A model generated the notes under the pieces. The model was not told the origin of the DNA and did not search any database. It worked only from the letters and a program-made list of their open reading frames with translations. 64,000 bases of DNA from Longimicrobiales bacterium (GTDB lineage Bacteria > Gemmatimonadota > Gemmatimonadetes > Longimicrobiales > Gaopeijiaceae). Position numbers and translations under genes: made by a program. Below, one piece after another: positions 1-64,000 of the stretch. Positions within the stretch are counted from its first letter, which is position 1. Every line of letters begins with the position of its first letter. The stretch spans positions 224,001 through 288,000 of the forward strand of contig CBDCKN010000003.1 in NCBI GenBank assembly GCA_965218295.1. Reading direction: 5' to 3'.

Positions 1-231
1 AGTCCACGCGAAGGTGACGATCGCGTAGCCCTCACGGGCCGTGAGATCGCCCTCGAACTTCGTAAACCTGTAGGCGATGGAGCCGATCAGGAGCGTGATG
101 CCTGCCGAGGCGAAGAGCGCGAAGGCGGCTCCGTCCTCGTAGAACAAGGCACCCAGCCCGGTGACCACCATCGATATCGAAACGAAGACGAGGAGTAGAC
201 CGACGACGTTGACGAGGTGCCTGATGGACAT
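1..231 (-). CDS. trkH: Trk system potassium uptake membrane protein, N-terminal part (runs off window)
   Basis: Manual translation from ATG at 231, which overlaps the trkA stop: MSIRHLVNVVGLLLVFVSISMVVTGLGALFYEDG...LTAREGYAIVTFAW, a typical TrkH N-terminus. Confidence 0.9.
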   Translation of the reverse strand, partial: MSIRHLVNVVGLLLVFVSISMVVTGLGALFYEDGAAFALFASAGITLLIGSIAYRFTKFEGDLTAREGYAIVTFAWT

Positions 232-1577
232 CAGGCAAACAGCTTGTCGATGTCCCGAATGCAGGTCGGCAGCGCGAGCACGATCGCGATGTCGCCAGCA
301 CGGAATTCGGTGTCTCCCTGGGGCACGATCACCTCGTCGCCACGGACCAGCATGCCGACGATACTGCCATGCGGAAAGTGGACGTCACGCAACTGTGTAC
401 CGGCGATCTTCGATCCCGCCGCTACAGTGAACTCGATCGCTTCGGCGTCGATGCCTTTCAACGTCGCGACGCTGGTGATGCGCTCCCCGCGCACGTCGCG
501 AAGGATCGCATTAACGGTGGATAGACGCGGTGACACCGATGCGTCGATGTCCAGGCGCGGAATCAGCTGCAGGTAGGAAAAGTCGTCGATGAGCGTCACC
601 ACCTTGCGGGCGCCAACGGTCTTGGCGAGCAGGCTGGTCAGCAGATTCGTCTCATCGTTGCCCGTGCTCGCAACGAAGGCATCCATGCCCGCCACACCCT
701 CCATCTCCAGGAGCTCCAGGTCGGTGGCGTCGCCGTTCAGAACGAGCGCCTTGGGCAGTGCCTCGGCGAGCTCGAGACAACGCTTGCGGTCGCGTTCGAT
801 GATCGTCGCCTCGACGCCGTTCTGCGCGAGCGACTCCGCGATGTGAAGGCCCTCCTGACTGCCTCCGGCGATCATCACTCGCTGGAGCTTGAACGGCTCA
901 TAGCCGGCCAGCCTAGGGATGTCCTCGAGCTCCCCCTCGGGGGAGAGCAGGTAGATGTGGTCTCCCACCTCGATCGTATCATCGGCGCCCGGGATGATAG
1001 TCTGGTTGCCCCGCTGAATCGCGGCAGTGACGTAGTGATGGTCAGCGAGCTCGGCGCCGAGCTGCTTCAACGACTTGCCCGCGACCTTCGCACCCTCTCT
1101 GACCTTGAGACCGATCAAGCGCACGCGTCCGCCCGCAAAGGAGGCGACGTCGGTCGCGACCTCGCTGCTGATCAGCTCGACTGTCTCCCGGGCGCACTCG
1201 CGCTCGGGGTTGATCATGAGGTCGATGCCGAGCGCGTCGCCGGAGAGCACACTGCTGCGTTGATAGTACTCCGGGCTCGAGATACGTGCGGCGATGTACT
1301 CGACGCCGAGCCGCCGCGCGGCGAGGCTCGCGATGAGGTTCACCTCGTCGACGCTCGTAACAGCGAGGAGCATCTTGGCCTTGCCTATCCCCGCCTCTTC
1401 GAGAACGGACAGGGACGCCCCGTTGCCGACGACCGTCATGATATCGAGCCGATTCCCGACGTCCTCGGCGCGTTCGGCACTGGAGTCGATCAGCACGACG
1501 TCCTGAGTCTCTTCCGACAGGCGTTCGGCGAGGTGGAAACCGACCTCACCGCCGCCCACTACGATCACCAAACGCAT
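231..1577 (-). CDS. trkA: Trk system potassium transporter regulatory subunit
   Basis: Two RCK_N/RCK_C units (GGGEVG, IAGGSQEG); start moved to MRLVIVVGGG; coupled to trkH. Confidence 0.93.
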   Translation of the reverse strand: MRLVIVVGGGEVGFHLAERLSEETQDVVLIDSSAERAEDVGNRLDIMTVVGNGASLSVLEEAGIGKAKMLLAVTSVDEVNLIASLAARRLGVEYIAARISSPEYYQRSSVLSGDALGIDLMINPERECARETVELISSEVATDVASFAGGRVRLIGLKVREGAKVAGKSLKQLGAELADHHYVTAAIQRGNQTIIPGADDTIEVGDHIYLLSPEGELEDIPRLAGYEPFKLQRVMIAGGSQEGLHIAESLAQNGVEATIIERDRKRCLELAEALPKALVLNGDATDLELLEMEGVAGMDAFVASTGNDETNLLTSLLAKTVGARKVVTLIDDFSYLQLIPRLDIDASVSPRLSTVNAILRDVRGERITSVATLKGIDAEAIEFTVAAGSKIAGTQLRDVHFPHGSIVGMLVRGDEVIVPQGDTEFRAGDIAIVLALPTCIRDIDKLFA

Positions 1578-2015
1578 GGGTTCTCCGTATTCGCGAGCCT
1601 GTTCAGAGCGATCGGAAGCTACGAACGCCGAAGGTGGGGGGGCCAGAGGTGGGGGGCCCATCCTCGGAACGGAGAGGGGGCCAATCGGCTGTCAGAACCC
1701 ACCCACCCCCCATCCGTCGAACGGTTGGATGGGCTCAATCGAACACAGATGAGAGGACGACGGATGAGGCGGTGTGGTGTGTGGGGGTGGAGGGTGACCC
1801 CCTCGGGCTCCTGACCGAGGTGCTGCGCTTCCTGGATGGAGCCGACCTCGGGACGGCCGAGCTGAAGATGGATCCGATTTTGGGCTGCCTTCGGGTTCAA
1901 GGAGGCTGCCGCTAGTTGAGCGTCACCCTGTCGTACTGGTCATAGACCTCGTTCGCCAAGAGAGTTGTGTAGGCACCGCCGTGCGCTCCTGCAACGCGCA
2001 GAAGACGTCTGCCGG

Positions 2016-3006
2016 TCACCCACCCTCCGGACCGTCGCCGGTGATGGTCAGCAGGAGCGCCGTGTCCTCGAGGGCCCGGATGTCCTGGGCGTGGCCCGGT
2101 CCGAAGAAGAGGACGTCCCCCTGGCCGATCTCGAACTCCTCGTCGCCCACACGGTAGTGGAGGCGCCCCTGGAGAGCCTGAAGGGTCAGGGGCGAGGCGG
2201 CGTGATGGGTGCCCACCTCGACGCCCTCGGCGATCAGCGTGAGGGTGAGCCTGAGCGGCCCCGCCTTGACCAGGGTCCGGCCGACCCGGCCGCTCCGGAC
2301 GTAGCGCTCGTCCCGGCGGAGCTCGGCGATCTGCTCGTCCAGGTCGAAGGTGAGGTTCTGAAGCTGTCCCAACCGTAGTTGAAGGTTCCTGATAGGGGAG
2401 AAAGAAAAGTGGTGGCTCCGGGGGTCCCGGGCCGATAGGCTCGGGTAGGCAAAAACCCCAACACGGAGCCACCACGGTGCTGGGTCATCTGCCGAAGGAT
2501 CAGCATCCTCAGGTGAAGGCGGCGTTCCGGGCGGCGATGAAGCTGGACGCGAAGCAGGGCGAGCAGAAGCTCGAGCAGCTCGCCCGATGGCTCGAGCGCG
2601 ACCACCCCTCGGCCTCGGCCAGCCTACGCGAAGGCCTCAGCGAGATGTTCACGATCAACCGGCTCGGCCTCCCGCCGCGGCTGAGGAAGTGCCTGGGCTC
2701 GACCAACCTGATCGACAGCACCCACTCGGGTGTAAGACAGAAGACCCGCAGGGTGACCAACTGGAAGAACGGAGCGATGGCCTTGCGCTGGGCTGCGGCC
2801 TCGTTCGTGGAGACCGAGAAGAGCTACCGGAGGATCATCGGCTACGACCAGCTCTGGATGCTCAGGGCCCACCTCGACGACCATGAACCGGTTGCCGAAA
2901 TGAGAAAGGCAGGCTGACAAGGAGACTCTCCGGAGCCACCACCTTCAACTGTCAGCGGGACACCATCGAGGTTCTCTCCGGTGAGAGCACGGGTGATGGA
3001 CGACAG
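2016..3006 (-). pseudogene. Cupin-domain protein interrupted by an IS256 derivative
   Basis: Removing the IS and one TSD copy restores in-frame (CTG)SSITRALTGENL|TFDLDEQIAELRR...GTHHAASP...PGHAQDIRA; GGAGGT RBS upstream of CTG at 3006. Confidence 0.8.
2360..2967 (+). mobile_element. Internally deleted IS256-family element (608 bp) retaining only the transposase C-terminus (2477-2917)
   Basis: Imperfect IRs GAAGCTGTCCC..AGTTGAAGGT and GATGGTGTCCC..AGTTGAAGGT; 8-bp TSD GAGGTTCT at 2352-2359 and 2968-2975; STNLIDS..VRQKTRRV motif. Confidence 0.88.
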
Positions 3007-3387
3007 CGAGACCTCCGGGCCGGAGAAGCGATGAGGCAGTAGTGTGAACGATAGCCTGTCGGCTCGCTGGGCGTCAAAACTCGGCCGAGCGGGGCAGCTC
3101 TGTTCCTCGAAGTGGGCCTGGGAAGACTTGAACCCGTACTTGCCTTCAGGGGATGCCGGAATCTGCCGGGATAAAAAGGCACAATAACGGGCCCAATGGG
3201 CACACGAACGGACACAGACCGGGCTCTTCGGGTACGTCGTGCTTGCGCACCCCCTAGGGCGTGTAGGATCTTGACCTCCGTCTGATCCGCGGGTGTCGAC
3301 CATCGAGTCGGTTGCGGAGAAGCGGGGTCGTTCGGGGCCCCTCGTGTTCGTGGCCGTGGGCCATCGGATCTCCAGCAGGGAATAGCG

Positions 3388-5748
3388 ATGAGTCGCCGCA
3401 GATCCCAAGTGGGCTTGATCACCGTCGTGGCCCTGTTCACGGCAGTCGCGATACCCACACGCGCCCAAGTGCTGGCTGCGCAGTCGCCGGGTTCCACGGG
3501 GACCGACGGAGTCCGGGTCGATGGCCCCCCCCCGCCCACGGCGCCCGAAGTCATCAGCCGCGACGATCGAGGCAACGCCACGGTCCGGGCGGTCCGGTTG
3601 ACTGAGCCGATCCAACTCGACGGCGAACTGGACGAGCCCCTCTACCGGACGACCCCCTCCATATCAGGCTTCATCCAGAGCGTGCCGAATGAGGGAGGGG
3701 CGACGACCGAGCGGACGGAGGCTTGGATCGCGTTCGACGACAACAACGTCTATGTATCCGGGCGCGTGTGGGAGTCCGCGCCCGAGAGCGAGTGGGTGGC
3801 GAACGAAATGCGGCGCGACGGCAATCAGCTCCGTCTGAACGACAGCTTCGGCGTCATGTTCGATACGTATTACGATCGTCGCAACGGGGTAGGGTTCTAC
3901 ACGAATCCCCTCGGCGCACGCGCCGAGTTCGCGATGACGAACGAGGGCAACCCGAACCCGGACTGGAACCCCGTCTGGGACGTGCGAACCGGTCGCTTCG
4001 ACGGTGGTTGGACGGTTGAGATGCGGATCCCCTTCAAGTCCCTCCGGTACCGACCCGGCTCCGAGCAAGTCTGGGGCCTCCAGATGAGGCGCGGCATCCG
4101 TCGGAGGAACGAGTGGAGTTATCTCACGTTGGTCCCCATAGCGATGGCCGGAACAAGGGGCAGGGGGGCGTTGCGGATCTCGCGGTTCGGGACGCTGGTC
4201 GGGCTGGAGGCACCGCCGGCGAGCAGGGTGGTCGACGTCAAGCCGTACGGCATTTCGGGCCTCGAGACCGACCTGACCACCGATCCCCAAGTCCGCAATC
4301 ACCTCGACGCCGACGCGGGGTTGGACCTCAAGATCGGGATCACCGACAACCTGACGGCCGATCTCACGTACAACACCGACTTCGCCCAGGTCGAGGTGGA
4401 CGAACAGCAGGTGAACCTCACGCGGTTCAGCCTTTTCTTCCCCGAAAAGAGGGAGTTCTTTCTGGAAGGGCGAGGCATCTTCGTTTTCGGGACCGGCGGC
4501 GTGGGCGGCGGGGGCCGGGGCAGGGGCCGGGGCAGGGGGGGCTTCGGCGGCGGCGGCGTGAGCGTGCCCACGCTGTTCTTCAGCCGGCGCATCGGCCTCC
4601 AGAGCGGAGAGCCGGTGCCGATCCTCGGCGGTGGTCGAGTGACCGGGAAGGTCGGATCCTTCGATGTCGGCGTCCTGAGCGTCCAGACCGACGACCTCCA
4701 GAGCGCAGGCGCCGAGTCGACGAGCTTCACCGTGCTACGGCTCCGTCGGGACATCTTCCGGCGGAGCAGCATCGGAGTCCTGTTCGAGAACCGATCGAAG
4801 TCCACTGTCGCGCCGGGATCCAACCAGGCATACGGAGTGGACGCGACGTTCTCGTTCTTCGACAACCTGAACTTCCTCAGCTACTACGCCAAAACGGAGA
4901 CCGAGGGGCTCACGGGTACGGACGAGAGCTACCGGGGCCGGTTCAGCTACGACGGAGATCTATGGGGGCTTCAGGTCGATCATCTCCTGGTGGGGGAGGA
5001 CTTCAACCCGGAGCTCGGGTTCGTGCAGCGGAACGGATTCCGACAGACTTTCCTCTCGGGCAAGTACAGCCCGCGGCCGGCGTCCATCGAGTCGATCCGG
5101 CAGGTGACGCTCGAGGCGCGGCTCAACTACCTGGAGAACGCCGAAGCGGGGTTCGTCGAGACCCGGGAGCGACAGGGGAATTTCCAGATCGAGCTCGACA
5201 ACGGCGACTCGTTCAGCGCGGACTTGACCGACACCTACGAGAACCTGGTCGACCCGTTCCCCATCGCCCCCGACGTGACAATCCCGGTCGGCCGATACAC
5301 CTTCCGCGACGTGCAGCTGAGGTACAGCTTCGGTCCCCAGCGCCCGTACTCGGGGAATCTGTCGGTGCAGAGGGGCAGCTTCTTCGGTGGCGACCGTACA
5401 TCCGTGGGGTTTCAGCGGGCCAGGATCGAGGTGCTGCCCCAATTCTCCATCGAACCGAGCGTCTCGTTCAACTGGGTCGATCTGCCCCAGGGCGACTTCA
5501 CCCAGCACGTGGCCTCGACGCGCGTCAGCTACAGCTTCTCGCCCCGCATGTTCCTGAGCGGACTGGTCCAGTACAGTACCAATAGCGATACCTTCAGCAC
5601 GAATCTTCGACTGCGCTGGGAGTATGCCCCCGGAAGCGAGATCTTCATCGTGTACACGGAAGAGCGCGATACGGACGTGTTCGACCGGTTCTCCGAGCTG
5701 TCGAACCGGGGCCTCGTGATCAAGGTGAACCGGCTTTTCCGACTCTGA
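3388..5748 (+). CDS. Secreted DUF5916 / CBM9-like domain protein (probable outer-membrane protein)
   Basis: Signal peptide, LDGELDE, WTVEMRIPFKSLRY, NTDFAQVEVDEQQVNLTRFSLFFPEKREFFLEG and LFFSRRIG motifs; beta-rich C-terminus. Confidence 0.8.
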   Translation: MSRRRSQVGLITVVALFTAVAIPTRAQVLAAQSPGSTGTDGVRVDGPPPPTAPEVISRDDRGNATVRAVRLTEPIQLDGELDEPLYRTTPSISGFIQSVPNEGGATTERTEAWIAFDDNNVYVSGRVWESAPESEWVANEMRRDGNQLRLNDSFGVMFDTYYDRRNGVGFYTNPLGARAEFAMTNEGNPNPDWNPVWDVRTGRFDGGWTVEMRIPFKSLRYRPGSEQVWGLQMRRGIRRRNEWSYLTLVPIAMAGTRGRGALRISRFGTLVGLEAPPASRVVDVKPYGISGLETDLTTDPQVRNHLDADAGLDLKIGITDNLTADLTYNTDFAQVEVDEQQVNLTRFSLFFPEKREFFLEGRGIFVFGTGGVGGGGRGRGRGRGGFGGGGVSVPTLFFSRRIGLQSGEPVPILGGGRVTGKVGSFDVGVLSVQTDDLQSAGAESTSFTVLRLRRDIFRRSSIGVLFENRSKSTVAPGSNQAYGVDATFSFFDNLNFLSYYAKTETEGLTGTDESYRGRFSYDGDLWGLQVDHLLVGEDFNPELGFVQRNGFRQTFLSGKYSPRPASIESIRQVTLEARLNYLENAEAGFVETRERQGNFQIELDNGDSFSADLTDTYENLVDPFPIAPDVTIPVGRYTFRDVQLRYSFGPQRPYSGNLSVQRGSFFGGDRTSVGFQRARIEVLPQFSIEPSVSFNWVDLPQGDFTQHVASTRVSYSFSPRMFLSGLVQYSTNSDTFSTNLRLRWEYAPGSEIFIVYTEERDTDVFDRFSELSNRGLVIKVNRLFRL

Positions 5749-5774
5749 CGAAGTGAGCGCCGGGTCCTGGTGTC

Positions 5775-5800
5775 TGAATGGACACAGTGAATGGACACAG
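5775..5800 (+). repeat. Tandem 13-bp direct repeat TGAATGGACACAG x2
   Basis: Read directly from the sequence; function unknown. Confidence 0.6.
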
Positions 5801-6247
5801 TTGGTCAGGCGCCTGAGTAGGGGTCGGAATCACGGCAGGATGCCGGAAAACTCAGACGGATCACGCGATTTGCCGCTTTCGTGATTCTCCGATGTCGTGA
5901 TCTACCGGTTTCGAGAACCGGCCATGGATCGCCGACCCCTAGATCGACGAAGTTGGACCGACTAGATGCCCCCCCCCGGCGACCCCCTGAACCCCATTCG
6001 TCCACAGGATGGGCCGAATCCCGGCAAGAATCATGATGGCTCTGATAAGTTACTGTGGTACCACGATATACATATGCTATCTCTTTGGTTGTCCCCTTTT
6101 CATACCCATTTTTAGGAACTGGATTCCAAACGACCCTAGCGGACCTTGGCGATCGTAACTGTTCGGCCAAGCCGTGGGGAGCGTCGTGTTGTCGGATCGT
6201 GTGGTGGGGTCTGGTAACGTGATCCGGAATGTAGTATCGTCGAGGGC

Positions 6248-8518
6248 ATGGCGATGCGGGACGGCAACGGACATGCGAACGTGGCGCTGGCCGAGGGGCT
6301 GGAGGAGCTTTGGCCGGTGCCCGGTTCCGTGGAGTCGGAGCTTGGGGACTGGCGGTCGCTGTACGAGCGGGAGCGCGAGCGAGCGGAGGCGGCGGTGGCC
6401 CGCGCGGAGGAGTTGCGGTGGGCGGAGGTGCGGGCGCGCTGCGAAGCGGGATCGTGGAAGTGGCGGTGGGAGGCGTCGCGCCGGAAGCTGAGGGCGGTGA
6501 TCGCGGAGACGCGGGAGGCCCGCCGCGCGGCGTGGGACGCCCTGGCGTTGCAGCGCGAGGTGGGGCGTCTGCACGGGCTGCTGCGGGAGGCCGGGGTGGA
6601 CGCGGGGAAGCGCGGCACGGAGATGGCGCTTCGGATGGAGGTGGCACGGCTTCGCGAGGAGGGTTGGGCGCTGGAGAAGGCGCTCGATGCCCGCGCGGCC
6701 GAGGTGCAGAACCTTCACAAGGCCCGCATCGAAGCGGACGCGGACATCCTGGCGCTGCGGCGGCAGTTGCGCGAGATGCTCGAGATCCACGGCGAACTGT
6801 CGAAGCTGGGGGACCAGCGGGACCGGGTCGAGTCGCTGTCGGAGGAGGTCGGGGCGCTTCGCTGGGCGCTGAAGGTCTCGGAGGCGTCGAAGGGCCGCCT
6901 GACGGCGCGGCTGCGGCGTGCGGTCGAGGCGGGGCGGGCGCGGTCGCCGTCGGCCGCCGACGCGGAGTTGCGCAAGGCCTTGCGCAGATCGCGGCGCCAG
7001 AGGGCGACGATCGGCTCGCTGACGCGGGAGAAGACCCGGCTCGGCAGGAGGATGCGGGCGTCGCGGCGGCGGATCGAGCGCCTCGAGGGCCAACTGGCGA
7101 AGCTTCGCGCGTCGCGCACGGTGCTGCCGAAGGGGCAGTCCGGCGGCGCGTGCGAGAGGCAGGAGCGACCGCGTTCGGGGCGGCGGCGGGGCCAGCAGCC
7201 CGGCACGCCGGTCCACGGCCGCACCCCGCGCCCGGGGCTTGAGGAACGCACCGAGGAGCACAACCCGCCCGCCGATGCGCGGGTGTGCCGGGGTTGCGGG
7301 AGCCCGTACGCGGCCAACGGCGCCGAGGAGTCGGCCCTCGTCGAGATCGAGGTCCGGGCGCACCGGCGGGTGATCCGCCGCCCGCGCTGGCGGCGGACGT
7401 GCGGGTGCGCGTCGTCGCCCGCCGAAGTGACGGCGCCCCCCGTGCCTCGGCTGTTCGCCCGCACGCCGTACGGGACGAGCGTCTGGTCGCGCTTCCTGTT
7501 CGAGCGCTACGCGTGCCTGCGCCCGCTGCACCGGGTCTGCGGGTGGCTGTCCGACCAGGGTCTGCCGGTCTCGCCGGGCACGCTGGCGGACAGCGTGCAC
7601 CGCTTGGCGCCGTTGTTCGAGCCGGTGGGCGCGGCGATCCTCGCGCACCAGAACGGCTCGGCGCTGCGCCATGCCGACGAGACCAGCTGGCGGGTGCGGG
7701 CGCTGCGCGACAGCGACGGATCGGGGTACGCGTGGCTGTGGATCTCGGTCGGCCGCGGCGCGGCCTACTTCCATGTGGATCCGTCACGCAGCGCCGAGGC
7801 GGCCCGGAAGCTGTTCGACGGGGCGCTGTGCCCGACGGTCCTCGTCTGCGACCGCTACAGCGGCTACAAGAAGCTGGCGCGTCTCCTCGGGGGCAGGGTC
7901 ACGCTGTCGTTCTGCTGGGCGCACATGCGCAGGGACTTCATCCGGTGCGCGGCCGGGCACGTCCATCTGACCGGCTGGTGCCGGGAGTGGCTCGGGCGGA
8001 TCGCCACGGTCTACCGCCTGCACAAGGCGCGGCTGGAGCTCCACGACCCCGGCCTCGAGCGCCAGAGCCCGGCGTTCGACGCGGCGCACGACGCGCTGAG
8101 CGAGGCGCTCGGCGGCATGTTCGCGGCCTCCGAACGCCAACTCGCCCGCCTGTCGCCAAAGGCGAGGGAGGGAGGGCCGCTGCGCTCGCTCCTCAACCAC
8201 CGCGAGGGGCTGAGCGTCTTCCTCGACCGGCCCCGCGTGCCGCTCGACAACAACCTCGCCGAGCGGCTGCTGCGCGGCCCGGCCATCGGGCGGCGCCTGT
8301 CGTTCGGCTCCGACAGCGAGTCCGGCGCCCGGTTCACCGCGCTCATGTACTCGGTGACCGGCACCCTGAGGCTGAACGGCCTCGACGTGCCGCGCTGGCT
8401 CGCCGACTGGTTGGCGGCGTGCGCGCGCGGCGGCGGTCGCCCGCCGGGCGACCTGTCGCCCTGGCTGCCGTGGTCGATGGACGCCGGACGCAGGCGCGAA
8501 ATGACGGCGTCCGCATGA
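6248..8518 (+). CDS. tnpC: IS66-family transposase with long N-terminal coiled coil
   Basis: GQQPG, CxxC zinc finger, HADET, CDRY, CWAH and DNNLAER motifs. Confidence 0.9.
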   Translation: MAMRDGNGHANVALAEGLEELWPVPGSVESELGDWRSLYERERERAEAAVARAEELRWAEVRARCEAGSWKWRWEASRRKLRAVIAETREARRAAWDALALQREVGRLHGLLREAGVDAGKRGTEMALRMEVARLREEGWALEKALDARAAEVQNLHKARIEADADILALRRQLREMLEIHGELSKLGDQRDRVESLSEEVGALRWALKVSEASKGRLTARLRRAVEAGRARSPSAADAELRKALRRSRRQRATIGSLTREKTRLGRRMRASRRRIERLEGQLAKLRASRTVLPKGQSGGACERQERPRSGRRRGQQPGTPVHGRTPRPGLEERTEEHNPPADARVCRGCGSPYAANGAEESALVEIEVRAHRRVIRRPRWRRTCGCASSPAEVTAPPVPRLFARTPYGTSVWSRFLFERYACLRPLHRVCGWLSDQGLPVSPGTLADSVHRLAPLFEPVGAAILAHQNGSALRHADETSWRVRALRDSDGSGYAWLWISVGRGAAYFHVDPSRSAEAARKLFDGALCPTVLVCDRYSGYKKLARLLGGRVTLSFCWAHMRRDFIRCAAGHVHLTGWCREWLGRIATVYRLHKARLELHDPGLERQSPAFDAAHDALSEALGGMFAASERQLARLSPKAREGGPLRSLLNHREGLSVFLDRPRVPLDNNLAERLLRGPAIGRRLSFGSDSESGARFTALMYSVTGTLRLNGLDVPRWLADWLAACARGGGRPPGDLSPWLPWSMDAGRRREMTASA

Positions 8519-9396
8519 GCGAGCGCATCGAATGCCGCTACCACGGGCGCGACTTCACCGCCGCGGAAATGGCGCTGCTGCGCCGACTGATCGCCGGACC
8601 GCCCGCGCTCAACCGCCACGCCCTGTCGAAGGAGTTCTGCCGGCGCATCGGCTGGTTCAAGCCCGACGGCGGGCTCAAGGACATGATGGCGCGCGTCACC
8701 ATGCTCGCCATGCACAGCGACGGCCTCATCGTCCTGCCGCCCCCGAAGTGGAGGCAGAAACGACCCGGCCCCATCGTCTTCGGACAGGACACCGAACCGC
8801 CCCTCTTCCCCCCGCCCACGATCCTCGACGAGGTCCGCCCCCTCGAACTCCGCACCGTCGTCGGCGGCACCCGACAGGGCAGGCTGTGGAACGAGTTCGT
8901 CGCGCGCCACCACTATCTCGGCTACAAGACCCTCGTCGGCGCCCAGATGCGCTACGCCGTCCACGACCGCAACGGCTGGCCGCTCGCCATACTCGGCTTC
9001 AGCACCGCCGCCTGGTCCCTCGCTCCACGCGACCGCTTCATCGGATGGACCCCGACCCTGCGAAAGAAGAACCTGCCGCTCGTCATCGACAACCCCAGGT
9101 TCCTCATCCTGCCCTGGATCCGCATCCCCAACCTCGGATCCCACATCCTCGCCCTCGTCCGCCGCCGCCTGCCCCGCGACTGGACCCGCCGCTACAACAC
9201 CACCCCCGTCCTCATCGAGACCTTCGTCGAGGTCCCCCGCTTCACCGGCGGCGTCTACAGGGCCTCCGGTTGGATCCGCGTCGGTACCACACGGGGACGA
9301 GGGCGCTACGACACCGCCAAGCAGTACGGCAAGCCCACCAAGGATGTCTGGCTCCGCCCGCTCGCCAAGCACTGGAAGCGCATCCTCAACCGCTGA
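8515..9396 (+). CDS. DUF4338 (Druantia DruA-like) domain protein
   Basis: ATGA overlap with tnpC; HHYLGY, RDRFIGW, NPRFLILPW, LGSHIL, ETFV and YRASGW motifs. Confidence 0.8.
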   Translation: MSERIECRYHGRDFTAAEMALLRRLIAGPPALNRHALSKEFCRRIGWFKPDGGLKDMMARVTMLAMHSDGLIVLPPPKWRQKRPGPIVFGQDTEPPLFPPPTILDEVRPLELRTVVGGTRQGRLWNEFVARHHYLGYKTLVGAQMRYAVHDRNGWPLAILGFSTAAWSLAPRDRFIGWTPTLRKKNLPLVIDNPRFLILPWIRIPNLGSHILALVRRRLPRDWTRRYNTTPVLIETFVEVPRFTGGVYRASGWIRVGTTRGRGRYDTAKQYGKPTKDVWLRPLAKHWKRILNR

Positions 9397-9456
9397 GCAC
9401 CCCCACACACACGATCCGACAACACGACGCTCCCCACGGCTTGGCCGAACAGTTAC

Positions 9457-9685
9457 TGGCGATCACGTCATAAAGCGCGTCCCGGTCGGAGATGTCGACA
9501 TTGGGTGGCTCGTCCCCGGTCACGGTCTCCAACCGCAACCGGAAGGCCGGTTTCCTGCTACCCGCGTCCGTCAGTCGTGCACGCAGCGCGTCCTCGACGA
9601 ATCTCGTGAGCGTGATCCCGTCCCGTGCCGCCCGCCCCTTGGCCGAGCGCAGAACCTGATCGTTCAGATTGAGCGTGGTTTTCAT
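9457..9685 (-). CDS. VapB-like/RHH antitoxin whose last codons are displaced by the IS66-like insertion
   Basis: MKTTLNLNDQVLRSAKGRAARDGITLTRFVEDALR; the reconstituted end VIAKVR* lies at 6136-6146. Confidence 0.7.
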
Positions 9686-9850
9686 GCGCAAAGCCCGCTA
9701 ACACCGTTGCGTATGGCTCAACCATATCACTAGGGAACATGCATGGAAAGCCGTTCACGCCGTCATGCGCCGCGCGCGGCGCTATCTTCGTGTCCGATAT
9801 TTGCCATTAACGGACAACTTTAGAAACTAGGGAGAAGGGAGACGACCCTG

Positions 9851-10140
9851 ATGGGCAAGGCGCTAGTTGTCGGGACACGGAGCGGGAGCGGGGAGGCCCT
9901 CGCCGCCACCAAGCAGACAGCCGCCGCCGCGCTCTCGCTCGCTCAGGAGAACATCGTCCGGGACGCCATCGAGGCCAGCCACGCGCCGCGTCTACGCATC
10001 CGCATGGGGTCGCTTCGCCGCTTGGTGCGAGGCCCAATACAAGGCCACCGCAGCCTTCCGGCCGCGCCCGAAACCGTAGCCGCCTACCTGGCCGAACGCG
10101 CCCATAAGCGGGCTAGCGCCCGCGTCGATCCGACTGATTC
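9851..10140 (+). pseudogene. Cre-like tyrosine recombinase N-terminal remnant (frameshifted)
   Basis: ATRRVYASAWGRFAAWCEA and LPAAPETVAAYLAERA occur in different frames. Confidence 0.65.
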
Positions 10141-12323
10141 GCCCGGCCCGCGTCGAAGCCGCCGCGCGCGTCTTCGGGCTCGCTTGTGGCCGAAGCATCG
10201 CCGGCCGATGGGAGTCCGCACGGATGCCCGCTCTCTACGCACGGGGTGAGCTAGCCGCCCGTGGCGCCGTGGCTCAGTAACTACGGTTGAGTGCACCCCC
10301 GCCCGTCCCATTTCCCCCCCTGGCCGGGGGTGCCCCGCGTCCGCAGACCCTCCGGAGGGAGGCCCTGGCGACCGCCGCGGCGGCCGTCGATGGCTGATGA
10401 CGTCGGTCATGCTTTGAACGCTACAGCGCGGCCGCGCCGGGCGTCAGTGACACTTTCGCCAGTGTCGGAACCGCCAGGTGTGTCCGGTTTTTTACGTCTC
10501 GAGGAGGCTCCGGTTTCTCTGGTCCGAGCTCGAGCTTGCGGCGCACGATGTCGATCTTGGCGCGCACGGAGCTCGCGGACGATGGCGCCCCGGATCTCGG
10601 ACGCCGAGTAGGTGTGCGTCTCCTCGGCAACCTTGAGCTCCTGCCTGAGCTCCCTCACCGTGAGCGTCCGGGTCCTGCTTCGGCTCCTCGGGAGGCACCT
10701 CCGGATCCGTGTCCAAATCGGTGTCCAAAGTGTACAAATGGATTCCCCTGCGCTCGAGCCAGTTGTGCACCTTGCCGCCGATGATTTTTGCGTCCCACCA
10801 CCGTCTCCGCCACCACGGCGCCGTCAGGTATCGCAGAGCACTCTCCGCTGCATCGAGGCGCGCCGCAAGTGGAGTATCTTATGGGTGTTATAGAGTTCGG
10901 GGATCGCCATCACGTCGCCCCTCGTGGTGAGCTTCGCCTTGTACTTGCGACCCCTCGCCGCCTCGCTTTCGGTCTCCTGCGCCAGACGCCTTTTGTCCAC
11001 GTCAAAACGCCCGTCCATGTACGCCTCTTGTGCACCCGGCGTGTGCACGAGGAGGAGGCGCTCGGGCATCACGAACGAGGACCTCCGCGACGTCGCCCGG
11101 GACCGCTTCACTCCCTGGGCCTGGTGACGTGGCGCGACACGACGACCCGTGGGATGCGCTAGGACCTACCGGGCGCCCCGGTACGGCCGTCGCCACAGTG
11201 GACCCGGCCAGCCAGGCGCGCCGGCCGATCCGTGGGACGAGCTCTTCGGAGCTCCCGTCTACTCGCCAACCCCCGCAGCTCCGGAAGCTCCCAGGGATGG
11301 GCCTCGGGGAACGCCTGGCCCGTCCGTTCCGTGCGTTCGGGGCCGGTCTCGAGCGAGGAGCGACCGCGACCGTCCCCGAGCTCGGGGGGAACCGCTAGCA
11401 CCGCTGACAGCCGGATGGTGCGGTGACAGCTCATTCGGATTCCTGAATGGCTGCTCGCGGGGAGCGAGCGGGTGGACGCCGGGGGGGTGCTACTCCTTCT
11501 CGGGTCTCGGGAAGCTCAGGCGATGGACTATCCCGGTCGCCTTGTCGAAATCGAACACCCCGTTGGTCTCGAAGTCCTCGTCCTGTTCAGATGCCTCGTG
11601 GACGGGTAGCCGCCGGGCGGCAGCGTCTTCCTCTCGGGTTGTTTGTCTTTGGGCATTCGAGCCTTCCTCGACGAGGCGTGGCGGCTGGCCGAACTCGACG
11701 CCCCTGGTCCAGCCACGTGAATCTACTGACGCCCCAGAGTGTGTTTTCAACTCCTCGAAAGCCGTCTGCGGGTTGGTCCCCATGACGTCGAGCGTATAGA
11801 TGGGGTCGACGAACCTGCCCGAGCCGAGGAACCGCGAGACGGTGCGGCCGGCCGCGAGCATCGGCGCCAGGTCGACCAGGTACAGGTCCGTGACGTAGCC
11901 GGCCCGCATCGAGCACGTCGAGGAGGTCCTGCACGGGGCCCGTTGAAGCTGCCGACCCAGGGGGGAACGACGACGTTGTCGCTGTTGGCCGGGATGGTCC
12001 GACCGTCGGGTGTGCTTTGGGAGGCCATCATGAAAAGGGGGGGCATGCGCCGTTCAAAGGGCTGGGCGGAAGAACTGCTGTTGACAGAGAGAGGGAGTGG
12101 CGGCGGCTGGCGGCCCCGGAGCCCGTTACGGGCGATTCTACGACCTCGAGGGCGGGGGGGGGTCGCCCGGTCCCCTCCCCGGCCCCTGGAGGAGGCTCCC
12201 CGGCCGGCGGACCCTACCGCGACGGAAGGCGTCAGGCGCGTTCTACGGGGCCTCTTGCTACCATCTCCGCAGAGGGTCGCTCCCGCCCCGCCCAAGTCCC
12301 TGCGGGAAGCTAGGCCCTCGTCG

Positions 12324-12551
12324 TCACAGTCTTTCCTCGAATGCCGAACGAGGCACTCCGGACTGGCGGATGATCGCCATCAGCGTGCCGGTGCGCAGCT
12401 CTCGATGATCCGGCACCGGAACGGTGACCGTGCCGTCGGCATCCGTCTTCTGCATCGCGATGTGGCTGCCGCGCCGCCTGACTTCGACGAAACCGTTGGT
12501 AGCGAGGATGCGGCAGACCTCGCGACCGGACAGCACGCGCAGTCTAGCCAA
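12324..12551 (-). CDS. hicA: HicA-family toxin
   Basis: 75 aa; GFVEVRRRGSH...VPVPDH...LRTGTL motif. Confidence 0.88.
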   Translation of the reverse strand: MARLRVLSGREVCRILATNGFVEVRRRGSHIAMQKTDADGTVTVPVPDHRELRTGTLMAIIRQSGVPRSAFEERL

Positions 12552-12765
12552 CTACGACCTCAATCTGGGTCACATAGACTTCGCCGCGCAGCCGCCTGTT
12601 AGCTTCGTCGGCGGGTGCGGTTTCGAAAAACAGGGCGAGGGCTTCGGCCAAGTTGTCGCGCGCCTCGGCCACGGTCTCGCCCTGGCTAGCGACATCCACC
12701 TCCGGGCAGAGCGCCACATAGCCGTCGCCCTCGCGTTCGACGATCGCGGTCAAGCGTCTGTTCAT
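12544..12765 (-). CDS. hicB: HicB-family antitoxin (short form)
   Basis: YVALCPEVDVASQGETVAEARDNLAEAL; upstream of and overlapping hicA. Confidence 0.88.
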   Translation of the reverse strand: MNRRLTAIVEREGDGYVALCPEVDVASQGETVAEARDNLAEALALFFETAPADEANRRLRGEVYVTQIEVVVG

Positions 12766-13263
12766 AATACACGTCTCCCGTGCCAAAGCTGTCCGGCTCC
12801 GGCATTCCCGTGGCAACAGGCGATGAATCGCTGTGTAAGGATTTTTTGCCGGGCACCGTCCCGGCTTCACGAGTATAATGTCACGACCCGGACTTTGGGG
12901 CTGATCTAGTCGGCTCCGGAATGTTCAACGTGCCCCGCCTCGAAGCGGGCGGCCAGGTATTCGGCACGGTCCCGTCGGACCCCGGAATCACGAAGCCCTT
13001 CTGGCGGAGATCCTTCAGCGCCGTAAGGTGGCCCATTCTGCCCCTCCTCGATCACGATGGGCGGCTGGCCCTGCTCCACGTCTTGATCCAGCCTCTTGAA
13101 TCTACTAACAACCCCCAGGATTCTGTGCCCCGAAAGTGAGGGGGGTGGTGAACACCCGTACACACGCCCGTGTACACGTCCGTAAGATTTCCGACCATCC
13201 CGTGTGCGTCCCAAGTCGTCCTCCACATTGGAGATACGAGGTCACGCACGATCCCCCCCCGCG

Positions 13264-13294
13264 TGTCAACGGCCATCGAAAGCTGCACAGGTCT
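13264..13294 (+). mobile_element. Probable IS21-family terminal fragment
   Basis: TGTCAACGGCCATCGAAAGCTGCACAGG resembles IS21-type ends; abuts the IS3 left end. Confidence 0.5.
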
Positions 13295-13947
13295 TGGAGT
13301 GAACCCCTAAAAGTAGACACAGAGAGGGCGATGGATTGACCTTCCGTAATCACCCAGGGAGAATCAATGACGGTTCGACGCCACAGGAGGTACAGCACAG
13401 AGTTCAAGATCCAGCTCGTCCAAGCCTATCTGGACGGAGAAGGCAGCGCGAGGTCGATTGCGACACGACACGAGGTCCCCCGCTCCCTGCTGATGATCTG
13501 GATCAAGAAGTACGAAGCAGGGGATCTCACAAGGGAGATCCACCTCCAGGAGCAGGTTGTCGAGTACGGGGCAAAGATTGCGGCGCTTAAGCGCAAGGTC
13601 GGTCAGCTGACGATGGAGCTTGACGTCATGAAAAAAAGGGCGTTGATACGACCGTCGCAGCAAGGCGCGCGGCCGTCGATCATCTCCGGTCCAGGGGCGT
13701 CCCCATCCGACGGGGATGTAGCCTCATGAACATGGCGAGGAGCACCTTCTACAAGCGACCGCATGCGGGCCACCGGGCAGCCCAGGGAGAAGGCCGATGC
13801 AGACCTGCGCGTTCGGATCGAAGACATCCTGGCCGAGTTCCCCGCCTACGGATACCGACGGGTCACGCACGAGCTCCGGAGACGTGGCCTGGTGATTAAT
13901 CACAAGCGAGTGGCGCGTGTCATGCGTGAGCACGCGCTCACGCCCCA
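13295..13947 (+). mobile_element. Truncated IS3-family element (orfA 13367-13729; frameshifted orfB start)
   Basis: TG..GAACCCC..GTAGACA end; RRYSTEFK orfA; A7GGG slippery site at ~13631; YGYRRV..INHKRVARVMRE orfB fragment. Confidence 0.85.
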
Positions 13948-14631
13948 CCCCTCTGGCAGCTCCTCCACGCTCATCCCGTCGATGCCCGGACTGCCCTTAT
14001 TCTGCCGCACGCGTTTCAACGCTCCTACGAGGTTGGCACGCCCGACCACCTCCTCCATCAGGAGATGCTCGCTTCCTGAGCGCTCGTCTCCATGGGCCAC
14101 CGTTCCGGCTTCGCCACTCCCCTCTACCTTCGGGGCTTCACCCCTATCCTCCAGCGGGAGCTCCAGTTGCCTGGACTCCTGGCGCATGGCCTTCTCGAGA
14201 TCCACGGTCGTCACACTCTCCTCTCCGTTCGGCCCTTCGTCCGACAAAGCTGGGTCCAAGCGCATCATGCACTTCGTCGGCCTACTATGGCCTCTGCTGA
14301 CTTCTCGCTCCGCCGGCAGGCCCAACAGCGCAATGCCGGCGTCGCCCTTTCAGGCGTCAGGCGAGACCTCCCCGGGTAAGAACGATGACCTTCCCCGCAC
14401 AATCGCCGGATCTACGCCGCTTCCCCTTGGTCGCAGGAGCTTCGCGGTCAGTGGTCCGCTCGCCCCGGTCCGCAGCGCCTCGTATCCGGTTCCTGTTCGT
14501 CGACTCACGGGTTCGTTTCACGCTTCGTTCAGCGTACGCCTCACGACGAACGCCTTGCGCTTCCCTTCGGTCCCTGCGACCAGGTTCCGGGAGGACTTTC
14601 ACCTCCAAGTCATTGCCCATGCCGGGCCCAC
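13948..14631 (-). mobile_element. Group IIC intron, 5' part only (ribozyme 5' domains plus RT N-terminal fragment 13948-14187)
   Basis: 5' end GTGGGCCCGGCATGGGC directly after a terminator; RT-0 motif ANLVGALKRVRQNKGSPGIDGMSV; truncated at the IS3 junction. Confidence 0.85.
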
Positions 14632-14634
14632 CAC

Positions 14635-14671
14635 AAAAGAGAAGGGCCCGGACCTTGCGGTCCGGACCCTC
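14635..14671 (-). terminator. Intrinsic terminator (intron target)
   Basis: GAGGGTCCGGACC-GCAA-GGTCCGGGCCCTT hairpin followed by CTCTTTT, downstream of the stop at 14718. Confidence 0.8.
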
Positions 14672-14906
14672 CCCTCACCTTCCTTCGAGTCCGGAGACTC
14701 GAAGTGATTATAAAACCCTACCGCTTGTCGACGGTGAGATCTGCGCTTACGGCAGCCACGGCCACAGAGCCCTTCTTTGCTGTGCTCACTCCGAAGGCGA
14801 CAACATTACCCGTCGTGTAGGCGTCCTCATCGACAACAGCGAGGAAGGCAACCGCATCAACCTCTGCGGAACCTGTCAACGCCAGTGAGACACTCTTGGA
14901 AATCAA

Positions 14907-15914
14907 TTAGAGAGCAATCTCCTGTGTAGTGAGGGATGGGGTGGGAGGATTGATCCAGACGGCCTCCGGGAGTGGTTTAGGCTTCGGCTCACCGGAGACG
15001 AAGCGCTCGGGATGAGCGGCCCATGCCTCACGGAGCACGGCCTTCCTGCAGGCGATGATCCGATCGGCGTGACCGAAGTGGACCTGTTCGGGGGTCAGCA
15101 TCGAGATGCCGCCATGGCGGTGCTCGGCATTATACCAACGGAAGAACGAGCGACAGAAGGTCTTGGCTTGCCCCTGATCCCCGAACCGGCCGGGAAACGA
15201 GGGATGGTACTTCAAGGTCTTGAACTGAGCCTCGGAGAACGGATTGTCATCCGAGACCTGGGGTCGGCCCAACGAGCGGGTCACGCCGAGATCGGCGAGT
15301 AGTTGAGCCGTGCATTGGCTCGTCATCGGAGCCCCTCGATCGGAATGCAGGGTCAGGAGGTGGGGCTGGACGCCATGCTTCAAGCAACTCTGCTGGATCA
15401 GCCGGCTGGCCAGGGCAGAGTTCTCCCGATCCGCCACCATCCATCCCACGACGTAGCGGCTGAAGATGTCCAGGATCACGTAGAGGTAGAAGTAACTCCA
15501 CTTCTTCGGCCCCAGCAGCCGGGTGATATCCCAGGACCAGACCTGGTTCGGGCCCCTCGCCATCAACTCGGGCTTCTGGTATTTGGGATGACTCCGCTGC
15601 GCTCGACGCTCCTGAACCGGCACCTGGGAAGCCAGAACGCGATACATCGTACGCTCGCTGCACAGGTAGACGTCCTCGTCGAGCAGCGTCGCCACCACCT
15701 CGGCTGGGGACCGGTCCACGAACCGCTCCGAACACAGCGTGTCGAAGACCTTGTCTCGTTCCTTCTCGCTTAAGGCCCGGGCGGGGGTCGGGCGGGGCTG
15801 CTGATGCCCGGTCGATGCACTCCGACGACGGTAGAACGTGGCTCGCGGCACCCTGAGCGCATCGCACGCGGGCTTCACCCCTACGTGCTTGGCTAGCTCC
15901 TGGGTCGCCTTCAT
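14907..15914 (-). CDS. IS3-family transposase OrfB
   Basis: WSWDIT, HSDRG and DNPFSE DDE motifs. Confidence 0.92.
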   Translation of the reverse strand: MKATQELAKHVGVKPACDALRVPRATFYRRRSASTGHQQPRPTPARALSEKERDKVFDTLCSERFVDRSPAEVVATLLDEDVYLCSERTMYRVLASQVPVQERRAQRSHPKYQKPELMARGPNQVWSWDITRLLGPKKWSYFYLYVILDIFSRYVVGWMVADRENSALASRLIQQSCLKHGVQPHLLTLHSDRGAPMTSQCTAQLLADLGVTRSLGRPQVSDDNPFSEAQFKTLKYHPSFPGRFGDQGQAKTFCRSFFRWYNAEHRHGGISMLTPEQVHFGHADRIIACRKAVLREAWAAHPERFVSGEPKPKPLPEAVWINPPTPSLTTQEIAL

Positions 15915-16339
15915 GAGTTCGTCCCGTCCTCGAGGCTCAATCCCAGCAGCCCTGCAACTTTTCCCTGGACGTCGATGATCAAGTGCGCCTTCTGGAGCTC
16001 CTTCTCGAGGCGAGTGTTCTCGCGCTCCAGCTTGCGCACCTTCTCCTCCAGCGGATTGCGCTCGCGCTTACGGCCTCGTTTCTTCGACAGCGCTTTCAGG
16101 GACCCGCTATGCGCCGCCTTGCGCCATGTCGTCAGGTGCGACGAGTACAAGCCCTCCCGCCGTAGGAGTCGGCCAACCTCTCCGGGCTCCGTGCACCGGT
16201 CCGCTTCTTCGACGATCCGCAGCTTGTACGACGGAGCGAACCGCCGGCGCAGCGGCCTATCTACCACCTCCGAGTCCGCAGGAGCTGCCGCGCTTCGCTT
16301 ACCGTCCCAGGTTGGTGGGGCTATTCCATTCTCTTTCAT
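15911..16339 (-). CDS. IS3-family OrfA
   Basis: RRRFAPSYKLRIV..LLRREGLYSSHL; ATGA-coupled to orfB. Confidence 0.88.
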   Translation of the reverse strand: MKENGIAPPTWDGKRSAAAPADSEVVDRPLRRRFAPSYKLRIVEEADRCTEPGEVGRLLRREGLYSSHLTTWRKAAHSGSLKALSKKRGRKRERNPLEEKVRKLERENTRLEKELQKAHLIIDVQGKVAGLLGLSLEDGTNS

Positions 16340-17048
16340 TCTCTCTCGGTGTCTCAGCATCCTCGGTTTCTCTGCCTTCGCCCTACTCTAATTCCTTAGC
16401 TGCTCCGTGTCTCACGTAAGTTGGCAGAGAGGGCTGCCGCATAGGTCCAATCGCGACCATCGGGGTTATCTACAGTTTTCACAGTAGCGCTGTTACCAGC
16501 CACCGATTCGATAAACCGGAGTTCGTTAACAGGTGGCGTCCCCTACCGTGACCGCGACGTGTACATAAAAGTCTACGCGCGAGAACGGGAAGTCAGTGCT
16601 CGCATCCGACAGGCCCGCCTTGGCCTCGATCTCGATCGTAGCATCGCCATCTTCGATGGTCGTGTTGTCGGCGCCATCGGTGGCTGTGGCCGCGAATGTC
16701 CCGCCGCTCCTGAACTCTACCTGGGGGATATTATCACCTTCTGGGGTACCGATGTCCCCCGCCCCTGATGATACACCGTCGGCAGTCCCCACCTGATCGG
16801 ATACGTATGCCTTGATGGTCGCTATGGCTTCAAGCTGGGTGTCGTCAGCACCATTCTGCACTGCGAGGAATGGGAGTACGACCGGAGGCTCCCGCTCGAG
16901 CAGATCGTCTTGTCAGAGAGGATGCGTCGTATACATCGACGTCAACGCTCTCCAGCTTGATTTCAGCATTGGTCACCTGATCGCCACCGGTTCCCACGGT
17001 TCCTACCGGTACGTTTATGGCGTAGCTCGCAATCGACAGATTATCCGA

Positions 17049-18426
17049 GAGCTAGGATCAAAGGGTGTGTAAAAAGAGAGGCGACGTACCTTTCCGCTGA
17101 GTAATAACCAGCGAACTCCGGGTGACAGCCCGGGGGAAAGGAACGACGCCTCGTGAGGAAGAATACGGTGGGACCCGAGGGTGAGTCCAGGACGCCCGTG
17201 TGGGAAGTTCTGGAAGAAGTGGTTCGGGAGAAGGCGCAGGAGTTCATTCAACAGATCTTGGAGGAGGAAGTCACGGAGTTGCTAGGGCGAGAGAAGTCAG
17301 AGCGCAGGAGGGTGGTGGACGCGACCGAGGGCTACCGCAACGGATACGGCAAGCCGAGGCGGCTGGCGATGAGCTCGGGCACGATCACACTCCGACGCCC
17401 TCGAGTTCGAGGCCTTGAGGAGCGGTTCGAGAGCCGCGTGCTGCCGTTGTTCGCGAGGCGGACGAAGGAGCTGGGCGCTCTGCTTCCGGAGCTGTATCTG
17501 CACGGACTGGCGGAGGGAGACTTCGAGTTGGCGATGCGGGGCCTGCTGGGCGAGGGGGCACCGCTGTCGAAGTCTTCGATTCGGCGGCTGCGGGCGGGAT
17601 GGACGGCGGAGTTCGAGGAATGGAGCCAGCGTCGCCTGGAGGGTCGTGAGGTCGTCTACGTGTGGGCGGACGGGATCTATGTGAAGGCAGGGCTGGAGCG
17701 GGACAAAGCGGCGCTGCTGGTGGTGCTGGGTGCCATGCGAGACGGGACGAAAGAGGTGTTGGCCCTGAGAGCGGGCTACCGAGAGTCGGTCGAGTCCTGG
17801 TCCGAGGTGTTGCGGGACCTGAAGGCACGCGGCATCGAGGCGCCCCGGCTTCTGATGGCGGACGGTAACGCTGCGATCTGGGGCGCAGTACGGCAGGTAT
17901 GGCCTGAGGCGGGTGAGCAACGGTGCTGGAACCACAAGATGAGGAACGTGCTGGACCGACTACCTCAGCGGGAGCAGGGCGAGGCGAAGGATCTTCTCCG
18001 GGCCGTGGTCTACGCACCGAGCCGGGCCGAGGCCCTGAAGGCCCGCGAGGTGTTCGCCCGACGCTATAGGCCGTGGTATCCGAAAGCAGTGGACGTACTC
18101 GAGGACGACTGGGAGCGGATGGTAGCGTTCTACGACTTCCCCGAGGACCACTGGAAGCATCTACGCACGACGAACGTGGTCGAGAGCCCGTTCGCCGCGG
18201 TACGGCTCAGGACGACAGCAGCGAAGCGGTTCAAGCGGGTCGAGAGCGCTACGGCGCTAATCTGGAAGTTGCTCTTGGTGGCTGAGAAGCGGTTCCGAAG
18301 GCTCGACGCTCCTCACCTCCTCAAGGACGTATTTGAAGGAAGAAAGTTCGAAGACGGAAAGCCCGTCTCACACCAACAGCGGAAGAACGCCGCCTAATAC
18401 GTTTACACACCTATTGACCCAACCTC
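17049..18426 (+). mobile_element. IS256-family element, full copy (transposase 17153-18397)
   Basis: IRs GAGCTAGGATCAAAGGGTGTGTAAA and GAGGTTGGGTCAATAGGTGTGTAAA; YRNGY, WADG, QRCWNH and RTTNVVES motifs; flanks show no matching TSD. Confidence 0.92.
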
Positions 18427-18729
18427 TACGGAACCCTCTGGATCCGCTGGCCGTCGCAGCTGGCGTCTGGCCGCGGAGTCGGTAGCCGCGATGTGTCCGC
18501 TCATATGCTGTACGAGATTACGCAACGACTGGTTATGGGCTTGACAGTGGGGACCATACTGGCCTAGCCTATAACCTTTGGCCTGCCGCGAGCAGCCCCT
18601 TGACATCAGTTGCCCGTGCCCCCGTCCTTAGCATCCGTGGGGTCCGATCGCCGCGATTAGATTGCCACAGGAGGGTTTCTCGTGAATTCTGTCGTTTTCT
18701 CATCGGTCACCGGCGACGTCACGCCAAAG

Positions 18730-19878
18730 ATGCCCACCGCGTACGTCGAAGGCTACGAAAAGGCCCGTCTCTACGATCAGGCCTTGGCCGATAACTACCT
18801 CAAGCACGTCACCATCGGTGACCCCGAGCTCGACCCGCTCATGGAGGAGCTCTCGGCGGAGTTGTCTCCAGGCGACCTGCACCGGTTCATCGGGGCCGGC
18901 ATAGAGCAGAACGAGGAAGCTCTGCGTCTCGCGCCGCGTGCCTTGCGCGATTTCTTCAAGAACTTCCGGGAGCCTCCGTGGCTCTACTACGAAGGTTTTC
19001 GTCCCGGGGTCCGTGCCTTCCACGAAAACGTGGACCGGATGCTCGCCGCGTTCGTCACGGGAGTGCTGGTGGAAGGCTTTTCGACTCTCATCGCCAAGTC
19101 CTTCAGCATTACCGGGCGAGTGGCGAGCACCAGAAGGCGTCTGCAGCAAAACAACCGCCACATGCTGGAGATCTTCTTTCCTGCCGGCCTGCAGAGAAGC
19201 AGCGAGGGGTGGAAGCTGTCCACGCGCATTCGGTTCGTTCATACCCGTATACGGGGCCTGCTGGCGAAGTCGGATGAATGGAATCACGAAGCCTGGGGGA
19301 CGCCGTTGAGCGCGGCGCACCTGGGTTTCGCAATCTCCGTCTTTTCGAAGCGGCTGCTGGAGTACTCGATGTTGCTGGGCGCCAAATTCAGCAAGGATGA
19401 AAGGAAGAGCGTTCTCGCCGTCTGGCGCTACGCCGGCTACCTCATGGGGATACCAGAAACCATCCTCTATACGAACGCCGAGGAAGCGGAAAAGATGTAC
19501 AAGATCGGCTACCTGTGCGAGCCGCCCCCGGATGCCGATTCTGTAGCCGTCGCCAACTTGTTGATCCAGTCCATTCCAAAGGTTGCGGGCATACAGGACC
19601 CGGCTGAACGGGAGAGATTGGTGGGCTTGGCCTACCGTCTGTCGCGGGGCCTCATCGGCACCGAGCTCGCCGACAGCTTCGACTTTCCACGGGACCCCAA
19701 ATTCGCGACCCTGTTCAAGTACCGGATGCAGCAGCGCTTTCTGCGATTGTTGCGGACCAACAAGATGGTCAGATCGGATAATTTCACCCAGCTTCTCCAG
19801 ATATCGGTGTTCGACGGCGAGGGGCTGAGCTACAAGATGCCCGACCACGTCCACACGTCGCAATCAAACCCGTGGTGA
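18730..19878 (+). CDS. MpaB/DUF2236-like oxygenase family protein
   Basis: IGDPELD, RIRFVHTRIR, WGTPLS and WRYAGYLMGIP motifs; start could be 18682. Confidence 0.75.
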   Translation: MPTAYVEGYEKARLYDQALADNYLKHVTIGDPELDPLMEELSAELSPGDLHRFIGAGIEQNEEALRLAPRALRDFFKNFREPPWLYYEGFRPGVRAFHENVDRMLAAFVTGVLVEGFSTLIAKSFSITGRVASTRRRLQQNNRHMLEIFFPAGLQRSSEGWKLSTRIRFVHTRIRGLLAKSDEWNHEAWGTPLSAAHLGFAISVFSKRLLEYSMLLGAKFSKDERKSVLAVWRYAGYLMGIPETILYTNAEEAEKMYKIGYLCEPPPDADSVAVANLLIQSIPKVAGIQDPAERERLVGLAYRLSRGLIGTELADSFDFPRDPKFATLFKYRMQQRFLRLLRTNKMVRSDNFTQLLQISVFDGEGLSYKMPDHVHTSQSNPW

Positions 19879-20239
19879 CGATCGACTAGCTCCTCGCTCC
19901 CGATCCGAGATAGTCGAAGCGACGACTCTTTCCCTGCTGGACCGCTACGTCGTCGCCACCGTGCGCCACTACTGGATGGTTGCTGCGTTCACTGCCTCGC
20001 TCATGACGGCCCGTGACGACCTGCGCCCTCTTCATCGTCGTTACGAGCGATTGCCTCGTCCTCTTCAGGCACGACAATCCGCAACTCCTCGCGTTCCAGG
20101 CCCTGGAGAATACCTACTCCGCCACCGCGACCGCGCGGTGATTGCCGTTGCACCCTCCGAGAGGGATCGGTGTTGACCGACGCCGTGTGGGTGGCACTCT
20201 ATTCCACCCGGGTTGACTCCCTCACCAACTATTGCCATA

Positions 20240-20500
20240 CCGAGGCGCCCCTCCGCGTTCTACGGCACCGATAGCCGGGATCTTCCGGGTTGCACGCTCT
20301 CTCGGGCTGGGCTTGTCGTCGTCACGGCGGGTTCCTTTGCGGGGGTTCCCACCGATGCAGGTTTCATCCGTCTTGCCGATTCCTTGGAGCAAGTGCAGGT
20401 CGTTGCTGGCCGTCGCCGCCCGAATATGTTGCCGCATGTACAAGGACGTCTGCTGCGTCATATGCAGTTCATGGGCTACACATCATGGATTGACCTGCCC
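20240..20500 (-). pseudogene. IS1595-family transposase remnant
   Basis: DETCIGG..RKG..K.P.IGAVERGG motif. Confidence 0.65.
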
Positions 20501-20574
20501 TGCCTCGAGTACCGTGGGTTACGCTCGAGGTCAGAGCCACCTTTGAAGCGATTGGCTATGGGCGGTCTCGTCTG

Positions 20575-20860
20575 ATCGGCAAGCTGAGCCCACGCGGGGA
20601 GGTGTTGAGCTTCTGCCACGAAGCCAGCACGTGCGGCTACGGGGTGTACCGGGAGATCATCGCGACCGGGCACCACTGCGCGATGGTGGCGCCGAGCCTG
20701 ATCCCGCGCAAGCCGGGGGGATAGGATGAAGACGGACCGGCGCGACGCGCTGAGTCTGGCGCGTCTTCACCGCGCCGGGGAGTTGAGCGCGGTGTGGGTG
20801 CCGGGACCGGAACAGGAGGTGCTACGCGATCTGACCCGGGCACGCGAAGACATGACATCG
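20575..20860 (+). pseudogene. IS110-family transposase remnant
   Basis: [19 protein letters not shown] and [23 protein letters not shown], frameshifted. Confidence 0.75.
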
Positions 20861-20947
20861 ACCGAAGTCGTATGCACACTGACTTCTCCTCGCCTAGCAT
20901 CTCCGTCGAGCGAAGGCAACTACTGCGCATGCTCAACGTGATCCCCG

Positions 20948-21289
20948 TTAGGACGCGACGGAGAGGGCTGCTTTGCGAGACTCCTTGATGAGAATGATCT
21001 GGCCGAAGCCGCTGACCTGGAAGACTTCCTCGATGTGGTCCTTCATGGAGCAGAGAACGAGCGTTCCGTCCGCCACCCTCAGCGCCTTGGCGGCGATGAG
21101 GAGCACCCGCAAGCCCGAGCTGCTGATGAAGTCGAGGCGACTGAAGTCGACGATCAGGCGCCGCTCTCCGCTGCTGACGCGATCCATGACGATGGATTCG
21201 AACGAGCTGGCGTTTCCGCTGTCCAGTCGTCCAATAGGCACCAGCACCAACACCTCGCCACTGCGTTCCTCGCCGACTTCGATATCCAT
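20948..21289 (-). CDS. STAS-domain anti-sigma factor antagonist (RsbV-like)
   Basis: GRLD and LDFISSSGLRVL phosphoacceptor motif. Confidence 0.9.
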   Translation of the reverse strand: MDIEVGEERSGEVLVLVPIGRLDSGNASSFESIVMDRVSSGERRLIVDFSRLDFISSSGLRVLLIAAKALRVADGTLVLCSMKDHIEEVFQVSGFGQIILIKESRKAALSVAS

Positions 21290-21321
21290 TCGATGCACCC
21301 CTCGTTGCTACGCTGGCCTCG

Positions 21322-21750
21322 TCACGCAGCCTGTGGCGCGAGATCGTGTTCCAGCGTCAGCCGGTTCTTGCCCTCCACGTACTCGTATTTCATGCGGTCG
21401 GCAAACGTCTTGATCAGATGCAGCCCTAAGCCGCCGATCAGCCGATCGTCCACCGCCGATGACAGGTCGGGACTCGTGTCTTGCGTCGGATCAAACTGTT
21501 GGCCGTTGTCCGCCACGGTCAGCACCAGGACGGTACCGTTGACCTGCACGGTGATCTCGATCTTTGGTTGGGCCACGCCTCGAAGGCCGTAGCTCACCGT
21601 ATTGGTGATCAATTCCTCGAGGGCCAGGTTGATCATGTAGATCTTCTGATCCGGCAGATCGTTGGCGTCCCCGAATTCCTCTACCATCTGCGCCAGGCCG
21701 CGTACTGCGGGCAGGCTGGGTGCCAACGAGACGCGCAGTTCATTCATCAT
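21322..21750 (-). CDS. Anti-sigma factor/serine kinase (RsbW-like, HATPase_c)
   Basis: LALEELITN, DNGQQFDP and GGLGLHLI motifs. Confidence 0.88.
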   Translation of the reverse strand: MMNELRVSLAPSLPAVRGLAQMVEEFGDANDLPDQKIYMINLALEELITNTVSYGLRGVAQPKIEITVQVNGTVLVLTVADNGQQFDPTQDTSPDLSSAVDDRLIGGLGLHLIKTFADRMKYEYVEGKNRLTLEHDLAPQAA

Positions 21751-21794
21751 TGCGAACGATCCCTTCCCGTGCAGGCAACCACGCAACTCTAGTC

Positions 21795-22090
21795 ACTGCC
21801 TGGTCGCGGGACAAGGCCCGGCCCCTTGACGGCGGACTCGTAGGAAATGCGCTCCGCGAGGCCCTCCACTACGTGCAACCCCGAACCACTGAGGGACCGT
21901 CCCTCCAGCGATGACGTGGCGTCAGGATTCATGTCTCTGCGGCGGATCCAACGGCTGACCGGTGTCCTCCTTCATCAGGGTCGGCGTGCCGCAGTCGCTC
22001 CGCATCGTGATCTGGATCTCGGTTCGGCTTCACCCTCAGGGGCCGTGGCTCACCCCATGGGTGATCAGAGCCTCAAGTGCGACTCGGGCG
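21795..22090 (-). pseudogene. Decayed second RsbW-like HATPase domain
   Basis: VALEALITHGVSHG..IQITM..EDTGQPLDP..LSGSGLHVVEGLAERISYE with stops and a frameshift, collinear with the downstream RsbW. Confidence 0.6.
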
Positions 22091-22098
22091 GGGCGGCG

Positions 22099-24639
22099 TT
22101 ACCGGCGGCGCAGAACTAGACAGGTCATGTCGTCGGCGGCGGGAGCTCCCGCGGAATAGGCTTCGATCTCCCTCCAGACGTGGCCCACGATCTCTTCGGG
22201 CGAGCGCGCGGATGCGCCGTCGAGCGTCTCCTCTAGCCGCTCCTTACCGAAGAGCTCGCCGCTCATGTTCACCGCGTCCGTGAGTCCGTCCGTGTAGAGG
22301 AAGAGCGAGTCACCGGGGCGCAACTCTTCCTGGCGGCTCTCGTACTCGAAGTCGTCTAACACGCCCATCGGCAGCCCGCGAGTCAGCGGGAGAACTCGCC
22401 GGGAGTCGTCGGGGCCCACCAGGAAAGCAGGCTCATGCCCAGCGCAGACGTATTCCATGACGGCCCGCTCGAGGTCGACGATGGCGAGCATGCCGGTCAC
22501 AAAGAGCCCCATCGGGTTCTCGCTGCAGAGCAGACGGTTCGCTTCGGTGGCGATTACGCCGACGCCGCCGTTCTGGCTCTTGGTGGCCGCAGCGTTGATC
22601 GTGCCCTGCGACACTGCCATGAACAGGGCCGCTGCCACCCCCTTGCCAGAGACGTCGCAAACGCTGAAGAACAGCTGGCCCTCGGACGACTCGAACACGT
22701 CGACGAAGTCGCCGCCCACCTGCTGCGCCGGGGTCATCCGCGCGTAGGCCGCGAAGCCGGCCAAATCCACGTTGCCTTCACGCACTAGTGCGGATTGCAC
22801 CACCCTCGCCATCTCCAGGTCCTGCTCCAGTGCCCGCTGGGCACGGCGCAGGTTGCGGTTGCTCTGCTGGAGCTCCTCGGTCCGCGCCGAGACCATCGTC
22901 TCGAGCTGCTCCTCCCGGTCGAAGACCTGGATCGTCATGGCGTCAAACACCCGTGCTAGGCTCCCCAGCTCGTCGGTCCGTTCCATCACTGGCTCAATCA
23001 AGCCATCGTCCGGCTGCCTGCCCGCTTCCACCTGGCGGGCTGCCGTGGCGATGGCCTCGATGGGCTGCGTCAGCCACCGCGTTCCCCAAAGCGCAGCGGC
23101 GCCGGTAAGAGCGAAGAGGACGAAAGCGATCAGGGTCGTGTTCCGTGCTTCGCCCCGAACCGTGCCGGCGATGTCGTCTAGGCTGACCGCGAGCGCGAGC
23201 CCTCCGATCGGGATCCCTCCTGTATTGATGATCGGTGAGGCGACCCAAATGCCACGGTCGGCGGGCGCCAGCAGGCTCAGGCTAGCCTCGCTCACCACCT
23301 GACCCTGGTCCATGGCCTGCTCCACGACCGATTCAGCCCGGCGCGAGAAGACGCTGGCTGTGCCCACCGTCTGGGTGCCCGACTGTCCGGCCCGCGGCGC
23401 GGACGCAGCCAAGTCGCGGTCAAGATTGACGACCCAGAGCGCCTCCAAATTACGCGATCGGACGAGCAGGTCCGCCTCCCGCTGGTACACGGCATAGAGC
23501 AGGTTGCCCGAGCTACCCTCGATGGGTACGCCAACTTGCACGACCCGCGGCGAGCCGGCGCCGGCAGCCGCCACGTACTTGTAGACCTCGCCGTCCGAGG
23601 CGCGCGGGGCCGTCGCAAATTCCACGCTGCCCTCGGAACCCTCCAGGAGCGGCGTGATCTCCTCCACACGAGGTACGGGTACGTCTGCCCCGCCTTCTAG
23701 CGGCGGAAGCAGACTGGAGTAGGCAACCGAGCCGTCCAGGTCGAGGACCCGGATTTCACCGATGACCGTCGCTCCGGCGATACGTCGCAGTCGGCTGTTG
23801 ATCTCCTCCGCCGTCCAGCCGGCCTCCTCAGCCGCAACGATGAAGTGGCCCGCTATGGTCGCCTGCGCCAGCATGTGCTGACCGACGATCCCCTCGACCA
23901 CGGCCGAAACGTCCGCCCGCTCCGTGGCGTAGACGTTCGTCAAAATCTCCTGCTCACCAAAGTCGAGTGCATTGCCGATCTGCACGATCCGCTCCTGATC
24001 GACTCCGCCGACTCCGACGTACTTGTAGACTTCTTGATCGATCTCCCGGACTTGCGCTGGCTGTGTGATGAAATCGTCGTCGTCGATATCCGATTCGAGG
24101 AGCACGTAGAACTTCGACGCCTGTGGCTGCACCGCCGGATCAGCCTCGAATCGGAAGGGCACGAGCTCCCCGTTCTCATCGCGGACGTTAGTGAGATAGG
24201 AAAAGCCCACATTGTCCGTGATCCAGAACTCGTCCAGCACCGTGCTCGCCAAGATCGCGTCTAGGGTCTCGATGATGCGCCCGGGATCTTGCCCTGCTTC
24301 CTCGGCCGCCGCCACGAGGTGTGCCGCGATGCGGGCCTGTGCGATCATCTGGTCGTCGAGCGTTGCATCGAGCGTACGGGCAACATTGGCCAGCGAGATC
24401 TCACCCATGTCGGCGAAGCTTGCCGCCAGAAGTTCCGCTAGGTGCGTGGCGGCCCCCTCCGCCCCGTCACGAAGCGCGGTGGCGGAGTTGTAGAGCATGG
24501 TGGCAGAGGTCGCGGTGATCGTGACGGTGAGCAGCGTGGCAAGCGCGAGGAAGCCTCGCGCCGCAAGACGCAGTCCCCTCTTTGTCGACCGGATCTCTGT
24601 GGTCGGCGCGTCCTGTGCGTCCGTCGCGTTCTGGTTCAC
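22099..24639 (-). CDS. Membrane sensor PP2C/SpoIIE phosphatase with HAMP domain and duplicated extracytoplasmic domain
   Basis: Two TM helices, HAMP (RTDELGSL), VGGDF, DVSGKG, AGHEP, YTDG and DDMT motifs. Confidence 0.9.
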   Translation of the reverse strand: MNQNATDAQDAPTTEIRSTKRGLRLAARGFLALATLLTVTITATSATMLYNSATALRDGAEGAATHLAELLAASFADMGEISLANVARTLDATLDDQMIAQARIAAHLVAAAEEAGQDPGRIIETLDAILASTVLDEFWITDNVGFSYLTNVRDENGELVPFRFEADPAVQPQASKFYVLLESDIDDDDFITQPAQVREIDQEVYKYVGVGGVDQERIVQIGNALDFGEQEILTNVYATERADVSAVVEGIVGQHMLAQATIAGHFIVAAEEAGWTAEEINSRLRRIAGATVIGEIRVLDLDGSVAYSSLLPPLEGGADVPVPRVEEITPLLEGSEGSVEFATAPRASDGEVYKYVAAAGAGSPRVVQVGVPIEGSSGNLLYAVYQREADLLVRSRNLEALWVVNLDRDLAASAPRAGQSGTQTVGTASVFSRRAESVVEQAMDQGQVVSEASLSLLAPADRGIWVASPIINTGGIPIGGLALAVSLDDIAGTVRGEARNTTLIAFVLFALTGAAALWGTRWLTQPIEAIATAARQVEAGRQPDDGLIEPVMERTDELGSLARVFDAMTIQVFDREEQLETMVSARTEELQQSNRNLRRAQRALEQDLEMARVVQSALVREGNVDLAGFAAYARMTPAQQVGGDFVDVFESSEGQLFFSVCDVSGKGVAAALFMAVSQGTINAAATKSQNGGVGVIATEANRLLCSENPMGLFVTGMLAIVDLERAVMEYVCAGHEPAFLVGPDDSRRVLPLTRGLPMGVLDDFEYESRQEELRPGDSLFLYTDGLTDAVNMSGELFGKERLEETLDGASARSPEEIVGHVWREIEAYSAGAPAADDMTCLVLRRR

Positions 24640-24669
24640 CTCACTCTCCTGTGCGGCAGCGCCCAGACA

Positions 24670-25464
24670 TTACAGACGCCACATCACCCACAACTGTGGG
24701 ACGTTGTCGTCGTTGTTCTCACCCAGCTTGTTCCACCAGTACTGGTACTCGACGCCGACAAAGAGCTGATTGGCACTGTCCGTCAGTGCCTTTCCAATAT
24801 CCCAACCAAGCTGCGGCTGCGCGAGGATCCACCCCTCTACGGCATCACCGAGTTCGTTGGTCGTCCCACCAATGTACTCCGCGTGGCCAGTGAACCAGAA
24901 CGACTGGCTACCGAGATCGAAGGCGGCGCCCCAGCTTACATCGAACATGAAGCTGTCATTCGTCCTCGGCGCACTTCCCTGGTCCACACCGCTGCTGGCA
25001 TCGATGAAGGCAGTTACGTCGGTGTTGAAGAAGATGAAGCCAGGGATGTCCCAGGAGAGTCGCGCACCGGGCAACCACTTGAAGACGTCGGCGTCGCTGT
25101 CGAAGTTAATGCCCCCGATCAGCGCGATATCCCTCACCGGTCCTGCGCCCACCGTCCGGTCCGCGAGCCTACCCAGGCTCAGGGTGGGATACCATTCGCC
25201 GTAGACCTCTATGTCGTTGAATCCGTCCGTGACGCCGTCGTCGAGCAAGTCGATGAAGAAGAAGCTGTCGCCGAGCGACCAGCTCGATGCCTGCTGGAAG
25301 GTCAGGATGTGCGTGTAGTGCTGCGCTCCGTCAAAGGGGTTGGTGAGCTTGCCGTACTGATAGTGAAACTCCGTCTGTGCGGCCGTCCCGACCGGTGCAG
25401 CCGCAAGAACCGCCACAGCGACAAGCCAGCCCCGGAGCGAACCAGTCTGGGTAAGATTCTTCAT
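24670..25464 (-). CDS. Tsx-like nucleoside-binding outer-membrane channel
   Basis: Signal peptide; GDSFFFID, YGEWYP and VGVEYQYWWNKLG motifs; beta-barrel C-terminus. Confidence 0.7.
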   Translation of the reverse strand: MKNLTQTGSLRGWLVAVAVLAAAPVGTAAQTEFHYQYGKLTNPFDGAQHYTHILTFQQASSWSLGDSFFFIDLLDDGVTDGFNDIEVYGEWYPTLSLGRLADRTVGAGPVRDIALIGGINFDSDADVFKWLPGARLSWDIPGFIFFNTDVTAFIDASSGVDQGSAPRTNDSFMFDVSWGAAFDLGSQSFWFTGHAEYIGGTTNELGDAVEGWILAQPQLGWDIGKALTDSANQLFVGVEYQYWWNKLGENNDDNVPQLWVMWRL

Positions 25465-25748
25465 GACGAAATGTTACCTACACGAGTTGTCGTGCTTGAC
25501 GGGCTGAAGGTGACTATGCCTTCCTTGTAGGTTAAACTTGCCACATGGCCGCCCGCGACCGCCGGATTTCGAAATTTGCTTGGCCGGGGCTGTGCCGATC
25601 CTATCCGTCCGCGAGAGAATGCACAATGAAACCACCGCTTTACCTGAAGGGGCCCACTAGGGCACACGATCCGTTGTAGCACTAGTGGTTCCTTCTCGAT
25701 GGTCTGGCAGCGTACTGATGCCGGAGCGCGACTAGGAAAACTTACAGA

Positions 25749-26408
25749 ATGCCGAACACGAGAGCATCGGCGGCGGGCGAGAACCCCGCAGAACCCGATG
25801 GGCCGCCCAGCGGAAAAAACATCTGCGTCTACCTGGGCGGCAACCTAGGACGCGAGCAGCGCTATATCGACGAGGCCGAGGCCCTAGGGCGACTGATGGC
25901 GGCCGAGGGCATCGGGCTGGTTTACGGTGGCGGTAGCGTCGGACTGATGGGTGTGCTGGCAAATGCTGTGCTGGAGGGCGGCGGCTTCGTGACCGGTGTG
26001 GTTCCCCGGCAGCTGTCGTACCAGGAACTCGCCCACGAGGGACTCAGCCGTCTCCTCGAAGTCGCCACGATGCACGAGCGCAAACACCTGATGCAGCGGT
26101 TGGCGCAGGGCTGCATCGCTCTACCCGGCGGGTTCGGCACGCTGGAGGAGATCTTCGAAGTCCTGTGCTGGTCACAACGACCGCTGGAGCTGCACGAAAA
26201 GCCGTGCTGCTTCGCCAACATTGACGGCTACTACGACCACCTGTTCGCCTTCCTCGATCGTGCGACCGCACAGGGTCTCTTGCTGCCGCAGAACCGCGCG
26301 CTCGCCAGCCAGGTGCCGAACGCCCCGGCGGCGCTGCGGACGATTCAGACCGCGTGGGACGACGCGGAACAGGCCATGCTCGACGTGATCAAGACATATG
26401 AACGGTAA
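25749..26408 (+). CDS. LOG family nucleotide phosphoribohydrolase (TIGR00730-like), copy 1
   Basis: LVYGGG, MHERK and PGGFGTLEE motifs. Confidence 0.9.
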   Translation: MPNTRASAAGENPAEPDGPPSGKNICVYLGGNLGREQRYIDEAEALGRLMAAEGIGLVYGGGSVGLMGVLANAVLEGGGFVTGVVPRQLSYQELAHEGLSRLLEVATMHERKHLMQRLAQGCIALPGGFGTLEEIFEVLCWSQRPLELHEKPCCFANIDGYYDHLFAFLDRATAQGLLLPQNRALASQVPNAPAALRTIQTAWDDAEQAMLDVIKTYER

Positions 26409-26656
26409 ACTATTGCCGTCGGCAGCACGGGTCCGCTGGCGTGGGACGCGGGTCTGATTCGCTCGTGCGGTCGAACATCTCTTGGTTCCTCTGTGGCGTC
26501 AGTCTTTCGTTCCGTCCTCCCGGAACTGGCTGCCCTGCCGACATCGATGTCATGCACCGCGGTATAGCCCGTCGCCGCGACCCGTCGGCCGACCTCCGCC
26601 TCACTTAGAAGCACCCTCCGAGGCGGCATCCGGTCGTGCTCGGCCGCGCGCCGCAG

Positions 26657-27730
26657 GAGGTTGGGTCAATAGGTGTGTAAACGTATTAGGCGGCGTTCTT
26701 CCGCTGTTGGTGTGAGACGGGCTTTCCGTCTTCGAACTTTCTTCCTTCAAATACGTCCTTGAGGAGGTGAGGAGCGTCGAGCCTTCGGAACCGCTTCTCA
26801 GCCACCAAGAGCAACTTCCAGATTAGCGCCGTAGCGCTCTCGACCCGCTTGAACCGCTTCGCTGCTGTCGTCCTGAGCCGTACCGCGGCGAACGGGCTCT
26901 CGACCACGTTCGTCGTGCGTAGATGCTTCCAGTGGTCCTCGGGGAAGTCGTAGAACGCTACCATCCGCTCCCAGTCGTCCTCGAGTACGTCCACTGCTTT
27001 CGGATACCACGGCCTATAGCGTCGGGCGAACACCTCGCGGGCCTTCAGGGCCTCGGCCCGGCTCGGTGCGTAGACCACGGCCCGGAGAAGATCCTTCGCC
27101 TCGCCCTGCTCCCGCTGAGGTAGTCGGTCCAGCACGTTCCTCATCTTGTGGTTCCAGCACCGTTGCTCACCCGCCTCAGGCCATACCTGCCGTACTGCGC
27201 CCCAGATCGCAGCGTTACCGTCCGCCATCAGAAGCCGGGGCGCCTCGATGCCGCGTGCCTTCAGGTCCCGCAACACCTCGGACCAGGACTCGACCGACTC
27301 TCGGTAGCCCGCTCTCAGGGCCAACACCTCTTTCGTCCCGTCTCGCATGGCACCCAGCACCACCAGCAGCGCCGCTTTGTCCCGCTCCAGCCCTGCCTTC
27401 ACATAGATCCCGTCCGCCCACACGTAGACGACCTCACGACCCTCCAGGCGACGCTGGCTCCATTCCTCGAACTCCGCCGTCCATCCCGCCCGCAGCCGCC
27501 GAATCGAAGACTTCGACAGCGGTGCCCCCTCGCCCAGCAGGCCCCGCATCGCCAACTCGAAGTCTCCCTCCGCCAGTCCGTGCAGATACAGCTCCGGAAG
27601 CAGAGCGCCCAGCTCCTTCGTCCGCCTCGCGAACAACGGCAGCACGCGGCTCTCGAACCGCTCCTCAAGGCCTCGAACTCGAGGGCGTCGGAGTGTGATC
27701 GTGCCCGAGCTCATCGCCAGCCGCCTCGGC
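26657..27730 (-). mobile_element. IS256-family element, 5'-truncated second copy
   Basis: Matches 17352-18426 in reverse; left end and first ~65 codons missing. Confidence 0.9.
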
Positions 27731-27990
27731 AGAGTACAGATGATGTCATTCACGGCAAGAAATCGTCTAAGTCAACCAGGACTAGCGGTGACAACCGTAA
27801 CCTTTGGTTAGACAATGGTTTATCGTTCATCACAGTGTTCCGTGGATCACTTCAGATATGCAAATATGAGCGGGAATTCGTCGGACCGAATGGGATGGCT
27901 GCGGACGAAGTTCTGGGCGAGGAAGGAAGAGAGACAAGTCGAAACCGGGCGATCTCCCGCCCCCCCAGGAGCGTTTCTTCGGCACAACCT

Positions 27991-31136
<3,146 letters not shown>

Positions 31137-31140
<4 letters not shown>

Positions 31141-32765
31141 GTCACGGACTCCAATGCCATCTCGGCATCGCCTACGCGGATCTCACCCGAAATGAGCTTG
31201 GGGAGCAGCGTGTCGCGGAGGGCGGCGAGAGTAGCAGCTTCGGACCGGTTCTTCAGGATCCGCGCCAACGTACCACCGATCACTTCGCCAAACGTTGTGA
31301 AGGCTCTCGGCGACCCAGTCAAAACCTCACGTGCCTTCAACGCCTTCGGTGGGACGCGCTGATGGCTGTTGGAAGTTCCAGTCACCAAGGACCTGAGCAG
31401 GGCGCGGAAGCGCTGATCCCCAAACAGCGTAAAGAGGAGATTCCTGTTCGCAGGCGATCGCGGCGTGAACACGAGAAACTCCGTTGAGCATATCTGCGGT
31501 CTTGCCGTGGAGTCGGCTGGCACCCAGACACGTGCGATTCTTGGATTAAGCTTGGATAAGAGGACCGCATCCTTCAGTACAACAGTCTTGTTGCTCCTGA
31601 TGGCCGCACCTAGTTCGATAGCAGGGCGTTGGCCTGCGTCATATGCCGGGATGCTGAAGTGCTCATACTCCAATCCGGAGAAACGCGAAGGCGAGGTGGT
31701 TTTCGTGTGGTGATTGGCTAGCTGATCCAAGCGGAAGACCTCCCACCCCTCCGGTATCTTGCCCATCTCGGAGTTCACCAGTCGTTCGGGGAACAGTTCG
31801 GCGATTTCTTGCGGCAATCCCGTATGACGGCCTTCCATCTTCGCCCGGACGGGATCGAAATCGACGAACCAAGACTTGAACAACGCCCGCGCCATCGCCT
31901 CCAGCGTCTCGTTCATCCGACGGTTCAGCTCGATCTTGTCGTCCAGCGTGCCGAGGATGTGGGCGATGGCGAGTTGTTCAGAGAGAGGTGGGAGTGGTAT
32001 GTCTACGCTGTGCACCAAAGATGGACTGACGTTGGGCTGCGCCGATCCGTACCCAAGGTTCTCGATCTTCTTGCGCACTCCTTTGTATCGCAAGGAATAA
32101 AATAGAAATCGATTATCAATCCGGTTGGGATCGCGAATGGAGAAACGCCCAACTCGCTGGTTTAGTACCGCCGGAAGATCGCGATGCCGAACCATGGCGA
32201 TATCGCCTATGTACCCGGTCATGGCGATGAGAATATCGTTGTGCTGAAGCTCAAACTCGCCAGCGTCTGAGGCAACCTGTGGCGACACAAATGAGCAGCC
32301 GTCCATGATAAGGCTACCACTCTTCACGTTCTGTATTTTGACAACTGGGATGCCAGTATCAACCCAGTCGCTGCTCTTAAACGCATATCCTGACCGTACG
32401 GACGCCACATCGCCAAGACGCACAACATCAAACTGATCCACGATGTCCGGCTCCTCTACTGCCAGCAGCACCACATGCTCACGCTCGATCTTCTTTCGGA
32501 ATTGGTCGGGTACGGCATCCCAGACGAACAGGTCTACCCGGAACGGCAGGTTGCTTTCCTCGAATGCTTCCTCAAGGTCGGAAACCCGGCTGGCTTGCTC
32601 CGGCGTTGCGAAAACCACCATATCCAGATCAGACTGCGGGCGAGAGGTCCATTTGGCGCGGGATCCATAGACCCACACGGTCGTGTTCGGCAGATGCCGC
32701 GCAAGCAGTGCCAGAACGGTTTGGCGCTGTTTGGCGGTAATATCGATCACCCCGTCCATCCCCAT
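31137..32765 (-). CDS. hsdS: Type I specificity subunit with N-terminal MNT nucleotidyltransferase domain
   Basis: [16 protein letters not shown] (GSx10DxD) followed by two TRDs, [18 protein letters not shown] and [14 protein letters not shown]. Confidence 0.9.
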
Positions 32766-33172
32766 GCTTCCCCGCTCATCGTCTGATAGAGTCCGATGGC
32801 GTCATCGATGAAGTCCGGTATTATCTCCAGGCAGTCTTGCGCCTTTGTGCCGTCGTAGTCATGAGAAGTACCGATGCGTGCGTCGACGTAGAGCCACCAC
32901 TGCTCCAGCGGTGTAGAGAACAGATCGTTCTCGTAGGCAAGCCTGAAAATAGGCTTAGGACTGTTGGGAGGATCTGCGATGCCCAGTTCTTCGATGAGAT
33001 ATCGCTTTAGTACCTTCCACAAGCAGTCATAGCAGGTCTCAAAACGCTGGATCACCGACTCAGCGATGCCTTCCTGGTTCAGGACAGGCAGAGAGGTATC
33101 CAGGTTCCGGTAGTTGGCATGCTGTTCCTCAAGACGTGCAAGGGACATTTGAAACTTTTCATATTCGATCAT
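32747..33172 (-). CDS. HEPN-domain protein (HI0074-like nucleotidyltransferase substrate-binding protein/toxin)
   Basis: IQRFE..WK, SPK..FR and RIGTSHDY (Rx4HxY) motifs. Confidence 0.85.
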   Translation of the reverse strand: MIEYEKFQMSLARLEEQHANYRNLDTSLPVLNQEGIAESVIQRFETCYDCLWKVLKRYLIEELGIADPPNSPKPIFRLAYENDLFSTPLEQWWLYVDARIGTSHDYDGTKAQDCLEIIPDFIDDAIGLYQTMSGEAWGWTG

Positions 33173-33198
33173 GGCTAATGCCTCTGCTCCTTCACGCT

Positions 33199-34749
33199 TC
33201 ATTCATCGCTAGCGAATCCAAAGATCGTAAGATTGGCTTCGATGGCGTCGTCCAGCTTCGCGCCTTTGGCCTGTTGCTCGCGAAACTCGGCGACCAGTCG
33301 TTTCATCTTGTCCTCGAACGGCTCACCGTCGTCCTCTTGGGGCTCCACGCCGACATAGCGGCCAGGCGTCAGCACATGGCCGTGCCTACTCACCTCCTCC
33401 AGTGCCGTGCTCTTGCAAAAGCCGGGAATGTCGGCGTAGCCGTCGTCCTCCTCTCCCCTGCGCCAAGCATGGTAGGTGTCGGCGATGCGGGTAATGTCTT
33501 TGTCAGTAAGCTCGCGGTGCGTCCGGTCCACCATCCGGCCGAGCTTCCTCGCGTCGATGAACAGGATCTCGCCCTGGCGCTTGCGTCGGCGCGCCAGGAA
33601 CCACAGGCAGGCGGGAATCTGAGTCGAGTAGAAGAGCTGGCCCGGAAGGGCCACCATGCAGTCCACTAGCTCCGCCTCGATCAGGTTCTTCCGGATCTCT
33701 CCCTCACCCGACTGATTCGACGACATCGACCCGTTGGCGAGCACGAACCCCGCAACGCCCTTGGGCGCGAGGTGGTGGACCATGTGCTGGACCCATGCGA
33801 AGTTGGCGTTGCCCTTCGGCGGGATGCCGTAGCGCCAGCGCTTGTCCTCGACCAGCCTGTCGCCTCCCCAGTCCGAGACGTTAAACGGGGGATTGGCGAG
33901 GATGAAATCGGCCTTCAGGTCCGGATGGCGGTCGTTATAGAAGCTGTCGCCGTGGGCGATCTGTCCCCCAATGCCTCGTATGGCCAAGTTCATCTTCGCG
34001 AGCCGCCACGTCGTGTAATTCGACTCCTGCCCGTAGATCGAGATGTCGCCGCGCGCCTTGCCGCCGTTGCCGTTTCCGCTGGAGTGGGCGCGAATGAACT
34101 CGATCGACTGCACGAACATGCCCGAGGACCCGCAGCAGGGATCGTAGACCCGCCCCCGGTAGGGCTCCAGCATCTCGACGAGCAGCTTGACGACGCAACG
34201 CGGGGTATAGAACTCACCGCCCCTCTTGCCCTCGGCACTCGCGAACTGTGAGAGGAAGTACTCGTAGACGCGGCCGAGCACGTCTCGGGAGCGGGCTTCG
34301 GCGTCCCCGACGCGGATGTTGCCGATCATGTCGATCAACTGGCCGAGCCGCTGCTTGTCCAGGGCGGGCCGCGCGTAGTCCTTGGGCAGCACCTCCTTCA
34401 GCGCCGGGTTGTCGCGCTCGATCGCGGCCATGGCCCGATCGACGGTCTGTCCAATGGTCGACTGCCTCGCCTGGGCCTTCAGGTGTGGCCAGCGGGCTTC
34501 CCGCGGCACCCAGAAGATGTTTTCGGCGATGTACTCGTCGCGGTCCTCTGCGGCCTCGTCCCCCCACTTTGCCAACACCGCCTCGTGGCGCTCCTCGAAG
34601 GCGTCCGAGATGTACTTCAGAAAGATGAGCCCGAGCACGACATGCTTGTACTCGGCGGCATCCATCGAGCCGCGTAGCGCATCGGCCATCGCCCACAGCT
34701 CGGCCTCGTAGCCGGTCGTGGCTCCGCTGTCGTTTTGCGTGCCTGCCAT
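33199..34749 (-). CDS. hsdM: Type I R-M methyltransferase subunit
   Basis: [16 protein letters not shown] and NPPF motifs. Confidence 0.95.
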
Positions 34750-34982
34750 TGCTGTCGCGGTCCTCATTCTTCGTCGCTGTGGAGGAACTTGGGGAGCTGG
34801 GTCGTAAGCAAAGATACGACATGGCATCTGTCCTGCCATCGCAGGGATCGCCGACGCAGGGTGTCCCATGCCCGGCGGACCTGCGCTGCGCAGGGATCGA
34901 CTAGTCCGGAAACCGGCGGAGAACACCGTTGAATGATAGGAGATTGGGTGCCGGGCACGATCTCGGCCGATCCCGGGAACCA

Positions 34983-36503
34983 TCACCGGCTCGGGCCATG
35001 ATCGCGCTCTGGGCCGCGCCGGCGCATCATCTCCAGCGCGCGCGCAACGTCTCGGCGAGCTTCTTGTAGTATTCGGCCAAGCGTGTCATCCGTCCGTCGA
35101 GCCGCTCGATTTGCCTCTGCAAGGTTTCGCTCTGCACGGCCTGCCGCTCGACACGCCGCCTCAAGGCTTCGACCTGCTCTGAGTGCCGCCGCTGTTCCGT
35201 CTCGCACTGCGCGGACAACCTCTCCAAGGCCGCCGTCAACTGCCGTTCCAACTCGGTCATACAGCCTCCTCACTCTCTCGACAGCTTCACGTAGGGCCGA
35301 TCGCGCACGGTCCAGGGCGGATAGGCCAGCGTGCCGGCCGGCAGCACCACGAACCGCTCCCCCTCGATCTCCCGGAGCGCGATCCCCCAAGTGTCCTTCT
35401 CGAACTGAGCCAGCGTCTGCCGGGCCTCCTCGATGTCCCGGTCGAGTTCGGCGACCGTCTCGATCCGGACTTGGATGCGCGTCCACAACCAGTGCATCGT
35501 CGCCCAGCTTCCGCCGCAGATACCGAGCCAGAGGCTCAGGCCGACCACCAGGGGCCGGAGCCATGCCCTCAGCAACAGCGCGCGCATCCGCCCAGTCGCC
35601 GCCTCCGTATCGCGCTCGATGGTACGCAGCGCGTTCCTCGCGACGCGCCGCGAGTTCTCGCCAAGCCGATCGAGCTCGTCCGCGGTCAATCCCTCGATCT
35701 CCCGGCGTTCCCTCTCCAGCCGCTTCCGCAGCCGGTCGGTCAAGCCGCTCACGCTTGAAGTCATGGGCGTACAGCTCTCCTTTCAGACGCCACCGGTCCC
35801 CGGTCGCGGGGTACAGCGCCGTCAGGTAGTCCTTTCCTTGGCGCGGCACTTCGAGGCCCGCCTCCTGCAAGGCGGTGACGACATCGGCCCGGTTCCGCAC
35901 CGTGCCGTGCTCGACACGCTGGAGCAGGTAGTCGTGGATCAGGTCGCGGGGGGAGGATTCGAGCCCGAGCCCGGCCCGCAGCCGCGCCGCCTCGATGTAG
36001 GCGCGGTGTCCGGGTTGCTGCACCCTGGCCCGCGCCGGATCGTCGGGCCGGCTCCAGCCGTGTTCGGCGTTGACGGCGTCGCGCAGCGGACCGAAGGTCT
36101 TCTCCCAGCCGGGCGGCGCGATGTTGAGGCTCCGGCCGGTCTCCAGGTCGCAGCGCGCGGCCAGGACATGCACGTGAGCGCCGCCGCCGCGCTCGCGATG
36201 CAACACGGCCGCCCAGGCGTAGCGGTCGGGCTCCAGCCTCGCCCAGGCTGTCCGCTCGAACTCATCCAGAACCTCGCCGATCTGGTCGTCGGTCGGAGCG
36301 TCTTCCGGCGCCCAGGCGATTACGCCCGATGTGTACTTGTGCTCGAACGCCAGCGCGTCCGCCACGGCGGCCACCTGGTGGGGATTTCCCCGGAGGACCT
36401 CGACGCCTTCGCGCGGCTTCCCGGCCGCGTCCCGCCCACCGAGAAGGTAGTCGGCCGCCGCACGGGCCGAGCCGGTCCCGCGGGCCAGGAACTTAATGAG
36501 CAT
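34983..36503 (-). CDS. ColE1 MbeA-like relaxase
   Basis: [27 protein letters not shown]-terminus; [12 protein letters not shown] motif III. Confidence 0.88.
35027..35260 (-). CDS. MbeD-like mobilization protein nested within the relaxase gene
   Basis: [15 protein letters not shown] coiled coil; GGAGG RBS; alternative frame. Confidence 0.75.
35270..35764 (-). CDS. MbeB-like mobilization protein nested within the relaxase gene
   Basis: Coiled coil plus TM segment ([14 protein letters not shown]); AAAGGAG RBS; same position as ColE1 mbeB. Confidence 0.72.
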   Translation of the reverse strand: MTSSVSGLTDRLRKRLERERREIEGLTADELDRLGENSRRVARNALRTIERDTEAATGRMRALLLRAWLRPLVVGLSLWLGICGGSWATMHWLWTRIQVRIETVAELDRDIEEARQTLAQFEKDTWGIALREIEGERFVVLPAGTLAYPPWTVRDRPYVKLSRE

Positions 36504-36831
36504 CGCGATCCGGGAACCCGACGGGGGCCAGCGCCGCGAGCGCCCGCTCGATGGCGATGAGGTGGCCGGTCACCTCGACGGCCTCGACCGCCCCCTTGTG
36601 GGTATTGGCCCAGCGGGCGATCTGGTTGAGGTTGTTGCCGATGCGCGCCAGCTCGCGGGTGCGCTCGCGCTCCACCTCGGCGTGCGGCACGGTCCAGGTG
36701 CGCACCCGGCCAACCGACCGGCGCACCAGATCCGACAGCGTCAAGCCTGCGGAACGCGCCTTGGCGTGCCACTCGGCACGCTCCGCTTCGCTGGCGCGGA
36801 TCTTCACCCACACGGCGCGTCCAGCGTTCAT
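36493..36831 (-). CDS. mobC: MobC/MbeC relaxosome accessory protein
   Basis: RHH N-terminus; LARIGNNLNQIAR motif. Confidence 0.9.
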   Translation of the reverse strand: MNAGRAVWVKIRASEAERAEWHAKARSAGLTLSDLVRRSVGRVRTWTVPHAEVERERTRELARIGNNLNQIARWANTHKGAVEAVEVTGHLIAIERALAALAPVGFPDRDAH

Positions 36832-36849
36832 GACGTGCCGTTGCCGTTC

Positions 36850-36932
36850 GGGGGGTCCAGAGGGGGCACAGCCCCCCGCCAGCCCCTGCCGGGGACCCGC
36901 GAAGCGTGGGCCCCAAAGGGTATGCTGGCTTA
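36850..36932 (+). other. oriT (ColE1-like nic region), copy 1
   Basis: Upstream of mobC; GGGTATGCTGGCTTA resembles the ColE1 nic region GTGTATACTGGCTTA. Confidence 0.7.
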
Positions 36933-37135
36933 CGCGCCTTAGACGCGGCCGACAAGCTCGTGCGCCGCAGCTGCGGGCGCACCGAAGCTCGACGGAAATC
37001 GGGCGGCCCCCCGGTCCTCAACACGCCGACCGTCGAGGGCGAGCCGTTGCAGCTGTTTGGCGCGGAACGCCCCACTCGCCGCCTCCGCCCGCCCGCGCCG
37101 TGGCTCTCGGCCCCGGCATCCTCGCGCGGTTCCGC

Positions 37136-37366
37136 CTAAGCGCCGTCATCCCGGCTCTCCTCGATGCGCTCGCGCATCCATTCGTCCACCTCCCCCTCGA
37201 TCCAGCCCACGGCGCGCGATCCCAGCGAGACCGGGCGGGGGAAGCACCCCTGGTCCAGCCGCACATAGATCGTGCTCCGCGCCAGACCCGTGCGGGCCTT
37301 CACCTCCGGCAGCCGCAGGAACCGGGTCGGCGGGTTCGTTCTCTGTTCCATCGGTTGTTCACTCAT
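37136..37366 (-). CDS. alpA: AlpA-family regulator/excisionase
   Basis: FLRLPEVKARTGLARSTIY..FPRPVSLGSRAVGW motif. Confidence 0.92.
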   Translation of the reverse strand: MSEQPMEQRTNPPTRFLRLPEVKARTGLARSTIYVRLDQGCFPRPVSLGSRAVGWIEGEVDEWMRERIEESRDDGA

Positions 37367-37643
37367 CGCTCTGATCCTCCTCGTTCTCTTCGTGCGTGAC
37401 GTAGGCGTCCGGTGCCGATGGCGACGGGGGCGGCGCCCGCGGGCCACCCGAGCCCCCGTCGTAGTCGTCGATGAACGCCAGAACCCGGTCCGCCGTCCTC
37501 AGCGACATGGAGCGTCCGCCCTCGATCTGGCGCATCAGATTCGGATCGCCCAACGCCTTCATGCCGAACGTCGTCGGCCTCAGGCCCGTGCGCCCGAGGA
37601 AGGCGCTCACGCGCGAATTGAACTGCCGCTCCAGCGTCTCCAT
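37359..37643 (-). CDS. Cro-like HTH protein
   Basis: PTTFGMKALGDPNLMRQIEGGRS..LRTADRV; upstream palindrome TAGGAGATTTCCTA next to TTGACG. Confidence 0.65.
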   Translation of the reverse strand: METLERQFNSRVSAFLGRTGLRPTTFGMKALGDPNLMRQIEGGRSMSLRTADRVLAFIDDYDGGSGGPRAPPPSPSAPDAYVTHEENEEDQSDE

Positions 37644-38071
37644 GCCCGAAACGTTGAGGAGCCGTCTTGGTGGACGTCAACCCTTAGGAAATCTCCTAAA
37701 GGCTTGTAGCGGCTAGAGATAGCCAGTACGGTACGCGAGCTGTTGGACACCGCCGCCAGTGGCATGGCGGACACCCCCTCCGCAGCGCTCGCCAGAGGTT
37801 CCCGTCAAGGGTCTTGGAGATCGGTCGGGAGGCCGTCTGGTTGGGCGATAGTGAGGGAGGGAGACTGAGTAAGAACGGCCTCGTCGTTCTCCGCGAAGCG
37901 CTCGGGCAGGCTCCCCGTACTGAGCCGAGCCACGGAGACTACCTTCAGCGCATGGTCCAACGCGGCGATCCAATGATGGATCCCTTTGCCGAGAGCGGTG
38001 TGGGAGTGGCAAGGTCCATCCAATGCAGGCAATTCGGTCGCGTCATCGCTCCGACCGACCGGCCGGCTCCA

Positions 38072-39268
38072 TTAGGCCGCTCCGGTCGGCACCCACGGTG
38101 GCACTGCGCTACTGATGTATTCGCACCACGCCTGAAGGACTTCGGCGCGGCGCTCCAGCAGGTCGGATCGCTGATACGCCTGAACAACCCGGCTTCTCGG
38201 GACGTGGGCGAGGCAGGCTTCCGCGACCTCCGCCGGGACGCCCGATTCGGCCATCCACGACCGCGCGCTCGACCGGAACCCGTGCAGCGTCGAGTCCACC
38301 CCGGCACCCCGAAGCACGCGCCCCGGCGCGTTCACGGCCAGCGGCCCGCCCGACCTCGACGGAAACACCAGCGCCGACTCACCGGACAGCGCGCGCGCCC
38401 GTTCGAGCACATCGAGCGCGCCCGTGCTCAACGGCACGGTGAACTCCCGGCCCGCCTTCATCCTCAACGCCGGAATCGTCCACCGCGCCGACTCCAGGTC
38501 GATCTCATCCCAGCGCGCCCCGCGCGCCTCTCCGCCCCGAACGGCGGTCAGCACGATCAGTTCCACACACAACGCAGCCGCCGAGGGCGCATCCCCCAAC
38601 CGCCGGATCGCCCGGAGCGCCGTCCGGACCTCCTTGTGCGGAAGCGCGCGATAGTGCTCCGGCCCGGTGCCGTTCACCCTCGGCAGCGCCGCCACCGCCC
38701 GGTCCACCGGATTGTCCGGGCGGTAGTTCCGGCCGATGCACCAGCGAAAGACGGCGGAGATCCGGTGCCGGGCCTTCCGCCCGGCGGCGGGCTTCGAGTT
38801 CCAGATTGGTGTGAGGCAGCGGAGTACGTCCGCGCTCGTGATCCGGTCCGCAGGCTTGTCCAGCAGCGGGGCGGCATGCAGACGAAATGTCGACTCCCAC
38901 TGCTCGGGAAGCGGGCTCCCAGCCTTCCACGCGTCGCGGTGAAGCTCGATGGTCCTTTCGGCGGCATCGGCGAACGTCGGGACGCCGCGTCCTCCGCGCG
39001 GGTCTTGGCCCAAGCGGACGCCCCGGCTGTTGTCCAGCGCCTTCTGCCGGGCCTCGGCGAGCGTCACCTCGGGATACGGCCCGAGCCCGATCGAGGTGAG
39101 CCGTCCGTCGATCCTGACGCGTTGCCGCCACGTCTTCGTGATCCGGCCGCTAGCCGTCCGGTGGACCCGGAGACTCAGCCCCCGCCCGCCGCGTCCGTCG
39201 CCGTAGACTCCGGGTCGGCCGACCGTCCGAACGAACGCGGCGGTGAGTGTCCTCGGTCGCTTGGTCAT
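38072..39268 (-). CDS. P4-like tyrosine integrase with arm-binding domain
   Basis: Arm domain (GLGPYPEVTLAEAR); catalytic R, K, HGFR, H and Y all present. Confidence 0.92.
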   Translation of the reverse strand: MTKRPRTLTAAFVRTVGRPGVYGDGRGGRGLSLRVHRTASGRITKTWRQRVRIDGRLTSIGLGPYPEVTLAEARQKALDNSRGVRLGQDPRGGRGVPTFADAAERTIELHRDAWKAGSPLPEQWESTFRLHAAPLLDKPADRITSADVLRCLTPIWNSKPAAGRKARHRISAVFRWCIGRNYRPDNPVDRAVAALPRVNGTGPEHYRALPHKEVRTALRAIRRLGDAPSAAALCVELIVLTAVRGGEARGARWDEIDLESARWTIPALRMKAGREFTVPLSTGALDVLERARALSGESALVFPSRSGGPLAVNAPGRVLRGAGVDSTLHGFRSSARSWMAESGVPAEVAEACLAHVPRSRVVQAYQRSDLLERRAEVLQAWCEYISSAVPPWVPTGAA

Positions 39269-40123
39269 GGCTTCCTTCTTTGGTGGTGTATCACTTTGTG
39301 CCTCACTACATAAAGAAGAATACACCGGATGCCAATGGAATACAAGAGGACAGTTCTACCGGGCGTCACGCTGAAACCATTGCAATACAGGATGTTACGG
39401 GACTTCTAGTGGACTACTGTGGATCGCCTCGGATCATGACTGGAGAGTTCAACCAGGACTGCACGATCTGCCGCACTTGCCGTCCTACCATACCTGATGC
39501 TGCCGTGCTTAAAGGGCGAGAAAACGGCATCAAATGGCGGGACACGAAATGGCAACAGCCTGGGCTATCAGGCAATCGGGGCGAGGGCGGACCGGTCGGT
39601 GGCGCACTGGACAGGCTGCCCTATAGCGACTTGTAGTAGTCACGAATCTTGACGGCCATCAGAAGTCTGCGAGTAAGGGTTACCTCAGGGGGTTAAAGTG
39701 CCCGGAAAGGAGTGGTGGTCTCTGTTCTGGCTTTCGGGCCTACCGCGTCGCCGCGCCCGTGCAGCTCTCCTCGTTCACGCGCAGGTACTCCAGGACGAAG
39801 GTGTCCACGGACTCTGACAAGCCTTGCATGGTGGAGGCAGCGCGTTCCGCGCCGCCGCTGTGCGTCCCGATGAAGCTATCCGTCCGCACATCGGGGATGC
39901 CGACGGGCCAAGGCCGCCGCCGTGATCACCGACGCACATCAAGAATCCTGGCTATCTCGCACGGCATCTCAGAAAGGGCGCCATGCTGGACAGCGATCCC
40001 GGCCTAGTGGTAGACTGACGATCCCCTCAAGCCAACGTGAGGAACCCCTCCTACGGCAGCGAATGGGACCTACCCACAACGTTCACACACGTCTTGCCCC
40101 TAAACCCTTAGGAGGGCGGAACC

Positions 40124-41890
40124 ATGGCATTTCAGATTCCGATCACGATCAAGGAGGCGATCGACCACATTCACAACAACCGTTACCTGCTTCCGGCCAT
40201 TCAACGGGAGTTCGTTTGGCAGCCGTCTCAGATCGAACGGCTCTTCGACAGCCTCATGCGCGGCTATCCGATCGGATCGTTCCTGTTCTGGCGAGTCGAT
40301 CCCGAAACTGCGAAGGACTACAGGTTCTACAAGTTCATCACCGATTACGATCAACAGGAACCCCACAACCAACCCCATGGGGCGCCTGCGGCCGTGCCTG
40401 GCCTGAAGGCGGTGCTCGACGGGCAGCAACGCCTCACGGCGCTGAATGTCGGGCTGTGCGGGTCCGGTAAGTGGAAGCTTCCCCGCCTATGGTGGAAGAA
40501 CCGGTGCGCTTGGCCGGAACGACAGCTCCACCTCAATCTCCTCGCGCCTCCGACGGAGGACGAAGAGGAACTCTCGTACAAGTTCCGCCTCCTCCCGCCC
40601 AAACCTGACCCGCAGGGCTGCAAACACTGGTCCCTGCACGCCCAACGCCGGAACGACCACGAATATTGGTACCGCGTGGGAGATATCCTCGGTTTCGAGG
40701 ATGCCGCGGACCTGATCGACGTCGTCTTCGACCTTGGGCTCGTGGATACAAAGAAGCCTCTGAGAATGCTCACCAGGCTCCACCACGTCGTTCACAGCGA
40801 TGGCATCGTCTCGGCCTACGAAGAGGCAGACCAGGACCCCGAAAAGGTCCTCAACATCTTCGTTCGCACCAACAGCGGCGGCACGTCGCTGTCCTACTCG
40901 GACATGCTCCTCAGCATGGTAGTGGCCCAGTGGGAAGACGCGCGCAAGGAGATTCACGAGCTCGTTGACGAAATCAGGGGCATCGGCAGGGGCTTCTCTT
41001 TCAATCACGACTTCGTGCTTAAGGCTTGCCTGATGCTCGGCGACAGCGACAGCATCCGATTCAAGGTCGTGAACTTCAGAAAGTCGAAGATCGGCACCCT
41101 GCAGCACCAATGGCATCATATCAGGAGAGCCATCACAGAAACGGTGGAGCTCGCATCCTCGTTCGGCTACTCTGGACAAAGTCTGGCATCGGCAAACGCC
41201 CTGTTGCCGATCGCCTACCATCTCCACCGCCGGCAGCAATCGTTGGGTGCCGAGGACCTCAAGACGATTCGCGACTGGCTGATTCGCTCGCTGCTGAAGC
41301 GCGGGATATGGAGCAGCGGCGCTGACAGCCTGCTGATGGCAATCCGCAAGGCAATGCAGCGGAGTTCCTCCCACAACGGTTTTCCGGCTCGCGCGATCGA
41401 GGAGGAGATGCGTACGCGTGGCAAGGGGCTGACTTTCGACGATGAGGAACTCCAAGACCTGGCCGACGCCGCGTACGATGGAAGGGCCTACAGCCTCCTG
41501 TTTCTCCTGTACGATTTCGTCGACGTAGCCACGAACCGCTTCCACATCGACCATGTCTTCCCGCGCGCGCTGATGACCCCGGCGCGCCTGAAGAAGGCCG
41601 GCGTCCACGAGGAAAAGATCCCCGAGTATCTGGATCGGGTGAACCGCCTGGCCAACCTCCAACTCCTCGAGGGAAAGATTAACATGATCAAGGGCGCCAA
41701 GCTGCCTGCCGACTGGCTGCGCGAGCAGTACTCCGAGGAAACAAGGCTGAATCACTGCCACCTGCACGATCTGGGCGACGTTCCAACCGAAGTCACGGGT
41801 TTCCTGGACTTCTACGAGACACGCCGAACCCGTATCCTGGACAAGCTGCGCCGCCTACTCGTTTCCGACAGCACGGAGAACCCGGACTAG
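40124..41890 (+). CDS. DUF262 + HNH-like (GmrSD-family) nuclease
   Basis: PAIQREFVW, DGQQR and FVRTNSGG motifs; C-terminal DHVFP..LANL. Confidence 0.82.
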   Translation: MAFQIPITIKEAIDHIHNNRYLLPAIQREFVWQPSQIERLFDSLMRGYPIGSFLFWRVDPETAKDYRFYKFITDYDQQEPHNQPHGAPAAVPGLKAVLDGQQRLTALNVGLCGSGKWKLPRLWWKNRCAWPERQLHLNLLAPPTEDEEELSYKFRLLPPKPDPQGCKHWSLHAQRRNDHEYWYRVGDILGFEDAADLIDVVFDLGLVDTKKPLRMLTRLHHVVHSDGIVSAYEEADQDPEKVLNIFVRTNSGGTSLSYSDMLLSMVVAQWEDARKEIHELVDEIRGIGRGFSFNHDFVLKACLMLGDSDSIRFKVVNFRKSKIGTLQHQWHHIRRAITETVELASSFGYSGQSLASANALLPIAYHLHRRQQSLGAEDLKTIRDWLIRSLLKRGIWSSGADSLLMAIRKAMQRSSSHNGFPARAIEEEMRTRGKGLTFDDEELQDLADAAYDGRAYSLLFLLYDFVDVATNRFHIDHVFPRALMTPARLKKAGVHEEKIPEYLDRVNRLANLQLLEGKINMIKGAKLPADWLREQYSEETRLNHCHLHDLGDVPTEVTGFLDFYETRRTRILDKLRRLLVSDSTENPD

Positions 41891-41963
41891 CACGGCTGGC
41901 AGCCAGAAGGGCTGTCCCAGTGCGGCAGGGCTGGCGAGGCTCGCTTTACCAAGCGAAAGGACC

Positions 41964-42362
41964 GTGAGAATTCTGGAAAACCTGAAGATCACTGAGTTGA
42001 TCGACCGCGCGACGTGGCGGGAAGCCGTCACCTACCGGGACACATGGCCCCATGAATACGTCCTCAGCCGCAAGGACGGCCAGCATGAATTGGTCGAGCT
42101 GGTTGTTGCCCGCTTCCGGGCTGGGGAGGGTGTCGCCGGCACTTTCTTCGGCAGGCCGAACACCTATTTGTTCATCGGCGACTACAATTACTGGCTCATG
42201 ACTCACTGGGACGCGGTCAACCTCGACGACGGGCAGGACTACGTGCTGAACCGAGCGCGCCTGTATCGCGACCGTCGTGACTTCGTCATTCAGACTGGCG
42301 ATACCGGGAAGCGCGAGGACTACCCCGCCAAACCGTCGAGGTCAATTCACCGCGCCGACTGA
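41964..42362 (+). CDS. Hypothetical protein
   Basis: 132-aa ORF with plausible composition and AAGGA RBS. Confidence 0.6.
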   Translation: MRILENLKITELIDRATWREAVTYRDTWPHEYVLSRKDGQHELVELVVARFRAGEGVAGTFFGRPNTYLFIGDYNYWLMTHWDAVNLDDGQDYVLNRARLYRDRRDFVIQTGDTGKREDYPAKPSRSIHRAD

Positions 42363-42499
42363 CGCTGATTGGGAATTTCCACCCCGACCGACGGGCGACA
42401 CCCGTGCGGCGGGCGGCCCCAGTGCGGCCGACCAGCCATCAGGACGCGCCGCCAGGACACAAAGACGGGCAAGCCAGCCTCCCGTGACCGCCGCCCGAG

Positions 42500-42596
42500 T
42501 GCGGGCCTCAAGGGGGGATCGAAGGGGGGCGGAGCCACCCTCGCCAGCCCCTGCCGGGGACCCGCGAAGCGTGGCCCCAAAGGGTAAGCTGGCTCA
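42500..42596 (+). other. Orphan oriT-like copy 2
   Basis: ~55-bp core nearly identical to 36877-36932. Confidence 0.7.
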
Positions 42597-42639
42597 TGAC
42601 AGGTAACCGGTCATGAGCCGGCGCCTCAGCGGATCGGTT

Positions 42640-42712
42640 CGGCCTCCGGGTCTCGTGTCGACGCTTGCCAGCTAGATACGCGGCCCAGGCCTCCATGACC
42701 TCGCGCCTCCGG
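42640..42712 (-). pseudogene. C-terminal remnant of a P4-like integrase
   Basis: RREVMEAWAAYL parallels RAEVLQAWCEYI at the end of the intact integrase. Confidence 0.6.
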
Positions 42713-42747
42713 GCTCGGTTTGGTCAAGAATTGTCCAATGCGAGCAG

Positions 42748-43662
42748 CTATAGCAGTCCCCAAATCCACTTGATCATGAATCCAAGAATCAAACAGGCAA
42801 TCAAATAGACCGTGCCCCAAAAGTAACTGGGACGGTCATGAAAAAGGCTCCTGAAGACATAGTGCAAGAGGCCAACTATGGCTTTAGTCTGGGCTTCGTC
42901 GAAGCCAGCTTCCTTGAGGTGGCGGTAGTAGGGGTGGTGGTAGGGTTCGTCTGGATCTTCAAACACGACGTCAACTATGGCTTCGGCCTGAGCTTCTTTG
43001 AAGCCGGCGGTATTGAGGATACGTCGGGCTTCCTGGACTCTGTCCTTTCTGTCCCGGAACTGGTGGAGGCCGGACGTCGGCCAATCAGTCTTGTGTCCGT
43101 AGGTGCTCAGGCACAAGGCATCAACTATGGCTTCGGCCTGGGCTTTCTTGAAGCCGTAATTCCTAAGGTAGCTTCTGGCGTTCATACCTTCAAATCCGGG
43201 ATCGTTTTCTTCAGATTGGAGCCCGTGAACGAACAAGGCATCAACTATGGCTTCGGCATCGTCCTGGAAGAAACTTTCACTGAGGGTGCGGCTGTGGATT
43301 TTGTGCCGGTCTTCGGTCAAGACGTCAACTAAGGATTCGGCCTGGGCTTCGTCGAAGCCGGCGTTCTTGAGGAGATATGTGTTGGCTCTATAGGCTTCGT
43401 CGGGATCTTCAAACATGACGTCAACTATGGCTTCGACCTTGATCTTGGCGAAGGAGGCGGCGGTGAGTGTACGGCGAGCTTTCCGGGCTTTCGTGGCCTT
43501 GGACCATTGGTCGTCACGGATGATGGAAGTCAAGGTGACGTCAACTATAGTTTTGGCCTTGGCCTCGGTGAAGCCGGCGGCCTTTAGTGTGCGGCGTATC
43601 TTTGAGCGACCATAAAAATACACGGTTTCCCCTTTCGTTCTGGCAATCAATCCTCCCGCCAC
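42748..43662 (-). CDS. Protein with 7 tandem DUF1640/CCDC90-head-like repeats and a C-terminal TM anchor
   Basis: Repeats LxxAGFxEAQAEAIVD; hydrophobic C-terminus; start uncertain. Confidence 0.65.
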   Translation of the reverse strand: MAGGLIARTKGETVYFYGRSKIRRTLKAAGFTEAKAKTIVDVTLTSIIRDDQWSKATKARKARRTLTAASFAKIKVEAIVDVMFEDPDEAYRANTYLLKNAGFDEAQAESLVDVLTEDRHKIHSRTLSESFFQDDAEAIVDALFVHGLQSEENDPGFEGMNARSYLRNYGFKKAQAEAIVDALCLSTYGHKTDWPTSGLHQFRDRKDRVQEARRILNTAGFKEAQAEAIVDVVFEDPDEPYHHPYYRHLKEAGFDEAQTKAIVGLLHYVFRSLFHDRPSYFWGTVYLIACLILGFMIKWIWGLL

Positions 43663-43683
43663 TGATAGTACCGGTCCACTGCG

Positions 43684-44914
43684 TGTACAGAGATGGTAAT
43701 GACCTGACAGTTGGCCCTCGCCGGAGCTGTGTCTAGGCTGCCTTCGTCTTAGCCTCCTCCTTCCTGGCCTTTGCGGCCTTCCTGGCGTCGGTGAGACCGG
43801 CCTTGAAGACCTGATAGGGCGTGCGGCCCTCCATGGCTCGACCGCGGTGCGGCCGCTTCCGGTTGTAGGTCTCCAGATACGCCTCGAGGTCCTGCTGCAT
43901 CTCCTCGACGGTCTCGTACCAGGTGGTGCGGCCCTTCACCCTCAAGTGCTCGTCGAGGAGCGTGCGGTGGAAGCGCTCGATGAAGCCGTTGGACTGGGGC
44001 CTGCCCACCTTCGTCGTGCGGTGCTCGATGTCCTCGAGCTGAAGGAACAGCTCATATGGGTGACGGTCCGGACGGCCGCAGAACTCGCGGCCGTTGTCGC
44101 TGAGCACGGTCTTCACCCGGACCCGGTGCTCATCGAAGAACGGCAACACGTCGTTATTCATCACCTGCACCGCCGTGAGCGGGAGCTTGCTCGTGTAGAG
44201 CCGGCCCCAGGCGTAGCGGCTGAAGCAATCGAGCACGGTCTGCAGGTACACCTTGCCGACCCCCTTCAGCGTTCCGACGAAGAACGTGTCCACGGCGACG
44301 AGGTCGCCCGGGTAATGGACTTCGATGTGGCGCTCCCGGAACTCGGGACTGAAGCGCTCCAGCAGCTCGATCTGCTCGTCGGTCAGCTTCAGCTTCCGTT
44401 CCCTGGCCGTCTCTTCGAGCCTGAGCAGCCGTTCGTGCTTCGTGGTGAGGCCATGCCGGCTCCACACGCCCCGTACGCCTCCTGAGCTCACCTGGATCCC
44501 TCCGAGCAGCAACTCGTCCGCGACCCGCTGAGCTCCGTGCGTCGGAGCCTCCAAGGCGTGGGCCAAGACCGCCTGCTCAATCTCTTCACTCACCCGGTTC
44601 GGGTGCGGTCCCTTCGGCCCCGGAAGCTGGTCGATCAGCCCCTCGGCCCCGTAAAGCTGGAAGTTCCTCCTGATCTCGTAGAACTGCTGCCGGCTGTAGC
44701 CCACGATCTTGCACGCCTTGCTCACGTTGCCGAGCTCCTGGGCCAACTGTAGCAGGCTCAGCTTGCGGCGCGCTATCTTCTCCCCCTGGACGGTGGTCAT
44801 CTTCTCTCCCGTGCTAAGTGAGTGACTTCGACATCTCTCAATTAGCTCCGGCGAGGGCGGCTGGCCACCGTCCTCTCTCGTGGTCAACTGTCAGGTGAAT
44901 ACCGTCTCAGCACA
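43684..44914 (-). mobile_element. IS481-family element (transposase 43733-44800)
   Basis: TGT..GACAGTTG ~30-bp IRs; 7-bp TSD CACTGCG; VAVDTF, SDNG and NGFIER motifs. Confidence 0.92.
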
Positions 44915-45159
44915 CACTGCGTCCGGCCTGCAAGAGGGCGGGCAATTCGGTTCCAGTAGCGACCAAGTCCCGCGCCATACCTACCCGGAAGTTAGTGTCT
45001 GCCAGAAAACCCTGCCAATCCTCTGTAGCGGGGCCGTTTGATGGTATTTTCGAGGTGACGAATCTGCGGTTTGGGCCGGGGCGCTGACGGGCTCTATGAT
45101 CTCGCTGAGGCTCTTTTCGATCCGGTCAAGCGACCCGAAGTCCACCGTCCCGCCTACCC

Positions 45160-45320
45160 AAGCCCTCGAGAGCCCCCGCAGGACGCGCCGAACGCCTTCG
45201 GAGGTGGTGGGGTCCGGCTTCCCCCGCCTCGAAGCGAGCGGCCATCGAGCCAGTCCTGCAGGCGGCGTAGCGCCCCCTCGTAGGCGCGCCTGGTGTTCGC
45301 GCTGACCCGAAGCTGCGGCG
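45160..45320 (-). pseudogene. Cre-like tyrosine recombinase remnant
   Basis: SANTRRAYEGALRRLQDWL and DPTTSEGVRRVLRGL; a similar fragment lies at ~12200-12255. Confidence 0.55.
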
Positions 45321-45479
45321 AGCTCGCGGGCCCTCTCCCGGACGGTCGGGAGGCCCTCTCCCTCGGTGTGCCTTTCGAGTGCGGATCCCATCGTGTCCAG
45401 ACCGGCAACATCGTGGAGCGGATCTCAGTCCAGGTCTGCTTCTCCGCGAGAGCGACAGCAGCGAATTGTATACGTGTAT

Positions 45480-45783
45480 CCAGGCATGAGGTGGCTCGCA
45501 AGATCCGCTCGCACGACGTGCTCGAGGTGCTGGCCGATCTGTTCGTCCGACACGGGCCTCTCGAGTATCTGAGGTCGGACAACGGACCGCAGGCGGCCGT
45601 GCTAGTCGAGCAATGGAGGCGCGAGTACAATACCGTCCGACCCCACAGCGCCTGCGGCGGCTTTCCCCCGGCCCCTGAGGCGATTAAGCCGTCGCCCTGG
45701 TTCCTGAGGATGCCCGTCCTTCACGGCCCTCCACAGATGCTGGGACTAACATAGGATGTGGTACCGCTCTTGGGGGCAGGTCA
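45480..45783 (+). mobile_element. IS3-family remnant (deleted orfB plus right end)
   Basis: RSDNGP|..WRREYNTVRPHSA; end GGGGCAGGTCA; reverse copy at 63319-63469. Confidence 0.75.
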
Positions 45784-45849
45784 GAATCCCTTGATCGGGG
45801 TCCTTGGGAGGCGGTATCCTCAAATGAAGGCCATCGGACTCAACTGGAG

Positions 45850-46719
45850 GTGACTCAAATGCCTTTGTCCTGGCAGTTACACGCCTTCGGAGCCACGCTT
45901 GCGATCTGCACCCTGCTCGGCCGAGCGGAACAAGGTGCGGGTCAACAGCCGGGGTCTTACGGGTGGTACGTGAGCGCGAGCGGCGGGACGAACTGGAACT
46001 CCGTGATGAAGCAGGCGGGCCATAACCGGGACAATATCTGTTACCCGAATTTCCGTTGCAGCGGCATGCCGGAGGGCTATCGCTGGTTTTACAACCTTCC
46101 CTCGGATCTCGGTACTGCTTTTGAAGTCGCCGTCGGTCGAGATTTCGGCGACGTGCGCGTGGAGGTGTCGGTCTCCCAGCGATCGAACAACATCGAGCAA
46201 GAGTTCACCGACATTACCTTTCTGGATGGATCTCCGATCCTGCCTAACGAAGACAGCAACTATACGTCGGCCAACACAACCAGGGTCGATGCTCTGGGTG
46301 CGCGCACGCTGTCCCTGAACGCCTATCACGACTTCGCGTTCGCAGAAAGCCGGGTCATGCTTTACCTGGGCGCCGGGCTGGGCCTGTCCTTCGTCGAGCT
46401 GTCGGGGCTGTATTTCAGCAGCGAATACTCGTGCATTAGTCAGCCATGCGGCGGTCGTCCCGCGGCGGAGTACAACAGTCTGCAGGACGTTGATCTGTCC
46501 GACAGCGGTCTTTCCAAGCAGCTCTTTGCCGGCACCGACTATCGTCTGGGCGACAAGCTCCTACTCGGCCTGAAGGCGTCCTACAGCTGGGTCGACGACC
46601 TTGTGGACACGAGTCCTTACGAGGTGCATCCGTTTCCCATAATGAACGACACCGAAATCAGTCGCATCAATCCCTGGTCTATGATGCTCGGCTTGAAGTA
46701 CCTGCTGCTCAGCGATTGA
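45850..46719 (+). CDS. Outer-membrane beta-barrel protein (opacity/OmpA-like)
   Basis: Signal-like N-terminus, GWYVS, YLGAGLG and terminal LGLKY motifs; GGAGG RBS. Confidence 0.65.
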   Translation: MTQMPLSWQLHAFGATLAICTLLGRAEQGAGQQPGSYGWYVSASGGTNWNSVMKQAGHNRDNICYPNFRCSGMPEGYRWFYNLPSDLGTAFEVAVGRDFGDVRVEVSVSQRSNNIEQEFTDITFLDGSPILPNEDSNYTSANTTRVDALGARTLSLNAYHDFAFAESRVMLYLGAGLGLSFVELSGLYFSSEYSCISQPCGGRPAAEYNSLQDVDLSDSGLSKQLFAGTDYRLGDKLLLGLKASYSWVDDLVDTSPYEVHPFPIMNDTEISRINPWSMMLGLKYLLLSD

Positions 46720-47040
46720 GGGATCGTCCCGACGGATATTGACATGCGCCGCGTCGGTGCGGTCCGACCACTACGCGGCCAGCGCTTTGGGATCAACATT
46801 GCCTGGTTTTCCACGGTGAGCCTGTAGGGCTGTTCGCAGCGCAGACTTTGCTCGTGTGTCCTCGGCGAGTTCCCCATTGATTTGGCCGACGAGACCTCTA
46901 GCGGCCTCTCCTGGTCCGCGTCCCCTCAACCGACCCCAGCAGCTGCCTGCCGCCATATGTCCTTCGTGTGGCGCTCGACTCAGGACGCACCGGCAAGAGG
47001 GACGGGGGGCGAGCCCCCCGCCCGCGAACTCCGCCGGAGC

Positions 47041-47130
47041 GCGGGCCTCAGGGGGGATCGAAGGGGCGGAGTCCCTCGCCAGCCCCTGCCGGGGACCCGC
47101 GAAGCGTGGCCCCAAAGGGTAGGCTGGCTC
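47041..47130 (+). other. Orphan oriT-like copy 3
   Basis: Same core as 36877 and 42542. Confidence 0.68.
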
Positions 47131-47796
47131 CCGTGCGCCAAAACCGCCGGACTCGCCGATCTGGAACGCCGTGTTGATCTTGTCGAGCGCTCCGTCCCAC
47201 GCGGCGAGGGGCGATCCCGAAATCGCCCGTACCCTCACCTCAAGAGGGACACCGAGGGCAACTGGGACCGAGCGGCGGGATACAAGCCGAGCAGAACATG
47301 CTGGCAGCTGGCCAGGCTTGACCGTGGAGCCATTGCGCTACGTGCATCCTTCGGCCCTCACAGTCAGTCTGCCAGGGCTTGGCGTGAGATGCCGAACGGA
47401 CCCGACCTTGACGAAGCGGGACTTCGGGTCTCGATGTTTCTTCGATGTTTTTTTCTGGAAAACCTTACTGAAACATGCGGGCTTTTCATCGGGCTAGAAA
47501 CAGACGACTAAGCCCTTCTCCTGCTCTATGAGCAGGCGGTCAGTCCCCGTTTGGTCCCTTGGCTAGAACGATCTGTCGCCAAGGCGCGCACGATACTGTG
47601 CACGTTCACGACACGGATCCTTGGGGGGTGGGGGTGGGGGAGGGGTGAACTATTTCGCCTCTTATTTCTTAACCCCAGAATCGCAAGTCCGTTAGGAGGG
47701 CGTGGCCACAAATTTCCGCCGCCGCAACTCACGCCGATAGATCAGCTGGGGTGCATTGCACTTGGGCTCCCGTGGTACCGTGAGCGCACTCACGTC

Positions 47797-47940
47797 CTAT
47801 AACGCCGGACTCAAGCACGGCCCTCGGGTACGCTGTCGCGGGGAAGCCGGAAGCTCTAACGTGAGCAACGGGCCGGCCGCTTCGCGGACACTCCGGTGGC
47901 TGTGCCACCTCCGCGTCTTGAGCCAGTGAGCCCGTTACGC
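47797..47940 (+). repeat. attC-like site 1 (family A, 144 bp)
   Basis: TAACGCCGGACTCAAG...CTTGAGCCAGTGAGCCCGTTA. Confidence 0.75.
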
Positions 47941-47992
47941 GACACGCTAAAGAGACGTCTTGACGTTGTGACGTATAGCGCTATAGTGACCC

Positions 47993-48226
47993 ATGAGCAC
48001 GAAAACAAAGCGTACAACGGTCTACTTCTCTCCTTCCGTACATCGAGCCTTACGACTCAAGGCCGCCGAGACGGAGCAAAGCGTATCCGACCTCGTGAAC
48101 GAGGCAGTCCTCGGGATCCTCTCCGAAGACGCGGAGGATCTCGAGGCGTTTGAGGCACGCGCGAACGAGCCAAGCCTCTCCTTCTCCGATGTGCTGCAGG
48201 AGATGAGGCAGAGCGGTGAGCTATGA
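47993..48226 (+). CDS. CopG/RHH antitoxin (cassette)
   Basis: KRTTVY..HRALRLKAAETEQSVSDLVNEAV; own TTGACG..TATAGT promoter. Confidence 0.82.
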   Translation: MSTKTKRTTVYFSPSVHRALRLKAAETEQSVSDLVNEAVLGILSEDAEDLEAFEARANEPSLSFSDVLQEMRQSGEL

Positions 48227-48470
48227 TCTCCAGATCAAGCCCTCTGCCGTCAAGGAACTGAAAGCTCTCCAGGAAGCGGATCGCGGCCGGGTCGTCGATC
48301 GCATCCATGCTCTGGCCGAGGACCCCCGGCCTCGTGGCTGCGAGAAGCTAACCGGTGGATTTCGGTACCGGGTACGCCAGGGATCGCATCGTGTCTTGTA
48401 CGAAGTCGACGATGAAGCCCAGATCGTCACCGTCGTGAAGATTGGCCACCGCCGAGACGTGTATCGATAG
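48216..48470 (+). CDS. relE: RelE/ParE-family toxin (cassette)
   Basis: PRPRGCEKL..YRVRQG.HRVLY..KIGHRRDVYR motif. Confidence 0.88.
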   Translation: MSYDLQIKPSAVKELKALQEADRGRVVDRIHALAEDPRPRGCEKLTGGFRYRVRQGSHRVLYEVDDEAQIVTVVKIGHRRDVYR

Positions 48471-48489
48471 TTTGCGGTGTACGCGCGTC

Positions 48490-48638
48490 GCGTAACGCCG
48501 CTCTCCCGCCGAACCCTTCGGTGCGCCTTCGCGCATTACGTGTTGTGGCACTATCGTGGAGACCGACGGGCCCGTCCCTTCGGGGCACTCCGTTCGCGGA
48601 CGCTCACTCCGCGCCGGGAGCGCGTGAGCCCGTTACGG
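48490..48638 (+). repeat. attC-like site 2 (family B, 149 bp)
   Basis: TAACGCCGCTCTCCCG...CGGGAGCGCGTGAGCCCGTTA. Confidence 0.75.
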
Positions 48639-48690
48639 ACATGCGCTTTAGCGGGAAGCAAGACTTTGGCCCCCGAGGCTCCCCGTTAGG

Positions 48691-49257
48691 TCACGGCCAT
48701 AGCGCGGCGAAGATGGCGCCGGTAGCGAGCCCATAGAGCACGGCGTCGATCACGTGTTTCCACGTATTGCTCCACGGTGCTCCGAAATAGACGGCGGCCG
48801 TGATGACTCCTGCGCCGTGTCCCATTGCCGCCACTGTCGCCGAGATCCGAAACACATCCATGGCCGGCTGCCCAGCGGCGAAGCCTGTACCTGTCACATA
48901 CGCCACCAGCCCGGACAATACCAAATAGAAGATGAAAAGCTGTACTAACTTCCTCCCTATCGCACTGATCGTGGGAACGCCGGACGGCACGATAAAGATG
49001 AACCCGACCGGGCCTTGGGTCAGCTTCTCTGCGATTTCAGGATCCTCCACCTCCGCGTGGGTCCAGGCACGCGGCAGCATGTAACCGCCAGGCGCGGGAG
49101 GCCGTTCTCGCATCGCGTTGATCACGCTGTCTTCGTCGGGGAGCTTCTTGAAGTCGGACTTGTGGTGGGGAAGCGCCGTCCACACGAGAAGGCTCAGGAT
49201 GAACACCGCTACGGTGGACAACAAAATGGGCAGCCACAGATCTAGCAGTGGGACCAC
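48691..49257 (-). CDS. Hypothetical multi-pass membrane protein
   Basis: Four hydrophobic segments; WTALPHHKSDF..PGGY motif; GTG start with GGAG RBS. Confidence 0.75.
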   Translation of the reverse strand: MVPLLDLWLPILLSTVAVFILSLLVWTALPHHKSDFKKLPDEDSVINAMRERPPAPGGYMLPRAWTHAEVEDPEIAEKLTQGPVGFIFIVPSGVPTISAIGRKLVQLFIFYLVLSGLVAYVTGTGFAAGQPAMDVFRISATVAAMGHGAGVITAAVYFGAPWSNTWKHVIDAVLYGLATGAIFAALWP

Positions 49258-49452
49258 ATGCTTCTCCAAGTTGGGGGCAGCCAGCAAGGTTCCCCGCCCG
49301 ATAACGCAGCGCAAGAGGCCGCACCATCAAGTCACGGTTCAACCACGGATAGAGACGGCGATCTCTTAGACACGCGGGTCGCATCGAGACCCGCCAGTTT
49401 GCCTCCGGTGTTCGACAGCGCGTCGTCCTCCGAAACCGGCCTCTCAGCTGAG

Positions 49453-52020
49453 CTACAGCCAATCCGTGGGGAATTCCTCCCGGTACCGCTCAATCGCGTC
49501 GGCAGTCCCACAGATGTAGATGGCGTCGTCCGAGGCGAGTTCCAGATCGGTCGGAAAGTCCATGGTCACCGTTCCACCGCGGTCCAGTGCTACGACCGTG
49601 CATCCGGTGCGCTCGCGGATCCGCTCCCTGATCGGGTTCTTCCCTTCGAGCTGGCCCGCGCTCACGAGCGCGAGCTTGATACGCGGCTGTAGCGAGACGG
49701 TCTCACCGAGCACGTGGTGGGCCAGGAGCTGGCCGGCGACCTGACTGATCGACAGGGCGAAGTCGGCGCCGGCCCGGTGGACGCGCGCAACACTCTCGGC
49801 CAGCCGGGCACCCGCGATGATGGGAAGGTCTGGTGCGTGGTCTCGCAGCAGCGTCGCCGCATAGACCGTAGGGCTTTCAGCGCCGAGAGCCAACGCTGCC
49901 ACGCGCGCGTCGGCCAAAGGCAGAAGGTCGAGCACCTCGGGGTCGGTGACGTCTCCGACGAGGTCGACACCCGGACGCTCCTCGGAGTCGAGCACACAGA
50001 CCTCCTCGCCCACCGCCCGCAGGATCTCGGCGAGCTTCTGACCCACGCTTCCGAATCCGACCACGATGATCACGCCCTCCTCGCGGATCGGCCGTGCCAT
50101 CTCGCTGAGCTGCTCGATGCTCTCCGGCGTCCCCGCTGCGACGAGGATCGTGCCGGGAGGGATGGTCTCGTGCGGGTCCGGAGCGGCGCCCAGCTCGGCG
50201 TCGCGCCACTGTCCGATTATGTTGGCTCCGGTACGCGTCCGTATCCGCGTGGCCGCGAGCGTGGCGTGCGCGAGCGGGCTGCCGTCGTGGACCCTGAGCT
50301 CCGCCACCTCGAGGAGTCGGCTTAGCGGCCGGAAGCCCATTACCCGCGGCCCGACTTTAGCGCTGGCCCGCGCGCTCAGCATCGCCGCGAGCACGTGCGT
50401 CGGTGCGAAGGTCACGTCGGCCCCCGCGAACAACATGGGCGAACGGCGACGCGGGTCCTCGATCATCGCAACGATCTGTCCCTCGAGGCCGACCTCGCGG
50501 GCTCCTAGCGAGAGCAGGACGTTGTCGTCGTCGTCGCCGTTCAGGACCAGCGAGCGTGCACGTGCCAGCGGCCGCAGGTCCACCTCTTGCTCGGAGATCC
50601 TCGCGTGAACCACACTCCTCCCCCGTTCGTGGAGTCGACGCGCCACATCTTCGTCCTCCTCCACGATCAAGTAGGGGAGTCCCCGTCGCTCCAGCTCGCC
50701 CACGAGAGACACGATCTCCGGTCCGTGCCGGTACAGGACCACCGCGTCGGCCAGGTTGGGAAGCGTGGTCGGCGGGCGAGAGCCGTTGGCCTCCGGGGCC
50801 GCGGACTCCCTGAACTTGTCCGACCACAGGATCCCTACGCCCGCGCCTTCGAGGCGGGCAGCCCGCCCTGCGAGCAGAACGGAGCACCCCTTGAGCCCAA
50901 TTGGCGTGAAGAGGTTGAGGAGGAACGCGGTGAAGATCAGCACCGAGAATATCGCGGGTGCGATGGCGCCCTCGGCGAGGGCAAGCGATGCGAGGATGAA
51001 CGCGAGCTCGGCACGCCCGCACATCCCCACACCGACCGTGAGAGCCTCCCGCGCGGGAAGACCCATCCGGATCGCCATGCCCCCGGCGCTCACGACCTGC
51101 CCGACGATCACGGCCGTGGTGAGGACCGCGAGGAAGCCCAGGCCCGACGCGCTGATCTGGAAGGTGATCGAGAAGCCGAGGGAGATGAAGAAAATTGGCC
51201 CGAGGAAAGAGTACGCGATCCCGTACGAGCGATCGGCCACCACACGCACGAGGTTCGGGTGGGCGACCCTCTCCTCGAAGAAGAGCCCGGCCAGGTACGC
51301 GCCCAGGATCATGTGCAGCCCGATCGCCTCCGCCACCAGTCCGGCACCGATCGCGACAACGAGTACGAACGTGAAGCCCTTTCCACCCTCGGACCGGAAC
51401 GGGAGCGTCAGACTCGGATAGACGTGGCGGCCAAGCACGAAGGCGAACGCGAAGAAGGTGATGACCTTGACGAGCGTGACCGCGACGGCCGCCGGCGTGA
51501 ACGAGCCGCCCGACAACACCCCCAGGATCAGGCCGAAGAAGACGAGTGTCAGCAGGTCGTCGATGACGCAGCTCGCGACGATGATTCGGGCGACCCGGGT
51601 GTCGGCAAGCCCGAGGTCTCGGAGCGTCTTGAGCGTGATCACGACCGCCGTTGCGGTCATCGTGAGGCCCACGAAGGTCGCGCCCACCGGGTCCAGCCCG
51701 AACGCCGTGGCCACGCCGAAGCTCACCCCGAACGGCACCAGCGCGCCCACGACGGCCACGCCGAGCGAACGTCTCAGGGCGTCGAAGAACTGCCGGGGCT
51801 GCGTCTCCACCCCGGCGTGGAACATGAGGAAGAAGATGCCGATCTCGGCGAGCAGCGTGATCGCTTCGCTGGGCTCGATCCAGCCGAGCACGGCTGGGCC
51901 GACCAGAACGCCCACGATCAACTCACCCATGATCGTCGGCAGCCCGAGCGGGCGCAGAGTTACAGCGACGAGCCAGATGGCGGCTAGCAGGATCAGTAGG
52001 TCGACCGCGATGTCGTGCAT
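49453..52020 (-). CDS. CPA2 cation:proton antiporter with multiple RCK (TrkA_N/TrkA_C) domains
   Basis: ~12 TM N-terminus (GELIVG, IDD, GRAE) followed by RCK domains (VGFGSVG). Confidence 0.88.
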   Translation of the reverse strand: MHDIAVDLLILLAAIWLVAVTLRPLGLPTIMGELIVGVLVGPAVLGWIEPSEAITLLAEIGIFFLMFHAGVETQPRQFFDALRRSLGVAVVGALVPFGVSFGVATAFGLDPVGATFVGLTMTATAVVITLKTLRDLGLADTRVARIIVASCVIDDLLTLVFFGLILGVLSGGSFTPAAVAVTLVKVITFFAFAFVLGRHVYPSLTLPFRSEGGKGFTFVLVVAIGAGLVAEAIGLHMILGAYLAGLFFEERVAHPNLVRVVADRSYGIAYSFLGPIFFISLGFSITFQISASGLGFLAVLTTAVIVGQVVSAGGMAIRMGLPAREALTVGVGMCGRAELAFILASLALAEGAIAPAIFSVLIFTAFLLNLFTPIGLKGCSVLLAGRAARLEGAGVGILWSDKFRESAAPEANGSRPPTTLPNLADAVVLYRHGPEIVSLVGELERRGLPYLIVEEDEDVARRLHERGRSVVHARISEQEVDLRPLARARSLVLNGDDDDNVLLSLGAREVGLEGQIVAMIEDPRRRSPMLFAGADVTFAPTHVLAAMLSARASAKVGPRVMGFRPLSRLLEVAELRVHDGSPLAHATLAATRIRTRTGANIIGQWRDAELGAAPDPHETIPPGTILVAAGTPESIEQLSEMARPIREEGVIIVVGFGSVGQKLAEILRAVGEEVCVLDSEERPGVDLVGDVTDPEVLDLLPLADARVAALALGAESPTVYAATLLRDHAPDLPIIAGARLAESVARVHRAGADFALSISQVAGQLLAHHVLGETVSLQPRIKLALVSAGQLEGKNPIRERIRERTGCTVVALDRGGTVTMDFPTDLELASDDAIYICGTADAIERYREEFPTDWL

Positions 52021-52161
52021 CCGGTCAACCTACAAGGCCGGGAGACGCCTGCCGAGCGGCCAACAGAACTCGATGCAGGCCACCATCGCCGGTGCTGAAG
52101 GCCCCGGGGTTCGGCGTTAGTTGACCATCAGCAGAAAGGATGGGACAATCGAGCGCACGTC

Positions 52162-52411
52162 CGATAACGCCGGACTCACGCGCTCGCCTGACAGCTATAA
52201 CGAGCACACACACACATGCCTGATAGGTATGCGGTTCGTGCTCGCGGACCTTACGGGTCCGTTTCGCTATCAGGGGGAGTGCTCGTCATAGTCCCTGCGC
52301 GCTGTCGCGCTCCGGCAACTCGGGTCTTACGATGAGCAACGGTTCGGCCGCTTCGCGGACACTCCGGTGGCTTCGCCACCTCCGCGTCTCGAGTCAGTGA
52401 GCCCGTTATCG
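52162..52411 (+). repeat. attC-like site 3 (family A, 250 bp, with internal hairpin insert)
   Basis: GTCCGATAACGCCGGACTCA...GAGTCAGTGAGCCCGTTATCGGAC. Confidence 0.72.
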
Positions 52412-52487
52412 GACCTGCCTTTGGACAGCGTATTGTGAGGGATTGAAGTGGAGTAGTCAATATCGGTTACGGCTGCTCCAGGCGTCT

Positions 52488-54054
52488 CGGAACCTGTCAA
52501 CGCCAGTGAGACACTCTTGGAAATCAATTAGAGAGCAATCTCCTGTGTAGTGAGGGATGGGGTGGGAGGATTGATCCAGACGGCCTCCGGGAGTGGTTTA
52601 GGCTTCGGCTCACCGGAGACGAAGCGCTCGGGATGAGCGGCCCATGCCTCACGGAGCACGGCCTTCCTGCAGGCGATGATCCGATCGGCGTGACCGAAGT
52701 GGACCTGTTCGGGGGTCAGCATCGAGATGCCGCCATGGCGGTGCTCGGCATTATACCAACGGAAGAACGAGCGACAGAAGGTCTTGGCTTGCCCCTGATC
52801 CCCGAACCGGCCGGGAAACGAGGGATGGTACTTCAAGGTCTTGAACTGAGCCTCGGAGAACGGATTGTCATCCGAGACCTGGGGTCGGCCCAACGAGCGG
52901 GTCACGCCGAGATCGGCGAGTAGTTGAGCCGTGCATTGGCTCGTCATCGGAGCCCCTCGATCGGAATGCAGGGTCAGGAGGTGGGGCTGGACGCCATGCT
53001 TCAAGCAACTCTGCTGGATCAGCCGGCTGGCCAGGGCAGAGTTCTCCCGATCCGCCACCATCCATCCCACGACGTAGCGGCTGAAGATGTCCAGGATCAC
53101 GTAGAGGTAGAAGTAACTCCACTTCTTCGGCCCCAGCAGCCGGGTGATATCCCAGGACCAGACCTGGTTCGGGCCCCTCGCCATCAACTCGGGTTTCTGG
53201 TATTTGGGATGACTCCGCTGCGCTCGACGCTCCTGAACCGGCACCTGGGAAGCCAGAACGCGATACATCGTACGCTCGCTGCACAGGTAGACGTCCTCGT
53301 CGAGCAGCGTCGCCACCACCTCGGCTGGGGACCGGTCCACGAACCGCTCCGAACACAGCGTGTCGAAGACCTTGTCTCGTTCCTTCTCGCTTAAGGCCCG
53401 GGCGGGGGTCGGGCGGGGCTGCTGATGCCCGGTCGATGGCCTCCGACGACGGTAGAACGTGGCTCGCGGCACCCTGAGCGCATCGCACGCGGGCTTCACC
53501 CCTACGTGCTTGGCTAGCTCCTGGGTCGCCTTCATGAGTTCGTCCCGTCCTCGAGGCTCAATCCCAGCAGCCCTGCAACTTTTCCCTGGACGTCGATGAT
53601 CAAGTGCGCCTTCTGGAGCTCCTTCTCGAGGCGAGTGTTCTCGCGCTCCAGCTTGCGCACCTTCTCCTCCAGCGGATTGCGCTCGCGCTTACGGCCTCGT
53701 TTCTTCGACAGCGCTTTCAGGGACCCGCTATGCGCCGCCTTGCGCCATGTCGTCAGGTGCGACGAGTACAAGCCCTCCCGCCGTAGGAGTCGGCCAACCT
53801 CTCCGGGCTCCGTGCACCGGTCCGCTTCTTCGACGATCCGCAGCTTGTACGACGGAGCGAACCGCCGGCGCAGCGGCCTATCTACCACCTCCGAGTCCGC
53901 AGGAGCTGCCGCGCTTCGCTTACCGTCCCAGGTTGGTGGGGCTATTCCATTCTCTTTCATTCTCTCTCGGTGTCTCAGCATCCTCGGTTTCTCTGCCTTC
54001 GCCCTACTCTAATTCCTTAGCTGCTCCGTGTCTCACGTAAGTTGGCAGAGAGGG
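52488..54054 (-). mobile_element. IS3-family element, copy 2 (orfB 52528-53535, orfA 53532-53960)
   Basis: Near-identical to copy 1; 3-bp TSD TCT. Confidence 0.92.
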
Positions 54055-54276
54055 TCTTAGCTTTGCGCCTCCGCTGGCAGACTCCAGCTATCGCGATGGA
54101 CCATCATTGTTTTGATTGCAGCAAACAGCATTTGGGCCGTTCAGTGTTTCACTCAAGTTGGGTGGCTGAGCGGAAGTGCCTCCTTTTTGGGGCTCTCTCA
54201 TCTCCTACTCGAAGGATTGTGGGTTGGTGGGTTGGCTTACTTGGAGGCTCGAATTGTCCTTCCGGTTGCAGCCTAG
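54055..54276 (+). pseudogene. Small membrane-protein cassette gene, 3' part (5' remnant at ~52445-52487)
   Basis: WTIIVLIAANSIWAVQ..SHLLLEGLWVGGLAYLEAR..*; low GC; ends just before attC-like site 4. Confidence 0.55.
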
Positions 54277-54314
54277 GACTAGGTATTACTGCGCAGGCGT
54301 AAGTCCGCTACTGC

Positions 54315-54405
54315 GCATAACACATCCGTTTACGCTGCGGCCCATTCGGGCCTTGGCCTTCGGCACCCCGCATACGCGGGGTCGTAAATGGTGAAAACGT
54401 TATAT
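54315..54405 (+). repeat. attC-like site 4 (91 bp)
   Basis: GCATAAC..CCGTTTACG...CGTAAATGGTGAAAACGTTATAT. Confidence 0.68.
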
Positions 54406-54420
54406 GACACGGTCTCGAAC

Positions 54421-54891
54421 ATGAGAGAATCTTTGAACACCGAGCCAAGCCAACTGAAGCGTGGCAGGGCTTTTCATCGACTCGTTCAACACGAGTGGCA
54501 TCTTACCGCTGAGGGTGCGATCCAGGACGAACGGCCGGTCATCCTTCGCGAAGGGATCGGAGAGAAACGCGCAGAAGAGTACGTGGGGTGGTGGGGTCCG
54601 GACGGTCGGTCGGAAGGCCTGTGCGTCGAGGAGATCGCAGAGTGGGCGAGGCGATTGGGTTTAGAAGCGGTGGTGTGGACGGCATTGCCTTCGGGACTCC
54701 GAGATTCCCCTGGCGAAGTGCCGACATCCGAGGCGGTGGTCGCCTATCTCCGGGACCTCCCCGCTGAGCCATGCAGGAAAGCACGGGAGTACATCAGGCG
54801 GGCGCCTCCGCAAATCGACACGGCTACAAGACGTTCTATGAGAGCGATCGTCAAGGGCGGACTTCTCCCCGTCCGATCGCCCCGGCTTTAG
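54421..54891 (+). pseudogene. Hypothetical cassette ORF, probably a chimera from deletions
   Basis: Starts 22 bp after the GTT; AVVWTALP..AREYIRRAPPQIDT segment. Confidence 0.4.
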
Positions 54892-55047
54892 CTCGTTGAC
54901 GATCAGCCCCGAAGGTTGGGATGACGAGGTCGTTGGGTGCTTCCGGGTCGGCTGAGCAGTCTTCTTTCGCATCGTTCTCCTCGGTCGGTCACCGGATCCA
55001 GTGATGGACACATGCAAGCGTTGGGTGGGTCGCGCGCGGCGAACCAT

Positions 55048-56403
55048 GGTTCTATCTGAGACTCGGCGGATAGGCCGGCCTGACGCTTATTCGGGTTCTG
55101 CGGGGGGGCCTACGGTTAGGTGAGTGCCTCGGCTTGACTGGTGGCCGGGCGAACGACTCGCTCGAGACTGCCCCCCGCACCCTGGTCCCGGACCCTGGAG
55201 CCGACGGCGAGGGGAACGCCCCGCACCACCGCCTCGTGGGGTCCGGGCGCTAGCGCGCTTGCATCGTCAGCTTCGTTGGATCGTAGAGCTCTCCTGTCTT
55301 CCAAAGCCGTAGTGTGATCGCCGCAAGCTTGCGGGTCAGGGTCACCCGTGCGAGTTCCGGTCGCATCCCGCGAGCGATCATCTCGTGATAGAAGTCCTGC
55401 AGCGGGCCAGGCCGTGCCGTGGCGGCCGTGGCCGCGCCCTTGAAGACATCCTTGAGCACCCGGTTGTGATTGCGGTTGAGCCCCCGCGTCATGGGTGCGC
55501 GGCGCCGCCGCACCGGCCGCCCCTCGACCAGCGTGTAGTCCGCGCTCGAGGAGGTCACGACGGCCAGGCCGCTGTAGCCCCTGCCCCATAGGTTCCGCTT
55601 GGTGCGGAACCGCCAGGGCGTGCGCATGGTCGCCAGCAGCAGGGCGACCCGCACCGGCCCCAGGAAGGGGACCGTGCCCAGCACGGGCCATGCCGGGTCG
55701 CGCCGTGCTTCCGTCACCATGGCGGCCTTCGCCTTGGGCCGCAGTTCACGGAGCACGTCGAGTTGGGCGTACAGCGCCTGCGCCCGGAACCGGACCCCGC
55801 GCTCGGGCAGCTTGGCGAGCCACTCGGCCCGGTGCCTCGGGTGGTAGACGCGCTTGCCCGGCGTCTTGATCCCGCGGGCCCGGAACAGCGCCTTCAGCCG
55901 CAGCATCACCCGGGTCGTGTCCTCGACCACACTCTGATAGGTCCGAGTGAGCTCCTTCAGCGTGGCCCGATGCGCGCTCCCGTGATAGACCGCCCGTAGC
56001 CCCCCGCGGCGCAGCAACTCCGACAGCTCGTCGGCATCGACCTGGTCACCCTTGTTCCCTTGCCGCGACTTCCCACGCCGGTCGCACACGACGACTCGAT
56101 CCACCACTGGCTCGAGGAGATCGTGCAGCCACTGCGCTTGGGTCCCCTCCTCGAACGCCACATGCACCGCCCCGCGCATCCCGGAGAACCATTCCACGAT
56201 CACCGGCTCCTCGGTGGCCATGATGCTGCGCGCGATCACACGCCCGCCCTCCGCCCGAACCGACGCCAGTGTCGTTGCTTGATGTACATCCAGTGCCACA
56301 TACTTCGTCGTCCGCTTCATGAGGGCCGCTCCTTGTTGGGTTCCAAGCGTCTTCGTCGACATCTTCTTGGTATCCGCAAGGGGCGTGCTCTCAATATCCG
56401 TTT
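55048..56403 (-). mobile_element. IS110-family element (transposase 55250-56320); ends approximate
   Basis: YVALDVH, FEEG, KGDQVDA and YSGL motifs; ~200-bp non-coding end downstream. Confidence 0.85.
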
Positions 56404-56449
56404 GGTAGAGATTGAATTGGGATGGACACACATCCGTGGGGACCGCGTC

Positions 56450-56607
56450 ATATAACGCCGGACTCAAGCTCTCGCCTGCGACTCTTACCTCCGCGCTGTC
56501 GCGCTCCGGCAGCTCGGATCTTACGATGAGCAACGGCTCGGCCGCTTCGCGGACACTCCGGTGAGCTCCGCTCACCTCTATGTCGTGAGTCAGTGAGCCC
56601 GTTATAC
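56450..56607 (+). repeat. attC-like site 5 (family A, 158 bp)
   Basis: GTCATATAACGCCGGACTCAAG...GAGTCAGTGAGCCCGTTATAC. Confidence 0.75.
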
Positions 56608-56639
56608 GGAATCGCGAGAGCCAGCAAGGAGGGGTAGCT

Positions 56640-56975
56640 CTGGAGCTCCCACGACGGACTGAAGTCGAAATCCCGAGACGCAAGGTCACCGGCTACCTTC
56701 TGGCAACAGTGCACCCTGTCGGGGGCGCGAAGGCCAGGTACTTCGAGTCCCGAGGCTACAGCCTCGAATCTCCGGAAGATCTGGAGGCGGCGCTCCGGGA
56801 GGTAGCTGAGGTCGGCGAGGTCGTCACGACAGAAGCGACGCAGTGGGGAACGAAGTACTTTGTCTCGGGGAATGTCCGGGCTCCTGACGGGAACCCTATG
56901 GCACTCGGCACCGTATGGATTGTCACCGGCGAGGATGTGCCTGTGCTGGTAACCGCTTACCCGACGCGGAGATAA
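56640..56975 (+). CDS. DUF6883-like putative toxin (cassette)
   Basis: K.TGYLL..HPVGGAKARYF..GY and LVTAYP motifs; CTG start behind AAGGAGG. Confidence 0.7.
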   Translation: MELPRRTEVEIPRRKVTGYLLATVHPVGGAKARYFESRGYSLESPEDLEAALREVAEVGEVVTTEATQWGTKYFVSGNVRAPDGNPMALGTVWIVTGEDVPVLVTAYPTRR

Positions 56976-56979
56976 AGGC

Positions 56980-57204
56980 ATGAAAGAGCTCGATACGGTC
57001 GTTCTGCGCCGGGAGCTTCCAGAGGCCGGCCTAGAGGCGGGCGACGTCGGGGCGATCGTGCACTGCCATGCCGACGATTCCTACGAGGTCGAATTTGTCT
57101 CCGGGGAGGGTGGAACCGTGGCGGTCGTCACGCTTTCTGGCGCTGATCTGCGTCCGATTGAGGCCCGCGAGATTCTCCATGTGCGGAGCCTGGCCCACCA
57201 TTAG
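56980..57204 (+). CDS. DUF4926-like putative antitoxin (cassette)
   Basis: ELDTVVL..GDVGAIVH..YEVEF motif. Confidence 0.78.
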   Translation: MKELDTVVLRRELPEAGLEAGDVGAIVHCHADDSYEVEFVSGEGGTVAVVTLSGADLRPIEAREILHVRSLAHH

Positions 57205-57217
57205 GGTGCGCGACTCC

Positions 57218-57366
57218 GCGTAACGCCGCTCTCCCGCTCGGGCCCCCAGCTCCGCTTCGCGCGATGAGCGCGCAGTTACTATCGTGAACGCCACGGGCCC
57301 GGCCCCTGCGGGGGCACTCCGTTCGCGGCGCTCACTCCGCGCCGGGAGCGCGTGAGCCCGTTATGC
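57218..57366 (+). repeat. attC-like site 6 (family B, 149 bp)
   Basis: Same ends as site 2. Confidence 0.75.
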
Positions 57367-57633
57367 GCCATTAGTGGGCGGCCGCATGACTAAACGGAAT
57401 GCAGGTTCTTGCGAGTGGTCGTGTGTAGGCCCGTCGCGCGTATTGTGCGACCCTGCCCGCGCCGCGCCATAATTCATAATCAGAACGCTCCGATGCAAGT
57501 GCGTCGATCCAGTGCAGGCAGGGGACCTTCTTCGGAAGCGGCGGTCGGACGTCCGAAGGCTCCGACCGGCGATGGGCCACGCGGCCCGACGACGCCCTCG
57601 GTCCCAAGTCGGGGCAGGCTCTCCCTCCCGGTC

Positions 57634-58118
57634 TCAGCCAAACGGGAGTTGTAGACCAAAGAGAAGTGGGACGTGTACGCCATCTACTCCTTGGGGCACT
57701 TCAAGGCGCACATGTAGCCGCAGAACGCCAATCACCACCGAGAGCTGACCATGCGGTTGTACGTGCCACTCATTGGCCCGACGGAGTAGGCCTCCACCGC
57801 CACCCGCTCGGACGCTGCCGAGGATGTATGAAACTCCAACGCCGATTGACTGCCTCCTAGTTCGCAGCCATCGGAGCACCTCACTCCGATCCCCCGCTGG
57901 CCCGCGTAAGCGCTCCACAGTAGCGAGGCGCTGTGGAGGTCGACCTCCAGGAACGCGCTCATGCCCCCGGATTCCAGGTTCCCGTTCCTCGTAATGGCCG
58001 CCATCCCAATGGAGGGAGTGACCGTCAGAGTTGCACCCGCGGACTCTTGAGCACGCAGCGTCCCGCGCCCGAGTCCAAAGGGCACGAGCAGGGTGAGGAC
58101 GACGAGTCGTGTCAGCAA
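57634..58118 (-). pseudogene. Secreted/beta-barrel-like protein with one frameshift near 57860
   Basis: Signal-peptide ORF continues as QSIGVGVSY..LLFGLQLPFG* in another frame. Confidence 0.5.
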
Positions 58119-58235
58119 GGTCGGGATATCTCCGGGAACAAGGGATGGCTACCCTTAACAACGAGTCGTACCTCGGCGCTGTGACACGTGCCGATAGCGT
58201 AGGTTCCTTCCGGGTGATCGTGTTGCGTGGAGAGA

Positions 58236-58715
58236 TCAGCCCCCGCCTCCGAACAGTTCCCGCGCCTCATCTTCGGTAAGTCCGGCCTCGCCCACGTGCG
58301 CGCTGGCGTCGAGCAATTCTCGGTCCTCCGCCATTCTGGCTAGGGCCAGCGAAGCAGCAGCGGAGCCCGCACCCGACAGTGCGAACACGGGGCCCAACAC
58401 CAGAAAGGCGTCCCCTCCAAGGGCGGCGGCCAAGACAAAGATCCCGGACAGCAGAAGACCCCCAACGCCTCCCCACACTGCAAAGCGCGGAAGCGACATC
58501 TGATCAAACCTGCGACGGCCCTCAACAATCCCGAGGACCCCAGAGAACGTGACGCCGGCAAGAAAGCCAAGTAGAGCGAACCCGAGGGGAAACGGGACGT
58601 CGGCGGCGCCAACACCAACTACCAGCAGGAGCGTGACGCCCGCGCCAAACCATGCTAATGCCCAGGTCAGGCCCATCCCGATTGCACCGCGGATGCGTCG
58701 CAGCCACTTCTTCAT
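58236..58715 (-). CDS. Hypothetical 4-TM membrane protein
   Basis: MKKWLRRIRGAIGMGLTWA; GGAGG RBS. Confidence 0.75.
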   Translation of the reverse strand: MKKWLRRIRGAIGMGLTWALAWFGAGVTLLLVVGVGAADVPFPLGFALLGFLAGVTFSGVLGIVEGRRRFDQMSLPRFAVWGGVGGLLLSGIFVLAAALGGDAFLVLGPVFALSGAGSAAASLALARMAEDRELLDASAHVGEAGLTEDEARELFGGGG

Positions 58716-58908
58716 TGCTACCCTCCCTGTGCACGTGGATCTCTACCGCTGGTGCTGCAAGCTCCGGTCCGGCCGTGTCCGGGTGCCAGGCCAGGAGTGC
58801 GCCTCGACCGTCGCGGGGGCGATGCCTAACAGGGATTTGCTGCTGGCGCGGCTTACCAGCGGTCCGCACCGTTCGCATTGCAGCCGCGCGTGGTTGTCAG
58901 GCCCCCGA

Positions 58909-59589
58909 TCAACCGCTTGGAGCTCGAGACCCCTTCTCCCGGAATCCGATCCGGTGGTAGGGATTCACTACGCTCGTCGCCACGTTCTTGAGGTGCGCGC
59001 TGACGCGTTTCAGATAGCGCAGGTAGAGTGCCACTGTGACCGCATGCCCCGACCGTCCCGACAACTCCTCACCGGAGCACAGAGCACGCACGTGCTCGTC
59101 CACCTTGGATGAAATGATGGTGTGGGACCCCATGATGCCCCGGGCCCGAACCACGTCGGATTCCTCGAGGGCGGGCACGATGTCGTCAAACATCCGGGCC
59201 ATGATCTGCTCGATCTCAACGACCTCGTCGTGTAGCTCGAGCCCGTCGAAGGGCCCGGGAACTGCAGACGCCAACTCCACGATGTTCTTGGTGTAGTCTC
59301 CGATCCGCTCGATGTCGATAACGATCGCCGTGAGCACGAGCCCCAGGTTGATGTCAGGCTTGGCCGACACGGACATGTGCGTGACGATCTTGCGCCGAAC
59401 GCTCCGCTCGTACTTGTTGAGCCGCTGATCGCGCTTGTAGATGTCGGTCTCTAGCGCGCCCTCCGCATGGAGCGCCGTGACTGCGTGGTCGAACATGTCG
59501 TGGGAGGCCCGAAGCATCAGGATCGCCTCGTCATATGCCTCTCGCAGTGGGCCCTGAGACCTGAAGAGCGTGACGATTTCCTTCCACAT
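58909..59589 (-). CDS. PhoU-domain protein
   Basis: DIERIGDYTKNI and RYLKRVSAHLKN repeats. Confidence 0.85.
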   Translation of the reverse strand: MWKEIVTLFRSQGPLREAYDEAILMLRASHDMFDHAVTALHAEGALETDIYKRDQRLNKYERSVRRKIVTHMSVSAKPDINLGLVLTAIVIDIERIGDYTKNIVELASAVPGPFDGLELHDEVVEIEQIMARMFDDIVPALEESDVVRARGIMGSHTIISSKVDEHVRALCSGEELSGRSGHAVTVALYLRYLKRVSAHLKNVATSVVNPYHRIGFREKGSRAPSG

Positions 59590-59606
59590 GGTGTTTACCT
59601 TTTCGG

Positions 59607-60719
59607 CTACAGAATGAAGTAGAGAATGGGGATGATGTGGAGCACCACATATACCGTGATCACGCCCGCCGAAGTGACCCTGGTCCGAGCTGCATACGCG
59701 CCGACCTTCTGCGCCATCCAGATGGGAGCCGCCCGCAGGGGATAGAAGATCGCGATTCCCAGTAGGTTGAAGCTGAGGTGGGCAAGAGCCACGGTCACCG
59801 CAGCGGCGCTAGCGGTCGAGAATGAAGCCAGGATCGCAGTGATCGTCGTTCCGATGTTGGCTCCAAGCGTGTAGGGGAAGATCTGCCTGAGAGACAGGAC
59901 TCCGGTCCCTGCTAGCGGAACGATGAGCGAAGTCGTCGCCGAGCTGCTCTGCACAGCCGTGGTCGTCACGATACCCAGGCCGAAGCTGGTGGCATCGTTC
60001 CGGAAGAGGACCCGATCGAAGAGGGCCGCCATCCTCTCCAGGAACACGCCGCGCATCAGTCGCATCAGCTGCTGAAGGGAGATGAAGAGGATGCCCAGGG
60101 CGATGCCGATGAGCGGCAACTCGTAAGGGATCGCGCCGGAAACCCAATCGGAGAGCGGCCTCACGACGGCGTTGAGCGGGCTCGCGAGACTCATCCCGCC
60201 TGCGCCCGCGAAGACGCCTTGTAAGAAAACCGCCATCCTTTCTACCGGATGGAAGAAGATCTCCAGCGGCAGGATGACCATCGCCGCCAGGACATTGAAG
60301 AAGTCGTGCACCGTGGATGCCGCGAAGGCTCGCTCGAACTCCGCCGGACGTGTGACGTGCCCCGCCGAGACGAGCGTGTTCGTGGTCGTCGTTCCGATGT
60401 TCGCACCCATGAGCATTGGCACGGCCAACTGGATCGTGAGGACTTCTGACGCGACCAGACCGACAATGATGGTAGTGGTGGTGGACGAGCTTTGGATCAG
60501 GCTCGTCGCAAGAAATCCGATGAAGAGCCCCGCCACCGGATCCGAGGCCGTGTTGAGAAGCTGCTCGGCGAAGCCACGGCCACCCATCTTGAACGCCGTG
60601 CTCATCAGCTCGATGCTGAAGAAGAACAGGTAGAGCAGGCCGAGGAAGTAAACGCCGCGGCCGATCGCGAGGATCGGGCTGGCTTTGCGTTGGGTTTGCG
60701 ACGCGGTCGGGTGGGGCAT
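59607..60719 (-). CDS. Na+/Pi symporter (NptA-like)
   Basis: Two QSSS motifs and two GANIGTT motifs. Confidence 0.92.
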   Translation of the reverse strand: MPHPTASQTQRKASPILAIGRGVYFLGLLYLFFFSIELMSTAFKMGGRGFAEQLLNTASDPVAGLFIGFLATSLIQSSSTTTTIIVGLVASEVLTIQLAVPMLMGANIGTTTTNTLVSAGHVTRPAEFERAFAASTVHDFFNVLAAMVILPLEIFFHPVERMAVFLQGVFAGAGGMSLASPLNAVVRPLSDWVSGAIPYELPLIGIALGILFISLQQLMRLMRGVFLERMAALFDRVLFRNDATSFGLGIVTTTAVQSSSATTSLIVPLAGTGVLSLRQIFPYTLGANIGTTITAILASFSTASAAAVTVALAHLSFNLLGIAIFYPLRAAPIWMAQKVGAYAARTRVTSAGVITVYVVLHIIPILYFIL

Positions 60720-61002
60720 CAGGCGCAGGTCCTTTTGTAATGGCACCGAAGAGCCGCAGAGAAACTACAGACTTGCCGCCACTGTGGAAAACCCGCTCAC
60801 CGTTACCCATCCACGTATCCGCTCGTCGCGCCCTCCGATGGGCGAACGACGGTGTACCCCGGAGGAGCTCGGGTTCAGTGCCAACGCCTGTTGGAACGAT
60901 CGCTCCGCTTCCTCCAACCGTAGCATGATCCCGATCTCGCGAACAACTCCAGCGTCGCTTGTCGCATTACGGGCGACGGAGTCCGACGGTGTTAGCGTTG
61001 GG

Positions 61003-61530
61003 CTACGCGCCGTCGGTGCGAGGAGCGAGCTGGCAAAAGGCCTCCAGCCGAGGCGTTTCCCCGTACAGAATCAGCGTATCGCCGCCGTGGATGAGCGTGT
61101 CCCCATGGGGGGCGCCTACGTACGCACCGTCAGCTCGGTGTATTCCGAGAACGAGCAGTCCACCGAGGTCCAGCTTGCGCAGCGGCTTCTCCGCCCGGGC
61201 CCCTTCCGGCTCTACCTCCGTTTCGACCACTCGATAAGCGCCCGACAAGTGGAGCAAGCTGGAATAGTCTCGCACCTCGAGCTCAGTCCACTTCCTGAGT
61301 GCCCATCGGATCAGGCCGCACACCGCCCGATCCAGCCACTTGTTCTTGACCAGAGCCCGATCAGCAGTAGCCCGAAGACCAGCAGACCGAACAGCTCCCA
61401 CCACTGTCTGGACTCCGCAGGCCCGGCGAAAGCCACGATCAGCGATGCGGCCACCGTCACCAATCCGGCATTTCCGAGCAGCATGAGAAGCATCAGGATC
61501 TTCCGCCTCACTGGGTGGTTTACTACTACG
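61003..61530 (-). pseudogene. TrkA_C-domain membrane protein, 5'-truncated and frameshifted
   Basis: VVNHPVRRKI..LGNAG, then RDYSSLLHL..VLGIHR..GDTLILYG in another frame. Confidence 0.7.
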
Positions 61531-62600
61531 TCGTCGGATACAACATGATGTACGTCGACGTAGGCAACTTTATCGGTTCCTTCAGCTTTCTCCGCAGCCC
61601 GTCGCCAGACGAAGTTGCGCTGCTGGCGGGTGTCGAAGGCGCGCGGGAGGCGGTGATCGCAACCGACTACTCGGTCATGTCCGACTGGTTCTTCCAGATG
61701 GTATTCGTGGCGACCGCCGGGTCCATTGTCTCCGGAGCACTGGCCGAAAGGGTCAGGCTCTGGTCGTTCTTCTGCTTCACCGTGGTGCTGACCGCGTTCA
61801 TTTATCCGACCGTCGGCGCCTGGACCTGGGGCGGCGGCTGGCTTAACGCAATGGGCTTCCAGGACTTTGCCGGTTCGAGCATCGTGCATGGCACGGGCGG
61901 GGCCGGCGCGCTGGTCGTTGGGCCGCGGTACAGAAAGTTCCGCAGCGACGGCACGGTTCTCATCACGCCCCCGTCCAACGTACCAGTGGTCACCCTGGGG
62001 GTGTTCATTCTCTGGTTCGGTTGGTTCGGCTTCAATGGGGGTTCCCAGCTCGCGCTCGGGAGCGCTGCCGACGTGATCGCGATCAGCCACGTGCTGGTCA
62101 ATACCAACTTAGCGGGAGCGGCCGGGGTTATCGCGGCCATCGCGGTCTCGCGGCCAATCCTCGGGCGCGTCGATCTGCTCGCGGGTCTGAACGGCGCCAT
62201 CGCCGGCCTCGTCTCGATCACTGCGGGACCTGACATCACCAGTCACTATTGGGCCATCGTGATCGGCGCGGTTGGCGCCATCATCTGCACCGCCGGCATC
62301 AAGCTCCTCGAGAAGCTGAAGGTGGACGACGTGGTCGGGGCGGTGCCCGCGCACCTCTTCGCCGGAACCTGGGGTACGTTAGCTACAGCCATCGCGGCAG
62401 GCGCCAATATCGGCGTGCAGTTGATCGGCGTGGTGTCGATCGTCGCTTTTGCGTTCTCAGCGTCGTGGCTGATGTGGCTGGCGCTGGAGAAGACGATGGG
62501 CGTTCGTGTGTCCCAGCGGGTCGAGCAGATGGGTCAGGACGTGGCGGAGCTGGGCATCGACGCCTACCCCGAGTTCGTGCTGATGCCGGAGCAGGACTAG
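61525..62600 (+). pseudogene. amt: Ammonium transporter, N-terminally truncated
   Basis: FFQMVF, QDFAGS..VH, WFGFNGG and DDVVGAVPAH motifs; first TMs lost at the junction with the TrkA_C remnant. Confidence 0.85.
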
Positions 62601-62613
62601 GAAGACGTACGGG

Positions 62614-63273
62614 ATGCCAGACGCTGGAGCATCGGACGTGGGCGAGGACCGCCCCGAACTCGCGGGACCGCCCAGCGGAAGGAGCATTTGCGTCTACCTG
62701 GGCGGCAACCTAGGACGGGAGCAGCGCTACATCGACGAGGCCGATGCCCTCGGGCGACTGATGGCGGCAGAGGGCATCGGGCTGGTGTATGGCGGCGCGA
62801 GCGTCGGACTGATGGGTGTGGTGGCAAATGCTGTGCTGGAGGGCGGCGGCTTCGTCATCGGTGTGGTCCCCCGGCAATTGTCGTATCAGGAGCTCGCGCA
62901 CGAGGGCCTCAGCCAGCTCCTCGAAGTCGCCACGATGCACGAGCGCAAACATCTTATGCAGCAGCTGTCACAGGGCTGCATCGCTCTGCCCGGCGGGTTC
63001 GGCACGCTGGAAGAGATCTTCGAAGTCCTGTGCTGGTCGCAGCGGCCGCTGGAGCTGCACGAGAAGCCGTGCTGCTTCGCCAACATCGACGGCTACTACG
63101 ACCACCTGTTCGCCTTCCTAGATCGTGCGACCGCTGGGGGGCTGCTGCTGCCGCAGAACCGCTTGCTCGCCCGGCAGGCCCCGACCGCCACGGCAGCGCT
63201 ACGGATGATTCAGGCGGCGTGGGACGAAGACGAACAGGCCATGCTTGACGTGATCAAGGCATATAGAGTCTAA
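62614..63273 (+). CDS. LOG family protein, copy 2
   Basis: PGGFGTLEE motif; close paralog of 25749-26408. Confidence 0.9.
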   Translation: MPDAGASDVGEDRPELAGPPSGRSICVYLGGNLGREQRYIDEADALGRLMAAEGIGLVYGGASVGLMGVVANAVLEGGGFVIGVVPRQLSYQELAHEGLSQLLEVATMHERKHLMQQLSQGCIALPGGFGTLEEIFEVLCWSQRPLELHEKPCCFANIDGYYDHLFAFLDRATAGGLLLPQNRLLARQAPTATAALRMIQAAWDEDEQAMLDVIKAYRV

Positions 63274-63318
63274 CCTATTGATAATACAATACTTACTATT
63301 GATCTATCCACGATGATC

Positions 63319-63469
63319 TGACCTGCCCCCAAGAGCGGTACCACATCCTATGTTAGTCCCAGCACCTGTGGAGGGCCGTGAAGGACGGGCATCCTCAGGA
63401 ACCAGGGCGACGGCTTAATCGCCTCAGGGGCCGGGGGAAAGCCGCCGCAGGCGCTGTGGGGTCGGACGG
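63319..63469 (-). mobile_element. IS3-family right-end remnant
   Basis: Reverse complement of ~45633-45783. Confidence 0.75.
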
Positions 63470-63675
63470 GCGCGACGCTTTGCCCAGACCGGCCTCCCGG
63501 TTGCGCTACGTCCCGTGACCAAGCTTCCAGCGAGCCATGTGGGGGCGGTGGCGCTGGCGCTGGCGGCGGTGTCCAACAGCTCGCGTACCGTACTGAACAT
63601 CTCTGAACATTACAAGCAGTTAGGACGTTTCCTACGGGTTGACTTTCTTGCAAACGGCTCTTCACCGTTCCGGGC

Positions 63676-64000
63676 ATGGAGACGCAGAAGCAGCAGTTCA
63701 AGTCGGCGGTGAGCGATGCGATCGTTCACCGCCAGGGAAGCAAAGAGGCGCTCGCGCCATTCGGCTGGACGGGAGAAAAGGCCGGGTGGATCGCGTTCGT
63801 CTGCCTCCACAGCGGCGCGTTCACCCGCGTCCAGTGCGCGCGATTCCTCGATGCACACCCGGAACAGGTGCGGCGCGTCGTCCACGCGCTGATCGCGCAG
63901 GGCCTGGCCGCCGAGGACACCGTGCCCGGCATCCGGGGGATCGGCCGCGTGTGCCGCATCTTCTCCCGGCGGATCTACCGGGCCATCGGAGCCGAGCACA
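63676..64000 (+). CDS. Hypothetical protein of a related mobile element (runs off window)
   Basis: Open frame METQKQQFKSAVS..FGWTG..CLHSGAFT; upstream region homologous to 37640-37770. Confidence 0.55.
   Translation, partial: METQKQQFKSAVSDAIVHRQGSKEALAPFGWTGEKAGWIAFVCLHSGAFTRVQCARFLDAHPEQVRRVVHALIAQGLAAEDTVPGIRGIGRVCRIFSRRIYRAIGAEH

Follow-up and report, generated by a model that had tools for sequence, protein, structure and literature searches.

The window, i.e., the whole stretch of 64,000 nucleotides that was analysed, contains four intact open reading frames on the minus strand in the order hsdM - HEPN - MNT::hsdS - hsdR (Table 1), as the earlier note had read it. The junctions indeed overlap, with ATGA at hsdM/HEPN and GTGA at hsdS/hsdR, and the stop codon of HEPN falls within the start region of MNT::hsdS, which has a likely alternative start at 32750 (GTG). 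The hsdM frame stays open upstream as far as 34986. HEPN comprises 151 amino acids if read from 33202 or 141 if read from the ATG at 33172, and the latter start agrees with the alignment of the family. Above their Pfam cut-offs, we found N6_Mtase and HsdM_N in HsdM, NTase_sub_bind (PF08780) in HEPN, Polbeta/NTP_transf_2 (residues 22 to 101) followed by Methylase_S in the fusion, and HSDR_N and T1RH-like_C in HsdR. HsdM has the motifs DPCCGSSG and NPPF, and HsdR has PD..ELK, GSGKS and DEAH; according to sequence, profiles and model, this is a type I restriction-modification (R-M) system with HsdM, a two-TRD HsdS, HsdR and intact catalytic motifs. A promoter scan gave scores at chance level.

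The operon lies on an integrative mobilisable island. A second element with other cargo, located on another contig, is 97% identical to positions 35021 to 39540 and 82% identical to 27750 to 27956, and an imperfect inverted repeat is found at 27795-27821 and 39374-39400. A search for an att direct repeat at the island gave no clear one, no tRNA gene was found in the window, and phage records and PHROGs gave no match. HEPN was not found in the 40 relatives searched.

Table 1. Features of the operon and of the island that carries it (window coordinates)
Feature	Position	Strand	Size and evidence
hsdM, type I methyltransferase subunit	33199..34749	-	516 aa; PF02384 (E = 8.5e-107), PF12161
HEPN toxin candidate, HI0074/NTase_sub_bind family	32747..33202	-	PF08780 (E = 1.2e-20)
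MNT::HsdS fusion ORF	31137-32765	-	542 aa
MNT domain, N-terminus of fusion	32457..32765	-	PF18765, PF01909; HI0073 1NO5 (E = 2e-15)
Short linker, predicted disordered	32439..32456	-	pLDDT <50 at model residues 99-104
HsdS part of fusion, with C-terminal helix	31137..32438	-	PADLOC Specificity_I 114-540; structure model and fold search
TRD1	~32438-32001		
Central conserved helices	~32000-31731		
TRD2	~31730-31296		
hsdR, HindI-like type I restriction subunit	27991..31140	-	1049 aa; PF11867, PF04313, PF18766; TIGR00348 above cut-off
Integrative mobilisable island	27750..39540 (ends approximate)		11.8 kb; twin element comparison, inverted repeat
Mobilisation module, with two small overlapping mob-like ORFs	34983..36831	-	PF21983, PF05713, PF03432
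MobC/NikA	36493-36831	-	
Relaxase	34983-36503	-	
AlpA-like regulator	37136-37447	-	PF05930
Tyrosine integrase	38072-39325	-	PF00589, PF22022, PF13356

The HEPN/MNT pair

HEPN carries RIGTSHDY at residues 109 to 116 (R109-x4-H114-x-Y116, positions 32878-32855), and MNT carries G34-S35-x10-D46-x-D48 at residues 34 to 48, with a third aspartate at Asp78; the motifs RX4HXY and GSX10DXD are thus both kept. HEPN scores 74 bits with PF08780 (cut-off, 31.8) and MNT 26 bits with PF01909 (cut-off, 21); the NCBIfam models for MntA (NF047752, 37.8 bits versus 60) and HI0074 (TIGR01987, 50.9 bits versus 55.8) stay below their cut-offs, and no PADLOC model matches the HEPN of the window. In passages from PMC7641770, class I HepT/MntA systems are defined by an adjacent HEPN (PF01934 or PF08780) and MNT (PF01909) with both motifs, and the Shewanella pair SO_3166/SO_3165 shares with the window its PF08780/PF01909 neighbours as well as RX4HXY and GSX10DXD. 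The kinship with HepT/MntA seen in the earlier note is therefore borne out by Pfam families and motifs. However, class I MNTs are free proteins of 80 to 150 amino acids encoded in two-gene operons, whereas the MNT of the window is the N-terminus of HsdS and its toxin gene comes first, inside an hsd operon.

By sequence and fold, the pair belongs to the same subfamily as HI0074/HI0073 of H. influenzae (1JOG, 1NO5) and the HEPN-MNT of Legionella pneumophila (8XDJ, 8XEO, 8XEH; PMC11586414), with which it has in common the Q-x-x-E, the acceptor tyrosine and a short MNT that lacks the long C-terminal helix; these relatives are described as two small proteins, and passages from PMC11586414 describe no link to R-M. 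HEPN aligns with 1JOG and 8XDJ such that Q52/E55, the predicted metal site (33049/33040), is in register with Q44/E47, and the IQRFE of the window matches the IQAFE around Q44/E47 in 8XDJ, so that the Legionella-type Q-x-x-E of helix 2 is present. In the Legionella protein, Q44/E47 form the catalytic metal site and R98A/H103A had little effect (passages from PMC11586414). Q-x-x-E rather than Rx4H looks to be catalytic in the window as well. The RNase motif named in the earlier note, Rx4HxY, is present; one refinement concerns its role as the RNase site, for which the closest studied relative uses Q44/E47.

Across this HEPN subfamily, natural mutants suggest Q-x-x-E as the functional RNase site. 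In six loci, the cognate MNT is broken by a frameshift, deletion, truncation or stop codon; Q-x-x-E was altered in five of them, versus 8 of 74 other loci (Fisher P = 3e-4 in a post hoc test). The other 63 conserved HEPN columns of the MNT-broken loci had 16 changes in 378 cells, none of them in R, H or Y, and the exception, L048, has an intact HEPN next to an MNT with a stop codon. R, H and Y are kept in 63, 64 and 63, respectively, of 64 fused clade-A loci. These mutants behave as expected if a toxic HEPN is held by MNT, as had been proposed.

Of the 103 distinct fused loci, 99 have HEPN upstream (42 of 46 when only loci found with an MNT query are counted), and all 99 MNTs keep GSx10DxD. 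When HEPN is missing, the second aspartate of MNT is lost in three of four fusions, two of these from one genome; L210 still has the motif. Sequence conservation thus indicates that MNT serves HEPN: its motif is kept with HEPN and lost without it. Moreover, both genes are under purifying selection, with dN/dS values in 26 close fused pairs of 0.23 for HEPN and 0.22 for MNT, similar to hsdM (0.20). Broken MNT and broken HsdS occur roughly in the proportion expected from their lengths, and the idea that decay of HsdS leaves MNT untouched was therefore dropped.

The MNT::HsdS fusion and its distribution

The two-TRD HsdS in frame with MNT that had been described at the locus is complete: although Pfam scores the first TRD only, a PADLOC HsdS model spans residues 114 to 540, and an AlphaFold model of the fusion (pLDDT 89; 37 for a single-sequence prediction, which was uninformative) matches the HsdS structures 1YF2/7VRU over 429 to 457 columns. 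The MNT part matches HI0073 (1NO5) over 100 columns at 1.6 Å and also 8XEO. The MNT-TRD1 junction was bridged by single contigs in four of four sequencing runs from four studies, one of which may be the source of the assembly, with no indel listed. An assembly error or the chance loss of a stop codon is ruled out by the bridging contigs and by the recurrence of the fusion. Linkers are unconserved and range from about 1 to 40 amino acids across fusions. In the window, the linker holds GAGGAG..GTG, a candidate internal start for free HsdS. A general internal restart is, however, not a family trait: only 6 of 68 fusions have an internal start site between MNT and HsdS (3.5% of background windows), and start codons occur at 24 of 68 junctions (background, 40%). 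Since most fusions lack such a site, their HsdS would be made only together with MNT. HsdS tolerates an N-terminal fusion, as an EcoKI HsdM-HsdS fusion was active (passages from PMC3510504).

The 103 fused loci are spread over many phyla and include Zymomonas mobilis ATCC 10988. Among the 120 HsdS proteins nearest to that of the window, 80 have an N-terminal MNT (27 of clade A, 13 of B and 40 of C) and 40 have none; no N-terminal domain other than MNT and no other fused cargo was found among them. Where hsdS follows MNT, the two are fused in 83 cases and separate in 5. Three TA clades are found on three type I R-M backbones, the same layout being present in an EcoR124-like system and in a third backbone (HsdM 34% and 26% identical), and HsdM proteins 78 to 88% identical to that of the window are paired with TA clades whose HEPN is only 22 to 32% identical. 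A single origin is not supported in view of the three MNT clades and three backbones. Judging from these sequences, the fusion arose repeatedly; a quick tree of 97 columns with many open forks needs 25 changes of fusion state, at least 6 of them forced by supported branches. MNT and hsdS are separate overlapping genes on Acetobacter plasmids.

A search of the text of openly available papers found no description of MNT::HsdS. There was no mention of it in passages from PMC2701414 and PMC2794190, the ZM4 plasmid R-M paper mentions neither ATCC 10988 nor "nucleotidyl," and passages from the Xylella paper mention no MNT-type domain. In a further case of fusion, FhepTA (passages from PMC13000451), MNT is likewise N-terminal behind a short linker and fused and split forms interconvert, but there MNT is fused to the toxin, whereas here it is fused to an R-M subunit and HEPN is a separate ORF.

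Function of the pair within the R-M operon

We give about an even chance to a type VII-like TA system that stabilises the R-M island, with an antitoxin that is tethered to HsdS yet works independently; an addiction module had also been suggested in the earlier note, and the data fit it. A HEPN/MNT pair sits in the hsdM-hsdS slot of an intact type I operon, with MNT in frame with HsdS. HEPN is likely a Mg-dependent RNase whose toxicity would depend on Q52/E55, and the fused MNT likely neutralises it by adenylylating Tyr116; both toxicity and AMPylation we infer from sequence. The HsdS half would still assemble with HsdM and HsdR, and the two halves of the fusion are likely independent. The pair likely serves in maintenance (addiction) of the R-M island. 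In line with this, the slot accepts many TA and defence cargoes, and the context is mobile, with a 97% identical twin element that holds other cargo. Fusion may be favoured because hsdS stays translated once cargo parts it from hsdM, and it would join the antitoxin and the specificity gene in a single coding sequence; if the block were lost, new or long-lived toxin would be left unopposed. TRD1 may then be exchanged downstream of MNT, which would act as a constant 5' arm. Type I R-M systems are not known to have addiction of their own, a statement that was not found in the literature passages searched. Translational coupling alone needs no fusion, as the Acetobacter plasmids show, and this speaks against the addiction reading; the excess of fused loci and MNT as the sole N-terminal domain could mean that this model underrates a benefit of tethering.

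A guard based on the tether is unlikely but ranks next. An anti-restriction protein (Ocr, ArdA or Stp-like) on M2S/R2M2S would occlude or destabilise MNT, leave HEPN unmodified and cause abortive infection. The recurrence of the fusion with MNT alone, the shared layout on the EcoR124-like and third backbones, and the synthesis of most HsdS only with MNT are consistent with it; no conserved interface is required for a tether, backup roles of HEPN proteins in R-M operons have been suggested in general terms (passages from PMC3710099), and PrrC is a precedent. Like PrrC in passages on EcoprrI, the HEPN of the window is encoded in a type I hsd operon. However, it is a lone domain with its own enzymatic antitoxin and has no ABC-type NTPase as a sensor, the antitoxin is covalently tethered rather than the toxin sequestered, and HEPN/MNT pairs are widely stand-alone, whereas PrrC is almost exclusively embedded (passages from Payne et al., bioRxiv 10.1101/2024.01.29.577857). 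The PrrC analogy drawn in the earlier note is thus loose. Stand-alone pairs account for 50 of 147 MNTs (in a gammaproteobacterial sample, 9 of 99 match rows lie within frames of at least 500 amino acids), and their dN/dS values (0.15/0.26, 7 pairs) are similar to those of fused pairs. Among 23 loci in which hsdS or hsdM is broken or unseen, 18 keep an intact HEPN, which implies that MNT works without the complex, and HEPN similarity follows MNT (rho = 0.44) more than HsdM (rho = 0.23). Furthermore, sequestering the enzyme would presumably leave covalent AMPylation in place, and Ocr occupies the DNA groove, not obviously the HsdS N-terminus (from excerpts on Ocr). The flexible, variable linker, the swapped TA clades, the many stand-alone pairs and the HEPNs kept in R-M-damaged loci argue against a PrrC-like guard, and a trigger by R-M loss has no support so far. 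The R-M-damaged loci have a weak trend towards HEPN mutation (5 of 23 versus 2 of 40, P = 0.09; P = 0.32 minus three uncertain loci), which we count against the addiction reading.

Somewhat less probable still is a repeated, tolerated accident, in which the stop codon of MNT lies on the start of hsdS, small deletions fuse the two with no selection and recombination spreads the fused alleles. The toxin-first order and the unfused L083, whose MNT stop overlaps the hsdS start as ATGA, are consistent with this, as are the many state changes in the tree and junctions that are often remade: of the 42 TRD1 clusters with more than one member (70% identity), 15 are linked to at least two MNT clades. 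The fusion also outlasts decay or loss of HEPN (L147 to L150, L210 and L212). On the other hand, the predominance of fused over separate genes, the lack of other fused cargo and the convergence on three backbones argue for more than accident.

It is improbable that HEPN/MNT defends against phages in its own right, responding to host shut-off or a drop in ATP and merely housed with R-M. The same slots do hold TIR, Abi_C, SIR2-HerA, KwaB, AbiEii-like ATPases, Schlafen-ATPases, Fic and HicB, and in passages from Payne et al., R-M-embedded genes are often defences that lie in hsdM-hsdS or hsdS-hsdR slots and are swapped between backbones; that cargo, unlike MNT, is not fused to a core subunit, and neither "MNT" nor "nucleotidyl" occurs in the main text. 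No PADLOC model recognises HEPN, and the fusion would be left unexplained. A role for MNT as a novel catalytic component of the R-M machinery, with DNA ends, HsdM or HsdR as targets of nucleotidylation, is very improbable: MNT is joined to the DNA-binding subunit and L210 keeps the motif without HEPN, but the motif mostly decays once HEPN is gone and a third of the nearest HsdS proteins do without MNT.

Implications of the fusion

MNT::HsdS physically couples a TA system to a core subunit of R-M, a common arrangement that is apparently undescribed so far. It is concealed by the annotation "restriction endonuclease subunit S," and since a PADLOC HsdS model (PDLC03138) already covers the MNT part, the protein sits unremarked in databases. 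In fused loci, a strain made transformable by deleting hsdS would lose the antitoxin as well. If the guard reading were true, the off-switch of an RNase toxin would sit on the specificity subunit, and as many as two thirds of a large HsdS family would be wired in this way; a guard built by gene fusion would have evolved many times, and anti-restriction proteins that grip or dismantle the complex would trigger abortive infection. Since fused, split and stand-alone forms exist, together with a fused copy in the culturable laboratory organism Z. mobilis ATCC 10988, two questions become directly testable: what purpose class I HEPN/MNT systems serve and whether R-M guards can arise without a dedicated sensor.

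The operon and the island that carries it

The earlier note described the gene order hsdM, HEPN, MNT::hsdS and hsdR, and profile and motif checks confirmed the families and motifs of all four genes, whose stops and starts overlap at the junctions. The complete two-TRD HsdS claimed for the fusion was likewise recovered by profile matches, a structure model and a fold search, and the model places a disordered six-residue linker between two well-folded parts. The MNT-TRD1 junction was spanned by contigs in 4 of 4 sequencing runs compared, with no indel listed. The GC content of HEPN and TRD1 is 52%, versus 65% for the genome.

An integrative mobilisable element carries the operon as exchangeable cargo. 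The island backbone has a twin on contig C9 of the same genome (97% identical) with unrelated, non-R-M cargo, and since the ends are common to both elements, the island limits were set at about 27750-39540. Several further related mob/oriT-like copies lie on C3, C12, C13, C14 and C15. A search of 40 relatives did not recover the window HEPN. At the left end of the island lies an IS256-family element with dozens of near-identical genomic copies, and a GmrSD-family gene (PADLOC HEC-05, BrxU-like, E=3e-204) lies just beyond the island. The window also encodes a 304-aa protein built from ~33-aa repeats, which resembles CCDC90 weakly.

Coordinates of features in the window and of related features elsewhere
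Feature	Position	Strand	Basis or remark
hsdM	34749-33199	-	ORF + family/motif matches
HEPN, 141-151 aa	33202/33172-32747	-	ORF + family/motif matches
MNT::HsdS, 542 aa	32765-31137	-	ORF + family/motif matches
hsdR	31140-27991	-	ORF + family/motif matches
Recurrently changed HEPN Q52/E55	33049, 33040
Integrase, AlpA, MobC, relaxase	upstream of operon		Pfam
Island backbone	35021-39540
Backbone twin (L161)	G000:C9:145849-159347
IS256-family element	26657-27730
GmrSD-family gene	40124-41887	+
Repeat protein gene	42748-43662	-
~81-aa orphan ORF, examples	L049:5730-5972; L016:5731-5973		missing from window
HsdS with inserted nuclease domain	L196:3954-6242
Extended MNT::HsdS frame	L022:6369-12041		1890 aa

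Distribution and repeated origin of the fusion

That the fusion might be unique to the source genome, a possibility raised in the earlier note, did not hold: 103 distinct fused loci, window counted, were found across all DNA examined. The HI0074-like gene looked for upstream of them was present in 99, and GSx10DxD is kept in 99/99; since 80 loci were retrieved with the HEPN itself, the fair figure for co-occurrence is 42 of 46 MNT-found loci. hsdM was seen upstream in 91 of the 103 and directly adjoins HEPN in 38, and hsdR adjoins the fusion in 14/61; the window therefore shows the layout in its minimal form, additional cargo being usual elsewhere. Other cargo in such operons comprises Fic, Schlafen-ATPase, HicB, TIR, Abi_C, AbiEii-like ATPases, SIR2-HerA and KwaB; cargo within type I R-M operons is already known.

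With the MNT part as the query against proteins of 298-949 aa, 1033 matches were obtained, and the best 120 of these contained HsdS in 118 and GSx10DxD in 119, with mostly unrelated TRDs. The best 80 of 170 HEPN relatives in GTDB, from MAGs of many phyla, adjoined a near-full fusion in 46 loci, a broken one in 10, MNT alone in 22 and none in 2. Plasmid pZMOB01 of Z. mobilis ATCC 10988 has the order hsdM, HI0074, MNT::hsdS, hsdR, which Acetobacter plasmids share, except that MNT and hsdS are two distinct genes there. A search with the Zymomonas MNT yielded 132 further matches (proteins only), with HsdS in all of the best 120 and Xanthomonas, Pseudomonas, Ferrovum, Nitrosomonas and Methylobacillus among the named sources. 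Among the 120 HsdS closest by their central conserved region, 80 carry an N-terminal MNT, 40 do not, and no other N-terminal family was found.

The MNTs form three clades, 35-43% identical to the window MNT, with fused members in each, and a quick tree of 147 MNTs (duplicates of other loci excluded) requires 25 switches between the fused and unfused states, of which supported branches force at least 6. Where hsdS follows MNT, the two are fused in 83 cases versus separate in 5, the mostly unfused Acetobacter counting as one row. HEPNs only 22-32% identical to that of the window stand beside HsdM 78-88% identical to its HsdM. When 280 TRD1s taken from 355 proteins were clustered at 70% identity, 15 of 42 multi-member clusters were common to two or more MNT clades. 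The layout is also present in an EcoR124-like system (L193) and on a third backbone (L194).

Several variants were observed. A conserved ~81-aa orphan ORF lies directly upstream of HEPN in 37 of the best 80 of 170 GTDB loci, and HEPN follows it in 42/45 matches overall; it had no match in Pfam or PHROG, its Atlas neighbours are hypothetical clusters only, often phage, and it is possibly a third component or regulator of the toxin-antitoxin (TA) pair. A DUF559-type or GIY-YIG nuclease domain sits inside the HsdS central conserved region of proteins P0007 and P0039 and of locus L196. Double-MNT fusions (P0005-P0009, L195) make up 12 of the best 120 of 1033 MNT-query proteins, and tandem HEPN/MNT pairs are stacked ahead of hsdS in L031, L043, L088, L200 and L206. 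A Pfam search of the extension of the L022 frame gave no further match. One genome (G1037; L204, L207, L208, L212, L213, L215) has seven MNT matches and several hsdM-(HEPN)-MNT::hsdS loci; in two of these HEPN is absent and the MNT motif has decayed.

Predicted toxin and antitoxin in natural variants

From sequence, we infer that HEPN acts as an RNase toxin, with the fused MNT as its antitoxin. Among the best 80 of 170 HEPN loci, the cognate MNT is broken or missing in 6, and 5 of these 6, L048 being the exception, have Q->R and/or E->K in IQRFE, compared with 8 of 74 others (p=3e-4, post hoc because the pattern was noticed ahead of testing). The changes recur in L013, L044, L060, L062 and L077 and look like natural toxin-inactivating mutations, judging from the alignments. 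The remaining 63 conserved columns of the broken-MNT loci have 16 changes in 378 cells, with zero changes in R, H and Y of Rx4HxY. Q and E align with Q44/E47 of the Legionella HEPN, which according to the text of PMC11586414 form the Mg-binding catalytic site, R98A and H103A having little effect; in HepT/MntA the AMP acceptor is the Tyr of RX4HXY (text of PMC7641770). Four fusions are HEPN-less, and 3 of them, two from one genome, have lost the second Asp of the MNT motif. HEPN and MNT genes are under purifying selection comparable to that of hsdM.

The pair fits the sequence definition of class I HepT/MntA except for the free small antitoxin, which is fused here, and probably works like such a system; it is not a PrrC.

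Possible role of the tethered antitoxin

Tethering could make the pair a guard or backup of R-M in the manner of PrrC, an anti-restriction protein on the complex disabling MNT and freeing HEPN. The convergent and MNT-specific fusion, the scarcity of internal restarts (site in 6/68 fusions), the PrrC precedent and the general proposal of R-M-linked HEPNs as backups in the texts of PMC3710099, PMC12707154 and PMC3874165 speak for such a role. However, we consider it unlikely: 50 of the 147 MNTs are stand-alone forms, and of 99 match rows from 400 gammaproteobacterial genomes only 9 lie in frames of at least 500 aa, whereas PrrC is nearly always embedded (text of Payne et al.), linkers vary in length and sequence, and HEPN similarity tracks MNT more than HsdM (rho 0.44 versus 0.23, n=41). 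Nor was triggering by loss of R-M, as the earlier note had it, borne out, since 18 of 23 loci with intact MNT but broken or unseen hsdS/hsdM keep Q-x-x-E; therefore, R-M loss is unlike MNT loss (p=0.01). Q-x-x-E is mutated in 5/23 of these loci versus 2/40 (p=0.09, or 0.32 once three loci with an hsdM possibly past the flank are set aside), each locus being scored on its own neighbourhood with a second hsdM possible in trans. A complex blocked by an anti-restriction protein that binds it differs in state from one that has lost R-M parts.

We give about even chances to a type VII-like TA that stabilises the R-M island, its antitoxin tethered to HsdS yet working independently. A HEPN/MNT pair, toxin gene first, would have inserted into the hsdM-hsdS slot; the MNT stop would then overlap the hsdS start, as is observed in L083, and a small change would join the two in frame. 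An N-terminal fusion is tolerated by HsdS, the EcoKI M-S fusion being active (text of PMC3510504). We infer all functional steps: the product likely assembles normally with HsdM and HsdR while its MNT adenylylates HEPN, the fusion likely maintains hsdS translation, and MNT would also supply a constant upstream arm for TRD1 exchange.

No description of MNT::HsdS was found in the literature searched, on which figures, most supplements and subscription papers may bear; it is absent from the text searched of PMC12839542, PMC3710099, PMC8432527, PMC7641770, PMC13000451, PMC11586414, PMC12707154, PMC3510504, PMC2701414, PMC2794190, PMC3874165 and the Xylella and Payne preprints. The MNT part is already covered by one PADLOC HsdS model, and the layout is widespread and easily tested. 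By themselves, type I R-M systems are not known to be strongly addictive, and HsdS in its free form has low solubility; neither point was found in the parts of the literature searched. With the fusion, the antitoxin can probably no longer be parted from the specificity gene, so that the R-M island would gain stability from the TA.

Follow-up and report, generated by a model that had tools for sequence, protein, structure and literature searches.

The window analysed here, a 64,000-nucleotide stretch of a Longimicrobiales bacterium genome (G000; 3.57-Mb assembly, 91% complete), contains six structured sites that all start with xxxTAAC, lie on one strand and delimit a series of gene cassettes (Table 1). 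The sites were found where an earlier note had placed them, and their grouping into family A (sites 1, 3 and 5), family B (sites 2 and 6) and a singleton (site 4) held. The array is flanked by remnants of IntI-type sites and broken by insertion sequences, and Rfam and tRNA scans gave no matches within it.

Table 1. Features of the array and its flanks, with positions in the window
Feature	Position	Strand	Details and evidence
Collapsed remnant of IntI-type site, IS110 target in relatives	47667..47697	+	Right-end motif common to IntI loci L099, L124 and L045
Truncated cassette 3' end and conserved family A leader	47721..47796	+	79–84% matches continuing into site 1, arrays of G480 and G442
Site 1, family A	47797..47940	+	144 nt; GTT at 47934
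Cassette 1	47935..48632	+	RHH antitoxin 47993–48226 and ParE toxin 48216–48470 (Pfam)
Site 2, family B	48490..48638	+	149 nt; GTT at 48632
Cassette 2	48633..52405	+	Inverted 207-aa gene (48691–49314, minus) and later 2.7-kb insertion
Cation/proton antiporter gene with TrkA domains, inside cassette 2	49415..52137	-	Gene at 49453–52020 (Pfam)
Site 3, family A, long form	52162..52411	+	250 nt; GTT at 52405; ~95 nt extra internal stem-loop
Cassette 3	52406..54399	+	No clear gene; ends not complementary; 347 bp to site 4 minus IS
IS3-like insertion sequence, two ORFs	52488..54054	-	Pfam rve and HTH_Tnp_1
Site 4, singleton	54315..54405	+	91 nt; GTT at 54399; unbulged 8-bp stem, 8-nt right spacer
Cassette 4, two-gene, internally deleted, IS110-interrupted	54400..56601	+	Longer homolog with identical ends at G442 locus L211
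IS110-family element at a GTT	54832..56405	-	Transposase 55250–56320 (Pfam PF01548); junctions
Site 5, family A	56450..56607	+	158 nt; GTT at 56601
Cassette 5	56602..57360	+	DUF6883 (56634–56975) and DUF4926 (56980–57204), Pfam
Site 6, family B	57218..57366	+	149 nt; GTT at 57360
Distal remnant	57361..58900	+	Two inverted ORFs (128 aa and 159 aa), followed by the left half of a bulged IntI-type site (58824)

The toxin-antitoxin cassette has its own sigma70-like promoter (47960–47987, promoter scan), while the 207-aa gene of cassette 2 had only hypothetical proteins as Atlas matches. The antiporter insertion (67.5% GC) is missing from the version of cassette 2 in the related genome G002. We considered it as an inverted cassette, which was unsupported, as its far end had no match and relatives carry the gene alone (only the gene itself aligned in 10 of 10 other loci). 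A nested attC within site 3 was likewise dropped; its G002 counterpart (249 nt) is equally long but differs in stem sequence, hence the extra stem-loop is an optional arm. Cassette 3 is probably a fused remnant. Insertion sequences abound throughout G000, and the array sites hold several small GC hairpins. The IS3-like element has 48 near-full copies in G000, and it was found neither at the matching place in G002 nor in the contigs of four of four runs. An IS110 element occupies the GTT of the upstream remnant (47667..47697) in G002, G450 and the contigs of three of the four runs.

Window sites run from AAC to GTT with the crossover at G|TT, and none of the six right ends fit the RYYYAAC/GTTRRRY consensus, a deviation that had already been pointed out. 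The motif GTGANNNCGTTA occurs eight times in the assembly, six of these being the six sites, and BLAST searches with the sites across the genome gave full-length matches confined to this array. The complementarity of cassette ends described in the earlier note was recovered in the 12 bases after GTT at junctions 1–2 (10/12, chance about 4e-4), 4–5 (11/12, about 9e-5) and 5–6 (9/12, about 2e-3), and at junction 2–3 with one gap (11/12; 2/12 ungapped), but not at junction 3–4 (5/12). Many cassettes of this site family begin with GTTATCGGAC, which is why site 3 matches its own downstream flank as well (10/12), and the junction matches are therefore partly dependent on one another. The sites had furthermore been called palindromic, which is correct for their ends, where the palindromy resides, but not for sites 1 and 6 as a whole, which folded no better than shuffles (z −0.5 to −1.3); whole-site folding was clear just for sites 3 and 4.

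Cassettes are shuffled as units between the arrays of different genomes. In G442, the cassette that comes first after the recombinase matches positions 47925–48506 of the window at 93.8% identity and is cut at the same G|TT; in G002, a comparable head sequence is followed at this same point by a different first cassette. Cassette 2 recurs in G002 as a 1064-bp version (84.6% identical) with different neighbours, and homologs of cassette 5 lie in arrays of G480 and G398 that are headed by a short recombinase (see below). The site of cassette 4 belongs to family A in the window but to family B in G442, a swap which is not predicted by a strict integron model. G442 also has a collapsed site of 37 nt. 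Five pairs among 63 cassettes bore on whether the site travels with its upstream or downstream gene; three favoured the downstream site and two did not. No excision joints at cassette borders were among the joints listed for the contigs of four runs; as contigs drop rare variants, this result carries no weight either way. REP- or MITE-like repeats without cassette function might be expected in a genome this rich in insertion sequences, and the GC hairpins would fit them. However, the repeats are not scattered but confined to one array, all on one strand; cassette ends are complementary, and cassettes have been exchanged exactly from genome to genome. The precise G|TT boundary found in G442 as well refutes this reading, which we regard as extremely improbable. 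That the window holds a gene-cassette array is virtually certain.

Neither IntI nor a short recombinase was found in the G000 assembly (91% complete). The earlier note had reported no intI in the window, which was confirmed, and a TIGR02249 search of the genome gave nothing over the cut-off. No short co-oriented tyrosine recombinase stands at the head of the array in the window, but in seven related genomes the same site family directly follows one, a protein of ~290 aa without the ~41-residue I2 insertion of IntI. Our site model R1 matched 25 of 150 family genomes, including G000; among 20 stretches around these matches, five had the short recombinase at their head, none had a full IntI and 15 had no recombinase at all. 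Loci L024 and L076 bring the five to the total of seven genomes.

The array-heading recombinases are clearly distinct from IntI. Their KDR-to-HxLR distance was 62–63 residues in 11 of 11 cases vs 103–104 in 22 of 29 IntI, and the short recombinase has 14 residues at the place where VchIntIA has 55. In a quick tree, five recombinases of the site family formed one clade (99), separate from IntI (100), and the closest PDB match by sequence was XerA-like 4a8e (E 3.6e-44). Several heads are damaged (5'-truncated in G002, in two frames in G409, partial in G480), whereas the recombinases of G406 (L076:15835–16716, minus), G442 and G518 are intact. Close I2-less relatives of the recombinase also occur in IS91-like elements without arrays. 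Structure prediction from a single sequence gave a pLDDT of 39 for the G406 recombinase, and the model was discarded. As the enzyme is missing from the G000 assembly, its link to the window rests on relatives; nevertheless, we consider it very likely that the short recombinase is the cognate enzyme of the window array. The same sites, and one same cassette, directly behind an I2-less recombinase in relatives suggest a second gene-capture system.

Site geometry in the window also differs from that of IntI-headed sites of the same phylum. In all six window sites the L box has no extrahelical base (in attC, the ninth after AAC); like six G002 sites, they scored higher on an unbulged than on a bulged model, although the window scores are weak (5.0–6.5) and window sites failed the array detector used on the relatives’ loci. 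Of 46 family sites, 33 scored better on the unbulged model, four on the bulged model and nine were unclear. The unbulged inner stem covaries, with own arms scoring 5.09 vs a cross-paired mean of 4.30 (maximum 4.72, 500 shuffles), and its position 10 is A-T in 19/46 sites and C-G in 19/46. RNAalifold paired family B in a different register near the R box.

Across the phylum, site shape tracked enzyme type almost without exception in loci that are kin rather than independent trials. Gene-strand sites at IntI loci were bulged (n = 86), unbulged (n = 2) or unclear (n = 3), with bulged sites in 15 of 15 loci with arrays (32 examined), whereas those at short-recombinase loci were unbulged (n = 62), bulged (n = 1) or unclear (n = 5), opposite-strand rows fitting the bulged model (L077, 12 sites; L084, 2 sites) being left out as mirror readings. 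The extrahelical base was missing in 8 of 9 short-recombinase loci with arrays (21 examined). The IntI control arrays came from long contigs, as draft contigs gave an array at 1 of 17 loci, and the detector called arrays in 2 of the 142 shuffled strands. Median site length was 156 nt in short-recombinase arrays vs 106 nt in IntI arrays. Junctions showed a position-8 wobble in 48/53 cases in short-recombinase arrays vs 3/71 in IntI arrays; the mismatch, A to G, is present in four of five window junctions (one with a 1-nt gap) and in 23/33 junctions of the window’s site family. All six sites and four of five junctions of the window array thus bear the short-recombinase signature.

The earlier note took the locus for a CALIN-type array. 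With two or more sites and no neighbouring integron integrase, it is indeed a recombinase-less cassette array; the view that these are enlarged attC sites belonging to an IntI integron is unsupported, since the sites have no extrahelical base and another spacer geometry, and the family adjoins an I2-less recombinase in relatives. The term CALIN suits the layout, yet probably names the wrong enzyme. We nonetheless weighed an ordinary CALIN, in which unusual attC sites would be substrates of a canonical IntI, with the short recombinase in an adjacent or auxiliary role. Both congeners of G000 have IntI, as do 164 of 401 genomes of the phylum; G000 itself retains an intI fragment of 23 codons and an intI locus that has been emptied, and IntI-type site halves lie on the array flanks. 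Both systems carry the 159-aa gene of the distal remnant: in G002 it is the first cassette of the IntI locus, and in G406 and G513 it lies nested within cassettes of short-recombinase arrays. The IntI arrays of the phylum are likewise co-oriented, with long right spacers of mostly 8–9 nt. Set against this, none of eight IntI loci tested held a family site, IntI arrays are consistently bulged without the position-8 wobble, and the first cassette begins 100–300 bp past the short-recombinase stop in most of the heads listed. An ordinary CALIN therefore seems unlikely, and we favour a decaying cassette array that was likely built by an integron-like system with the I2-less short tyrosine recombinase.

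How such a recombinase may act is suggested by the strand bias of the sites. The position-8 mismatch forms a G.T pair on the bottom strand only, and inner-stem wobbles lean towards the same strand (16 vs 7). Together with the covariation of the inner stem, these are indirect signs of a folded substrate. We propose that each site is recombined as a folded bottom strand, with the short recombinase acting at G|TT, where the outer stem and the unbulged 8–10-bp inner stem would provide the two binding sites, separated by an asymmetric bubble (2–5 nt vs 7–10 nt). An excised cassette would be a circle whose ends rebuild an outer stem of ~13 bp with the G.T wobble at position 8. One strand would be exchanged, hence partner sites would need no sequence identity, and new cassettes would enter a head site 100–300 bp past the recombinase stop. 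Alternatively, the cognate recombinase could work on double-stranded DNA like Xer/Cre, or on either strand, with the hairpin a by-product of inverted binding sites. The lack of both I2 and an extrahelical base, the match to 4a8e, the similar folding energies of top and bottom strands and the one cassette that exchanged its downstream site are in keeping with this. Double-strand exchange normally requires an identical overlap, however, and partner sites differ left of G|TT; the one-sided mismatch and the bottom-leaning wobbles argue against it too. We judge exchange on double-stranded DNA about as unlikely as an ordinary CALIN, and single-strand hairpin chemistry fairly probable.

The window array probably became separated from its recombinase while insertion sequences were expanding in G000, or was assembled in trans. 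The locus is a decayed orphan, and its value is as an entry point to the family. A single phylum with both enzyme types offers matched enzyme/site pairs in which the need for I2, and its contribution, could be tested. At relatives of the short recombinase in Bacteroidota, 22 of 27 gene-strand arrays were unbulged, which suggests that tools based on IntI and bulged attC sites undercount cassette arrays. More speculatively, I2-less recombinases might represent a living pre-integron that captures genes via single-stranded hairpins, the G.T wobble and asymmetric bubble replacing flipped-out bases, hence hairpin recombination would be older than the I2 helix. They would coexist with true integrons in Gemmatimonadota, building cassettes from pieces of IntI arrays and moving cargo between both systems.

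A literature search, with most subscription journals and supplements outside its coverage, returned no description of I2-less cassette arrays. In the portions available, PMC7790495 holds the I2 domain necessary for cassette capture and present in no other protein, and names missing evolutionary intermediates as a limit. The available text of Cury et al. 2016 (PMC4889954) judged insertion-less recombinases near attC matches not to be IntI, and four recombinases between IntI and Xer had <3 sites. Other close parallels are the “integron-like” subgroup of simple tyrosine recombinases (Smyshlyaev et al. 2021, PMC8138268) and NCBIfam NF040815; the sections available of that paper call the insertion essential for integron function, and cassette arrays are not described there for insertion-less members. 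As in the IS1111-attC group, going by the accessible part of PMC11187229, IS110-family elements here insert at the site GTT, but as passengers rather than as the system itself, and they target both site types. The short recombinase resembles XerA/XerC/XerD in length, catalytic residues and lack of I2, yet it heads a variable cassette array and the genome’s Xer gene is separate. Closest among known systems are CALINs and integrons whose IntI is co-oriented (“inverted”). They have in common with the window array the cassette cut at G|TT, AAC-to-GTT sites, complementarity of the cassette ends, a cargo that includes toxin-antitoxin pairs and inverted genes, and integrase loss. The system described here differs from integrons in a cognate recombinase without the IntI insertion and in longer sites without an extrahelical base, with a 7–10-nt right spacer and a 13-bp outer stem bearing a fixed wobble.

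The window, 224001–288000 of contig C3 in the source assembly, carries a real, decayed orphan cassette array. Its six sites, which the earlier note had placed from the sequence alone, were recovered with the orientation and lengths listed in the table, and in the source assembly (3.57 Mb, 90.7% complete) full-length BLAST matches of the sites are confined to the array; GTGANNNCGTTA has eight matches there, six of which are the array sites. Complementarity between the bases after one GTT and those before the AAC of the next site, also claimed earlier, holds at junctions 1–2 (10/12, chance 4e-4), 4–5 (11/12, 9e-5) and 5–6 (9/12, 2e-3), and at 2–3 if a one-base gap is allowed; junction 3–4 gave no complementary fit. 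An A-to-G mismatch lies at position 8 in four of the five window junctions. Folding of whole sites against shuffles showed a clear gain at sites 3 and 4 only. An inverted-repeat element with a TAACGCCG start lies immediately 5' of the antiporter gene (52022–52130, minus strand) and could represent a degenerate site facing the other way.

Features of the cassette array (window positions)
Feature	Position	Strand	Length (nt)	Content
Collapsed IntI-type site end	47667–47697			
Site 1 (family A)	47797	plus	144	
Cassette 1				RHH-ParE pair
Site 2 (family B)	48490	plus	149	
Cassette 2				inverted 207-aa gene and inserted antiporter gene
Site 3 (family A)	52162	plus	250	
Site 4 (singleton)	54315	plus	91	
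Site 5 (family A)	56450	plus	158	
Cassette 5				DUF6883-DUF4926
Site 6 (family B)	57218	plus	149	
Left half of IntI-type site	58824			

The lack of intI reported for the window extends to the whole assembly, where TIGR02249 found nothing over its cut-off. Queries with two integron integrases (IntI, with the I2 insertion) and two short recombinases (tyrosine recombinases of ~290 aa without I2) found no cognate enzyme of either type in this assembly; they returned only a Xer-like gene on contig C5, a 23-codon fragment of intI and weak alignments with long integrases. The locus where both congeners carry intI is present in this assembly, but empty. The genome also has many 400–470-aa tyrosine integrase genes (28 PF00589 matches). 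A ~80-bp repeat, present in 14 copies (among them window 36848, 42513 and 47048), lies near such genes in several of its copies and may mark one end of an element that integrates in tandem. Elsewhere in the window, on the minus strand, are a 304-aa protein of ~33–40-residue repeats with a CCDC90-like match (42748–43662) and group II intron fragments (14232–14550; Rfam RF02001, RF01998).

In several relatives, sites of these families follow a short recombinase. A second array in the related genome G002 has six sites of the window's families behind a co-oriented, 5'-truncated gene of this type. A sequence model of the site family matched 25 of 150 genomes of the bacterial family, the source genome included, and the 20 stretches fetched around its matches had a short recombinase at the head in five, none in 15 and a full IntI in none; seven genomes in total, including G002 and G406, show this arrangement, and the model had no match in eight IntI loci. 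In G442 the recombinase is followed first by cassette 1 of the window (93.8% identity), which starts at the same G|TT; the G002 head sequence resembles that of G442, with another first cassette. The G406 enzyme (293 aa, SAM_4 and catalytic domains) has 14 residues in place of the 55 of VchIntIA, and the KDR-to-HxLR distance was 62–63 in all 11 array-heading recombinases and 103–104 in 22 of 29 IntI, the other seven rows being mis-anchored. A quick unrooted tree of 75 proteins placed the five family enzymes included in one clade (99) and IntI in another (100). G450, which also carries the window's array, encodes another short recombinase, accompanied by five unbulged sites from a separate family (L229, G450:C1:2936501 onward). 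Elements resembling autonomous cassettes, with a short tyrosine recombinase and an IS91-like transposase, occupy the exact G|TT position in a head site and in a site of the family (L231, G513:C61 ~2300–4200; L232, G475:C78 ~6100–8000).

Site shape divides along the same line as enzyme type. The canonical extrahelical position is the ninth base after AAC, and each site was scored for two stems, with this base bulged out or with no bulge. The position is consistent with passages of Nivina 2020 (PMC7439510). On the gene's strand, IntI loci had arrays in 15 of 32 (86 sites bulged, 2 unbulged, 3 unclear; 15/15 loci bulged), and short-recombinase loci in nine of 21 (62 sites unbulged, 1 bulged, 5 unclear; 8/9 loci unbulged). 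A wider set of 80 loci, most of them from Bacteroidota, yielded 27 gene-strand arrays (22 unbulged, two bulged and three tied), and shuffled DNA gave two arrays in 142 strands. Rows on the opposite strand (1 IntI, 2 phylum, 5 wide) were taken for mirror readings and left out of these counts; as a caveat, the two phylum rows comprise 15 sites, of which 14 fitted the bulged stem. The window sites fall below the array detector's threshold; scored directly, all six, and six of G002, favour the unbulged model, with a right spacer of 6–10 nt. Over 46 distinct family sites, 33 were unbulged, four bulged and nine unclear, and their own arms paired at 5.09 vs 4.30 for swapped arms (maximum 4.72). Short-recombinase junctions are complementary to ~12 bases, with the position-8 A-to-G mismatch, a G.T pair on the bottom strand only, in 48 of 53; complementarity in IntI arrays fades past eight bases, with that mismatch in 3 of 71. 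Near the R box of family B, RNAalifold preferred a register other than the predicted inner pairing. A 37-nt collapsed site in G442 retains just the two stems, a hint that sites may not need their long interior. The usual right spacer of integron sites is 5–6 nt, shorter than the mostly 8–9 nt of Gemmatimonadota IntI arrays (L109–L128, L099), which are co-oriented with intI in 15/15. Isolated sites or half-sites, of the one type and the other, also occur elsewhere in the source genome (C1:80249, C9:257609, C12:82040, C3:362621, C3:378974).

Because IntI-type remnants flank the array on either side, its reading as an ordinary CALIN, an attC array without integrase, stays alive, though we consider it improbable. 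At the IntI locus of G002, the first cassette carries the 159-aa gene that follows site 6 in the window; in G513 this entire IntI-type cassette, bulged site included, is nested in a family cassette. Family cassettes of G406 and G409 have IntI-type right ends close within their borders. Given this nesting, the window remnants are most simply cargo.

The array shows decay. The antiporter gene is absent from the G002 copy of cassette 2, cassette 3 is broken by an IS3-like element with 48 near-full copies in the genome, and cassette 4 is interrupted by IS110 and internally deleted relative to G442. The same array is split by an IS within site 3 in G002 and lacks 47693–54832 in G450. The genome shows strong insertion-sequence expansion, the 48 IS3-like copies being joined by 20 near-full IS481-like copies. 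Across six genomes, members of an IS110-family group have inserted at the exact GTT of sites of either shape, bulged or unbulged (window 47691, 54832; L045, L076, L100, L212, L214, L225).

Units bounded at G|TT are exchanged between genomes, and in relatives the sites occur together with the short recombinase. The folded bottom strand would present two duplex arms flanking an asymmetric bubble, and the enzyme would exchange a single strand at G|TT; partner identity would not be needed, because the flanks differ. The junction would be resolved by replication, by analogy with integrons, and wobble and bubble may mark the strand in place of I2 and bulged bases. The site that closes cassette 4 belongs to family A in the window and to family B in G442, which could reflect weak strand choice.

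No description of I2-less cassette arrays was found in the main texts of the literature searched. Passages of several papers treat I2 as defining and necessary (Cury 2016, PMC4889954; Neron 2022; Smyshlyaev 2021, PMC8138268; Escudero 2020, PMC7790495; Nivina 2020; Ghaly 2021; Siddiquee 2024, PMC11187229). Judged from its sequence, the array appears integron-like in working, yet it departs from integrons in the tests for IntI and for attC features, against the earlier view of its sites as attC of an IntI integron; it is most likely part of an I2-less integron-like system.
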